Assembly (NCBI GenBank): GCA_964016885.1
Contig: OZ024746.1
Coordinates: 48,546,001 to 48,610,000 of the forward strand
Direction: 5' to 3'
Length of the DNA stretch: 64,000 nucleotides
Source: Eledone cirrhosa
Taxonomy: Eukaryota
Shown in pieces: positions 1 through 64,000 of the stretch. The notes below the pieces were generated by a model. That model was not told the origin of the DNA, searched no databases, and worked only from the letters and a program-made list of their open reading frames with translations. How positions within the stretch are numbered: the first letter of the stretch is position 1; the number at the start of each line of letters is the position of its first letter. Both the position numbers and the translations under genes were made by a program.

Positions 1-743
1 TTTATTGTGGTTTTTGCTGGAACATTCCACCAGTACTCTTTCATATTATGTACATGGATGTCTTCCACATTGCTGTAGCTTTTAATGTGTTTATTATCGG
101 GGCTATCTTTTTTACTAACTGCATTGTACAGTGTTTTGGCCACTACATCATGCCTCACAGGTAGATAGTACCGCGATGACATCTCTGGACAGCTGCTAAT
201 GACATGGGTGATATCCTAGATGTTAGTTCTGCAGAGTCTGCACTTGTTATCACATCTAGGTGTTTTGCCTGCATCCCTATCTCTTTTGTGAATCAGGTAT
301 TTCGTGTTAATCTCCTGTTCTTGGATTGCAAAAGCGTATCCTTCAAAGTGGGATCCAAAATAGCGGTTGTTGGTCCAAGATAGAGTACTTTCCTTATCTA
401 TATTACTCTAACTCTGGAGCTTCCTGGCAACATATCCATGCATGATTTTTTGCTGATAGGCATGCAGTTTTTCAGCGATGGATTCATTGCGATACTGCTG
501 AGCGACTTCCCTGGGTGTGAGTTTTTGATTATCACACAGGGAATATCTCTCGAGGAGTTCCTTCCCAACTCTCCTGATCTTATCTGTTTCATGCAGAGAG
601 ACTTGCTCGAGAAACCGGCTCCTACGCTTCAAGGTTCGTAGATGTTGTCGGAGAGATATGCGACATTCAAATGTTGTCTGGACTGATGTTAGGCCCCTGC
701 CTCCCTGCTTACATTTCAAGTAAAGGCGGTCTATGTCACTGTT
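1..743 (-). mobile_element. 5'-truncated R4/Dong-like RLE non-LTR retrotransposon fragment (continues beyond left edge)
   Basis: Minus strand reads NSDIDRLYL...GGRGL, ..QEQEINT.., a zinc-knuckle region, RHDVVAK and EYWWNVP. These match the post-RT and endonuclease regions of the R4-like ORFs at 33-61 kb. Degraded, and abuts (ATGT)n. Confidence 0.8.
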
Positions 744-752
744 GAAGGCGGT

Positions 753-842
753 CTATGTATGTATGTATGTATGTATGTATGTATGTATGTATGTATGTAT
801 GTATGTATGTATGTTCGTATGTATGTATGTATGCATACATAC
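753..842. repeat. (ATGT)n microsatellite
   Basis: Direct tandem repeat. Confidence 0.95.
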
Positions 843-1144
843 ATTCCTTTCTTCTTTTTCCCTTAACTCATGAGGGAGTCGGAGCACCATATACGGCGTT
901 TCTATGGCACCTTATAAAACCTGGCAGAGCTCATCACCTCACCACGACCGAATAGAGTAGATTTATTCCAAAGAAAAATAGAGCGAGAGAATGAAAGTAA
1001 GAAAGAGATATAGAGGGAGAAGGAACTCCTGTACTGAACTGATACATTTTTTTATCGACCTTCAATGGATGAAAGGCAAAGTTGACCTCCGACATACATA
1101 CATACTTACATTCATACACACACACACACACATATATATATACG

Positions 1145-1179
<35 letters not shown>

Positions 1180-1986
1180 ATATATATATATATATATATA
1201 CGTGTATGTATACATGTATTCATTCACATAATAGAATTACGTATTCATTATAAAACAATTTAATGGTCGAATGTGGATATATAATACGTTTTCCAAGTTA
1301 ACGATTCATTTTCCATGTCCTCTGAATCACTTAGAGCGGAGTAGATTAACAGAAAATCTCTATAATTTAATCAGCAAGTAGAATTAGTAAGTGCAGTCCA
1401 AGAGGTTTTCTTTGCCGATCTCTTGTTAACAGAAATGTCTCCAGTTATACAAGAGAGTCGATTTCTTAAACATGCCTAATCAAAATTCAATTTGTGCAAG
1501 AATTCAGGAATTGTCGGGCAATTATTATTGTCTAATGATTGAACGTATAGTTCTTACTCATTCCATGTGGATTCCAATTGGAAGTTTCGGTCGTAATCGA
1601 CTTTTATAAATCAATATTCTCCAATTTTTAAACAATATTACCGGTAGTCGTCAATTATTATAATAGCTAAAGTGCAGTTGAAACCAGACATATTTTATTG
1701 CGAGTGAAGAGTGAAGATTAGATTTCAGAGAGAGAAGAGAATGAGTTAAATATGCTGTGCGTACAAACATACACATGCACACACACACAAACACACGCGC
1801 GCGCGCGCGCACAAGCGCGCACACACACACACGAACATATATATATATATATATATACGAAAAGTAAATGCGTCAGAGAGAGAGGGAGAGAGGGGGGAAT
1901 AGAGAGACAAAGGGGTGGGGGAGACTATATATCTTCCTTTGAAGTCTGGTCGTCTTAGACATTAATATACTTACATATACGCACTC

Positions 1987-3020
1987 TGTACTTACTTGTA
2001 CTTGTGTCGACATTCACCCTGGACGGGTTGAGCCGGCTTCTTCCCTTGTCCTGACGGCATCCCGAACCATGGCAGCCCACGCACGACGGTCCCGGGCTAG
2101 ATCACTGGAGATAGCGAGCCAGTTACGGTTCCATCGGCGCAGACCGACCACCTGCGGACCTGAAAGTTCGGAAAGGTCTTGAACGTTGTTTCCCAGGTCT
2201 TCAGCTGCCAGCCAACGAGCTTGCGCCAGTTAGGGAGTGGAGGTGGGAGGAGAACAACGTGGATCAGTTCACTCTCAGGACGCCGGGCTGCGTGACCAAA
2301 TCATCTCAAGCGCCGTTGCAGAAGCCCCGAAGGAAGTAGTCGAAGATTCAGGCGAAGACGAAGACTGGTGGTAGGTACCCGATCAACGCGTTGGCAGCGA
2401 CTAATGCGGCGGAGACAGTCATTGTCGAAGACCTCCAGCCCTCGTTGATCGACTACCCTCATGGCCATGTTTACAGCCATAAAGGAGGAGAGTGCGAATG
2501 ACGGCTGGTAGATTTGCCCTTTGGTCGCCGAGGTGATCTCTCTTCTGTCCCACAGACACCGCTGGAGGCACCCAAAAGCGGATCTTGCAGCACCTATGCG
2601 ACGTTTGACTTCGGCTGCGCCCTGTCCCGTTGGAACCACTGTTGAGCCCAGGTAAACGAAGGACTGAACATTCTCCAGGTCCAAAGGATACATGGAAGAA
2701 GTGTCATGGGAATAGTGAATTCACAAGCAGTCCCCCCAAAACCCGTATGTATATCCCGAACGAGGGGAAAAAACGTCCTGTTTGCCGCAGATTCTCCACA
2801 GACGTAGGGACAGAAACGACCCGAAGCCGCCGGTTGCCGGAACAGACACCTCTTGGATTTTTACTAGAGCCCCTTTTGCCGGGTTGCGGCCCTAATACCG
2901 CTGGGTGCCAGACCAATCCGCCTTGGGTGGCCCTAACAGGAACCGAAGTTCCCGGCAGCATAGCTCTGACACTACCCGTTACCACCGCCCTGCCGCGTTG
3001 AGGAGGGGTTGGACTTTCAG
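1987..3020 (-). mobile_element. Internally deleted RTE-clade LINE (GC-rich 5'UTR joined to 3' end of ORF)
   Basis: ORF 2301-2693 contains FVYLGS..EVKRRIGAARSAF..LW..R.I...TKGQIY and LEVFDNDCLRRI, followed by FGHAARRP; these are typical RTE C-terminal motifs. The 3' tail is CAAGTA-like repeats at ~1987-2005. 2695-3020 is GC-rich and non-coding, and is inferred to be the 5'UTR. Confidence 0.75.
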
Positions 3021-3091
3021 TCATACACACACGCGTGCGAATGCTCACACACCCGTACATAAACAGACACATACTCACGCGCATATATATA

Positions 3092-3354
<263 letters not shown>

Positions 3355-4062
3355 AAAAGTTATGAAACGAAAGGAGCTATGTGGTTACTAAAAACAAGGT
3401 TTAGGATGGTGGTTAGGACGGAACAGGAGGAGAAAGGAAGAAAGGAGTTTCCATCGTCAGCTGTAAATGTATCCCGAACCGATGTTTCGGCGCTGAATTA
3501 CAGGATATCGGTGTAGTTCGGGTGCGCCCGAGGCCTTTATTAATCAAAAGGCCAGGTGGAAAAGGAGAGAGAAAGAGAGAGAAAAAGGGAGAGAGAAAAG
3601 GAAAGAGAGGGAAATGAGGAAGAACAGGGGGTAAAAAGATGAGGAGAGAGGAAGAAGGGGAAAATAGGAAAGGAATAGAAGAAAAAAGTGTGCAGATCTC
3701 ATCGTGGGAAGACACAGGTGAAAGAAACCGTGGAAAAATAGGGAAAGTAAGTTGTGGCCAACTTCACTATGGTTATCTTTACCGAATCAGTTTCGAGTCT
3801 CAAAAATAAATGGACACTCCTTGCGGCCTTCCATTTAAAAGATTAATTCTCGTCAGAAGGGTCTTTTCACTCGGAGAATATAAAATTCCCGAGTTCAAAT
3901 TACGAACTGGCGCTATTCAAAATTGTTCCCGAGATGAGAATGAATGATGTGGAAGCAATTCTGTCCAGTGCCGTGTGTAAAGATAGAAGCAGAGGCAGGG
4001 AGGTGAGTTTACTACCACTATAAATAGTCAGAACGACGAAATTTTATCTCGACCAAGAGGGG

Positions 4063-4111
<49 letters not shown>

Positions 4112-4112
<1 letters not shown>

Positions 4113-4460
4113 AATAAAGTTAGATAAAAGTCAAATGATTAAAATTTAGCTTCGTTTATTACTGCTATATATATTTCAGTGACAGCCATATCAGAGTATT
4201 GACAATATTATACACCTAAACAACATATGTACTTGTCTGTACCATACTAATTCAAACTGCCTGAAGAGGTCACAGCCAAAGATAGCTGTCACTGAAATAT
4301 ATATAGCAGTAATAAACGAAGCTAAATTTTAATCATTTGACTTTTATCTAACTTTATTTTACACTACTCCGGAGTAACCAAACCAACCTGCGCACTTCGT
4401 CGAGTGCTCCAGGCTGCATACTGAGGTGTTGGTATACAACCAACATAAACTCAAAATCTC
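4112..4460 (+). mobile_element. Penelope-like pLTR remnant with 75-bp inverted repeat
   Basis: 4112-4186 is the reverse complement of 4285-4359. Flanked by (TA)n and contains a hammerhead. Confidence 0.7.
4256..4310 (+). ncRNA. Minimal type I hammerhead ribozyme
   Basis: ACUGC-CUGAAGA-[GGUCACAGC..GCUGUCACU]-GAAA-UAUAU-AUA^-GCAGU. Stem I is ACUGC/GCAGU, stem III is short and palindromic, and the triplet is AUA. Confidence 0.8.
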
Positions 4461-4949
4461 TCTATCTCTCTCTCTATATATATATATATGGAGTAGATCT
4501 GTGTGTATACCAACTTTTTTTTATTTAACTGCTGGAATCCTTATATTTCTCTGATCGGTATCTGTCTGTCCGTTTTATTATGTGTGAAGCTTTCCCATGA
4601 ACGAATCAATATGATGTGCTCCGTAACATGTTTCTCGCCCATGTCACTTTGCTTATGTTGAACAGTTTATTAAAATCTTGATCGGAAAAATTGCGCTGGG
4701 TTTTGTGTCTCTGTCATTAAATCGATCTAATTCCTCAAATATTCTCCCTCTCTCTTCCTCTCTCTCACTTTGTCTCTCCCTCTCTGTCTCCCCCCCCTCT
4801 CTCTCTCCACATATATATTTCGATCGACAAGATCCCAGACCTCATTCGCTTAACGAGTGGGGTGGAGTTCGTCCAATCGGACCGATGGAACATTGTTTCC
4901 GTTGGTCTTTCCAATTGTTAATACTAACTGTCGGTCGCAAATCCAGACA

Positions 4950-5118
<169 letters not shown>

Positions 5119-5519
5119 CACATGTTTGTATGTATACATGCGCATTTTGAAATATGTTTTCTGTATCGAGTTACACAGACACCACATCATTTCTTCCATC
5201 ATTTATGCTACTGTGGACCAGAGATACACCCGCTGGAATTCTGTAACCAATGAAGTACAAGCGAAATTAAATAAATCAATAAATGATTAAGCAGCTAGAC
5301 TGTATAAATATATAATAAATGTAGAGGTAGATAATGAAAGACACCCACTAGAAACACTCTTTGATAGATAAACTTGGGTCGGACATTATTGAACATGCAG
5401 TTATAGTATGTTCAATAATACTTCAAAAACCTACTTTATGAATTATATTGGCTATAAACTGAAGTCATTTAAAAGACTTCACTTTTAAGTAGCTTTATTT
5501 GAATTAAGACTTTAGCTGG

Positions 5520-5630
5520 ACGAGGCGGAAATTTCGCCGAATCGTTTGAACGTTAGATTAAATATCTCCGTATTCAGTCCGGCTGTCTGCATTCTGAGTT
5601 CAAATCCCACCGAAGCTATCGTTGCTTTTT
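5520..5630 (+). mobile_element. tRNA-derived SINE head (degraded)
   Basis: B-box ttctgagttcaaatccc; similar to the copy at 19612-19802. Confidence 0.6.
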
Positions 5631-6814
5631 TTTTTTCGTCCTGTAGCAGTGGATGTGCGGAATCGTTAAATAATTGGGCGGGATGCTTTGCAGTACCTGA
5701 TTTGGCTCTTTGCATCCTGAGTTTCCCTGGATGGAATTATGACCGGCAGATCGTATCAAAAATGGAAAAACCAATGGAAATATATCTTTGGTACTGACCA
5801 TAGTTTATTAGTGCTGGTAGATGTTACGTATTGTACCATATCTTCACTTTGTAGCGGTCCAATCACATCCTTTTCAAAAAAGGATGTTATATAAAGTATG
5901 ACTTGTATACAATTCTTTCCTCAATACTTTCTTTTATGGGAGAATTATTAGAGCAGCGGCCGAAACGCTACGCCGTTTATGGTTATGCTTCTTTACGTTC
6001 TGAATTCAAATACCACCGTGGTCAATCTTGTTTTTAATCCTTGTGGGATTGATGAAATGAAGTACAGGGTTCTTTATTTCTTTGAGGACATATTCTAATA
6101 GCTCTAACGTTTTCTAACCTGTTCTGATTATCAACCTATGTTGGTTTGGGGGCTAACTATTCATGTTAGCCAGTCGTGGGTTGAGATTTGAACCCAAGAT
6201 CGAAAGAACTGGAGCAGATAACGTAATATATCTCATCCGACTGTCTAACTATTCCGCCAATCCACTGTTTTGGACTGGTACATGTCGGACTGCAGAGAGC
6301 GGGAACGTATGATTCAAGTATTTCTCTCCGCCATATTAACGGATCTGCCTATGCACCGTCTCAGACATTATTATGGTTGGACAATAATTGATATCACCTT
6401 TAATTTCTTCCTTATAAATGAATTAATTTGTTACTAGTAATATACTCTTATGTTCATGATTTATTTAACTATATTCCTTCGCTAAAAACCATTCCGTATC
6501 TCATCAGGAGTAATTAACATCCGTTTACTAATTGACTTAGTTATTCTCAATTATTTAGCTGCTTTCCATCTCCAATTACACCCGTTATACTGCTCCTTGC
6601 CACTAATAATTTGTTCATCTCATTAATTAATTAACTAATTAAACAATTTATTTATATATTTATTTATTATATTATTTTGGTTCTGTAATGTTTTACTTTA
6701 AGTTTTTTTTTATTGCTAGTAATAGAAAGTTTTCAACTAATTCTTCTATACCCTTCCTGCTAAAAGAAATTAACTTGTATAAAACGATAACAATAACACA
6801 AACAACAACAATAG

Positions 6815-7205
6815 TGATAATTTCTAATTTAGGCAGAATGCCAGCAATTTTGGCAGAAGCGAAATTCGATGAAATTGATACGTGTATTTGACTGGTACTG
6901 AAATTTTACCAACGCGGGAAGAATTAACGCCAAAGTTGACCTCGACGGGATTTGAACTCAGAACGCAAAGGAAGGTGTTTGATGCTCTACCGGTACTGCC
7001 AATCTACCACCCTTTATATAATTGTTTCTATTTTTGACTCAAGGCCAGTAAAAGTAATGTTTCTACTTTTGGCACAAGGCCAGCATAAGGATGAAAGGCA
7101 AAGCTAACCTTGATGGGATTTGAACTCAGAACGTAATTGGCCAGAACTCTATACTGCAAAGCATGTTGTCTGACGCTCTACTGATACTGCCAAATCACCA
7201 CCATT
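6815..7205 (-). mobile_element. Two adjacent tRNA-derived SINE copies
   Basis: Each has gggatttgaactcagaac (reverse B-box) and ctgccaa..caccacc (reverse A-box/5' end). Confidence 0.7.
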
Positions 7206-7732
7206 TATATAATACTAATCAATAATATGATGTCCAAGACACATATCTCCATTTTGAGATCAATCGCCTTACAGAAATGCTGCACCATCCATGTATATTA
7301 TATTGATCGTGACTCTATTCTGTTATGCATCATATGAAACATTTATATATCTCATTAATATTCTTTTATTACTTTACTGGTCCCAGTTATTGGATGCCTT
7401 AAAGCATGCAGAAGCACCGCCTTTAATCGTTTACTCAATTATATATGTCCTATCTTAATTGATCTTGGAAGAAGTGAAGGACAATTTTAGACAATGCCGT
7501 ACAGAGTGGGTCGTCTTTTAATGTCATCTTGTGATATCAACGCATATATTTCAATCATTTGATGGAGCCGGATTCACACAGAAGACGCCTTACCTAGAAT
7601 GGTAGATTCATATATAATATAGTATTAAGGAGGGGGATAGTACAATGGTCACGTGCCAAGAAAATAACCGGAGGGGGGGGGGGGAGGGCGTTCAACACGA
7701 TGTATATATATATGTATATATGTAAAGAGTAA

Positions 7733-7972
7733 AGACATCCATCGGTTACACGTGATCATCGGGATTTGCATCTAGAAAGTTGCCCTCCGAGGGACAAGTC
7801 CAGGAAAAGTTGTTTATGGGACACCAGCAGTCACTCATGCATACCAGTCTCCCTTCTGCACATCACCGATGATGTCCAAGGGAAAGGCGAAGGCTGATAC
7901 GGCTTGGCACTAGTGACGTCACAAACTATGTCTACAGTTGAGTAAACTGGAGCACCGTGAAATAAATGTCTG
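7733..7972 (-). mobile_element. SINE body fragment, second family
   Basis: tctacagttgagtaaactggagcaccgtgaaataaa resembles the segment at ~23200-23230, which lies next to a tRNA head. Confidence 0.5.
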
Positions 7973-8230
7973 TACACACACACACACACATATATATATA
8001 TACTTATTTATTTATATTTATATAAATTTGAGTATGTATTGTTTGGTTACCGACACTTCAGTATGCAGGGTAGAGCAGTCACCAGTTCTTTCAGAAAACA
8101 ATACCATACTTCGCCACAGGGCATATTAAAGGACCGAAATAACGGAGGTAAACTTTGTTAGATTATTATGTTTTTCTGTTTATTTCTGTTCAAATACTAG
8201 CTGTATGATGAGGTCATAGCTGTTGAATAA

Positions 8231-8692
<462 letters not shown>

Positions 8693-8720
8693 GTGTTTAC
8701 TGTCATTTCTATAATACGAA

Positions 8721-8784
8721 CGTCTGACGAACGAATGAAGTCGTTTATTTCGTATTCGCCTCATTCGGGAAACCTCTGGTAATG
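8721..8784 (+). ncRNA. Possible degenerate type I hammerhead
   Basis: CUGACGA-[CGAAUGA..UCAUUCG]-GAAA-CC UCU G-GUA^. Stem I is only 3 bp (CGU/AUG). Confidence 0.4.
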
Positions 8785-8891
8785 AGGTAATTATATTGTA
8801 TTGATTTTTATACATTAAATTTTGCTCTGATACTTACATAGAGCACTCTTCATTTCTATGACCTTTTCTGTTTCCAACGGAAATTTCAATA

Positions 8892-8998
<107 letters not shown>

Positions 8999-9177
8999 AT
9001 TTATATATATATATATATATATATATGTAGGAGGTGAGTTTTATTGTAGAACAATAAACCAATGCAAATATCGGATAAGTAGCACTCAACAGTTTATTGG
9101 ACTGGAGTATATATAAGAAGAAATTAAAAGATGTTGATTGGACACTTCCTTGTTCACAAGTGTTTTTTATGTTTCCC

Positions 9178-9248
9178 TATTTTATCTGATGAGAACGCAA
9201 ATATCGTCCCAGGATGATATTTGTTTTTGAAATGCGCATAATAAAATA
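9178..9248 (+). ncRNA. Minimal type I hammerhead ribozyme in a pLTR remnant (inverted repeat 9109-9132 / 9267-9290)
   Basis: UAUUUUAU-CUGAUGA-[long stem II CAAAUAUCGUCC/GGAUGAUAUUUG]-GAAA-U GCGC AUA^-AUAAAAUA; stem III is palindromic (AUGCGCAU). Confidence 0.85.
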
Positions 9249-9768
9249 TATGGAACTTTCTTAACGATCTTTTAATTTCTTCTTATATATATATATATAT
9301 AGGAAAATGTTTAACCCCGACGGCAGAGCTCAAGCCGTTTCGACGGGTATTTCCGGTTCCTTACCACACTTCCTTCGTTATATATATATATATATATATA
9401 TGTCAGTCCATACTCGCAGAAACTAAAATTTTAGTCCAGGAATCATTGGTATAAAATTTACCATAATCCACGTGCAGTCGTTTCTATTATAAATTATCTA
9501 TTATGTGTACTCTAAGATAGAGTAAACCAGGTTTATACGAAAGAAAGAAAGACCTGTGGAAGGAACAATGGGTAAATGAATGAATGAACTAAATTTCATC
9601 GAAAGAAGAATCATTTTTAGTCATTACAAAAAAAACAAAAACAAAAAAAAAACACGCAAAACTGTTAAATTCACTTTACATCTATCATTTATTTCTTGGT
9701 TTCAAAATTTTCGCTTACCTGGTCAGGTTTTATTTCTTTCACTTTTTAATATTTTCTTTTATCATGTG

Positions 9769-9840
<72 letters not shown>

Positions 9841-10694
9841 TATACATACATATCTCTTTCTATATATATGTATGTGTGTGTATATATATATATATATATT
9901 TATTTATTTGTACGCATACAGACGCATGTACTTACACATGTCTGTATTATTTCCGTATACATACTTAGAAAGGCGCCCGTATATGCATTCACACGCAAAC
10001 ACACACACATACGCGTATATGCAGATAACACATATTTGTGTATCTGACGTCTCCTTGGCATTTGATCTTTTGATATCTATGTATTTACTTTAAGAATGAA
10101 TGATTGATTATGATACAGTTTCTCTTGATATGTGTATATTTGAGCAGAACATAGGCAAATTGCAGGCAGATACATAGATAGGTTGGTAGATTGGTAAGGT
10201 AGATATATAGAGGATTACGTGTAAAGAAATAATTTAGCAGGAAGTCAAACTGATAGATAACTACACTGCCTTGTATGACATGTAGCTAACAATTGTCTTT
10301 TATCCGTTTCAAGTGATGTTTTCTTGTAAAAGCCATTTCGGCTAAAAGAAAAAAACAGGCAAAATAAAACAAAAACAAATAAAAGAAAAAAACAAGATTG
10401 ATTTGAAGAGAAAGAATTAAGTAAAGAAAAGAAAATGAAGGATTGTCTGAGGATTAAATGTCATCACGAAACCCATTACATAACACATAGATCGTAACGT
10501 ATAAAAATCAGTAATGAGAGAGACAGGAGAGAGGAAAGAATTCTAGAAGATGCCAATTGATGCATATTTAAACACGCTCGCTCTCAACTGTAACACATGT
10601 TTACCAATGTACTCTATAATAAAACCGTAGCTTTTTACATTGACATGGCATCAGCAATATTCGACTGCAGTTTCCAGCGACAACTTTCCATAAT

Positions 10695-10860
10695 AATTGT
10701 TTCTACTTTTGGCACAAGGCCAGCAATTATCCCAGCGCATTACTGGTACTTTATTTTATCGACCCCGTATAGATGAAAGGTAAAGTTAACCTCGGCGGGA
10801 TTTGAACTCAGAATGGCAAGGGCCGTAACTCTATGCGTCAAATGTATGGCGTCCGACCTC
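10695..10860 (-). mobile_element. tRNA-derived SINE
   Basis: Close match to 19612-19802, including the reverse B-box. Confidence 0.75.
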
Positions 10861-12109
10861 CTTCAATAGATGGCTTTGCAGTATTATTTCCTTCTTGGCG
10901 TCTGAGCTCACCCAGCCTGATAGAATCGCTGTTAGCCAGTATTAGTTGCGTTCCGATTCTAATGCGTTCTTAGTCTCAATACCCACCTCTCTCTTTTTTT
11001 CTAGGTTGAAGAAATCGCTGTTCAGTCAGACTGGTGAGGGATCGATTCTTTCGTTTAAATGTCTCAAGACATGTCGTATATCACTATTTGCATCTCTGGA
11101 AGAGAGAGATCGGCTGTGTTTCAGACTAGGAGTGGTATCGTAAGTCATTTCGTATCTAATTCTATTCATATATCAGTTTTCTAGGTTTAGTCATTGAACT
11201 ACGATCATGGTGGTGCTCCGACAAGGAGGTTAGTCGATTATATTAACCTCAGTGATGTTTTAATACAATAAAAATATTAAATTCAATTGAAAATAAATTG
11301 CGAACATGAATGTGTGCACCTAAATAATAAAGGAATAAAAAGCAAGAAAGAAATTCAAAGATGGTCAGTCCTGAGTTCAAACCAACAACATTTATGTTAT
11401 AAGCAAGACGCTGTAGTCAAAACATACACAGACATACACAGACAAGCATCTAGAAATATATAACATTATTATTTCGTAATATATAATATCAAGTATCACT
11501 GTCTTTCGAAGTATATATACATCATATTTATATACATACGCTGCCTCACAGGATCTGTTAAAAGTCGATAGCTCTCGTGTGAATCTTAGATTTACTTATA
11601 TTCTCTTCCCCTCTCTGTCCCCTTCTCTTTCTTTTATTCCTGTATTCGTTTTCATGTCGATGCCTTGCATGACAATATAAGTGTAAAATATATTTCATTT
11701 CATCCTTCTTATATTACATATGATTTGTATCTGCTTTACGATGGTTCTCTCTTATTCTACTACACCTGTTCATATCTTCCCCTACCAACGTTCAGTCCGC
11801 TAGCTATGTCATAGTTTATAACTATATACCGGAGATGACGGGATAGCGCTAGGAACTATACGAACGGGTCATTGTCAGTCACATTACTCTGCCTTTTTGT
11901 ATATGTTGTCCTAGAGTAAAGAAAGAAATACCAGTAATAGAATACTAGAACAAGGAAAATGAAAGAAAATAAGAAACAAAGAAATATGGGAAAAAAGTTT
12001 TATTCTACAACCACCGCCACGAACCCCAATCCTATCACCACTACCAACAGCACCAATTCACCCCCCCCGCCACCTCCAGCAACGCCATCACGACCAACAA
12101 CAGCACCAC

Positions 12110-12380
12110 TAACAGAGAACATCCAGCGAGAACCTGGTGCATTCGACGACTAAGCCAGGTTTCGCTACTCGTCAGGCCGAAGATGGCAAACTATCGAAAT
12201 ATCGGTCGCTCTTGGACAGGTTTGTGGTCGAAATTGTTGTAGTGGTGACATCCGGTGTTCTTGGCACCCAACTACCACCATACTCACTACTATCGGGTCA
12301 GAGGTGGCTAGCAGTAGGCTAATCTAACGCGTTTTCTTCGCTATTCTCGAGAGCAACGGTTCCTCTAATCTGTCCGCTTG
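12110..12380 (+). mobile_element. Degraded CRE-like RLE retrotransposon 3' end
   Basis: PGFATRQAEDGKLSKYRSL...VVTSGVLG, then RVFFAILESNGSS. This resembles the AE..K..KY..L..ETxG..G / QRxSxAIQRGNA C-terminus of CRE-clade proteins. Confidence 0.55.
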
Positions 12381-13271
12381 TACCACGAGGCGGTCAGAAC
12401 TTGAACCCCCATACACATAGCGGAGAACACTCTGTCCGGGATCGAATCAGTGGATTAGCTATGTCGAGTTCTATTGTTACTTTTGGGACGTATTACACTA
12501 AAGATAAAAAAAAACAAAAAAAAACACAAAAAGCCCATTCTTATGATGAAATCTAACGTGCTCTATTCATTCCCCTTCTTTTCTTCTGCCTATCACAATA
12601 CGTAATACCATACAGCTAGTCACGCCATGCATTCGAATGCTACGCTTTAAATAACCTTAATTATGGAACGCTTTTGAGCATAGGTCTGCTCAATCAGAGT
12701 TAATATAGAGCTAATCAACAACAACATGAATAACAAAGACCTAGCAGAAGACATTAGTATGTCTATGCAAGCTACTCCTCCTACACAGTATAATGAAAAA
12801 AGAATATTCATTTATGCATATACATATCTATTTAATAAATCGGCACATTAAGGTAACCAGCCATTACTAAATCTACTAATTAATATATTTGATCATTAAG
12901 ATATGTATAGACTGATATGATTTAGAGGAGAGCGTCCATAAATTCAATGAATAGCAACAACAAAGGTAGGCAGAATGTTCCATATGATGATTGAAATACA
13001 AGGTTTGCGTGATAAAGCATTAACAGATAGCACAGAATAGTTTGTGATAAAAATTTACAAACTGACAGAGATACAAATTCTAAAGGAAATAATTAATTCT
13101 ACATCCTGCTTTCGATCCGTTAAATGAAACACTAGAAATGAAAAGTCTTCAGATTTTTACTATTTTCACCCCCCCCCCACACACATACATACACACACAT
13201 ACATACATACACATACATACACACACACACACGTACACACACACACACATATACATACATACATACATACA

Positions 13272-13302
<31 letters not shown>

Positions 13303-13423
13303 GTATATATATAGTAATAATAATAAATTTGAAGACTAAAATCCAAAGAGGGCTCGATAAGAATAAATATATATCAAATATATAAGAACCGTAGAGCAAA
13401 TATTTATTAAAATAACAGATTCA

Positions 13424-13474
13424 AGTTTAAGCAAAGAATCGCTGCTTTCACCCTTAACGGGATCTTCTGAAACT
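13424..13474 (-). ncRNA. Variant hammerhead (CAGAAGA core) in 3' pLTR
   Basis: AGUUU-CAGAAGA-U CCC GUUAA GGG U-GAAA-GCA..UGCU U^-AAACU. Confidence 0.6.
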
Positions 13475-14405
13475 AACAAAGTCAATCTGTAAACGCAGAA
13501 CTGGATATTTAAAAAAACATTGCAACCGGAGGAAGACAGCAAGACGATACTTTGGTTCGTGGAAACGTTCGCTGGCAAAGAACGGGAAAAAACGAATATA
13601 ATACGTCATTAATAGGAGCGGTGAAAAACAATTACGCGCAAAGACAGAACCACGTTTATGGTATAAAAGAATTCGTAGACTAATGTTCTCTTAGGTGGTG
13701 CATAGAGATGTTCTCTGGCAATGAACGAAAAAACGAAGATAATACGTCATATGTGGAGCGTTGAGAACAATAGCACGCAAAGACAAAACCACGTAAATGG
13801 TATAGCAGAAGTCGTAGACTAAAATTCTAACAAGGAGACCAAATGAAACATCGCTACAGAGTTAAGAACAAAGTAAATAAATACAATACAGAAGTAATAT
13901 AAATAAATAAATACATACACGCAAACAAATACGTACATACACAAGCATACGCGAAAACACTCGCCATAGGTATACAAGTACACGCACATATAAATATGTG
14001 TCTGTGTGTATGCGTGTATACAAATAAATAAATAATTATATAAACGTATATAAATAAATAAATACGTATATAACAAGCGCACACACATACCTTGATATAA
14101 ACAAACGAATGTTCGGAGACGTAAGTCAACCAAAACATGAACTACACATATACACACACCCGCCATACGTACGAGCCTGCATACTCACACAGACGCAAAA
14201 CTCCCGTATACACATAGCTAAACCATATGTACCAGAATATATAAAATTATACGCCATACCAATCAAATATGCATACGAGAAGGTATACGTACCTTCACAA
14301 AACATACGGGTAATATATACTTACCTATGCAAAAAAGTAAAGGTATAAACAAAACATATACTTAGCTCCCACATCAAGACGTAAAATATCCACGTATAGA
14401 TCGTA

Positions 14406-15810
14406 CTATCCGTTAGGGTATAACGTGGAGCTGTAATAGAGGAAAGTCTTGTGCAATTTATGTTTACAAGCCGAAATTGCCTCAGATTTTTTGTTTAAGA
14501 TGTGGTCTGTGGCGTAGAGTATTTCCAGGGCCTCAGCGGCGCAGAGGTCACATGGTCTTTTATTTCCGTTATACGATCTAGCCCTAGCTAGGATCTCCCA
14601 GTGTAACTTATATTGGGTGTGGTTGTCTTTTAGACTCCAGATATAAGCTGAAAGTGACGTCATATTCCTTCTAAGAGGGTAACGAAAAGAATGGGTATGC
14701 ATGTAAAGACGCTGCTTGAAACTATTGGCGGTTAACCCTATGTAGGCCCTACGGGACGTGGGTGTTACAACCTTACATTTGTAGACAATGTTACTAGAGA
14801 GGCATTTCCCGGATAGGGGGCAATCAACCCGATTCCTGCAATTACAGTTAGTACTAACTACAGGGTTGCACGTGTATCGTCGGCTAGGCAGTTTAGCTAA
14901 ATTTGAAGCTGTGGTGTTATGTGTAAGGTTAGGAGTCGTAGAGTAAGAAATTTTAATAGTATTTCTATTTAAAATGTTACTATATTTATGTGTAGGGGGA
15001 AAATGCTTCGTAATAAGGGAAAGAAAGATCTTAGCTAATGGTGTGGCCACCTCCATATTATATGGTGGGATATACCAACAAATGCGACGGGGTCTATTAC
15101 TACTAGGTCTATTATCGTACTCTGTATATGCTACCTTATCGACAAATCCACTTCGAGCAAGAGCTTCATTGTAATAAGTGGAATAGTCGTTGAAAATACG
15201 TTCGTTGGTGGAAAGACGGGAAAGCCTCAACGAAACGTTTCTTACCAGGTTCTTGGTTATGCTGGCAGGATGGTTGGAATGCTTACTTATGTAATTAAGC
15301 GTATCATTCGGTTTTCTATACGGGTAATACAACCCATTCAATAAATTGAGGGTAACGTCGAGGTAATTAACGGCCGAGAGATTGGCCTCAACCTGTATAG
15401 AGAGGTTGAAGCCTTTAAAGAAGGCTGTGAGTTCTTTTCTGAACCTGTCGCAAGCACGAGGGCCGCACTTAGTCATGGTCAAAAGACCATCGTCACAGTA
15501 CAAACCACCGCCCGCGCTGGGGAATTCGTCCTTGATAGAGAAAAGAAGGAAACGGCCGATAAGATCAGTAACCTCCGCAGAATCACTGGCGCCCATACTC
15601 ACGTCGAATGGGGTACTATTGGATTTTTTAATCCAAATAGAGTCGTCGAAATTAATCACCGACTTTCGGGCATTGAGGATGACATCAACTTCGAAATCCT
15701 TAACCACTGTGAGTGTTTTAGCGAAACAGATAGCTCTAAGGAGGAGTGGTAAAGTGATGGAGGAGTAGTAGTTGTTGATGTCGAATTGGATAAAACGGCA
15801 ATGTTCATCT
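14406..15810 (-). pseudogene. Penelope-type RT / GIY-YIG endonuclease (N-truncated; the frame extends upstream of the ORF-track start)
   Basis: FDINNYYSSI, FDVSMGA.DSAEV, LYCDD, YRKPN..YI...SNHP, a Cys linker CNC...CPL..KC (Neptune-like), and IVY...YIGLT..FKQR..H. Confidence 0.9.
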
Positions 15811-16226
15811 CAACATCCTGGACCGGACCGAACCTCTGGACCCTATTTCTCCCCACTTTACCCTGAAGGATCACAAATCCAATTTTCCGAACAACCCTTC
15901 TATTCGGCTTATTAACCCTACGAAGTCCGATTTAGGTAGACTTAGTAAAACGATTCTTGATAGAATTATACCTGAAATTAGAAGTTTGGCCCCTCTTGCA
16001 CTGTGGAACCATTCTTTCTTAGTCTACGAATTCTTTTATACCATAAACGTGGTTCTGTCTTTGCGCGTAATTGTTTTTCACCGCTCCTAATAATGACGTA
16101 TTATATTCGTTTGTTCCCGTTCTTTGCCAGCGAACGTTTCCACGAACCAAAGTATCGTCTTCCTGTCTTCCTCCGGTTGCAATGTTTTTTAAATATCCAG
16201 TTCTGCGTTTACAGATTGACTTTGTT

Positions 16227-16277
16227 AGTTTCAGAAGATCCCGTTAAGGGTGAAAGCAGCGATTCTTTGCTTAAACT
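16227..16277 (+). ncRNA. Variant hammerhead (CAGAAGA core) in inverted pLTR
   Basis: Inverted copy of 13424-13474. Confidence 0.6.
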
Positions 16278-16293
16278 TTAATCTGTTATTTTA

Positions 16294-16357
<64 letters not shown>

Positions 16358-16368
16358 CCATGCCCATT

Positions 16369-16408
16369 CCGAGCTGAGGATCCGCTAAGGTGAAACAATT
16401 GTTCTCGG
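16369..16408 (+). ncRNA. Minimal type I hammerhead ribozyme (40 nt)
   Basis: CCGAG-CUGAGGA-U CC GCUAA GG U-GAAA-C AAUU GUU^-CUCGG. Stem III is palindromic (ACAAUUGU). It sits in a ~150-bp insert between (TA)n tracts. Confidence 0.8.
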
Positions 16409-17179
16409 TATGGTGAACTAACTGTTGTGTAGCCACTTCTACCTAACTCGTCCCATGGACTGAGTGCTCTACCACTACGGATATTACCTTCCAGTGTTCC
16501 ACCACTATATGTATATATATATATTGGGACAGGATGAAATAATTACATGTAATCAATATATTTCAGCAAATATCCCAGAATAGCTCGATAGAAGTATATA
16601 ACAAACTGTCTGCTTTCGATATTATATTTTTAGGCCAGAGTAATTGTAGTTGTTGTTGTTTTTGAGCCTCAAATCAACTCTGATTCATAGGTCCCACTAC
16701 AAAAGGCATTCCAGCCATGATCGCCCAGTATATTCTTCTTTATTTTTGGTTTAACAGTATATCTACATTAAATTATTAATTCTCTTTAAATTGCCGGCCT
16801 TAAGCCAAAAGTATAAACAATTATTGTCATTTTAGTTCTGAAGTCTCTCCAATGTCGAAAATTAAGAGAAAGTGTTGAAATCAATTTCACATGTTTCTCC
16901 TTTAATAATTAAGTTGGTATCGTTATCTACAAATAATCATTCTATCTGACATGAGGAAAGTACAGTTGTAAACACGGTAGAGGGTTAGTCTAAATGATTG
17001 CGGTATTTTATGATACTTGTTTACGTTCAGAGTTCAAATTCCACAAAAACTGACTTTAATTAATGTTTTTAGCTTTAATATAAAATCATTTCAATATCGA
17101 TGAAATTAGAACCATTAAAATGTTAGGATCGATTTAATTAATATAAACTATTGATTTCTCGCATAGACAAGCGCAAATT

Positions 17180-17362
17180 TGGAGGAAATGGTTAGTCAAT
17201 TAAATCAACCCCTGTACTTGACTGGTGCTTTATTTTATCGACATTGTAAGGATAAAAGGTAAAATTGATCTGGACAGGATTTGAAGTAAGTAAGTAAAGA
17301 ACTGATTAAATACCGCAATGCATTTCCTCCCATACTCAATGATTCTGTCAATCCAGCACCCT
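17180..17362 (-). mobile_element. tRNA-derived SINE (degraded)
   Basis: ctggtgctttattttatcgac..aaggataaaaggtaaa family signature. Confidence 0.6.
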
Positions 17363-17899
17363 TGAAAACATGGTGTAGAGATGAAAGAAAAATATTCTCA
17401 TAATAATGGTGCACAGCACCATATAACCATGTAACCTAAAACTCCAGACACCCTTATTTATTTTAAAACCCAGAGTAAAACATGAGAAAATTCCCTTTTT
17501 AATATATTTTCATTAAAACATTTTATTGTTCATTGATCTAAGCATTTTAAAGCAAATTCAGCTGCTTATATCTTTCACGATAATTTCTACACCCTGTCTC
17601 TATCTTTTAATCTATTCTCTTGTTTTCTTCCAGAGAACATACATGTATCTTACGGGAACGCTCATATGTGTTAAAGGTTTCGTTTGCGATATTGCTCATA
17701 TCCTTGATTGTTTGACATGTGTAATTAAGAATTACGTTTCATAGTGTTGCCATCGTTGTTCATGTTTGTATAGTTGATGAATTATAGAAGCATTGTTGTC
17801 GGTAATCTTTCGCTGTTAATATGTTGAAGATAAAGGTCAATTGATGATCAAGGTACATTCATTTAGTTTCCTAACCAGATTAACTTGATAAATTGATAC

Positions 17900-18250
17900 C
17901 CGTGCTTTAGTTCCGAATTCTGTATTGAAATGATGCCGGTAAATGACCGTAGGGCTAAATTCATATTACGCATTATAAGATACTATGTCCTAACAGACAT
18001 GTATGTAATTACAGAAAATTTGGCTTCTTATAACTCTTTGTCTAATCATTTTTCTGTGAACTATTCACTAAAATTTGTTAATCCAACGAATTCTGAGATT
18101 CACACACAAACAATTGTGAGAACACAGGGACTTGCCAAATGTAAATATAGAGCAATGCAAGTTACGTTTGATAATTTGTTTGCTACATATCAACTGCAGA
18201 TTATTTGTCAGTGAATGTTTCCTCCATATGACACTACTATAAAAATTTAA
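17900..18250 (+). mobile_element. Degraded Merlin (IS1595/ISXO2-like) transposase remnant
   Basis: VNDRRAKFILRIIRYYV, and NYSLKFVNPTNSEIHTQTI matching the NHS..FV.P..G.HTQ.IE motif. Confidence 0.65.
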
Positions 18251-19611
18251 ATGTATTTTATACAGAGTATTTCGTAGTTTACCCATTTAAAATTATCTAT
18301 TAATGGCAAAATTCCTGTTTTGCGGTCCCCTTCTGTATTATATCTTCATAATTGTGTGAATAATGAATGTTTTGATGAAACTTTACACAGCTTCCTGTTT
18401 AACGTTATAAATTATGAAAATGCTGATGCAATCTAAAATAAGTGTTTGTTTATTTTGCAATTCATACTTGAAGAAATGTCATTGCGTTTCTATAGAATAT
18501 CTATAACCTTATCATCATTACTTTTACAGCATTACAAATACTGATCGAAAGTAACAAAAAACACGGAAGTATTATACAACAATTAAAGTATTATGTTATC
18601 ATCTTTATTTCTGGTGTCCTTGGCCCTAGGACCACCTCCCTACTCATCACCATCGGCACAGAATTGGCTACTCGCAGGTGTGAGCCTCGCCAGCTGGAAT
18701 GGCTCTTCTAGCGCGTCTCCCTCACCATCATCCGGGGAAACACCTTCTCTATTCTGTTTGCCGGGATCGCGGGGCGGCCAGCGCGCGGGCCTCCATTTGC
18801 TCGCAATAATGAGCGAAGGAGGATTAACACACTGTAATCGCAATAAACTATAGGTTCGAGTACCACTCGCATTAAAAAAAAATCGTTTATGAACGCTCTT
18901 ATCGAAAACACATCGACAACACATCGAAAACATATTTTTGTAGAAATTCATGAGGAAACGGTAGATGAGGCATGACCAAATGGTGAAAATGTTAACTTCA
19001 CAATCATTAGCTATTTGGTTCGAACCTACTATATGGTATAAAGAACAAGTGTCATTTGCTATAGTCTTGGTATCCATGTCTTGTGGGGGGTAATTGGGTT
19101 GAAGGAAATTGCTTGGAAGCCCATCGGATGACCCGAACCTGTAATTCAAAGGACAGCCTTGTCACGCTGAATCACCCTGAGAATTTCTTAAGGGTACACG
19201 TGTCTGTGGAATGCTCAGCCATTTATGTGTTAATTTCGTGAGCAGTCTGATCCATTGACTGAATAGCTAGACCATTCATCGTCAAAACCGACGGAGGTCC
19301 ATTTCATATGAGGTAACAGATACGAGAAGTGTGAGCATTAAACTGTAATTATAACTTATTAATTAGCTGATTAAAATTTGCTTTATATTGTATTTTTGTT
19401 AATTTGCGTTGTTAAAATCATTAATTAATTAGTAGATTAAAATGTGTTTTGTATTGTGTATTATGAAATTGATGTTAAAATTATTTATAACCCGTAAAAT
19501 GTATTTCGTAATTCGTGGATCCAAAAATTTAATTAAAATAGCCTCGTCATAGTCGTTGTTCTTTCTTCAATTCACAGTCATTTTCAAGCTAACAATAATT
19601 GCCCAGAAAAT

Positions 19612-19802
19612 ATAATTGTTTCTACTTTTGGCAGAAGGCCAGGAATTACCCAGTACATTACTGGTACTTTATTTTATCGACCCCGTAAGGATGAAAGGCA
19701 AAGTTAACCTCGGCGGGATTTGAACTCAGAATGGCAAGGGCCGTAACTCTATGCGTCAAAGCATGGCGTCCGACCCTCTACCGACGCTGCCAACCCACCG
19801 CC
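19612..19802 (-). mobile_element. tRNA-derived SINE (best-preserved copy)
   Basis: Minus strand: GGCGGTGGGT-TGGCAGCGTCGG (A box)...GAGTTCAAATCC (B box), then the family body. Confidence 0.8.
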
Positions 19803-20208
19803 CAGAAAATATAATGATTGAGAGAATTGGTTCCAATTTCTAGAAATTTTAATAACCGTATCGAGGTTCCATTGAATGTTTTTTTAACACCAAATAACAT
19901 TTTTTGTTATTCACTGTTTTTAAGTAGTTTTGGAATTTTTATATTTTGAACATTAATTTATTTTTTATTTAAAAAAAATCAGTATTTGATTAAATTTAAA
20001 GGATTCTAAGCTACAGCATACTTTTTTGTTTTATATATATACTGGAAAATGTATGAGATCCTTGGTACAGTTAGGTATATTTGAAAAAAAGGAAAATAAT
20101 GACTTTACTTGTAGTTCTAAACAATTTGATTTAATTTTATAATATTATAATATAACATTAAATCAAATTGTTTAGAACTACAAGTGAGGTCATACTTTTT
20201 CTTTTTTT

Positions 20209-20269
<61 letters not shown>

Positions 20270-20376
20270 ACAATAATAAATTTGAAGACTAAAATCCAAA
20301 GAGGGCTAGATAAGGATAAATATATATCAAATATATAAGAACCGTAGAGCAAATATTTATTAAAATAACAGATTAA

Positions 20377-20427
20377 AGTTTAAGCAAAGAATCGCTGCTT
20401 TCACCCTTAACGGGATCTTCTGAAACT
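20377..20427 (-). ncRNA. Variant hammerhead (CAGAAGA core)
   Basis: Same motif as 13424-13474. Confidence 0.6.
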
Positions 20428-22568
20428 AACAAAATCAATCTGTAAACGCAGAAGTAAATATTTCAAAAAACGTTGCAACCGGAGGAAGATGATACTTTGG
20501 TTCGTGGAAACGTTCCCTGGCAAAGAACGGGAAAAAACGAATATAATACGTCACTATTTGGAGCGGTGAAAAACAATTACAGGCAAAGACACAACCACGT
20601 TTATGGTATAAAAGAAGTCGTAGACTAATATTCTCTTAGGTGGTTCATAGAGACGTTCTCTGGCAATGAACGAAAAAAACGAAGATAATACGTCATATGT
20701 GGCACGCAAAGACAAAACCACGTAAATGGTATAACGGAAGTCGTAGACTAAAATTCTAACTAGGAAACCGAATAATTCTCCGCTTCAGAGTTAAGAACAA
20801 AGTAAATAAAATACAGAGGTAATTGAAATTAAATAAATACATACACGCATCCAAATACGTACATACACAAGCATACGCGAAAACACTCGCCATAGGTATA
20901 CAAGTACACGCACATATAAATATGTGTGTTTGTGTGCGTGTATACAAATAATTAAATAAACGTATATAAATAAATAAATACGTATATAACAAGCGCACAC
21001 ACATACCTACATGTAAATACACAAATGTTTGGTGACGTAAGTCAACCAAAACACGAAGTACACATATACACACACCCTATACACGTACAACCCGCATACT
21101 CACACGGACGCAAAACTCACGTATACACATAACCAAAAGCATATGTACCAGAATATATAAAAATATACGCCATAACATATACAATCAAATATACGTACGA
21201 GAAAGTATACGTACCTTCACAAAACATACAGGTAATATATACTTACCTATGCAAATAAGTAATGGTATAAACATAACATATACTTAGCTACCACATCAAG
21301 ACGTAAAATATCCACGTATAGATCGTACTATCCGTTAGGGTATAATGTGGGGTTGTAATACATGAAAGTTTTGTGCAATTTATGTTTACAAGCCGAACTT
21401 GCCTCAGATTTTTTGTTTAAGATGTGGTCTGTGGCGTAGAGTATTTCTAGGGCCTCAGTGGCGCAGAGGTCACATGGTCTTTTATTTCCGTTATACGATC
21501 TAGCCCTAGCTGGGATCTCTCAGTGTAACTTATATTGGGTGTCGTTGTCTTTTAGACTCCAGATATAAGCTGAAAGTGACGTCATATTCCTTCTTAGAGG
21601 GTAATGAAAAGAATGGGTATGCATGTAAAGACGCTGCTTGAATATATTGGCGGTTAACCCTATGTAGGCCCTACGGGACGTGGGTGTTACAACCTTACAT
21701 TTGTAGACAATGTTACTAGAGAGGTATTTCCCGGATAGGGGGCAATCAACCCGATTCCTATAATTACAGTTAGTACTAACTACAGGGTTGCACGTATTCC
21801 TACGGCTAGGTAGTTTAGCTAAATTTGAAGCTGCGATGTTATGTGCAAGGCTAGGAGTCGTAGTGTAAGAAATTTTAATAGTATTTCTATTAAACATTTT
21901 ACTATATTTATGTGTAGGGGGAAATGATCGTAATAAGGGATAGAAAGATCTTAGCTAATGGTGTGGCCACCTCCATATTATATGGTGGGTTATACCAACA
22001 AATGCGTCGGGATCTATTTCTTCTAGGTCTATTTTCGTACTCTGTATATGCTACCTTATCGACAAATCCACTCCGAGCGAGAGCTTCATTGTAATATGTG
22101 GAATGGTCGTTGAAAATATGCTCGTTAGCAGATAGACGGGAAAGCCTCAACGAAACGTTTCTTACCAGGTTCTTGGTTATCCTAGCAGGATGGTTGGAAT
22201 GCTTACTTATGTAATTAAGCGTATCATTCGGCTTTCTATACGGGTAATACAAGCCTTTCGATAAATTGAGAGTAACGTCGAGGTAATTAACGACCGAGAG
22301 GTTGGCCTCAACCTGTATAGAGAGGTTGAAGCCTTTAAAGAAGGCTGTGAATTCATTTCTGAACCTGTCGCAAGCACGAGGGCCGCAATTAGTCACGGTC
22401 AAAAAACCATCATCACGGTACAAACCACCACCCACGTTGGGGAATTCGTCCTTGATAGAGAAAAGAAGGAAACGGCCGATAAGATCAGTAACCTCCGCAG
22501 AATCGCTGGCGCCCACACTCACGTCGAATGGGGTACTATTTGATTTTTTAATCCAAATTGATTTTGTT

Positions 22569-22619
22569 AGTTTCAGAAGATCCCGTTAAGGGTGAAAGCA
22601 GCGATTCTTTGCTTAAACT
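22569..22619 (+). ncRNA. Variant hammerhead (CAGAAGA core), inverted copy
   Basis: Same motif as 16227-16277. Confidence 0.6.
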
Positions 22620-22635
22620 TTAATCTGTTATTTTA

Positions 22636-22712
<77 letters not shown>

Positions 22713-23139
22713 TTTGCAGTGTATAAACTGACAATTAATTGTTTAAATCTGAATGTGTTAGGCGTTTCACTTTTTGAAGATGTAAACTTTTTTCGGTTTC
22801 AATTTGTATAGGATTAAAAAGGAATGAAACAAATTAAAACAGACTTATACACTTCAAATACAAACGAAATATATTTATATTTGGAAGGAAAAAATAAATA
22901 ACTGTAGCGGCAATCAGTTTTTGTTCGAAAAATATATTTTTTTAAAATCTCTGAAATATATATTTGTAGATTGTGTTTGAATCTCCTGTTTAAATACTTT
23001 GAAAAACCTAAGGATAAATTAAAAAGGTGTGATAAAATTATGCAGTAAGTTATGAATAAGACAAGGAGATGTAACTGAATGAAGCAATAGCTTTATTGAT
23101 TCTTCAATTCACGATAGTTGCTAAAACCAATATATTGCG

Positions 23140-23310
23140 ATTAATGTAACTCACAGAAAGATTCAGTGTGACACTGTGTGAGAAGGGTGCACATGTTTTC
23201 CAGCTCAGTTAACGTGAAATAAAGTATTTTGATCGAGGACAGAAGGCGCTCCGGGGAATCGAACTCACGGCTTTAGGATCGAGAGCTTAACATCTTAACC
23301 ATTAAAACAC
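23140..23310 (-). mobile_element. tRNA-derived SINE, second family
   Basis: Reverse B-box ggaatcgaactc and cttaaccatta A-box region. Confidence 0.55.
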
Positions 23311-23842
23311 GAACATTCTAACTCTCACCGTAATAAAACATAAATGTAATAACGGTTTCTAATTTTTGCACAAGGCCAGCAATTGTTTCAGATAGGAGAG
23401 GAAACATTAGATTATATCAAACTTTGTTTCACCGACTACGGAATGTTGAAAGTCCACAGTGAGCTTTTGGTCGGGACTTTATCTTAAAACATGAGCCAGA
23501 ATAAATATTGCTAAGCATCTGCGTACCAATCCACTTCCTTCAGCACTAAAGTAATAATAACTATGAAATTAAGATATATTGGCAATGGTAATTCTGAGGA
23601 ACTAAAAGCAGCCAAAAACAGCATTGGAGTTGAAGCAGTTGGACGAGAAATAATGCTGCTACAACTGTTAAGCGGATAATACCGATTTTTCCAATTAAGA
23701 ACATAAACTTAAATATATTTTGCTAATAGATGTAAACAATTTAGCGGCAACTGATCAGAGGATGCTTCTAGTATGCATGCACACATACATAATACATACA
23801 TGCATACATGCATACATATATATATGTATGCATCCGTTTTTC

Positions 23843-23915
<73 letters not shown>

Positions 23916-24166
23916 ATATATATACATATATATATCATGTATACATATACATATACACGCACACGCACGCACACATACAAACACACACATATATATATAT
24001 ATATATAGATGTATATATGTATGTATGTACGTATGTATGTATGATATGTATATGTATGTATATGTATGTATCTATGTATGTAAGTATGTATACAAAGACG
24101 CATAAATACCTACATGCATAAATTCACATACACACAATCACGCATATTTGGTAAATTTCATATATG

Positions 24167-24255
<89 letters not shown>

Positions 24256-24725
24256 TGAGAGAGAGAATAGAATGTAAGAGAGTGGGAAAATTAAAATTAA
24301 ATAAGGTAATCGAAACATAAAAGGAATCTACAGTTTTAACTAACTAATATCAATAAGACGTTTGGTCATGTCCTCTCCATCGAAAGTCAGCCGATATGAG
24401 AGCTTCTATGTAGTCGCTTGGTTTGCTAGAATTAGCAACTGAATTTCTTTTCTACGGTATTTAGAAATAAATTTATTTCTCATAATGTTATCCTAGATAC
24501 ATTTATGTCTGAATAAAATTTGAGATGATCATAGATAGAATTCTATCGATTCGAATTCGCGATCAAAGATTAGCGGGGCTAAACAACAATAAAAACAACA
24601 ACATCGACAAATACAACCACAATTTAACAAGCAACACATTAAACCAAATAAACAAAAATATAACAACATCAATAAACAACATAAAAATATAACTATAATG
24701 ACGACAATTTCAATAATAACAACAT

Positions 24726-24726
<1 letters not shown>

Positions 24727-24820
<94 letters not shown>

Positions 24821-24830
24821 TAATAATAAA
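24727..24830. repeat. (CAA)n(TAA)n microsatellite
   Basis: Direct tandem repeat with no element inserted. Confidence 0.95.
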
Positions 24831-26044
24831 TATCAGAGGGTACAAATAAGAAAATAATGCAAAATATCGCATCGCAACAACTATAATGATAGCTGCTCTG
24901 ACGCAAGCGTGTTAAACATCAAAAGTGATAAATTAATGGAAGTCATACGAGACTAATTGGATGTTTTATGGGAAAAACCAACGTATTGTGGAATCTAAAA
25001 TCAAAAGGAGAATTAGAAAAAAATATTACAAATATAATTATGTTTTTTTTCGTTTTTACATAAGCACTAATGGTAGCAACACTCTTATCTACTATGCCAC
25101 ATGCCTATGAATCAACGTGGGAACCTCCTTGTAGTCACATGCTTTGCTAGAGATAGCGGCCAAATGTCACTTAAACCACATCTTACCGCATTAGTAAAAC
25201 GACCTGTGATAAGTCACCCGGTGATAGTTTCTCAAACAGGAACCTGGTGAAGTAAGCGCCAGCCTCAGGCTCCGTTGGCAGACAGGCTAAAGATCGTATG
25301 CTAACAGAGTATCGGATCTTCATCGAATCACATTCTCCTTACTTCTTGCGATCGAAGTGGAGATGACCATTCGCATGTAACAGCTACGTTATCTGGTCTG
25401 ACTTTACCAGCATACATCTGGTGCCATCCTCCTGGGTAACGGATTCGACATTCTGTCTTCAACAAATTTATACGAGATGCCGATTACATATCATTTTCAG
25501 TCTAATGGACCTTTTTCATAGTCAAGGTTTCGACAAACCAACTTTTGCTGTCAATGTCATTATGTTATATGCAACTATGTTGTTAAAATATGCGAGAATT
25601 ATTTGTTGAAATCAATTCCTGCAAGTTACTGGATGTTTCTGCATGTGAGTCTTTCCATGTCTGCTTTTATTAGTTGGTATATATTTCTTTCTTTTGTTTT
25701 TGTTGCTAGATTTAGAATGAACAGTTTTCGGAATTCGGGAAGGTTTATTGAATAATTAATTTGTGTAAATGTTCTGATTTGGATAAAGTAGGTTTTGCAC
25801 TACAGTTATTAAATCTATTCTGCTTGTAACAGACATACTGAAAGCAATTTAGTTTAAGTCCATATTTCGTAAATACTCAGTGTTTCCTTACGTAATGTCT
25901 CAACTGAGTTATTATTAATGTTAGTTTGCTTAATTCTCTTATTTCTTTTTCTTCTTTCCCTTTCTTTTTTGTTGCATTCAAATATTATTATTTCTTAATT
26001 GTAAATATTATTGTGTGCTTTGAGTTCTATGAATTCTATATAAA

Positions 26045-26248
26045 GGAACAAGACCAACAATGTTTTGAGGGGAGAGGAAAAAGTCGATAAAATTGATCTC
26101 AATGCGTTTTTGGTACTTTATTTTATCGACGCCATAAGGATGGAAGATAAAGCTAACCCCGGCGGGATTTAAACTCAGAATGGGACATAACTATATACCG
26201 CAAAGCATGTTATCTGACGCTCTATTGATACTACCAATCCACCACCCA
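26045..26248 (-). mobile_element. tRNA-derived SINE
   Basis: Matches the 19612-19802 family. Confidence 0.7.
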
Positions 26249-27429
26249 ATGAATTCTATATATTTTGTATATTTGTTAGACATCGAAAATGTTTGGCTAA
26301 CATTTGCTGGAGCTTGTCAGTCATCAACTTAATAATTCAAACCTGTCTTTGCTAATAATATAAATATTTGGATGATGAAAACACTGTACTAGTATAAGTA
26401 ATATAGCGATAGTATTTTGTCGATTTCATTCTCGATGACACGGTGTCTGACAACATGTGGCCGAGGGCGAAATTCTTAAGATACGTGATCTGATTTAATG
26501 GTTTATTGCACTGCGATAACTTTCATAGTGATGTTTAATTTATATTTTAAATATTCCTCAGTTTTCAAGTATAGGAATTTTAAAAACTCTTTTTCAACAT
26601 TAATATTCAAATTTATTGCTTTATAGATTTCTAAATGTATCATGGTTCTAATAAACAATCTTCTTTTACGGGTTTTGCAAAGAAATTTCAGTAAATTTCC
26701 ATCTAAATATATGCCAAGATCTTATATCAGAACAGAATTATTCAAAAGGCAAGCTCAATACGAGAGTTCAATAGGTTCGTGTGATGTGAGAAATGTTGAA
26801 TCACTATGTTTGTGGTTTATGATCCAAATATTTATAGTCTTAGCGATTCTTACACTTTTCATTTTGATATTTTTTGTTCACCATTTGTAATTTTATAAGT
26901 AATTTTATTGCATTTTCTTTCTTTTATGAGTTAAAGTAGTGTTCCTTCTGAACTTACGCAGTCTGATGAAATATATTTATATCCTTTTTCGATATCATAC
27001 ATGTATCTTGAGTTTCACGTGTCGAGATTAGCTGTAAAAGTTACCTGTAGTTATGGAAACACATTCTACTCGTATCAATTTATGCTTTCTTTGTTATGTT
27101 ATGAGGGAACTGAAAAGAAAATGCAATGTTCGAACATTTATTAATGTTGTCGCTGTCTTTGAATAATTTTACACGCTACATTTTTCGTGGCTTTTATCAT
27201 AAAATCAAAGAACATATTTTCATTTATCCTTCGGCTGAATGATAAATTTCTACTTGCATTTTTCTTATTTTGTTCTCCCTTCAGATGGTGTTGTTCATGT
27301 TTAAGCTGAGTTATGGTGTTTACACGCAGTGACCAGGATGCTGTTTATAACTTATATTATAAGAACATAACTTATATTAGATTAAAGTCAATGAAGTTTA
27401 AATCGGGATAATACACGTTTTCATCGGTT

Positions 27430-28050
27430 GCTTTATTATTTTCGTTTTGTTATTTCATCAATGTCAAATATACAGAAGATGGCTGTGTTTTTTTTGTGTT
27501 GTTTCAGCTTCTATACTCCAGCCGTGCTTTCTTTAGTGCCTCAGATAATGGTGTCAGGGATGGATAGAGAAGCAGGGGTGATAGGGGAGTCCCCTTGAAA
27601 TATCCCTCTTTTATTGGGATGAGTTCAGTTTATATAGTTCCATTCTTTGTTTGTATCAGCAGAACCGTGTGCTATCTACTCATGGCCTGCTTTATAAGCA
27701 TATTTATTGTTCGCTCTATTTTATTCGTGACTAGTGCGTCCACTACCCATATATGGGAAACACTGTCAAACGCCTTCTGGTAGTCAATCCCTGCCATGCT
27801 GAATGTTCTGTAGTTTTCCGTTATGGTTATATTGATTAGCCACATGAGCTTTTGCAGTATCCTTTCTGTTCTTCTGGAAGTACGTTGTTTTGTTCCAGGT
27901 GTTTGGTCAGTTTCTTCTATACCTTTGCAATTAACATTTTATATATACTAGGAAAGCATATTATGGGCCAGAAGTTTTTACGTTTGCTGTGTCATTTTCT
28001 GTGGGGATCAGAGTGATTTTTCCCTTAGTGAGCCTGTCAGGTGATTTTTT
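27430..28050 (-). mobile_element. Old R4/Dong-like RT fragment
   Basis: Minus strand reads MAGIDYQKAFDSVSHIW (~27750-27798) and KRGIFQGDS (~27588-27613). Confidence 0.75.
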
Positions 28051-28759
28051 TTTTTTTTTTTGGGTGGGGGAGTTCTATCAGCATCTCATTAAACATTTTT
28101 GAAAAGGGCAAAATGACAGAAAGGAAAAGAAAGGGCAGAAAATATCAAGGAAAATCAAGGATTCAATACATATTGTACAATCATTCATTGGTCATTAATG
28201 TACAATGATTGTATATTGATTGAGATACTATAGATTTTTAGCACAATAATGGTTTCTCTTTAAAGTGTATCGACACTTTCAATCTAATTTAAGCGATAAA
28301 GTTTTGCATTATTTATTAATTTTACATTGAAATATCCAATTTGAATTTCATATTATGTAAGTGATTATTAAGAGTCAATGCCCTTGTTGAATAACTAGAG
28401 TGGATGCGCAAATAAAACATTAATGTTTCATTTCACGGTGCCACTGAACAAAACATATAAATGCTTTTACAGCTTAAATCTATTTAAAAGCATTACGTAG
28501 TAACACGCTATATGGTGTGTATTTGCCGTTATTTAATGTAAAAGGTGTAATGACTAAACCACTATTGTAAAAGACGGGAATTTAAAAATCCAGTTTCTAT
28601 GATGATATATGGTAATTCTTGGGCATTTGAAACCTGGCGGAATACATGGCTCTCAAGGTCTGAATACTGCCGATTTCTTCCAGAGAAAAAAAGAGAATGA
28701 TAGAGAGGAAGTGAGAGAGTTTTATAGAAGAAGATTTGGCCTAGTACTGAAATGGTAAT

Positions 28760-28880
28760 TTTTTTATCTACAACGTAATGACAAAAGGTAAAGGTGACCT
28801 CGGCAGAATTTAAATTCAGAATGGTGAAAGGCGGAACGAATACCACAAATCATTCTATCCGACGTTCTAATGACTGCCAA
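28760..28880 (-). mobile_element. tRNA-derived SINE fragment
   Basis: aaaggtaaaggtgacctcggcagaatttaaattcagaat family signature. Confidence 0.6.
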
Positions 28881-29021
28881 TGATGATGATGATGATGATG
28901 ATGAAATTTATATTCTTCCATAAGTAATCGACTGATGAATCATAGAAGTAAATCAATGATATAATCTGTTAAACACACAACGTTTATGCTATTTACATTA
29001 ATCGTTAGACAGTGGGTTGAT

Positions 29022-29082
<61 letters not shown>

Positions 29083-29673
29083 CGTACACACTAGAGTCCT
29101 CAATACTTAGGGTAGTAGAGTGGGTAATAGGAAAATGTTTAACCCCGACGGCAGAACTCAAGCCGTTTCGACGGCTAATTCTGTACTATATGAATATAGA
29201 ACGAACAGTCAATAAAGTTGAATTATTTATTGCGGATCATTATTTTCAAACGGACAATTGTATATAAATATTTCTACACTGTGCTCACATCTTAAGGTAA
29301 AGATAAACATGGTAGTCCACATCTCTCAAGGTAAAAGAAGTAAAAGGTGTGTAACAAAGAAGTTGCCTTCTTAAAATGCACGTTTAAGAATGCTCGGGAA
29401 TGTGTCTGTGTATGCAGAGGTGGGTCACAGTTCCTTCAGAACATGCTGGGTGGGCCCTCTAATTCGCATTGATTCTAGGGCTAAATTTCGGAATAACCAT
29501 ATCACCTTAATTTTTTTAAATCTGAGGAGATGCCAAAGAAAAGTAAGAGGGAGCGCCATCCAGCCCCGCCCACTGACTGGTGGCATTATATATATATATA
29601 TAAGTTTATCCGGGTTCAATCGGGGGTAACCACAGTGAGTAAGGTACTCAATACAAAGCAGAGTATAAATATT

Positions 29674-29793
29674 TAATATAGAAAAGCTTCTACAGGACTA
29701 GAACTGTTTCATTTGTGAGAAATCATCAGGAAGCTTCCTGATGATTTCTCACGAATGAAACAGTTCTAGTCCTGTAGAAGCTTTTCTATATTA
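29674..29793. repeat. 120-bp near-perfect palindrome (fold-back pLTR remnant)
   Basis: Arms are complementary around a central AAGCTT, with one mismatch. Confidence 0.95.
29731..29783 (+). ncRNA. Type I hammerhead ribozyme (mirror copy on - strand 29684-29736)
   Basis: AAGCUUC-CUGAUGA-U UUC UCAC GAA U-GAAA-CAG UUCUAGUC CU-GUA^-GAAGCUU. Confidence 0.8.
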
Positions 29794-29860
29794 TATATAT
29801 ACATACATATATATATAACGAAGGAGGTTTGGTAAGGAACCAGTTGGACCATAACGCAAC

Positions 29861-30063
29861 AGAGTACTCGATACTTAGGGTAGTAGAGTGGGTAATAGGA
29901 AAAGAGTCAGGACCCCGACGACTGAAGACTGAGCTCCGGCCGTTTCACACAAGCAATGGCGGATTAAAGATGAGGGGTTATTAACTGAGCTCTCATAGAT
30001 AGTATAGTATACTAAGCTGTCGAAACGGCTGGAGCTCAGCCGTCGGGGTCCTGACTCTTTTCC

Positions 30064-30064
<1 letters not shown>
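29861..30064. mobile_element. Penelope pLTR remnant with inverted ends and a half-hammerhead
   Basis: Inverted repeat 29897-29920 / 30041-30064 and GAAACGGC..GCCGUC^GGGG. Related pieces at 9301-9345 and 29093-29175. Confidence 0.6.
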
Positions 30065-30087
<23 letters not shown>

Positions 30088-30094
<7 letters not shown>

Positions 30095-31008
30095 ATACTT
30101 TGGGAGAGTCATGTTGCCAATAATAAAACACACGCACCAGTTGCTTTCACTCATATTTATTATAAATTAAATTTATAAATTTAAGAATTTATAAATTTCC
30201 GGTTGGTTGGTTGGTTAGTTCCACAACTGGACGGTTGTTCATATATTGTTAAAGTTCTTTCGTCACACATTCTGTGACCTCTTCAGTGACTGCGGATTCT
30301 TTTCTTTGTTTTGTGCCTCTCCTTTGTTCTGTCCTACGCAGTCTTGTTTTTGTGTGTGTTGTGTGCTTAGTTTGCACATGTGTTACATCCGGGTGTCTGT
30401 GTGTGTTTTTATTTGTTTATTAATTTGTTTATTTACATGTTATTGGTTGGTTGTTTTTTCTATGTGAATGTGTTTTCATTTTGTCCTTAATTGTAAGTTG
30501 TGATGTTGCTATTCCATTCATGTTTTCTATTTAATTTTGGTTGGAGTTCATTTATGTTTATTGCCTCTGTGATTTGTCTAAACATTGCGTCTTTTCTGTG
30601 TGTAGATTTTATTTTTCTTTCTGTTCTCTAATTTACCTTTATGTTCTATTTTAGCATGTTGGTGGAGTACTGATGAACCTTTTCTATCTTGAAGCTCTCG
30701 CCAGTGTTCATTTAATCGTTCTCCTATACTACGAGTTGTCTCACCTGTGTACACAATATTCTTATCTTTACATTGTCCTTCAGTACATCTTATGCTATAT
30801 ACTATGTTTCTAGTTTTACAGTTAATATGGGGGCTTAGTTTACAGATTATGCATTTCTTAGAAGAAATGCATAATGTGGAACCAACCCACCAACCGGAAA
30901 TTTATAAATTCTTAAATTTATAAATTTAATTTATAATAAATTGGAGTGAAAGCAACTGGTGCGTGTGTTTCTTATTGGCAACATGACCCTCCCAAAGTAT
31001 AACAATAT
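30088..31008 (-). mobile_element. 5'-truncated Penelope-like element, third family (GIY-YIG fragment, inverted termini)
   Basis: Minus strand ~30600-30860 reads KCIICK..INCKTRNIVYSIRC..VYTGETTRSIGERLNEH. ~30088-30224 is inverted at ~30876-31008. Degenerate hammerhead CUGAAGA-G GUCACA..UGUGAC-GAAA at ~30247-30291. Confidence 0.85.
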
Positions 31009-31663
31009 CGGTTTCAACACAGGTTTTCAGATAAAGAATCTTGCTAAACAAATTCAGAAACGAAATATATATATATATACATGCACAAACAAATACACAC
31101 ATACCCCCTTTCACACGCACGCATACGGACATATATACCGAAATGTTCAGGGTGTTATTTTGAAAGGATAGTAAATTTAGGTCAACGAGAACAAATATAT
31201 ACGACACAAATACAGCACAAGAAACAATACCGCTTCTTCAGCCACCTCTATAGGTTTCGATACTAAGAATGTACTGCCGCAATAGTTTATAAGACTAAAG
31301 CTACTAGCAGATAAACAACACGATAGAGAAATATACAAAATACAGGTGTCTTTGACAAACTGGGATAATACGCTATGAATCTCTTGTTGATAGAAAGAAC
31401 AAAGGGACGAATCAGAGAAATTATTTCACATGTAAATAAAGCAAGCCGAATAGAATTGTGCAATACGATGAAAACGTTGGGATGAGATATATATTAAAGG
31501 CATTGAATCCAACGCAGAAGATGATGGAGAGAAGAAATTTAGCGAAGTGAATGCTAGTGTGGTTGGGAAGAGAAAAAGTGTTGACCTGGTGAAGAGAACA
31601 AGTGTTGGAATAGGTCAAAATGTCATTTTGGGAGAACAGGAAGCAGAAGAGAGAAATATGACA

Positions 31664-31666
<3 letters not shown>

Positions 31667-31740
<74 letters not shown>

Positions 31741-31744
31741 GAGA

Positions 31745-31784
<40 letters not shown>

Positions 31785-31795
31785 AGAGAGAGAGA
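31667..31795. repeat. (GA)n microsatellite
   Basis: Direct tandem repeat. Confidence 0.95.
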
Positions 31796-32657
31796 AGACG
31801 ATTCGCAGGTTTAAAATGACAACTGTTTATACATATACCAAAATCTGGTGCGTACATTCTCGTTCAAAAATAGTACGAGGACAAAATTGTATGACACAGA
31901 TACAACACAGGAAGCAATAATATTTCTTCACACACACACATACACACACATATATATATATGTGTGTGTGTCTGTGTGTATATTCTCTTACCAGAGAATG
32001 GAGAAAGACAGAGAGGAAGAGGAGAAAGGGAAAATTTTAAGAAAATTGCGAAAGAGATAGAACGAATTAATAGTCATTCGTCTCTACTATAACTTATCGA
32101 TCTTTTCACGAAGTAGAATTTATTACATTAAGGGGACATGATACAAATAGGTTTTAATGGGGTACATAAAATGACTTAAATGATTAAATAGTCTTATTAA
32201 TTGGAAAAGGAAGACATAAACCCAGTGGCTATTGTTAGCAATACCCAATAAAAAGGGGAGATACTTGAAAGAATTCAAGAAATAATTTTGCCGAAAGGAG
32301 ACTCATATGATGATTAAATTATTTAACAGCTAATACACGATACATTTGACTAAATATCGGCCAAAACCTTTCGTTAGCTTCTCTGAACCTATATTTTCAA
32401 GTTTATTATTAACGCTTACAAAAGTTTTCTCTCTCTGACAGAGGTCTTTTAGTTTGAAATATCAATATTCTTGTTTTAATATTTTCTAAATATACGTTGT
32501 ATGAGTTATATCAACTTACAAACATTTTGAAGCAAAATGAAGGATTGGTAAATTGGTGTTTGAAATGAAAATATACTGCAGAAAAAAAAAATCAACAAAA
32601 ACTAAAAAAAAGTTGCGATAGAGTATGTGTGTGTGTCTGTTTGTATGAAACAGAGAA

Positions 32658-32770
<113 letters not shown>

Positions 32771-33030
32771 AGGAGAAAGCGAGAGAGAAAAATGGATGGA
32801 AAGGGGGCGGACGAGATAGAGAGGGGGGGGGGGGGGGGAGAGAAAGATGGAGAGAAAGAGAGAGTAAAAACAGAAAATACAAACACGAAAAATTAGAGGT
32901 AAAGAGAATGCTAAATACAGTTTATGTATAAATGTTTTTCTTCCCACTCTATTCATCATTTCCTTCCGGTCTGTTACGCGCCTTATATGATCATCATTAT
33001 TGATTATTATTATTATTATTATTATTATTA

Positions 33031-36000
33031 TTGTTGTTATTCCTTGAATCTCAGTCATTGATGTTGGTTAACTGGAAAGTCCGTTGGATTGAATATCAAG
33101 CCACTACCTGCAGCCTCAGATATTCAGGACGTATCGGAGGGTTCTTGCTGTTCCAAGCAAGCATGCCTTTTGAAGCGTTCCAAAAAGCGTGATGGGGCCG
33201 ATTTTCTTTAACCATCCCTGGAAACTTTTGGAGATAGTCCCCAGTGCGCCTATGACAATCGGGATCACTTTGACTTCATGGCAGTTCCAAATCCTTTTCA
33301 CCTCCCACTTTAGGTCCTGGTATCGGTTAATTTTCTCCCTCTCCTTCTCTTGCTCTCTCGTGTCGAACGGGCAGGCCACATCCACAATCAGACACGATCT
33401 TTTTTCTTTGTCCACAACCACCAGGTCAGGTCTATTGTGTTCCAGTTTTTTGTCCGTCTGTATCCTAAAATCACCACAGCACCTTCACCTGATTGTTCTC
33501 CATCACCGCCTCTGGCCTATGCTCATACCATTTCTCAGAATGTGGTAAATTGTTTACTTTGCACAGGTGCCAGTGGATCACCCTGCCCATCACATCGTGT
33601 CTCCAGCCCTTATAGTGGGTCTGGGCTAGGTGTTTACACTCGGACACAATGTGATCCACAGTCTCCTCTCTCTCTCCACAGATCCTGCACAGTGGGCTAG
33701 CCTCCTCCTTGTAGATATGGTGCTTCAACCACTTCGTTTTGAGGGCCTGCTCCTGCGCAGCCATTAGCATTCCTTCTGTAGCCTTTTTGAGGTCTCCTCT
33801 TCTCAACCAGTTCCATGTCTGTGGATCTCTAAATTCAGTTTTCTCAAAGAAGGTACTATGAAGGGATTTTCCCTTAAGGCTGCTCTTCCTCCTTGATGTT
33901 ATTTCCTCCTTGGACATCCCCTGGCCTACTGTCCCCTCCTTCAGTACAGTTCTGAGCATTGGCTCCTTACTATAGGTCACGTATTTGTATAGGTTGTTTT
34001 TCTCCATCTGAACACAGTCCTCTATGCTGATAAGACCTCTTCCACCCTCAGATCTCCTTAGGTAGAGTCTATCGACATCACTCCTCTTGTGGAACATGTT
34101 GTAGATAGTCAATAGCTTCCTAGTCTTCCTATCCATTTCTTTTTGTTCAGCAACATTCCATCTCAGAATTCCCGCACTGTACCTAATAATAGACACAGCT
34201 CGGGAATTTACTGCGCTTATGGCATTTCTGCTGTTCAGATGTGACTTCAATACGCTCCTTACTCTCCGAAAGTATTCAGTTCTTAACAATTCCTTCATTT
34301 TTTTGTTCTTTATGCCATCAGCCTCCAGAACGCCCAAATACTTGTATCCATCCTCAGAGTCAATTTCCTTTATCATCTCACCTGTTGGTATCTGGATCCC
34401 GTTACTTCTGCTCAACCTACCCCTCTTCATCACAATGACTCCACATTTACCAATACCAAACTGCATACATATATCACTGCTGAAAATACGGACAGTGTCA
34501 ACAAGCACATCCAACTCCTTCTCACTTTTCCCGAAGAGCTTAAGATCGTCCATGAAGAGGAGGTGATTGATGGTAAGCTCTCCCCTTCCCAACTTGTATC
34601 CTGCTCTCACTTTTCGCAGCATAATGGTCAAGGGCATCAGGGCAAGGACAAACAACAGAGGGGACAGGCTATCTCCCTGGAAGATACCTCTCTTGATCTT
34701 CACGCTTCCCAAGGATACTCCAGTTGATGTCAACTCTGTCTCCTAGGACCCCATACTCCTGCCTAACAACTGTCTGATGTTATCTGCCACCCTGAAGATC
34801 TCCAGGCTTTTGGTGATCCAGGAATGAGGCACCATGTCAAATGCCTTTCTGTAGTCTATCCATCCCATGGCAAGATCAGTGTGTCTCCTCCTGCAATTCC
34901 CCATTACCATCTTATCAATAAGTAACTGGTCCTTTGTACCACGGAACTTCTTTCGGCATCCTTTCTGTTCGTCCGGTAACAAGTTGTTTGTGTGGAGGTG
35001 ATGGTAGATTTCCTCAGACACAATGCTCGTCAACAGTTTCCACATTACGGACAGACATGTGATAGGTCTATAGTTGGTAACATCATTACCCTTGATTCGG
35101 TCTTTCATTATCAGAACTGTGGTACCTTTTGTCAACCACTCTGGCACCTCACCCGACACCAAGCAGTCATTGAACATGGCCGTCAGCTTCGGGTGGAGGG
35201 ATGTTAAATGTTTAATCCAATACCCCTGCACACCATCTGGGTCTGGTGATTTCCAGTTGGTTAGTTTTTTGGCCTGCCCCTTAAGAGTTTCAACTGTGAT
35301 ACTCAAATCAGTTTGTTGTTGTGCCTGCTCACCGATCTCCCTCTGTACTGTCTCAATCCACCCTGCCTGGGCATTGTGTCTAACATCCTGCTCCCATATT
35401 CCTCTCCAGAATGTTTTAGTTTGCTCCGCCCCAGGGATCAAGTCGTTGCCTCTTTCTTTCCCCTCAAGCTGTCCAAACAGCATCTTCTGGTTGTTGTCGA
35501 ACATGCGGTTCTGTTTATACTGACTGACTCTGTTCTCGTATCGCCTGATTTTTGCACTCTTTGCTACAATGCGTTGCTTCAGTTCCTCTATGATAATATT
35601 TAGCTTTTTCCTCCTAGTTTTGTATTTTATTTCCAGTCTATTTTTAGTGCCTATGTTTTTTAGTGTCCCATTCAGTAGTGACTCAAGCTTTCCTATGTCA
35701 TTTCTCATTTCCCCGATTTGCCCACTCAGTCGCTTCTTCCACCACGGCTCTGCTCTTTCTTGTCTGTTGTTTCCTCTCGCTTTTATACCAAGTAGTTTCC
35801 TCACCGTATTTGCTGTTGCTTTGAGGATATTGTTGCACTGGTGAAGGCTCCTCGCCTCAAGGTATGGGATGACTTTGTTTACCTTAGCTGTTGTTTCTTT
35901 TAACTTTTTCCTGTCTACAAATCTTAGGTTCATAGGTCTCCCACTATCATTGTTCAATTCATCTACCACTAAATTTAGGATGTCAACCGAATCTTGTCCT

Positions 36001-37557
36001 AGCCCGTCAGCATTCATCTCCTCAGTGGCCGTATCTCTGTTCCAGGTATTATTTATCTCAGTATTCAGATCATTGTCTGCTTCGGGTGGTTCCTCCGTTC
36101 TCAGGACCTCTTCACCTTCATTTCCCACTGGCTCGCTTGTCTGGCATACTACACCCGCCATCTCCAAGCCATTCTCTCTGCTCAGTTCCTCCAGTTCCAG
36201 CTCGCTTATCCATCCATTAGTTCTTATTACCCGAGCCTGCCCGGCCAATTTTTGTTCATCTAATTTAAATAAACCAATCTCGTTCCAGATGTTATGCATC
36301 CGTCTCCTGTAGCCCCTCTCCTTGGGGTTACTTTTCAGGTAACATTGCATAACAGTTCTATTCAATTCTTTCGTCCAGTTGGTTCTGGCTCCTTTCCTTC
36401 TTCTCCTTCCTCCAACATCAGCAGTATTTGGTTGACAGTCAGGTTCCTGCTGCTGAGCCAGGGGGCACCTGTTGGGTGAGAGTCTGTCACATGACGTTCT
36501 AGTCTCCATTTCACCGTTATTCGAACTGTTTATGTTCGATATTTAAACACTCTTATCGAGGATTGGCGAATGTATGGTTACATATCCATCTGTGGATCCG
36601 CCATTCCACTTGGCCCTTGTGTGGCATTATCACCACGCTGTATACGAACACACATAAACAAACAAACACACAGGCAGAAAGGGCCCCAAAAATGAATAAG
36701 CATAAGTTTCATTGTAATGTAGTGTTCGAATGTCTGACTTAGTTTTTGTTTTTTAAGTTTTAGTTTTTCCCCCCTCTTCTCTGTCCGTCCGCCTGCTTCT
36801 CTCTTCATTCTTATTTTCTTTACGTTTTTGGGGTTTTTTTTTTGTTTTTGTTTTTGTTTTTCTCTGTTTGTTTTTCTCGTTTTTTGCTGTTGTTGCTGTG
36901 CTGCTTTGGTTTTGTTGTTTGTTTTTTCTTTTTTCTTTTGAGTCTATCTATATATTTTGATGCCTTCCTCTTTTTTAGCAGTAGGGATTCTATAATGTGG
37001 TGGCACCAGCCAGCTGGGTGAGGTGGGAGACTGGCGGCGGTAGCGATACTGAGACAGTGGTGGTGGTGATGTCGATACCGAGGCAGTGGTGGCGGTGATG
37101 TGACCGTATTACTGTAGTGATGGTGCTGTAGCGGTGGTAGCGGTGAAGGAGTGAAGGGGTGGTGGCGGCGGTGATGGGATAATGGTTGTAATGATGGCCG
37201 TAGTGAGCGGTGGTGGTTTAGTGTACACAGGTGATGGGGTGGGTGGTGTATCTAGTTTCTGGTGTTGGTGAGTTTGGCTGTTCTATATAGTGTAGACAGA
37301 GGAGGAGGGGGGGTTCTTCTTCCATTTATAGCCATTTTCTTTTTTGGATATACAGTGTACAATACAAAGTTGAATATTTGAATATTTGAGCCTTATAACA
37401 ATATATTTTGGGTCCGAATTTTTTTGGACTCAAGTCGGGTGCTTTACGTAGCATTTGTACTAAGAGTTGTTATTTCACAAATGATTTAAATATGTTAAAA
37501 ATTCAAAACTTACGGGAGCGATTTCATGACCTCCGTCACCTCGTGCGTCTTCTTCCC
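33031..37557 (-). mobile_element. R4/Dong-like RLE non-LTR retrotransposon, family 1 copy A (full length, ~4.5 kb)
   Basis: (TAA)n on both sides; 5' leader shared with copy E. Confidence 0.92.
33116..36509 (-). pseudogene. RT-RLE polyprotein, copy A (stop at 34743, +1 frameshift near 33472)
   Basis: Myb-like WTKELN, IFQGDSLSPLLF, LFMDD, CRICG..ETV.HIVSEC, RHD and NRPD..IVDVACP..K (PD-D/ExK). Confidence 0.92.
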
Positions 37558-37654
<97 letters not shown>

Positions 37655-37660
37655 CATTAT
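37558..37660. repeat. (TTA)n target microsatellite between copies A and B
   Basis: Direct tandem repeat. Confidence 0.95.
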
Positions 37661-40600
37661 TGTTCTTTGAGTCTCAGTCATTGATGTTAGTTAACTGGAA
37701 AGTTTGTTGAAATGAATATCAAGCCACTACCTGCAGCCTCAGATATTCAGGACGTATCGGAGGGTTCTTGCTGTTCCCAGCAAGCATGCCTTTTGAAGCG
37801 TTCCAAAAAGCGTGAAGGGGCCAATTTTCTTTAACCATCCCTGGAAACTTTTGGAGATAGTACCTAGTGCGCCTATGACAATCGGGACCACTTTGACTTC
37901 ATGGCAGTTCCAAGTCCTTTTTACCCACCACTTTAAGTCCTGGTATCGGTTAATTTTCTCCCTCTCATTCTCTTGCACTCTCGTGTCGAATGGGCAGGCC
38001 ACATCCACAATCAGGCACGATCTTTTTTCTTTGTCCAAAACCACCAGGTCAGGTCTATTGTGTTCCAGTTTCTTGTCCGTCTGTATCCTAAAATCCCACA
38101 GCACCTTCACCTGATCGTTTTCTATCACCGACTCTGGCTTATGCTCATACCACTTCTCAGAATCTGGTAAATTGTTTACTTTGCATAGGTGCCAGTGGAT
38201 CACCCTGCCCATCACATCATGTCTCCAGCCCTTATAGTGAGTCTGGGCTAGGTGTTTACACTCGGATACAATGTGAGCCACAGTCTCCTCTGTCTCTCCA
38301 CAGATCCTGCGCAGTGGGCTAGCATCCTCCTTGTAAATATGGTGTTTCAACCACTTCGTTTTGAGGGCCTGCCTTGCGCAGCCATTAACATTCCTTCTGT
38401 AGCCTTTTTAAGGTCTCCTCTTTTCAACCAGTTCCATGTCTGTGGATCTCTGAATTCAGTTTTCTCAAAGAAGGTACTATGAAGGGATTTTTCATGAAGG
38501 CTGCTCTTTCTCCTTGTTGTTATTTCCTCCCTGTACATCCCCTGGTCTATTGTCCTCTCCTTCAGTAGAATTCTGAACATTGGCTCCTTACTATCAGTCA
38601 CGTATTTGTGTAGGTTGTTTTTCTACTTCTGAACACAGTCCTCTATGCTGATAAGACCTCTTCCACCTTCAGATCTCCTTAAGTAGAGTCTATCGACATC
38701 ACTCATCTTGTGGAACATGTTGTAGATAGTCAATAGCTTCCTAGTCTTCCTATCCATTTCTTTTTGTTCAGCAACATTCCATCTCAGAATTCCCGCACTG
38801 TACCTAATAATAGACACAGCTCGGGAATTTATTGCACTTATGGCATTCCTACTGTTCAGATGTGACTTTAATACGCTCCTTATTCTCCGAATGTATTCAG
38901 ATCTTATCAATTCCTTCATTTTTTTGTTCTTGATGTCATCAGTCTCCAGAACACCCAAATACTTGTATCCTTCTTCAGTGTCAATTTCCTTTATCATCTC
39001 ACCTGTTGGTACCTGGATTCTGTTGCTTCTGCTCAATTTACCCCTCTTCATCACAAGGATTCCACACTTACTAATACCAAATTGCATACATATATCATTG
39101 CTGAAAATACGGACAGTGTCAACAAGCACATCCAACTCCTTCTCACTCTTCCCGAAGAGCTTAAGATCGTCAATGAAGAGGAGGTGATTGATGGTAAGCT
39201 CTCCCTTTCCCAACTTGTATCCTGCTCTCACTTTTCGCAGTATAGTGGTCAGGGGCATCAGGGCAAGGACAAACAACAGAGGGGACAGACTATCTCCCTG
39301 GAAGATACCTCTCTTGATCTTCACGCCTCCCAAGGATTCTCCAGCTGATGTTAACTCTGTTTTCCAGGACTTCATACTTTTGGCCAACAACTGTCTGATG
39401 TTATCTTCCACCTTGAAGATCTCCAGGCTTTTGGTGATCCAGGAATGAGGCACCATGTCAAATGCCTTTCTGTAGTCTATCCATCCCACGGCAAGATCAG
39501 TGTGTCTCCTCCTGCAATTCCCCATTACCATCTTATCAATAAGTAACTGGTCCTTTGTACCACGGAACTTCTTTCGGCATCCTTTCTGTTCGTCCGGTAA
39601 CAAGTTGTTTGTGTGGAGGTGATGGTAGATTTCCTCAGACACAATGCTCGTCAACAGTTTCCACATTACGGACAGACATGTGATAGGTCTATAGTTGGTA
39701 ACATCATTACCGTTGATTCGGTCTTTCATTATCAGAACTGTGGTACCTTTTGTCAACCACTCTGGCACCTCACCCGACACCAAGCAGTCATTGAACATGG
39801 CTGTCAGTCTCGGGTGGAGGGATGTCAAATTTTTAATCCAATCCCCCTGCACACCATCTGGGCCTGGTGATTTCCAGTTGGTTAGTTTTCTGGCCTGCCC
39901 CTTAAGAGTTTCAACTGTGATACTCAAATCAGTTTGTTGGTGTGCCTGCTCACCGGTCTCCCTCTGTACTGTTTCAATCCACCCTGCCTGGTCATTATGT
40001 CTAACATCCTGCTCCCATATTCCTTTCCAGAATGTTTTAGTTTGTTCCGCCTCAGGGATCAAGTCGTTGCCTCTTTCTTTCCCCTCAAGCTGTCCAAACA
40101 GCATCTTCTGGTTGTTGTCGAACATGCGGTTCTGTTTATACTGACTGACTCTGTTCTCGTATCGCCTGATTTTTGCACTCTTTGCTACAATGCGTTGCTT
40201 CAGTTCCTCTATGATAATATTTAGCTTTTTCCTCCTAGTTTTGTACTTTATTTCCAGTCTATTTTTAGTGCCTATGTTTTTAGTGTCCCATTCAGTAGTG
40301 ACTCAAGCTTTCCAATGTCATTTCTCATTTCCCTGATTTGACCACTCAGTCGTTTCTTCCACCAAGGCTCTGCTCTTTCTCGTCTGTTGTTTCCTCTCGC
40401 TTTTATACCAAGTAGTTTCCTCACCGTATTTGCTGTTGCTTTGAGGATATTGTTGCACTGGTGAAGGCTCCTCGCCTCAAGGTATGGGATGACTTTGTTT
40501 ACCTTAGCTGTTGTTTCTTTTAACTTTTTCCTGTCTACAAACCTTAGGTTCATAGGTCTCCCACTATCATTGTTCAATTCATCTACCAATAAGTTTAGGA

Positions 40601-41949
40601 TATCAACCAAATCTTGTCCTAGCCCGTCAGCATTCATCTCCTCAATGGCCGTATCTTTGTTCCAGGTATTATTTATTTCAGCATTCAGATCATTGACTGC
40701 TTCGGATGGTTCCTCCGTTCTCTCAACCTCTTCACCTTCATTTCCCATTGGCTCGTTTGCCTGGCATACTCGACTCTCCATTTCTAACCTAATCTCTCTG
40801 CTCAGTTCCTCCAGTTCCAGCTCGCTTATCCACCCATTAATTCTTATTACCCGAGCCAGCCCGGCCAATTTTTTTTCATCTAATTTAAATAGACCAATCT
40901 CGTTCCAGATGTATATGCATCCGTTTCCTATAGCCTTTCTCCTTGGGGTTACTCTTCAGGTAACATTGCATAACAGTTCTATTCAATTCTTTCGTCCAGT
41001 TGGTTCTGGTCCCTTTCCTTCTTCTTCCTCCGACACCAGCAGTATTTGGTTGACAGCCAGGTCCCTGCTGCTGAGCCAGGGAGCACCTGCCGGGTGAGAG
41101 TCTGTCACATGACATTCCAGTCGCCACTTCACCGTTATTCGAACTGTTTAGGTTCGACATTTAAACACTCTTATCGAGGATTGGTGAATGTATGGTTACA
41201 TAACCACCGGTGATTTTAGTGTGGCACTATCACGCTGTAGACGAACATAAATAAACAAACAAACAAATAGGTAAAAAAACAAACAAAAAGAATAAGCATA
41301 AGTTTCATTGTAATGTAATGTTTGAATGTCTGACTTAGTTTTTTTTTCCTTCTCTGTCTGTTTGTTTTGCTTTTCATTTTTCTTTTCTTTACGTTTTTCG
41401 TTGTTGCTGTGCTGTTTTGATTTTGATTTTTGGTTTTTTGATTTTTTGACCGGGTCATCAAATCAGTCTATTTATATCTTTTGATGCCTTCCTCTTTTAG
41501 TGGGGACACTACGATGCATGTCTTAGCAGGAGGTAGTGGGAGAGAATAGCGGCGGTAGCAATAATGAGGCAGTGGTGGTGGTGATGTGATCGTAGTACTG
41601 TAGTGATGGTGTTGAACTTGAAGTAGAAAGAGAAGTTGAGGTAACTTGACTAGAGTTTTTGGCGTGGTAGTGGTGATGGTGGCGGTGGTGGTGTTGGTGG
41701 TGAAATTATTTGCCTGTCTGTCCACTTAGCCATTTAGCTATTTAGCCATTTTGCCATTTTGCTCTTTTTCGACTATAACATTTCTGATCCAAAATTAAAT
41801 ATTAAATATTGGGACCCTGTGCCGTAAAGTGATGCGTTATGGCTTGCTGAGCGTAATAAACTGTAATCTTATACTTCATTTGTAATAAGAATTATACTAT
41901 CACAGTTGTTTTAAATAAGTAAAAATCAATTGATTTTTATTGATTTTTA

Positions 41950-41950
<1 letters not shown>
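37661..41950 (-). mobile_element. R4/Dong-like family 1 copy B (diverged subfamily, several frameshifts)
   Basis: ORF pieces 37739-41160 are colinear with copy A; ATG at 41160 (MSNLNSSNNGE); related 5' leader. Confidence 0.9.
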
Positions 41951-41982
<32 letters not shown>

Positions 41983-42201
41983 GAATGCTATGGTTGACGA
42001 AGGCTCGGCTCTGTAAGGTATTGTAAATTTTGAACGCTATAACAATTGTAAATTGTTTAAAACTTTTACCAACTTGTAGACAAAAACACCTTCCTCCTCG
42101 TGAGAGGGGTCTTTCTGCCCGTTATTTGGCCCTTCGGGGTTAAATAACTGCTTATTGGGGTTTTGTGCCCAATATTTATTTTAAACAAAAAAAAAAACAA
42201 C

Positions 42202-44327
42202 ATGGCTACGAAAAATAATTTTCATAGGTCACTCCCACTCATTTCATCTTCTTCTTCCTCAATCGTCACTACAGCAGAGAGAAGATTGTCTCTCTCCCTC
42301 CCTTCTTTAAATGTGTCTCCCTCCCTCCCTTCTCTTTCGCAAGCGACGACAGAAAAGAAAAGTCTCGTGCAAAGCGTGCAAGATTTCTCCACGACGACGA
42401 CAACGACGACGAAACAGGTGTGCGGGAAATACGAAAACCCATTTCATTCGTCTGACGTCAGGAATAATAGCAGTAGCAGCCGTAATAACAACAGCAACAG
42501 TGAAAATGAAAACAACAGTAGCAGCCGCAACAGCATCAGAAGCAGCATAAACAACAACAACATTAGCAACAGCAACAGCAACAACAACAACAACCACAGC
42601 AACAGCGGCGGCGGCAGTAGTCGTAGTACCTGCAGCAACAACAAAAGTAACAGCAGCTCTGACGACAACAACAACAACAACAGCAGCAAAGAAAAACCAA
42701 TCTTGTTTGCAGGTATCGCGAAGAACCTGGAAACAATCCTCATAATAAATGAGGAATTAGAGGAAGCGAAGAAGATGGTGACAAAAACCGAACACCGAGC
42801 AATCTGCAAGGCAGCGGAAAATCTTTTCGAAACCCAACAGCACTGTACGGTCAAGTACCGTACAGTAAGTACAAAATCCCGTAGGGTGGAAAGAGCCACA
42901 GAGGCTCAAATACAAAAAGCCTTGGGGTCTGTGTGGCAGCGGAAAACACACATCACCCGAGGCAAGAAATATGCCACCGTAGACGTACTTTTTGCCACAC
43001 CCCAGGAGGCAAAGGCTCAATCTGTAGTGACCCTAAGGAGCGAGGAAATGGTGTTGGTGCCCTCCTACTGCGGGCAAAAAATTGTGAGGGTCAAACTGAA
43101 CCACGTCCCCCCCCCGGGATGGCCCCTTCTTGGCTGGCCGTGTCTGTCCTCGTCGGAATCGAGGACAAAACAACTGTACTGCAAGTACAGAAAAAAGTAA
43201 GAGAAGATTGGGTCGGCACCTCCATTGAGATGTTAATCCAAACCTACCAGGAGTGCATCGAAGCTATCCCGGATGTGATAGACTTCGATAACGGCACTCA
43301 ACTGCCCATAAGTGTTGAGGGCAAACGCCCGAAATGCTTTCGCTGTTGATCGAAGACTCACCTCAGGGCCTTCTGCAACGAGAAGACTCTGAGAAAGGAG
43401 AAAACCCCCCTCCTTCCGAAACCGGCTCCACGGCTACCAGCAACAGGACAAGCGGCAACCAGGAACGATAGGTCCGTGGCACCCATACCCACGCCACGGA
43501 AATCAAAAACAGCAGCAGCAGTGGAAGAATTAACAACAACAACAACAGCAATACCAAATGCAGCTGCAACAGAGACACCAGTGCAAACATCACCAACAAC
43601 AACAAGTGAAAGAGTGGAGCTGGTACCCCTCCCCGACCTCACAGAATCAGACATGGAGTGTGAGGTGGGAGAGGGATGGCAAAAGGTCGTAAGAAGGCAC
43701 AAACGCAGAAGCAGCGCATCGTCGCCCTTGAAAAGGGAGGAAAGAAATGAAAAAAGGGTAAAGTCTACTGCAAAGAGACTCACAGCAGCAACACCACCAA
43801 CACCATCACCACCCACACTAACACCACCATCACCACCGGCGACAACCACACCGCCAACAACAACAACACCTTCAACACCACCACCACAAGCACCAACATC
43901 GCAAACACAACAATAAAACACACACACCCAGCAAAAACGACAAGAAAATAGCAGAACCACACCCCACCCCCAGAAAAACAAATGCACGGCAATAACTACA
44001 CACAACAAGAAACTAGTGACTTACATAATTGAATACACAGACATTTCACAACACGACTACATAATACCAGCACCAATCAAAACGCCAACTAACATAAGAC
44101 TGCTAAAAATAGCACAGAAACAATACACAAACATTAAAACGAAATTCCCCAACGCAGTTGGTGATTTCAGAGACCTAGGAGGAACTATCAATCGAAGAGT
44201 ATATTCGGACATACTCATAGAAGAGCCGATGATGACCAGCCGAAGGGACGATTCAACGGTCCCTTCACCAGACGATCAAGTGAAAAGGGATGTAAAAACC
44301 ATCTCTCCTCTACGAAAAGTACGGTAA
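42202..44327 (+). pseudogene. Tx1-type ORF1 (gag-like, zinc knuckle), disrupted
   Basis: ATG at 42202; N/S- and T/P-rich tracts; CFRC*SKTHLRAFC (CX2CX4HX4C) at ~43335-43376; frameshift in a C-run near 43110. Confidence 0.75.
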
Positions 44328-44362
44328 GTGGTCTTTCCCATCTTTTCCACTCTATTTTAAAC

Positions 44363-47300
44363 ATGACCTCACTCAGAATAGGCAGCATAAATGTGCGTGG
44401 CTTGGGGTCGTCATGGAAACAGGGTCACCTGCTCAACGACCTCAGGTCACTAAACATAGATGTAGTGGCCATCAGCAAGACCAGAATCTCCGAAGCACGG
44501 GCCTTCGCACCGATCTTCGGCGGCTACGATGTGTACGCATCTCCCAGCCGTCCTGGATCGGGGGGAGGAGTTGCTGTGCTTTTTCGGAGAGGTTTGGATC
44601 TCGCCATACGGGCCATCTTCCTGAACCCAGAGGGTAAGTTGGTGGTGCTGGACGTGACCAGCGGAGACGGGCAAGCTTTCAGGCTAGTGGCCGTCTATGC
44701 CCCGACAGGAGCAGGGCGGCCTGATTTCTTCCGGCGTCTGGAGACCTTTCTTGGAACGTCCCGCTCTTTAGTGTTAGTGGGCGACTGGAACGGGATCTTA
44801 GATGCACGCTGGGACTGTGTGGGATTAGCGGATAGGAGTGGAGGGTGCAAGAGCCTCACCAACCTGCTCAGGCGTTTTGAACTGTCTGACAGGTACCGAT
44901 TGGATTTCCCTAATGTGCCAATGTGGACTTGGACAAATCGGATAGGGTCACCAGATCATATCTAGATAGAGTATTTTGTAGGGAAATAGATAGGTCTAGC
45001 ATAGGCTGTCCACAATTCAAGATAGTCAGCTACACGGACCACAAATTCGTGATCAGTTTTCTTGACTTAGATAGGCTTCATAGACGAGGACCCGGCTACT
45101 GGAAGCTAAACGCGTCCTTACCAGCGCGCAAGGCCTACAGAGACTGGATTAGCGAACTAGTTAAGCGGGCGTTGACGGAGGCCATCGTCAACAACAAGTG
45201 GTGGTATGCTCTGAAAAGAGCAATTAGAATAGAGTCAAATAGGTTTAGTAAGGCTTTTGCAATAGAGAAAAATAGAGCAGGGGGAGAATTAGTTAGAAAA
45301 TTAGACGAGGCGCTTAGCAAAGGCATCGCAACCGACGTACTTGCGGCGAAATTGGCCCTTGACCAATTCTTCAATGCAAAGCACGAAGGCTGCGTTTTGA
45401 GAGCTCGGGTGCGTCCTCTCAGACACGAGGGGACTAAAGCCGTTCAATGGGCCCGAGTAGTGGAGGCGCGTCGTGGCAACAAAGCCACGATCCGGTCTTT
45501 GGTGGAACACGACGGGCGCATGCTACTCGATCCCGGGCAAATGTGTGAAGCTTTTCAGCGACACTTCACTCAGCTGTTCGGGGGCAGCGGTGGGCCGGGT
45601 CGAGGGATGGACTTTAGTGTCTACCTCGACGGACTGCCGCGGCTCTCGGCCACTGAGGCGGAGTGTTGCGAAAAGCCGATAACAGCCGCTGAAGTACAGG
45701 AGGCAATGACTGGCTGCACAAGGAGTAAATTGCCTGGTTTGGATGATCTGCCCTATGAACTTTACGTACAGATGCCAGACTTGTTCGGTGGCCTCTTGGC
45801 GGACGTCTACTGCAACTGGCAACAGAACGGGAGAGTTCCCAGCTCTGTGTGCCGAGGAGCTGTGGCGCTGCTGAGAAAGGATCCGAACAAAGGGGATAAC
45901 ATAGATAATTTTAGGCCCATAACTCTGCTAAACACAGAGTTCAAGATTTTGGCCAAGGTGCTAGCAAAGAGGTTGGCGCTTGTCGTTGGTGGTCTGGTGG
46001 GAGAGGCGCAGACGTACGCCATTCCCGACAGATCCATCCACGACAACCTCCAACTCATGCGATACATCGTAGAGAGGGTAGCTAGGGAACCTGGCACGGG
46101 TGGGTCCTTGATCAATTTAGATCAGTTGAAAGCTTTCGATAGGGTCGACCATCGTTACCTAGCGGCAGTCCTGACGGCGGCTGGCTTTGGGCCCGTCTTC
46201 AGAGGCTGGATCGCTGCCATGCTCAGAGACATCTGCTCTGTGGTGAGAGTGAACGGTCACCTTTCGGAACCGTTCAACATCATGAGCTCGGTCCGCCAAG
46301 GATGTCCCCTCTCGTCCCTCTTGTACGTATTGACTCTCGAGCCATTAGTGCACAAACTGGAGATGTTGAGGGGCGTCCCGCGCTAACATGGATGCGGAAG
46401 AGCCGTGTCAGCATATGCGGACGATGTCACCGTAGTGGTGTCGAACGCCAAACACATCGAGGCGATCGGCACTACACTAAGAGAATACGAAGCGGTGACA
46501 GCAGCAATGATCAACCAGGAAAAGTCAGTGGGCCTGCAGCTCGGCACCTGGAGAGGCAGGTCCATGCCATCCAACAGCGTCGTCGGACGCTGGACAGACG
46601 GACCGGTTAAATTGCTAGGGGTCTGGTTCGGTCCGGACCTCCAGACGGATAAAAACTGGGACGAGGTGACGAGCAGGGTGGCTTCTCTCACCCAGAAATG
46701 GGCGGAGAGGAAGCTATCCCTGAAAGGTCGAGCGGAGGTGGCTAACGCGTGCATCGCGTCTGTCATCTGCTACCGCCTGACCGTCGTACCTTGTCCTAAG
46801 CCCCGCCTGACTGCGCTGGAGCATTTGCTCTTTCGCTTTTTGTGGAAGGGACGCGCTCCGATGGTCAGGCGGTCCATCTGTTGTCAACACCCGCTACGAG
46901 GAGGGCTGGGCATGCCGTGGCTGATGATGCGCAGACACGCGCTCAGGCTACGACATCTCCACCACTTCCTCGACGGTGATCAGGTGTGGTCGCCATTTGC
47001 TAGACACGTATTTCCCCAGCTCGTTACCTTGACGGAGCTGTAGTCCTGGGTCAAGCGAAGACCGAGAGGGAGCGCCTGGAGACTGGAATGTCTTCAGGGG
47101 CTCACAGCCCTCGACCAATCGGGCAATGTGGTCGGTGGAAACTCCACCTCTACGTTCTATAGAGGATTAGTGGAGGGGAAGAGCGACGACGTACTTGGGG
47201 AAACTCTAGGCGTCGACGAAAATCAACTAGCCAATCTCTTCGGAAGAACTTTCGGGCCGGGGCCTATGGACAACTTCCAGAAATCTCTGGCCTGGCAGTG

Positions 47301-47779
47301 CTACCGAGGAGCTTGCCAGTTCGAGATAAACTGTACAGTCATGTAGGTGCCGTCAGAAGGGCATGTCCGAGATGCGCGCAGGGCGACGAAACCGTCCTGC
47401 ACGCACTCGTCCAGTGTCCAAAAATTGCTGACTTGTGGGTTTATGTCGAACACCTGCTGTCGCGTGTTGGACGGATCCGGCTATCATCTGAGTCCATCGT
47501 GAGGATTTCCCGCCCTCTTCCTTTAGCCGGGAAGGGCAGGCAGTTTTTATCTGTCTGGTGGCCATGACGAAAGAGATAGTATGGTGGACACGTTTGAAAG
47601 GGCTGAAGACGAGCACTTACCTCTTCGGTGATGCTCTGATTGACTTTTTCAAATTTCATTTGAAAAGGAAAATCAGAGTAGAGAGGGAAGTGCTCTCTTC
47701 CCAGCATTTTGTTGAAAGATGGGTGAGAGAAGCAAGAATGGCCCGAGTGAATGGGCCTACTCTGAGTATATATCTGTAA
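44363..47779 (+). pseudogene. Tx1-type ORF2 (APE endonuclease, RT, zf-RVT), disrupted
   Basis: SINVRGL, VAVYAP, VGDWN, YLDRVF, TDHK, GPGYWKLN, FRPITLLN, KAFDRVDH, VRQGCPLS, AYADD and CPRC..ETVLHALVQC; several stops and frameshifts. Confidence 0.93.
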
Positions 47780-48041
47780 ATTAAAGGTGGAAAACTGGGA
47801 GAGGGCACTTGCCTTGGTGGTCAGGGTCATTGTGGCCTTTTACTGGGCTTTCTCCACAAATATCCCTCCGAAGTCTCCCCCCTAGTGGGGAATTTTTCAT
47901 TGTTATTTTTTGTTACATCCTCTGATTTTGTTTTTTACACGCAGAAATGCCCATTTGTATGTCCTGCACTGTCCTTAATGTCTACTTTATGTAAACCCTT
48001 GTGGTTAATAAAGAAATCATTATTATTATTATTATTATTAT

Positions 48042-51000
48042 AGTTGCATTTATCTTGCTTTATGTTCATACGAGTTATCACCAAGTCACAACCAGTGACC
48101 TCAAGAGACAACAAGGTCCGCCATGTTCAAGAAAGAACATACATATTCACACATGCATCTTTAGTGTTTAGACTTGTGATGTACTTATATTGACAGAATC
48201 TTCCTTAGTATATGGGCAGTTCCCATTAGTACTATCTTTTGTATTTCTCCTATACGCGGGATTCCTGGGATTTGCGATATGTAATCATTAGACCCCTTAG
48301 GTATCATTCCCAGAGCGCCTACAACCACTGGTATTGTTTTAGTTCTCAATTTCCACATTTTTCCAATTTCTATCTCCAGGTCCTTATACTTGCTCAATTT
48401 TTCAAATGTTTTTATAGATACATTCTTGTCTATTGGAACAGACATATCAATTAGCAGGCATACCCTCTTTTGAAAGTCCTTCAATATTATATCAGGTCTA
48501 TTTGCATCTATTTTTCGGTCTGTTTGGATGCTAAAGTTCCACAAGATTGAGATGTGATCTTTTTCAAGTATGGGAGGTGGTTGATGCTCCCACCAATTCT
48601 TTTGATGGGGCAGGTCAAAATGCTTACACATTATACAATGTATGTATTGTGTAGCTCTGTCATGCCTGTTTAGGTATTCGATTGGAGCTATAGGACTGCA
48701 CATTGAAATTATATGGTCAATGGTCTCTGGTTGTTTTTTGCATACACGGCATAATGGGCTGCACCCATTTTTTATTATGTTGGCTTGGTAATTTTTTGTT
48801 GGCAGACACTGATCTTGTGCTGATATAATCAGTCCTTCAGTCTCCGATTTCAGTCCAGAGGATGCCAACCACTGATGGGTTAAAGTTTTGTCAACATCAG
48901 GATTGTTAGCTCGCTCTGGGTATTTTCCATACAGAGGCTTTTCTTACCATTTCTTAGCCAGTTTTTGTAGCAGTTCTTTCTTTGCAGTTACTTTTACCTG
49001 CTTTGCTTTTTCTGTGTTTTCCATTTCAGCAGTAAATGGGACTTCTGAAATTTGTAGTCCATTACTGTATCTTTGTGCATCTTTTGTAATGGAATATGAT
49101 CTTTTGATGCTTTCGTGTTTCAAAACGAGTTTGATCATCCAATCATGTGATTCCCTTAGATATGTAGATAATCCAATTGTTGCAGTTTTCAACGCAATGT
49201 CTAACTGGATTAACCCACGTCCTCCTTCTTTCCTAGGGAGAGATATTCTATATATATCTGCCTTAGGGTGATGCATTCTGTGCATGGTTAAGAATTTTCG
49301 AATTTTTGTATCGAGCCTACGGATCTCTGTGCTTGACCAGTTGATGACATTGTAACTGTAGGTTACTACTGGTATGGCAAGCGTGTTTATGGCATCGATC
49401 CTATTCCTTGCATTCAATTCCGTTCTTAAGATTGCTCTTACTCTGCGGTAACATTCCTTCCTTATCCTTTCCCTCATTGTCGAGTGCTTGATTCCGTCTC
49501 CTTCACAAACACCTAGATATTTTTAAGTTTTTTCTTGATCAAGTTCTCTTATCACGTTCCCCCGATCAAGATTAATGTCTGAACTCTTCAGCAGCTTTCC
49601 TCTGGTGAACGTTGCTTTGGCGCATTTATCTAGTCCAAACTCCATTTCAATGTCATCACTGAACTGTTCCACAGTGGATAATAGCCCTTGCAATTGTTCA
49701 TCATTTTTTGCAAATAGTTTCAGGTCATCCATGTAGAACAGGTGATTAATGGTTTTGTCATAGACTTTATATCCATGTTTTGTTTCATTGAGCATTTTAC
49801 TTAATGGTATAAATGCGATGCAGAATAAAAGCGGTGATAAAGAGTCACCCTGAAAAATTCCACAATTAATATTAACTTCTCCAGCTTCCAGTGATTTTGT
49901 TTCACTATTCAAAAGGAGTGTCGTTTTCCATGTCTTCATACTGAATGACAAAAACCTCCTGACAACGGGGGATATTTTGAAAATCTCTAAACATTTTTCA
50001 ATCCAACTGTGTGGCAAACTATTGAATGCTTTCTTATAATCTATCCAAGCAATCGATAGATTTTTGTGTCTATTATGACAATCTTCCAGTATCAGTTTGT
50101 TAACCAGAAGCTGATCCTTACAGCCATATGAGCCTCGTTTACACCCTTTCTGCTCAATGGGAAATAGGTCATTTGTTATCATGTGGTCATATGTGTATTC
50201 AGTTAGGACTGATGTTAAAATTTTATACATTGTGGTCAAGCAAGTTATCGGTCTGTAATTTTGGGGATTGTTTGTCTCATCATTCTTCGGAAGCAGGAAT
50301 GTAATGCCGTTAACTAGCCATGATGGTATCTTTTCTGGCTCCTTAACTATTTCATTGTAAAGTTGGGCTAACAGCTCATGAGACTCTGTGAAGGCATTTA
50401 TCCAAAAGTTTTGTATTTTGTCTTTTCCTGGGGATTTCCATTTGCTGGTTTTTTCTTAGAGCCAAGCGCAACTGTTCAACTGTTATATTTTCCTATATTT
50501 GTTCCTCAAGGTGAGCTGTATCTTTCATTTGTCTGTCTATCCATGGGGCATGTATGTTATGAACTTTTTCTTCGGCCCAGATCTTTTCCCAGAATTCTTG
50601 CACTTCCTCCTTGGGTGGTATTGATTTAGCAGTTATTATTGACTTACCAATTTTTCTGTAGAAGTTTCTTTGGTTGTTTTTGAACATATTATTGTCCTTA
50701 TAGAATCTAGATCGTTTTTCAAAGCGCCTTATACGAGCAGCTTTGGCCGACACTTTTTGCTTGATTATTTCTATCAGCATGTCTATGTCACATGTTGATT
50801 TTATACTGTACTTTTTTTTCAATTTTGTAAGTTTAGTTTGTTTAACATGTTCACCTACTTTATAGTTTGTTAAAATTTCTATGTCAGATCGGAGAAGGTT
50901 TATTTGGCGATTGATGTTCTCTTGCCAAGTAGATTTCTTGTGGGAATTCCTTTGTTTTTTCATCTTCACTCCACATAAGTGAGTGGTGACTTTAGCCGAT

Positions 51001-52068
51001 GCATAATAGAGATGATTTAAATCAGTAATGTTTAGTTTGTTTGTGATGATAATGTTTTTGAGAATTATGTTAGTCTTGTGTATTATCTTTTGGTTCTGTT
51101 TGGAGTTCTGGATCTTAGGGAGGGTGTCTCGTTGCCCCATGTCAGATTCTTTCATTTTCATCCATTCGATCATAATTTCATCCTTCAAGTTGGCAAGTTC
51201 ATTCTCATTCATTTCTTTATCATTTACGATCTCATTATTTTCATTTGGAGTTTCATCCTGAGCATGCACTCCCTCCACTTTTTCGATCCTTTCTTTAATT
51301 TGTTCTGTTGCCAGTGATTCCGCCCCAACCCTGGGATTCGAAGTGTTACAGTTTACCTCGTTTTCACTGACACATGTTTCATTTTCCCTTCGCTGACTTT
51401 GTGCTAATAGCTTGATCTGATCAATTTCTATATCAGTTAGTAACTTTTTTCTTACAATATTTCTTCGTATATTGGCTAGTTTGTTACTGTCAATATAGCC
51501 TCTGTTTTCGGGATGTTTCTTTTTCCAGTTGATATATGTCTGTTCTGTATTCGATGTATTTGATGGGTAGTACATGGCAGTGTAGAAAGCCTCAAGGACT
51601 TCTTTATTATCTTCCCTTGACCATTTTTCTCTCTTTTTCTTTGGATTTCTTGGTGGTGAGCATGGAGGGCCAACAGTAGGAGTATTCCGGTTATGGGAGC
51701 TCCGAAGTGATGGGAAGGTTTGAACCATTAGCTGATTTTTCGACCCCAGTCTGGTTCTTCTCTGAGGGACGCGGCCCCTTTTTACCCGGGTGACGGCCGA
51801 TCAGGTATGAGATTTTATCATTAGACATTTACTTTATTTTGTCGCGTTTTATCCTTATCCGCCAAGGGGTAATCATTTCGTGTTACCACTTCTAGAACGA
51901 GTGTCAACCAAGACTAGAGGGGTCGTTCTCCCCTAGAGACACGGCTATTCCCCGCCGGCCGCCATCCCGGTATTTCTTGGTCACGGGTTTTCTTTTTGTT
52001 GTTTTTTTAAAATTGTTATTATCATGAGTGGTTCCTTAATGTGAGCATTGCGTGGCTTAAGAATGAAA
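48042..52068 (-). mobile_element. R4/Dong-like RLE retrotransposon, family 2 (copy D, probably full length, frameshifted)
   Basis: ORF pieces 48185-51728 contain WSREDNKEV, IFQGDSLSP, FYMDD, CRVCK..ETIDHIISMC, RHD and NRPDI..IDMSVP; (TAA)n on both sides. Confidence 0.9.
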
Positions 52069-52077
52069 TTATTATTA

Positions 52078-55000
52078 TTGTTGTTATTCCTTGAATCTCA
52101 GTCATTGATGTTGGTTAACTGGAAAGTCCGTTGGATTGAATATCAAGCCACTACCTGCAGCCTCAGATATTCAGGACGTATCGGAGGGTTCTTGCTGTTC
52201 CAAGAAAGCATGCCTTTTGAAGCGTTCCAAAAAGCGTGAAGGGGCCGATTTTCTTTAACCATCCCTGGAAACTTTTGGAGATAGTCCCCAGTGCGCCTAT
52301 GACAATCGGGATCACTTTGACTTCATGGCAGTTCCAGATCCTTTTCACCTCCCACTTTAGGTCCTGGTATCGGTTAATTTTCTCCCTCTCCTTCTCTTGC
52401 ACTCTCGTGTCGAACGGGCAGGCCACATCCACAATCAGACACGATCTTGTTTCTTTGTCCACAACCACCAGGTCAGGTCTATTGTGTTCCAGTTTTTTGT
52501 CCGTCTGTATCCTAAAATCCCACAGCACCTTCACCTGATTGTTCTCCATCACCGCCTCTGGCCTATGCTCATACCATTTCACAGAATGTGGTAAATTGTT
52601 TACTTTGCACAGGTGCCAGTGGATCACCCTGCCCATCACATCGTGTCTCCAGCCCTTATAGTGGGTCTGGGCTAGGTGTTTACACTCGGACACAATGTGA
52701 GCCACAGTCTCCTCTCTCTCTCCACAGATCCTGCACAGTGGGCTAGCCTCCTCCTTGTAGATATGGTGCTTCAACCACTTCGTTTTGAGGGCCTGCTCCT
52801 GCGCAGCCATTAGCATTCCTTCTGTAGCCTTTTTGAGGTCTCCTCTTCTCAACCAGTTCCATGTCTGTGGATCTCTAAATTCAGTTTTCTCAAAGAAGGT
52901 ACTATGAAGGGATTTTCCCTTAAGGCTGCTCTTCCTCCTTGATGTTATTTCCTCCTTGGACATCCCCTGGCCTACTGTCCCCTCCTTCAGTACAGCTCTG
53001 AGCATTGGCTCCTTACTATAGGTCACGTGTTTGTATAGGTTGTTTTTCTCCATCTGAACACAGTCCTCTATGCTGATAAGACCTCTTCCACCCTCAGATC
53101 TCCTTAGGTAGAATCTATCGACATCACTCCTCTTGTGGAACATGTTGTAGATAGTCAATAGCTTCCTAGTCTTCCTATCCATTTCTTTTTGTTCAGCAAC
53201 ATTCCATCTCAGAATTCCCGCACTGTACCTAATAATAGACACAGCTCGGGAATTTACTGCGCTTATGGCATTTCTGCTGTTCAGATGTGACTTCAATACG
53301 CTCCTTACTCTCCGAATGTATTCAGTTCTTAACAATTCCTTCATTTTTTTGTTCTTTATGCCATCAGCCTCCAGAACGCCCAAATACTTGTATCCTTCCT
53401 CAGAGTCAATTTCCTTTATCATCTCACCTGTTGGTATCTGGATCCCGTTACTTCTGCTCAACCTACCCTTCTTCATCACAATGACTCCACATTTACCAAT
53501 ACCAAACTGCATACATATATCACTGCTGAAAATACGGACAGTGTCAACAAGCACATCCAACTCCTTCTCACTTTTCCCGAAGAGCTTAAGATCGTCCATG
53601 AAGAGGAGGTGATTGATGGTAAGCTCTCCCCTTCCCAACTTGTATCCTGCTCTCACTTTTCGCAGCATAATGGTCAAGGGCATCAGGGCAAGGACAAACA
53701 ACAGAGGGGACAGGCTATCTCCCTGGAAGATACCTCTCTTGATCTTCACGCTTCCCAAGGATACTCCAGTTGATGTCAACTCTGTCTCCCAGGACCCCAT
53801 ACTCCTGCCTAGCAACTGTCTGATGTTATCTGCCACCTTGAAGATCTCCAGGCTTTTGGTGATCCAGGAATGGGGCACCATGTCAAATGCCTTTCTGTAG
53901 TCTATCCATCCCATGGCAAGATCAGTGTGTCTCCTCCTGCAATTCCCCATTACCATCTTATCAATAAGTAACTGGTCCTTTGTACCACGTGACTTCTTTC
54001 GGCATCCTTTCTGTTCGTCCGGTAACAAGTTGTTTGTGTGGAGGTGATGGTAGATTTCCTCAGACACAATGCTCGTCAACAGTTTCCACATTACGGACAG
54101 ACATGTGATAGGTCTATAGTTGGTAACATCATTACCCTTGATTCGGTCTTTCATTATCAGAACTGTGGTACCTTTTGTCAACCACTCTGGCACCTCACCC
54201 GACACCAAGCAGTCATTGAACATGGACGTCAGCTTCGGGTGGAGGGATGTTAAATGTTTAATCCAATACCCCTGCACACCATCTGGGCCTGGTGATTTCC
54301 AGTTGGTTAGTTTTTTGGCCTGCCCCTTAAGAGTTTCAACTGTGATACTTAACTCAGTTTGTTGTTGTGCCTGCTCACCGATCTCCCTCTGTACTGTCTC
54401 AATCCACCCTGCCTGGGCATTGTGTCTAACATCCTGCTCCCATATTCCTCTCCAGAATGTTTTAGTTTGCTCCGCCCCAGGGATCAAGTCGTTGCCTCTT
54501 TCTTTCCCCTCAAGCTGTCCAAACAGCATCTTCTGGTTGTTGTCGAACATGCGGTTCTGTTTATACTGACTGACTCTGTTCTCGTATCGCCTGATTTTTG
54601 CACTCTTTGCTACAATGCGTTGCTTCAGTTCCTCTATGATAATATTTAGCTTTTTACTCCTAGTTTTGTATTTTATTTCCAGTCTATTTTTAGTGCCTAT
54701 GTTTTTTAGTGTCCCATTCAGTAGTGACTCAAGCTTTCCTATGTCATTTCTCATTTCCCCGATTTGCCCACTCAGTCGCTTCTTCCACCACGGCTCTGCT
54801 CTTTCTTGTCTGTTGTTTCCTCTCGCTTTTATACCAAGTAGTTTCCTCACCGTATTTGCTGTTGCTTTGAGGATATTGTTGCACTGGTGAAGGCTCCTCG
54901 CCTCAAGGTATGGGATGACTTTGTTTACCTTAGCTGTTGTTTCTTTTAACTTTTTCCTGTCTACAAATCTTAGGTTCATAGGTCTCCCACTATCATTGTT

Positions 55001-55409
55001 CAATTCATCTACCACTAAATTTAGGATGTCAACCGAATCTTGTCCTAGCCCGTCAGCATTCATCTCCTCAGTGGCCGTATCTCTGTTCCAGGTATTATTT
55101 ATCTCAGTATTCAGATCATTGTCTGCTTCGGGTGGTTCCTCCGTTCTCAGGACCTCTTCACCTTCATTTCCCACTGGCTCGCTTGTCTGGCATACTACAC
55201 CCGCCATCTCCAAGCCATTCTCTCTGCCCAGTTCCTCCAGTTCCAGCTCGCTTATCCATCCATTAGTTCTTATTACCCGAGCCTGCCCGGCCAATTTTTG
55301 TTCATCTAATTTAAATAAACCAATCTCGTTCCAGATGTTATGCATCCGTCTCCTGTAGCCCCTCTCCTTGGGGTTACTTTTCAGGTAACATTGCATAACA
55401 GTTCTATTA
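52078..55409 (-). mobile_element. R4/Dong-like family 1 copy C (5'-truncated just inside the ORF)
   Basis: Near-identical to copy A; the 5' junction merges with (TAA)n through TATT microhomology. Confidence 0.93.
52163..55396 (-). CDS. Uninterrupted 1077-aa RT / zinc-knuckle / restriction-like endonuclease ORF
   Basis: All RT and RLE motifs are intact; lacks about 55 N-terminal codons present in copies A and E. Confidence 0.9.
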   Translation of the reverse strand: MQCYLKSNPKERGYRRRMHNIWNEIGLFKLDEQKLAGQARVIRTNGWISELELEELGRENGLEMAGVVCQTSEPVGNEGEEVLRTEEPPEADNDLNTEINNTWNRDTATEEMNADGLGQDSVDILNLVVDELNNDSGRPMNLRFVDRKKLKETTAKVNKVIPYLEARSLHQCNNILKATANTVRKLLGIKARGNNRQERAEPWWKKRLSGQIGEMRNDIGKLESLLNGTLKNIGTKNRLEIKYKTRSKKLNIIIEELKQRIVAKSAKIRRYENRVSQYKQNRMFDNNQKMLFGQLEGKERGNDLIPGAEQTKTFWRGIWEQDVRHNAQAGWIETVQREIGEQAQQQTELSITVETLKGQAKKLTNWKSPGPDGVQGYWIKHLTSLHPKLTSMFNDCLVSGEVPEWLTKGTTVLIMKDRIKGNDVTNYRPITCLSVMWKLLTSIVSEEIYHHLHTNNLLPDEQKGCRKKSRGTKDQLLIDKMVMGNCRRRHTDLAMGWIDYRKAFDMVPHSWITKSLEIFKVADNIRQLLGRSMGSWETELTSTGVSLGSVKIKRGIFQGDSLSPLLFVLALMPLTIMLRKVRAGYKLGRGELTINHLLFMDDLKLFGKSEKELDVLVDTVRIFSSDICMQFGIGKCGVIVMKKGRLSRSNGIQIPTGEMIKEIDSEEGYKYLGVLEADGIKNKKMKELLRTEYIRRVRSVLKSHLNSRNAISAVNSRAVSIIRYSAGILRWNVAEQKEMDRKTRKLLTIYNMFHKRSDVDRFYLRRSEGGRGLISIEDCVQMEKNNLYKHVTYSKEPMLRAVLKEGTVGQGMSKEEITSRRKSSLKGKSLHSTFFEKTEFRDPQTWNWLRRGDLKKATEGMLMAAQEQALKTKWLKHHIYKEEASPLCRICGEREETVAHIVSECKHLAQTHYKGWRHDVMGRVIHWHLCKVNNLPHSVKWYEHRPEAVMENNQVKVLWDFRIQTDKKLEHNRPDLVVVDKETRSCLIVDVACPFDTRVQEKEREKINRYQDLKWEVKRIWNCHEVKVIPIVIGALGTISKSFQGWLKKIGPFTLFGTLQKACFLGTARTLRYVLNI

Positions 55410-55422
55410 TTATTATTATTAT

Positions 55423-58400
55423 TGTTATTGTTATTCCTTGAATCTCAGTCATTGATGTTGGTTAACTGGAAAGTCCGTTGGATTGAATATCAAGCCACTA
55501 CCTGCAGCCTCAGATATTCAGGACGTATCGGAGGGTTCTTGCCGTTCCAAGCAAGCATGCCTTTTGAAGCGTTCCAAAAAGCGTGAAGGGGCCGATTTTC
55601 TTTAACCATCCCTGGAAACCTTTGGAGATAGTCCCCAGTGCGCCTATGACAATCGGGATCACTTTGACTTCATGGCAGTTCCAAATCCTTTTCACCTCCC
55701 ACTTTAGGTCCTGGTATCGGTTAATTTTCTCCCTCTCCTTCTCTTGCACTCTCGTGTCGAACGGGCAGGCCACATCCACAATCAGGCACGATCTTTTTTC
55801 TTTGTCCACAACCACCAGGTCAGGTCTATTGTGTTCCAGTTTTTTGTCCGTCTGTATCCTAAAATCCCACAGCACCTTCACCTGACTGTTCTCCATCACC
55901 GCCTCTGGCCTATGCTCATACCATTTCTCAGAATGTGGTAGATTGTTTACTTTGCACAGGTGCCAGTGGATAACCCTGCCCATCACATCGTGTCTCCAGC
56001 CCTTATAGTGGGTCTGGGCTAGGTGTTTACACTCGGACACAATGTGAGCCACAGTCTCCTCTCTCTCTCCACAGATCCTGCACAGTGGGCTAGCCTCCTC
56101 CTTGTAGATATGGTGCTTCAACCACTTCGTTTTGAGGGCCTGCTCCTGCGCAGCCATTAGCATTCCTTCTGTAGCCTTTTTGAGGTCTCCTCTTCTCAAC
56201 CAGTTCCATGTCTGTGGATCTCTAAATTCAGTTTTCTCAAAGAAGGTACTATGAAGGGATTTTCCCTTAAGGCTGCTCTTCCTCCTTGATGTTATTTCCT
56301 CCTTGGTTATCCCCTGGCCTACTGTCCCCTCCTTCAGTACAGCTCTGAGCATTGGCTCCTTACTATAGGTCGCGTATTTGTATAGGTTGTTTTTCTCCAT
56401 CTGAACACAGTCCTCTATGCTGATAAGACCTCTTCCACCCTCAGATCTCCTTAGGTAGAGTCTATCGACATCACTCCTCTTGTGGAACATGTTGTAGATA
56501 GTCAATAGCTTCCTAGTCTTCCTATCCATTTCTTTTTGTTCAGCAACATTCCATCTCAGAATTCCCGCACTGTACCTAATAATAGACACAGCTCGGGAAT
56601 TTACTGCGCTTATGGCATTTCTGCTGTTCAGATGTGACTTCAATACGCTCCTTACTCTCCGAATGTATTCAGTTCTTAACAATTCCTTCATATTTTTGTT
56701 CTTTATGCCATCAGCCTCCAGAACGCCCAAATACTTGTATCCTTCCTCAGAGTCAATTTCCTTTATCATCTCACCTGTTGGTATCTGGATCCCGTTACTT
56801 CTGCTCAACCTACCCCTCCTCATCACAATGACTCCACATTTACCAATACCAAACTGCATACATATATCACTGCTGAAAATACGGACAGTGTCAACAAGCA
56901 CATCCAACTCCTTCTCACTTTTCCCGAAGAGCTTAAGATCGTCCATGAAGAGGAGGTGATTGATGGTAAGCTCTCCCCTTCCCAACTTGTATCCTGCTCT
57001 CACTTTTCGCAGCATAATGGTCAAGGGCATCAGGGCAAGGACAAACAACAGAGGGGACAGGCTATCTCCCTGGAAGATACCTCTCTTGATCTTCACGCTT
57101 CCCAAGGATACTCCAGTTGATGTCAACTCTGTCTCCCAGGACCCCATACTCCTGCCCAGCAACTGCCACCATATCTGCCACCCTGAAGATCTCCAGGCTT
57201 TTGGTGATCCAGGAATGAGGCACCATGTCAAATGCCTTTCTGTAGTCTATCCATCCCATGGCAAGATCAGTGTGTCTCCTCCTGCAATTCCCCATTACCA
57301 TCTTATCAATAAGCAACTGGTCCTTTGTACCACGTGACTTCTTTCGGCATCCTTTCTGTTCGTCCGGCAACAAGTTGTTTGTGTGGAGGTGATGGTAGAT
57401 TTCCTCAGACACAATGCTCGTCAACAGTTTCCACATTACGGGCAGACATGTGATAGGTCTATAGTTGGTAACATCATTACCCTTGATTCGGTCTTTCATT
57501 ATCAGAACTGTGGTACCTTTTCTCAACCACTCTGGCACCTCACCCGACACCAAGCAGTCATTGAACATGGCCGTCAGCTTCGGGTGGAGGGATGTTAAAT
57601 GTTTAATCCAATACCCCTGCACACCATCTGGGCCTGGTGATTTCCAGTTGGTTAGTTTTTTGGCTTGCCCCTTAAGAGTTTAAACTGTGATACTCAAATC
57701 AGTCTGTTGCTGTGCCTGCTCACCGATCTCCCTCTGTACTGTCTCAATCCACCCTGCCTGGGCATTGTGTCTAACATCCTGCTCCCATATTCCTCTCCAG
57801 AATGTTTTAGCTTGTTCCGCCCCAGGGGTCAAGTCGTTGCCTCTTTCTTTCCCCTCAAGCTGTCCAAACAGCATCTTCTGGTTGTTGTCGAACATGCGGT
57901 TCTGTTTATACTGACTGACTCTGTTCTCGTATCGCCTGATTTTGGCACTCTTTGCTACAATGCGTTGCTTCAATTCCTCTATGATAATATTTAGCTTTTT
58001 ACTCCTAGTTTTGTATTTTATTTCCAGTCTATTTTTAGTGCCTATGTTTTTTAGTGTCCCATTCAGTAGTGACTCAAGCTTTCCTATGTCATTTCTCATT
58101 TCCCCGATTTGCCCACTCAGTCGCTTCTTCCACCACGGCTCTGCTCTTTCTTGTCTGTTGTTTCCTCTCGCTTTTATACCAAGTAGTTTCCTCACCGTAT
58201 TTGCTGTTGCTTTGAGGATATTGTTGCACTGGTGAAGACTCCTCGCCTCAAGGTATGGGATGACTTTGTTTACCTTAGCTGTTGTTTCTTTTAACTTTTT
58301 CCTGTCTACAAATCTTAGGTTCATAGGTCTCCCACTATCATTGTTCAACTCATCTACCACTAAATTTAGGATGTCAACCGAATCTTGTCCTAGCCCGCCA

Positions 58401-60284
58401 GCATTCATCTCCTCAGTGGCCGTATCTCTGTTCCAGGTATTATTTATCTCAGTATTCAGATCATTGTCTGCTTCGGGTGGTTCCTCCGTTCTCAGGACCT
58501 CCTCACCTTCATTTCCCGCCGGCTCGCTTGTCTGGCATACTACACCCGCCATCTCCAAGCCATTCTCTCTGCTCAGTTCCTCCAGTTCCAGCTCGCTTAT
58601 CCACCCATTAGTTCTTATTACCCGAGCCTGCCCAGCCAATTTTTGTTCATCTAATTTAAATAAACCAATCTCGTTCCAGATGTTATGCATCCGTCTCCTG
58701 TAGCCCCTCTCCTTGGGGTTACTTTTCAGGTAGCATTGCATAACAGTTCTATTCAATTCTTTCGTCCAGTTGGTTCTGGCCCCTTTCCTTCTTCTTCTTC
58801 CTCCAACATCAGCAGTATTTGGTTGACAGTCAGGTTCCTGCTGCTGAGCCAGGGGGCACCTGTTGGGTGAGAGTCTGTCACATGACGTTCTAGTCTCCAA
58901 TTCACCGTTATTCGAACTGTTTATGTTCGATATTTAAACACCCTTATCGAGGATTGGCGAATGTATGTTTACATAGCCATCTGTGGATCCGCCATCCCAC
59001 TTGGCCCTTGTGTGGCATTATCACCACGCTGTATACGGACACACATAAACAAACAAACACACGGGCAGAAAGGGCCCCAAAAATGAATAAGCATAAGTTT
59101 CATTGTAATGTAGTATTCGAATGTCTGACTTAGTTTTTGTTTTTTAAGTTTTACTTTTTCCCCCCTCTTCTCTGTCCGTCCGCCTGCTTCTCTCTTCATT
59201 CTTATTTTCTTTACGTTTTTGGGGTTTCTTTTTTTGTTTTTGTTTTTCTCTGTTTTTCTCGTTTTTTACTGTTGTTGCTGTGCTGCTTTTGTTGTTTGTT
59301 TTTTCTTTTTTCTTTTGAGTCTATCTATATATTTTGATGCCTTCCTCTTTGTTAGTAGTAGGAATTCTATAATGTGGAAGTGGTAGCCAGCAGAGACTGG
59401 CGGCGTTGGCGATACTGAGACAGTGGTGGTGGTGATGTCGATACCGAGGCAGTGGTGGCGGTGATGCGACCGTATTACTGTAGTGATGGTGCTGTAGCGG
59501 TGGCAGCAGCAGTGAAGGCGTCAGGGGGTGGTGGCGGCGGTGATGGGATAGTGGTGGTAATGATGGCCGTAGTGAGCGGTGGCGGAGAAGGTGAAAATGC
59601 TGTTGTGTTTAGTGTACACAGATGATGGGGTGGGTGGTGTATCTAGTTTCTGGTGTTGGTGAGTTTCGCTGTCCTATATAGTGTAGCCAGAGGAGAGGAG
59701 GGGGGGGGGGTTCTTCTTCTTCCATTTATAGCCATTTTATTTTTTTGGGGGGATATACAGTGTACAATACAAAGTTGAATATTTGAATATTTGAGCCGTA
59801 TTACTGTAGTGATGGTGCTGTAGCGGTGGCAGCAGCAGTGAAGGAGTCAAGGGGTGGTGGCGGCGGTGATGGGATAGTGGTGGTAATGATGGCCGTAGTG
59901 AGCGGTGGCGGAGAAGGTGAAAATGCTGTTGTGTTTAGTGTACACAGATGATGGGGTGGGTGGTGTATCTAGTTTCTGGTGTTGGTGAGTTTAGCTGTCC
60001 TATATAGTGTAGCCAGAGGAGAGGAGGGGGGGGGGTTCTTCTTCTTCCATTTATAGCCATTTTTTTTTTTGGATATACAGTGTACAATACAAAGTTGAAT
60101 ATTTGAATATTTGAGCCTTATAACAATATATTTTGGGTCCGAATTTTTTTGGGGCTCAAGCCGGGTGCTTTACGTAGCATTTGTACTAAGAGTTGTTATT
60201 TCACAAATGATTTAAATATGTTAAAAATTCAAAACTTACGGGAGCGATTTCATGACCTCCGTCACCTCGTGCGTCTTCTTCCCT

Positions 60285-60286
<2 letters not shown>
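55423..60286 (-). mobile_element. R4/Dong-like family 1 copy E (full length, duplicated 5' leader)
   Basis: ORF 55510-58900 with a stop at 57680 and a frameshift near 57170; same 5' end (GGGAAGAAGACGCACGAGG) as copy A. Confidence 0.92.
59470..60117. repeat. ~325-bp tandem duplication within the copy E leader
   Basis: 59470-59797 is repeated at 59796-60117. Confidence 0.9.
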
Positions 60287-60330
<44 letters not shown>

Positions 60331-60331
<1 letters not shown>

Positions 60332-60898
60332 GTTGTTATTCCTTGAATCTCAGTCATTGATGTTGGTTAACTGGAAAGTCCGTTGGAATGAATATCAAGC
60401 CACTACCTGCAGCCTCAGATATTCAGGACGTATCGGAGGGTTCTTGCTGTTCCAAGCAAGCATGCCTTCACGCTTTTTGGAACGCTTCAAAAAGCGTTCC
60501 AAAAAGCGTGAAGGGGCCGATTTTCTTTAACCATCCCTGGAAACTTTTGGAGATAGTCCCCAGTGCGCCTATGACAATCGGGATCACTTTGACTTCATGG
60601 CAGTTCCAAATCCTTTTCACCTCCCACTTTAGGTTAATTTTCTCCCTCTCCTTCTCTTGCACTCTCGTGTCGAACGGGCAGGCCACATCCACAATCAGAC
60701 ACGATCTTGTTTCTTTGTCCACAACCACCAGGTCAGGTCTATTGTGTTCCAGTTTTTTGTCCGTCTGTATCCTAAAATCCCACAGCACCTTCACCTGATT
60801 GTTCTCCATCACCGCCTCTGGCCTATGCTCATACCATTTCTCAGAATGTGGTAAATTGTTTACTTTGCACAGGTGCCAGTGGATCACCCTGCCCATCA

Positions 60899-60900
<2 letters not shown>
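60331..60900 (-). mobile_element. R4/Dong-like family 1 copy F (short 5'-truncated 3' end)
   Basis: Endonuclease-coding end and 3'UTR only; (TAA)n on both sides. Confidence 0.92.
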
Positions 60901-60967
<67 letters not shown>

Positions 60968-63649
60968 CATTTATCAAACAACAACGCCATTCTCTTTGAG
61001 TTCGATATGTAAGTTGAAACTAACTGAGGGCTTTAATGATTTATTTTGCTCTCCCTTTTTGTCGATATTTTCATTTGTCCAGCATAACAATAAATAACAA
61101 TAACAATTTCAACAACAACGAAATCAACAACAAAAGTAATAAGAACAACATAAGTAGTAAAAATTAAAACAACATGAAAAACAATATTTATAATAATTTA
61201 ACACGTCTGTGCATTCGTGATAAGCATCAATATTACTTATGGAATAATTTAAGGTCAGATTTGATTACTTGTTGGCAGTGGTGCTGAGTTATTGACCGCG
61301 GTTTGTTTTTGTCACGATCTAGGCAAATTAACACTGTGTGCTTTGAAACATTATCAGATATATAGGATTTAGTTTTGTCGGTTTAAAATATTTGATTTTT
61401 GATTTTTATTATCTCTCCTCATATACAAACTTTGTATTTACACGTTTTCCATGTTTCTTTCTTTTTTAAACAGTTTAAAGCCGTTCAATCGTTACCAACA
61501 ATAAATTAAAGTTAATTTAATTATAAAACTTACATCTCGGAAGATAAACTGCAAATAGGTTTGCATTAAATAATTTAAGTAAATTGGCTTGCAAGAACTT
61601 TCAAAACTTTAACTCTAGAGCTGTCGCTCAGCAGGTTAGAAATACCAACCAAATCTCCCTGAAATCACACTCTACTGAGTTAAAAAAGCACTACGCATTA
61701 GATAATATTTTCATAGAGACACACAAAAAAAAACTCCTAACAACTGTATATTTATACAGGGATGGCTTTCATCTCGATCTGATCTGACCGAAAGATAAAA
61801 AACAATTCCATCAGCAAATCATATTGAAGTCAAATCAGAAGTCCCCAAGAGAAATATCAACTGATTGGAAGATTCAAAGAGAGGATTTCAACACGGTCGT
61901 TATACCTGGTAAAAATAACAACCAAATCACCCTCAAACAATATCCTATCATCTTAAAGGAAAAGAAAGGATTCATTGAATTTTGTGTTCCTGTATATAGT
62001 AATTTCTTATAAAAGCAAAACAAAACAATATCTATGGGATGATCACAAATGGGTCAGCTGTGATTATGTACTCCTTAAATATGGGTGGATCTGGCCAAAC
62101 GAATAACAATTTCAGTAATATAAACTAAAGGGCCGTAACGCTATGCCCAAAAAGCATGCTGTCCTAGGCTCTACCGATACTACCCCTCACAAAAAAAATT
62201 AAAAAATACGTAATATTAACACGTTAATTAGATAAAGGTATATGAATTGAACAGATTGCTAGGTAGGATGTTTCTTTTTAATTTTCGTTGACTGCAAATG
62301 ATACTTTAATGTGAATGGTATCATACAAATATCGACTCTTGCATGAATTGACTCTAGCTAAAACCCATTTCTCGTTATGTATGGTCTCTTAAGCCATTAT
62401 TTGTAGGTGAAGATCAATTCCTAAGTGTATCAGTTGGCTAGAGGTAAGAGTAAAACATATTAAGCTACGTCAAATACAACAATGAGAAATCCATCCACTC
62501 GACCAAAGACTTGACTTGCTAAGCTAATGTACTAGCGGCTGAGTACTCCACATACGCAACTCTCAGGAAGTTTCAACACGAAGCATTTTATGACAAACGT
62601 AGCTGTTTGGCTTCTCAACAGCCTCCATGTACCCAATCTCACTCATAAGGCACGAATTCATTCAAAGCGATAGAAAATTACACCTACTCATTCTATTTTT
62701 TTTTTCAGTCCCATTGTGTGATTGAAACAGGCAGCTATGGTCAAACGTGGAAAGGGTTGGGCTCAAGAAACGCCGTATGTCCTAATGGTGCCTTTACAAA
62801 ATATGAATATGTATTTTCATGGATTTTTCGGTCTACCTGAAATCGTTTCAATAAACATGGCGAACAAAGATGATAGAACAAGCAATAGTCATTTGCTAGT
62901 AATGCGTTGACTGTCTATTGTTACAGTCATTTTGTACTTAGGATGAATGTAAAACAGTTTAGAAAGTGACAAAGCACTGATTAAGATGGCGTGTTGTTAT
63001 TACATTTCAATACCAGTTTACAGCTATATAGGCTCTCTCTCAGCAGAGAGTTAGTTATCTCAGTCACGCACATAAATCATTCCCGCTGATATGAGGCTTG
63101 TGCTAAATTGAATCAGCTATCATCATTATCATCATTATCTCTCTCACCTCCGTTTCGTTCTCTTTCTCACCATCCACATACAGTCACACGCATACACACA
63201 AACATATACACACATACATACGTATACCTACCTACCTACCTACCTACCTACCTACCTACCTACATATATACATACATATACATACATGCACACATATGTA
63301 TAAATACGTATGTATGTATTTGTATTCATATATTCAGAAGCATAAATATATAAATGTATGCAATTAAAAAACGCTGAATGATTTTTTAAGTTAGGCGTTC
63401 ATGATCTTTTGTAACCTCTACGAAAATCCTGAGTGATAGGCCACTAATTTTGCCATTCTTATTCTGAAAAATAAGGCTATGAAGATATGGAAAAGTTAAC
63501 AGACTTATGAATCTAGGGATGCTATTGTTCTATACCAAACAAAGACTGAAGGAGTGAATATGAAAAGTCCACAACAAACAAAGGCCAAATTTGACCATAG
63601 TCATATTTTCAATATATCATGTTTCAAAGAAAAGGTGTTCCCTACTTAA

Positions 63650-63904
<255 letters not shown>

Positions 63905-64000
63905 CGCACGCACGAAAGCGCGTATGCACAGTAAATATTAAACGAAGATGTAGTAATTAGAGGAAAATAAATTGACATATCATACACACACATACGCACA

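Follow-up and report, generated by a model that had tools for sequence, protein, structure and literature searches.

The RLE elements R2, R4 and Dong rely on host read-through and on a self-cleaving ribozyme at their 5' end. As set out in PMC3774820, the RNA of Dong from Bombyx mori and of R4 from Ascaris self-cleaves at its 5' end by an HDV-like ribozyme. The target list of PMC3812793 gives Dong as a TAA-targeting element, and TAA/ATT is not among the Tx1 targets listed there. For mouse L1, 11 replacements of the 5'UTR are described, and template switching is among the routes proposed for them (PMC3600994). Dong-R4 and L1-Tx1 elements are described as abundant and recently active in Octopus genomes (PMC13282606, PMC8967140, PMC9115989). 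Our literature search, which had Repbase, Dfam and subscription papers outside its scope, retrieved no description of a 5' chimera between an RLE and an APE element; consensus libraries may already contain the leader described here.

In the window, by which we mean the whole stretch of 64,000 nucleotides that was analysed, the region of 33.0-60.9 kb is a cluster of nested elements within TAA/ATT tracts of a 3.0-Gb host genome. Judging from the sequences, we consider it fairly probable that two Dong/R4-like families share a head of ~225 nt which is likely derived from the 5'UTR of a co-resident Tx1 element, which likely acts as an internal Pol II promoter, and whose splice site has been used in some copies. 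The cluster contains five pieces of family 1, which is Dong/R4-like, all on the minus strand (copies A, B, C and E plus a 3' fragment), a single copy of another Dong/R4-like family (family 2, copy D), and one Tx1-type element on the plus strand (41983-48015) that is positioned head-to-head with copy B. The leaders of copies A, B and E are located about where the original prediction had placed them, and A and E do share their start base. The features, as read from the sequence, are the following:

33043-36542, minus strand: copy A, ORF and 3'UTR of family 1, ending in (TAA)n; single ORF with RT, CCHC and PD-(D/E)xK motifs, interrupted here
36543-37557, minus strand: leader of copy A
36543-37329, minus strand: body of leader A; ACC/ACA- and A-rich sequence of low complexity is followed by ~200 nt that are conserved among the subfamilies
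37330-37557, minus strand: head of copy A, ~225-nt Tx1-like 5'UTR and likely internal promoter, from similarity tests and a constant 5' end after (TAA)n
37339-37513, minus strand: predicted 175-nt GT-AG intron of the head; the equivalent intron is precisely absent in copies L357 and L363
37508-37521, minus strand: 14-nt motif with 5' splice site (GT at 37513), also in Tx1 families T3 and T7, and over 12 nt in T8 and T9
37665-41160, minus strand: copy B, frameshifted ORF and 3'UTR of family 1
41161-41929, minus strand: leader of copy B, of the B subfamily; about 52 nt are missing at the 5' end, and the donor motif is absent
41983-42207, plus strand: 5'UTR of the T1-family Tx1 element, facing copy B head-to-head on the other side of an (ATT)n tract
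42202-44327, plus strand: Tx1 ORF1, frameshifted here; 704 aa and intact in L096, with a CCHC knuckle
44363-48015, plus strand: Tx1 ORF2, interrupted here, with APE endonuclease, RT and zf-RVT, and a 3'UTR that ends in (ATT)n
48040-52067, minus strand: copy D of Dong/R4-like family 2, its 5' part cut off at an internal AAT tract
52090-55408, minus strand: copy C, family 1, 5'-truncated within the ORF
55437-58933, minus strand: copy E, interrupted ORF and 3'UTR of family 1
58934-60283, minus strand: leader of copy E, which belongs to the A subfamily; 330 nt are internally duplicated (59470-59804/59796-60124)
60342-60901, minus strand: 3' fragment of family 1

The R4/Dong and Tx1 labels used here were assigned by structure and target. 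Firstly, copy L101 has an uninterrupted frame of 1141 codons that matches RVT_1 and has no Exo_endo_phos match. It encodes a CCHC-type knuckle and an RPD..D nuclease motif, according to what we take to be the definitions of these motifs for R4/Dong elements, and its best solved relatives are R2 proteins. (TAA)n is present upstream of the A-type loci considered below, and TAA tails are present in the window. The 120 homologues listed for the Dong ORF are all unnamed or 'uncharacterized', and no N-terminally fused ORF1 was seen among them, as judged by length only (627-1997). Secondly, intact copies of the Tx1 family T1 possess the separate 704-aa ORF1 with its knuckle and an ORF2 with APE, RT and zf domains, and ATT repeats are found upstream of nearly all T1, T2 and T3 loci. 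For residues 160-420 of the Tx1 ORF1, no protein relatives were found at E<=0.001.

Several other repeats and rearrangements were observed in the window. Short inverted duplications are present at 41875-41985, at the truncated 5' end of copy B, and at 60465-60514, within the 3' fragment. At 41730-41770 (minus strand), the end of the head of the B leader has four copies of an 8-nt A-rich ATGG unit, which we take to be a YY1-like core. A Penelope-like element is present as two copies that are 91% identical (13259-15641 and 20212-22561) and as a fragment (16019-16356); its minus-strand frame of 467 codons has no Pfam match, and it presumably carries RT-like and GIY-YIG-like motifs. An abundant short interspersed repeat that ends in (ATT)n is located at 10691-10860, 19612-19775 and 26091-26183; the family-2 leader contains its 3' tip as a fixed part, and in L343 and L351 the antisense strand of the repeat is the apparent splice acceptor.

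Linkage of the leader to the ORF across the genome

The leader of family 1 has a length of 0.9-1.5 kb and is a constant part of this Dong/R4-like family. Searching with the A-type 5' end gave 1210 candidates at first look, and all 30 fetched loci, one of which is the window itself, share the start base, continue to the ORF and have (TAA)n directly upstream; two of them are rearranged. B-type leaders continue into the ORF at 29 of 30 loci. The 17-nt pattern for the ORF start of family 1 has 2904 genomic matches, and the leader is present upstream of 29 of the first 30; 13 of these loci extend to the 5' end, and the others are truncated at scattered places. The 14-nt head motif has 2198 exact genomic matches, against eight for the control. 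Among its first 30 loci, 19 lead to a family-1 ORF, eight to family 2 and one to a Tx1 element, the other two being a duplicated and a truncated leader. Because of this linkage, and because of where the loci with the head motif lead, the leader is not an independent element, and the proposal that the module travels with the element stands. Contigs of organism B span the head, the body and the leader-ORF junction at mostly 90-95%; a run of organism C, near-identical and of low depth, was left out.

Two observations concern the region around the start of the ORF. The truncation points of two of 30 family-1 copies (L270 and L273) differ by at most one base and lie ~195 nt before the ORF, where the block that is best conserved between subfamilies begins; this may have been an older 5' end. 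At 36531-36542 (minus strand), the position at which the main ORF of B- and C-type copies has its first ATG reads ATA in A-type copies, and the next ATG follows 11 codons on.

Based on copy D, the original prediction held that family 2 lacks the leader, and this did not withstand the genomic comparison. The start pattern of copy D matches at 1120 places in the genome, and the leader with its head lies upstream of 29 of the first 30; copy D itself is merely 5'-truncated, being cut at the internal AAT tract. In family 1, with its subfamilies A, B and C, as well as in family 2, the fixed 5' end is formed by the head, which directly follows the (TAA)n target. Most family-2 leaders contain the 3' tip of a SINE, and a few are without it. 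The family-2 leader is 86% identical to the C-type leader of family 1 over ~700 nt, and 81% identical to that of A over 390 nt, whereas the ORFs of families 1 and 2 are only 40% and 26% identical in an alignment that spans the whole ORF. Leaders that are so much more alike than the ORFs that follow them would mean that the leader moved between two distant RLE families. The C-type leader is a mosaic, in which an A-like head and body are followed by a B-like leader from position ~180, and we infer that the subfamilies keep recombining the leader.

Older, more diverged Dong/R4-like families are also present in the genome (L281-L312, L148, L149, L191, L064 and L051); in one of them, family 3, the sequence upstream of the ORF includes a GGT/GAT-rich stretch. 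In an older Dong family, ~250 nt upstream of the ORF are common to three of the eight longest copies, and the head is absent within this ~250 nt, no copy of this family being known to be of full length.

The head, the leader body and the Tx1 elements

Beyond T1, the family present in the window, we found eight Tx1 5'UTRs (T2-T9) of 204-225 nt each, every one of which follows (ATT)n and leads into an ORF1; T4, T5, T6 and T9 are represented by one copy each (L334 in the case of T9), and T7-T9 were found by means of a motif taken from the Dong head. T1 and T2 are 98.8% identical at the start of ORF2, 49% in the ORF1 core and ~45% in the 5'UTR, and the Tx1 families here recruit and swap 5'UTRs, as L1 families do. 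The ORF1 cores of T2-T5 and T7-T9 are homologous; an ORF2 was not seen for T6, T7 and T9. As an observation on its own, at least nine Tx1 5'UTR types mix 5'UTR, ORF1 and ORF2 modules (L031-L060, L111-L170, L313-L342, L392-L397), such that the T8 5'UTR is found on a T3-like ORF1, and T5 and T7 have a T3-like 5'UTR on a different ORF1.

The likeness of the leader to Tx1 elements is limited to its first ~225 nt, i.e. the head. Over its whole length, the head can be aligned with 5'UTRs of several Tx1 families of the same genome, with the best scores for T9, T2, T3 and T5 (z 5-10), and the match is colinear from near their first base up to the ATG of ORF1. Identity to the best families is 58-65% in pairwise and 40-62% in multiple alignments; in most multiple alignments head-Tx1 identity is 38-55%, 62% at best, which is a twilight level in sequence of 33% GC. 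Local alignments of consensuses gave z values of 8.1 for A-T3, 7.0 for B-T2 and 6.7 for B-T3, each reached by 0 of 2000 shuffles, and pairs of Tx1 5'UTRs score between 1.5 and 8.8, a range that includes the Dong-Tx1 scores. The heads of A, B and C each outscore all 3000 GC-matched genomic windows for T3 and T5. In global alignments from which the A-run and the ATG had been removed, A and B gave z 4.6-6.7 with T2, T3 and T5, above all 173 ATG-anchored genomic windows. The closest family is T9, with a global z of 7.1-9.7, and of 6.1-7.9 (0 of 300 shuffles) in near-ungapped alignments with the search motif removed; 133 of 208 aligned bases match between B and T9, and in one of three multiple alignments B is 62% identical to T9 and 65% to A. 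A profile built from the nine Tx1 5'UTRs, without any Dong sequence, detected the heads of E and A at E 3.9e-6 and 5.5e-5, the next best match having an E of 2.7. Without the donor motif, the matches of this profile are at E 0.084-8.7, and four of the five non-self matches are still leader heads, none being on the reversed window. A five-family Tx1 profile gave only E 0.7-1.3 with the heads.

The original prediction had lined up six blocks of the leaders, in order, with the Tx1 element of the window itself. All six are present as letters, but blocks 4-6 are not significant, with blocks 5 and 6 reaching z 0.5-3.1 in hand-picked windows. Local alignment of the head with the T1 5'UTR, which rests on blocks 1 and 3, has a z of 3.4-4.0 for window copies A and E and of 5.0 (1 of 2000 shuffles) for consensuses. 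Without the A-run and ATG, the global z is 2.1-2.6, and a profile of Dong heads has no match in the T1 5'UTR at E<=10. BLASTN and TBLASTX returned low-complexity matches only.

The proposed homology of the leader to a Tx1 5'UTR plus ORF1 is thus retained for the head, which is most similar to Tx1 families other than T1, and is lost for the ORF1 part. A protein profile of the ORF1 C-terminus from four Tx1 families gave E>=1.5 with all 24 leader frames, and the top score of the DNA profile of the leader body falls on the reversed control. Among 48 pairwise scores with the ORF1 tail, that of A with T1 stands out (z 5.3), in P/T- and Q/K-rich sequence. The leaders contain 8-20 upstream ATGs, no ATG-initiated ORF above 100 codons, and no Pfam match. 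A two-ORF chimera, in which the leader encodes or descends from ORF1, was rejected on the grounds of the missing ORF of >100 codons, the negative profiles and the lack of a Pfam match. In its full form, the prediction takes the leader to be an internally deleted 5'UTR and ORF1 copy of the window's own Tx1 family. Peptides of the SP.K.EGI.R and DI....Y types do occur in order and in one frame in the consensuses of A and B, and L004 is a Tx1 copy with an internal deletion of this kind; given the outcome of both profiles, and with T1 being among the weakest matches of the head, we regard this form as very improbable.

Based on the comparisons of the head, it is highly probable that the Dong head and the Tx1 5'UTRs share descent. 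Alternatively, the 5' ends of Dong and Tx1 elements may have separately evolved the same promoter-proximal signals in AT-rich sequence, namely a 5' splice site, a GGCCCAA-like block and an A-rich start context. Such convergence would be in line with the concentration of most of the score in two or three short blocks, with the drop of z to 0.4-3 for T1, T7 and T8 when the donor motif is removed, with an identity of about 50% in multiple alignments, and with genomic null windows that reach scores of 190-209 against observed scores of 200-270. It does not readily account for the near-ungapped colinearity with T9 after motif removal (z 6-8), for the equal length up to an ATG that opens no ORF in Dong, where the head of copy A ends in an A-run and an ATG that opens a short uORF only, or for the lack of such a match in the ORF-proximal 240 nt of family 2 (z<=1 against Tx1 5'UTRs) and in the 5' regions of family 3. 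We therefore hold convergence to be rather unlikely.

If descent is shared, the direction has to be considered. The Dong heads form one clade in the trees, which are unrooted; with midpoint rooting and no outgroup, they nest among the Tx1 heads in two of three alignments with 12 heads, and in one of three with nine heads. Dong heads are 65-85% alike, and Tx1 5'UTRs, each of which leads into an ORF1, are far more diverse. A transfer from Tx1 to Dong is favoured, as we infer from the greater diversity of the Tx1 heads and from an ATG that is functional in Tx1 and vestigial in Dong. The head could also have arisen in Dong, in a host gene or in another repeat, and then have been given to Tx1 or to both. 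The single Dong clade in unrooted trees would agree with this, and since Tx1 families swap 5'UTRs, as seen for T1 and T2, 5'UTR diversity does not track element age. However, the nine diverse Tx1 5'UTRs share one layout and use the ATG for ORF1, and the known 5' ends of the R4 clade, as far as they are covered in PMC3774820, are ribozymes, so that another direction or a third source seems quite unlikely to us.

The splice site of the head

The shared head motif ends in a consensus 5' splice donor, at ~+45. A pattern for heads without GT at the donor has 44 genomic matches (two for the control), all of which were read: 19 are point mutants, 18 are unrelated sequences, and in seven copies the joint falls exactly on the donor. 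Junctions with T as their second base escape this pattern. In two of the seven, L357 and L363, the GT-AG interval is precisely missing, without microhomology and from different source variants, so that these copies are independent; the missing interval stops four bases short of the ATG triplet with which the A-run of the head ends, and L363 is a full-length family-2 element. In L343 and L351 the donor is joined to an antisense SINE whose variants offer an AG, and in L353, L354 and L376 it is joined to non-canonical acceptors. Since an interruption at any point of the following 150 nt occurs in only one of 77 unselected heads, the pile-up of joints at one base is not background. The precise loss of the GT-AG intron from genomic copies shows that element RNA went through the spliceosome before it was reverse transcribed. 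The seven donor-joined copies point to transcripts processed by the spliceosome; they do not locate the start of transcription. With respect to Tx1, the T8 consensus has the donor and the same AG-A-run-ATG context as the head, the acceptor AG is not conserved in T1, T2 and T3, and no spliced Tx1 copy was seen among the loci examined or among the joints listed for a T7 copy.

We also considered a long intron that would run from the donor of the head to an acceptor ~100 nt upstream of the ORF, and rejected it, its junction having no genomic match. Two further observations were made at this site. All four leader consensuses keep a uORF of five codons, the stop of which overlaps the splice donor (37513-37527, minus strand, in the window, with equivalents in the B, C and family-2 heads). 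L387 (G000:C2:146869600-146879599) contains a full A-type element that interrupts a spliced family-2 leader, and after it comes a second, full-length family-2 element with the same junction.

Splicing indicates processing of the Pol II type only, and it is conceivable that the head, although derived from Tx1, is a passive passenger, its RNA being produced by host read-through and its 5' end being fixed by processing or by pairing with (TAA)n. The first ~15 nt of the leader, which are purine-rich, Dong-specific and flanked by GAA/TAA runs, would be compatible with such a scenario. On the other hand, the 5' end is sharp and common to three subfamilies and two families, and the presence of the head in 29 of 30 family-2 copies suggests that carriers out-replicated non-carriers. 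Moreover, the ribozyme searches were negative, in searches of limited power: no Rfam match below E 0.1 was obtained in 32500-61500, and a ribozyme descriptor, used without a positive control, found none in six regions; folding z stays above -1.6. We regard a passive head as unlikely and favour one that acts as a promoter.

Possible origin of the leader and comparison with known systems

According to the original prediction, an RLE element captured the leader of an APE-type element that shares its microsatellite target. The shared target holds, but Dong and Tx1 elements are inserted in opposite orientation: wherever a Tx1 element is the upstream neighbour of a Dong 5' end, it is antiparallel (72 of 72 cases), and of the 104 Dong neighbours, 100 are parallel. 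Because ordinary co-insertion leaves Tx1 and Dong head-to-head, simple co-insertion cannot explain the capture. As to the capture itself, the evidence argues for a Tx1-type 5'UTR as its source, while T1, the family of the window, matches weakly (z 2-5). The capture may have been one rare event, either a template switch or an insertion into an internal AAT tract of a Tx1 copy, and the captured leader would retain no ORF1. Thereafter, the leader would have passed between families 1 and 2. Transcription would start at +1 of the head, which would replace the host read-through and the self-cleaving ribozyme of B. mori Dong and Ascaris R4. Compared with the original prediction, our analysis goes further in the leader of family 2 and in splicing, and falls short of it in that there is no ORF1.

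In a broader view, which we find about as easy to doubt as to accept, microsatellite clusters would be places where 5' modules are traded between the two sides of the deepest split among non-LTR elements, and where an RLE element swapped ribozyme release for a Tx1 promoter and passed it to an RLE family that is 40% identical to it, both families now having >1000 copies and being promoter-driven and splice-competent. If this is true, a borrowed internal promoter lets an RLE element spread through scattered microsatellites without a transcribed host repeat, and the recruitment of 5'UTRs in the manner of L1 extends across clades. It would also yield a short candidate promoter, with about 2200 exact copies of its motif, and a natural case of a promoter-proximal splice site that is kept in a retroelement.

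The families described here resemble Dong of Bombyx mori, DongAg, DongBg and R4 of Ascaris, as far as these are characterized in the sources cited, in their single RT ORF, CCHC knuckle, PD-(D/E)xK motif and insertion in (TAA)n. They differ in that B. mori Dong and R4 are released by a 5' ribozyme, whereas families 1 and 2 have a leader of 0.9-1.5 kb (in family 1) with a Tx1-like head that is spliced in some copies. Kibi and Koshi, which are Tx1 elements that target microsatellites, are likewise two-ORF APE elements inserted in microsatellites; their listed targets are TC and TTC repeats (PMC3812793), whereas the Tx1 families here follow (ATT)n and lie antiparallel to Dong in the same tracts. 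The repeat complement of Octopus is probably similar to that of this genome, and no shared 5' end is described in the Octopus reports cited above. Mammalian L1 elements, in the account cited above, also acquire new 5' ends and swap them between families. However, the L1 swaps take place within one clade, whereas the 5' end described here was likely donated by an APE element to RLE elements.
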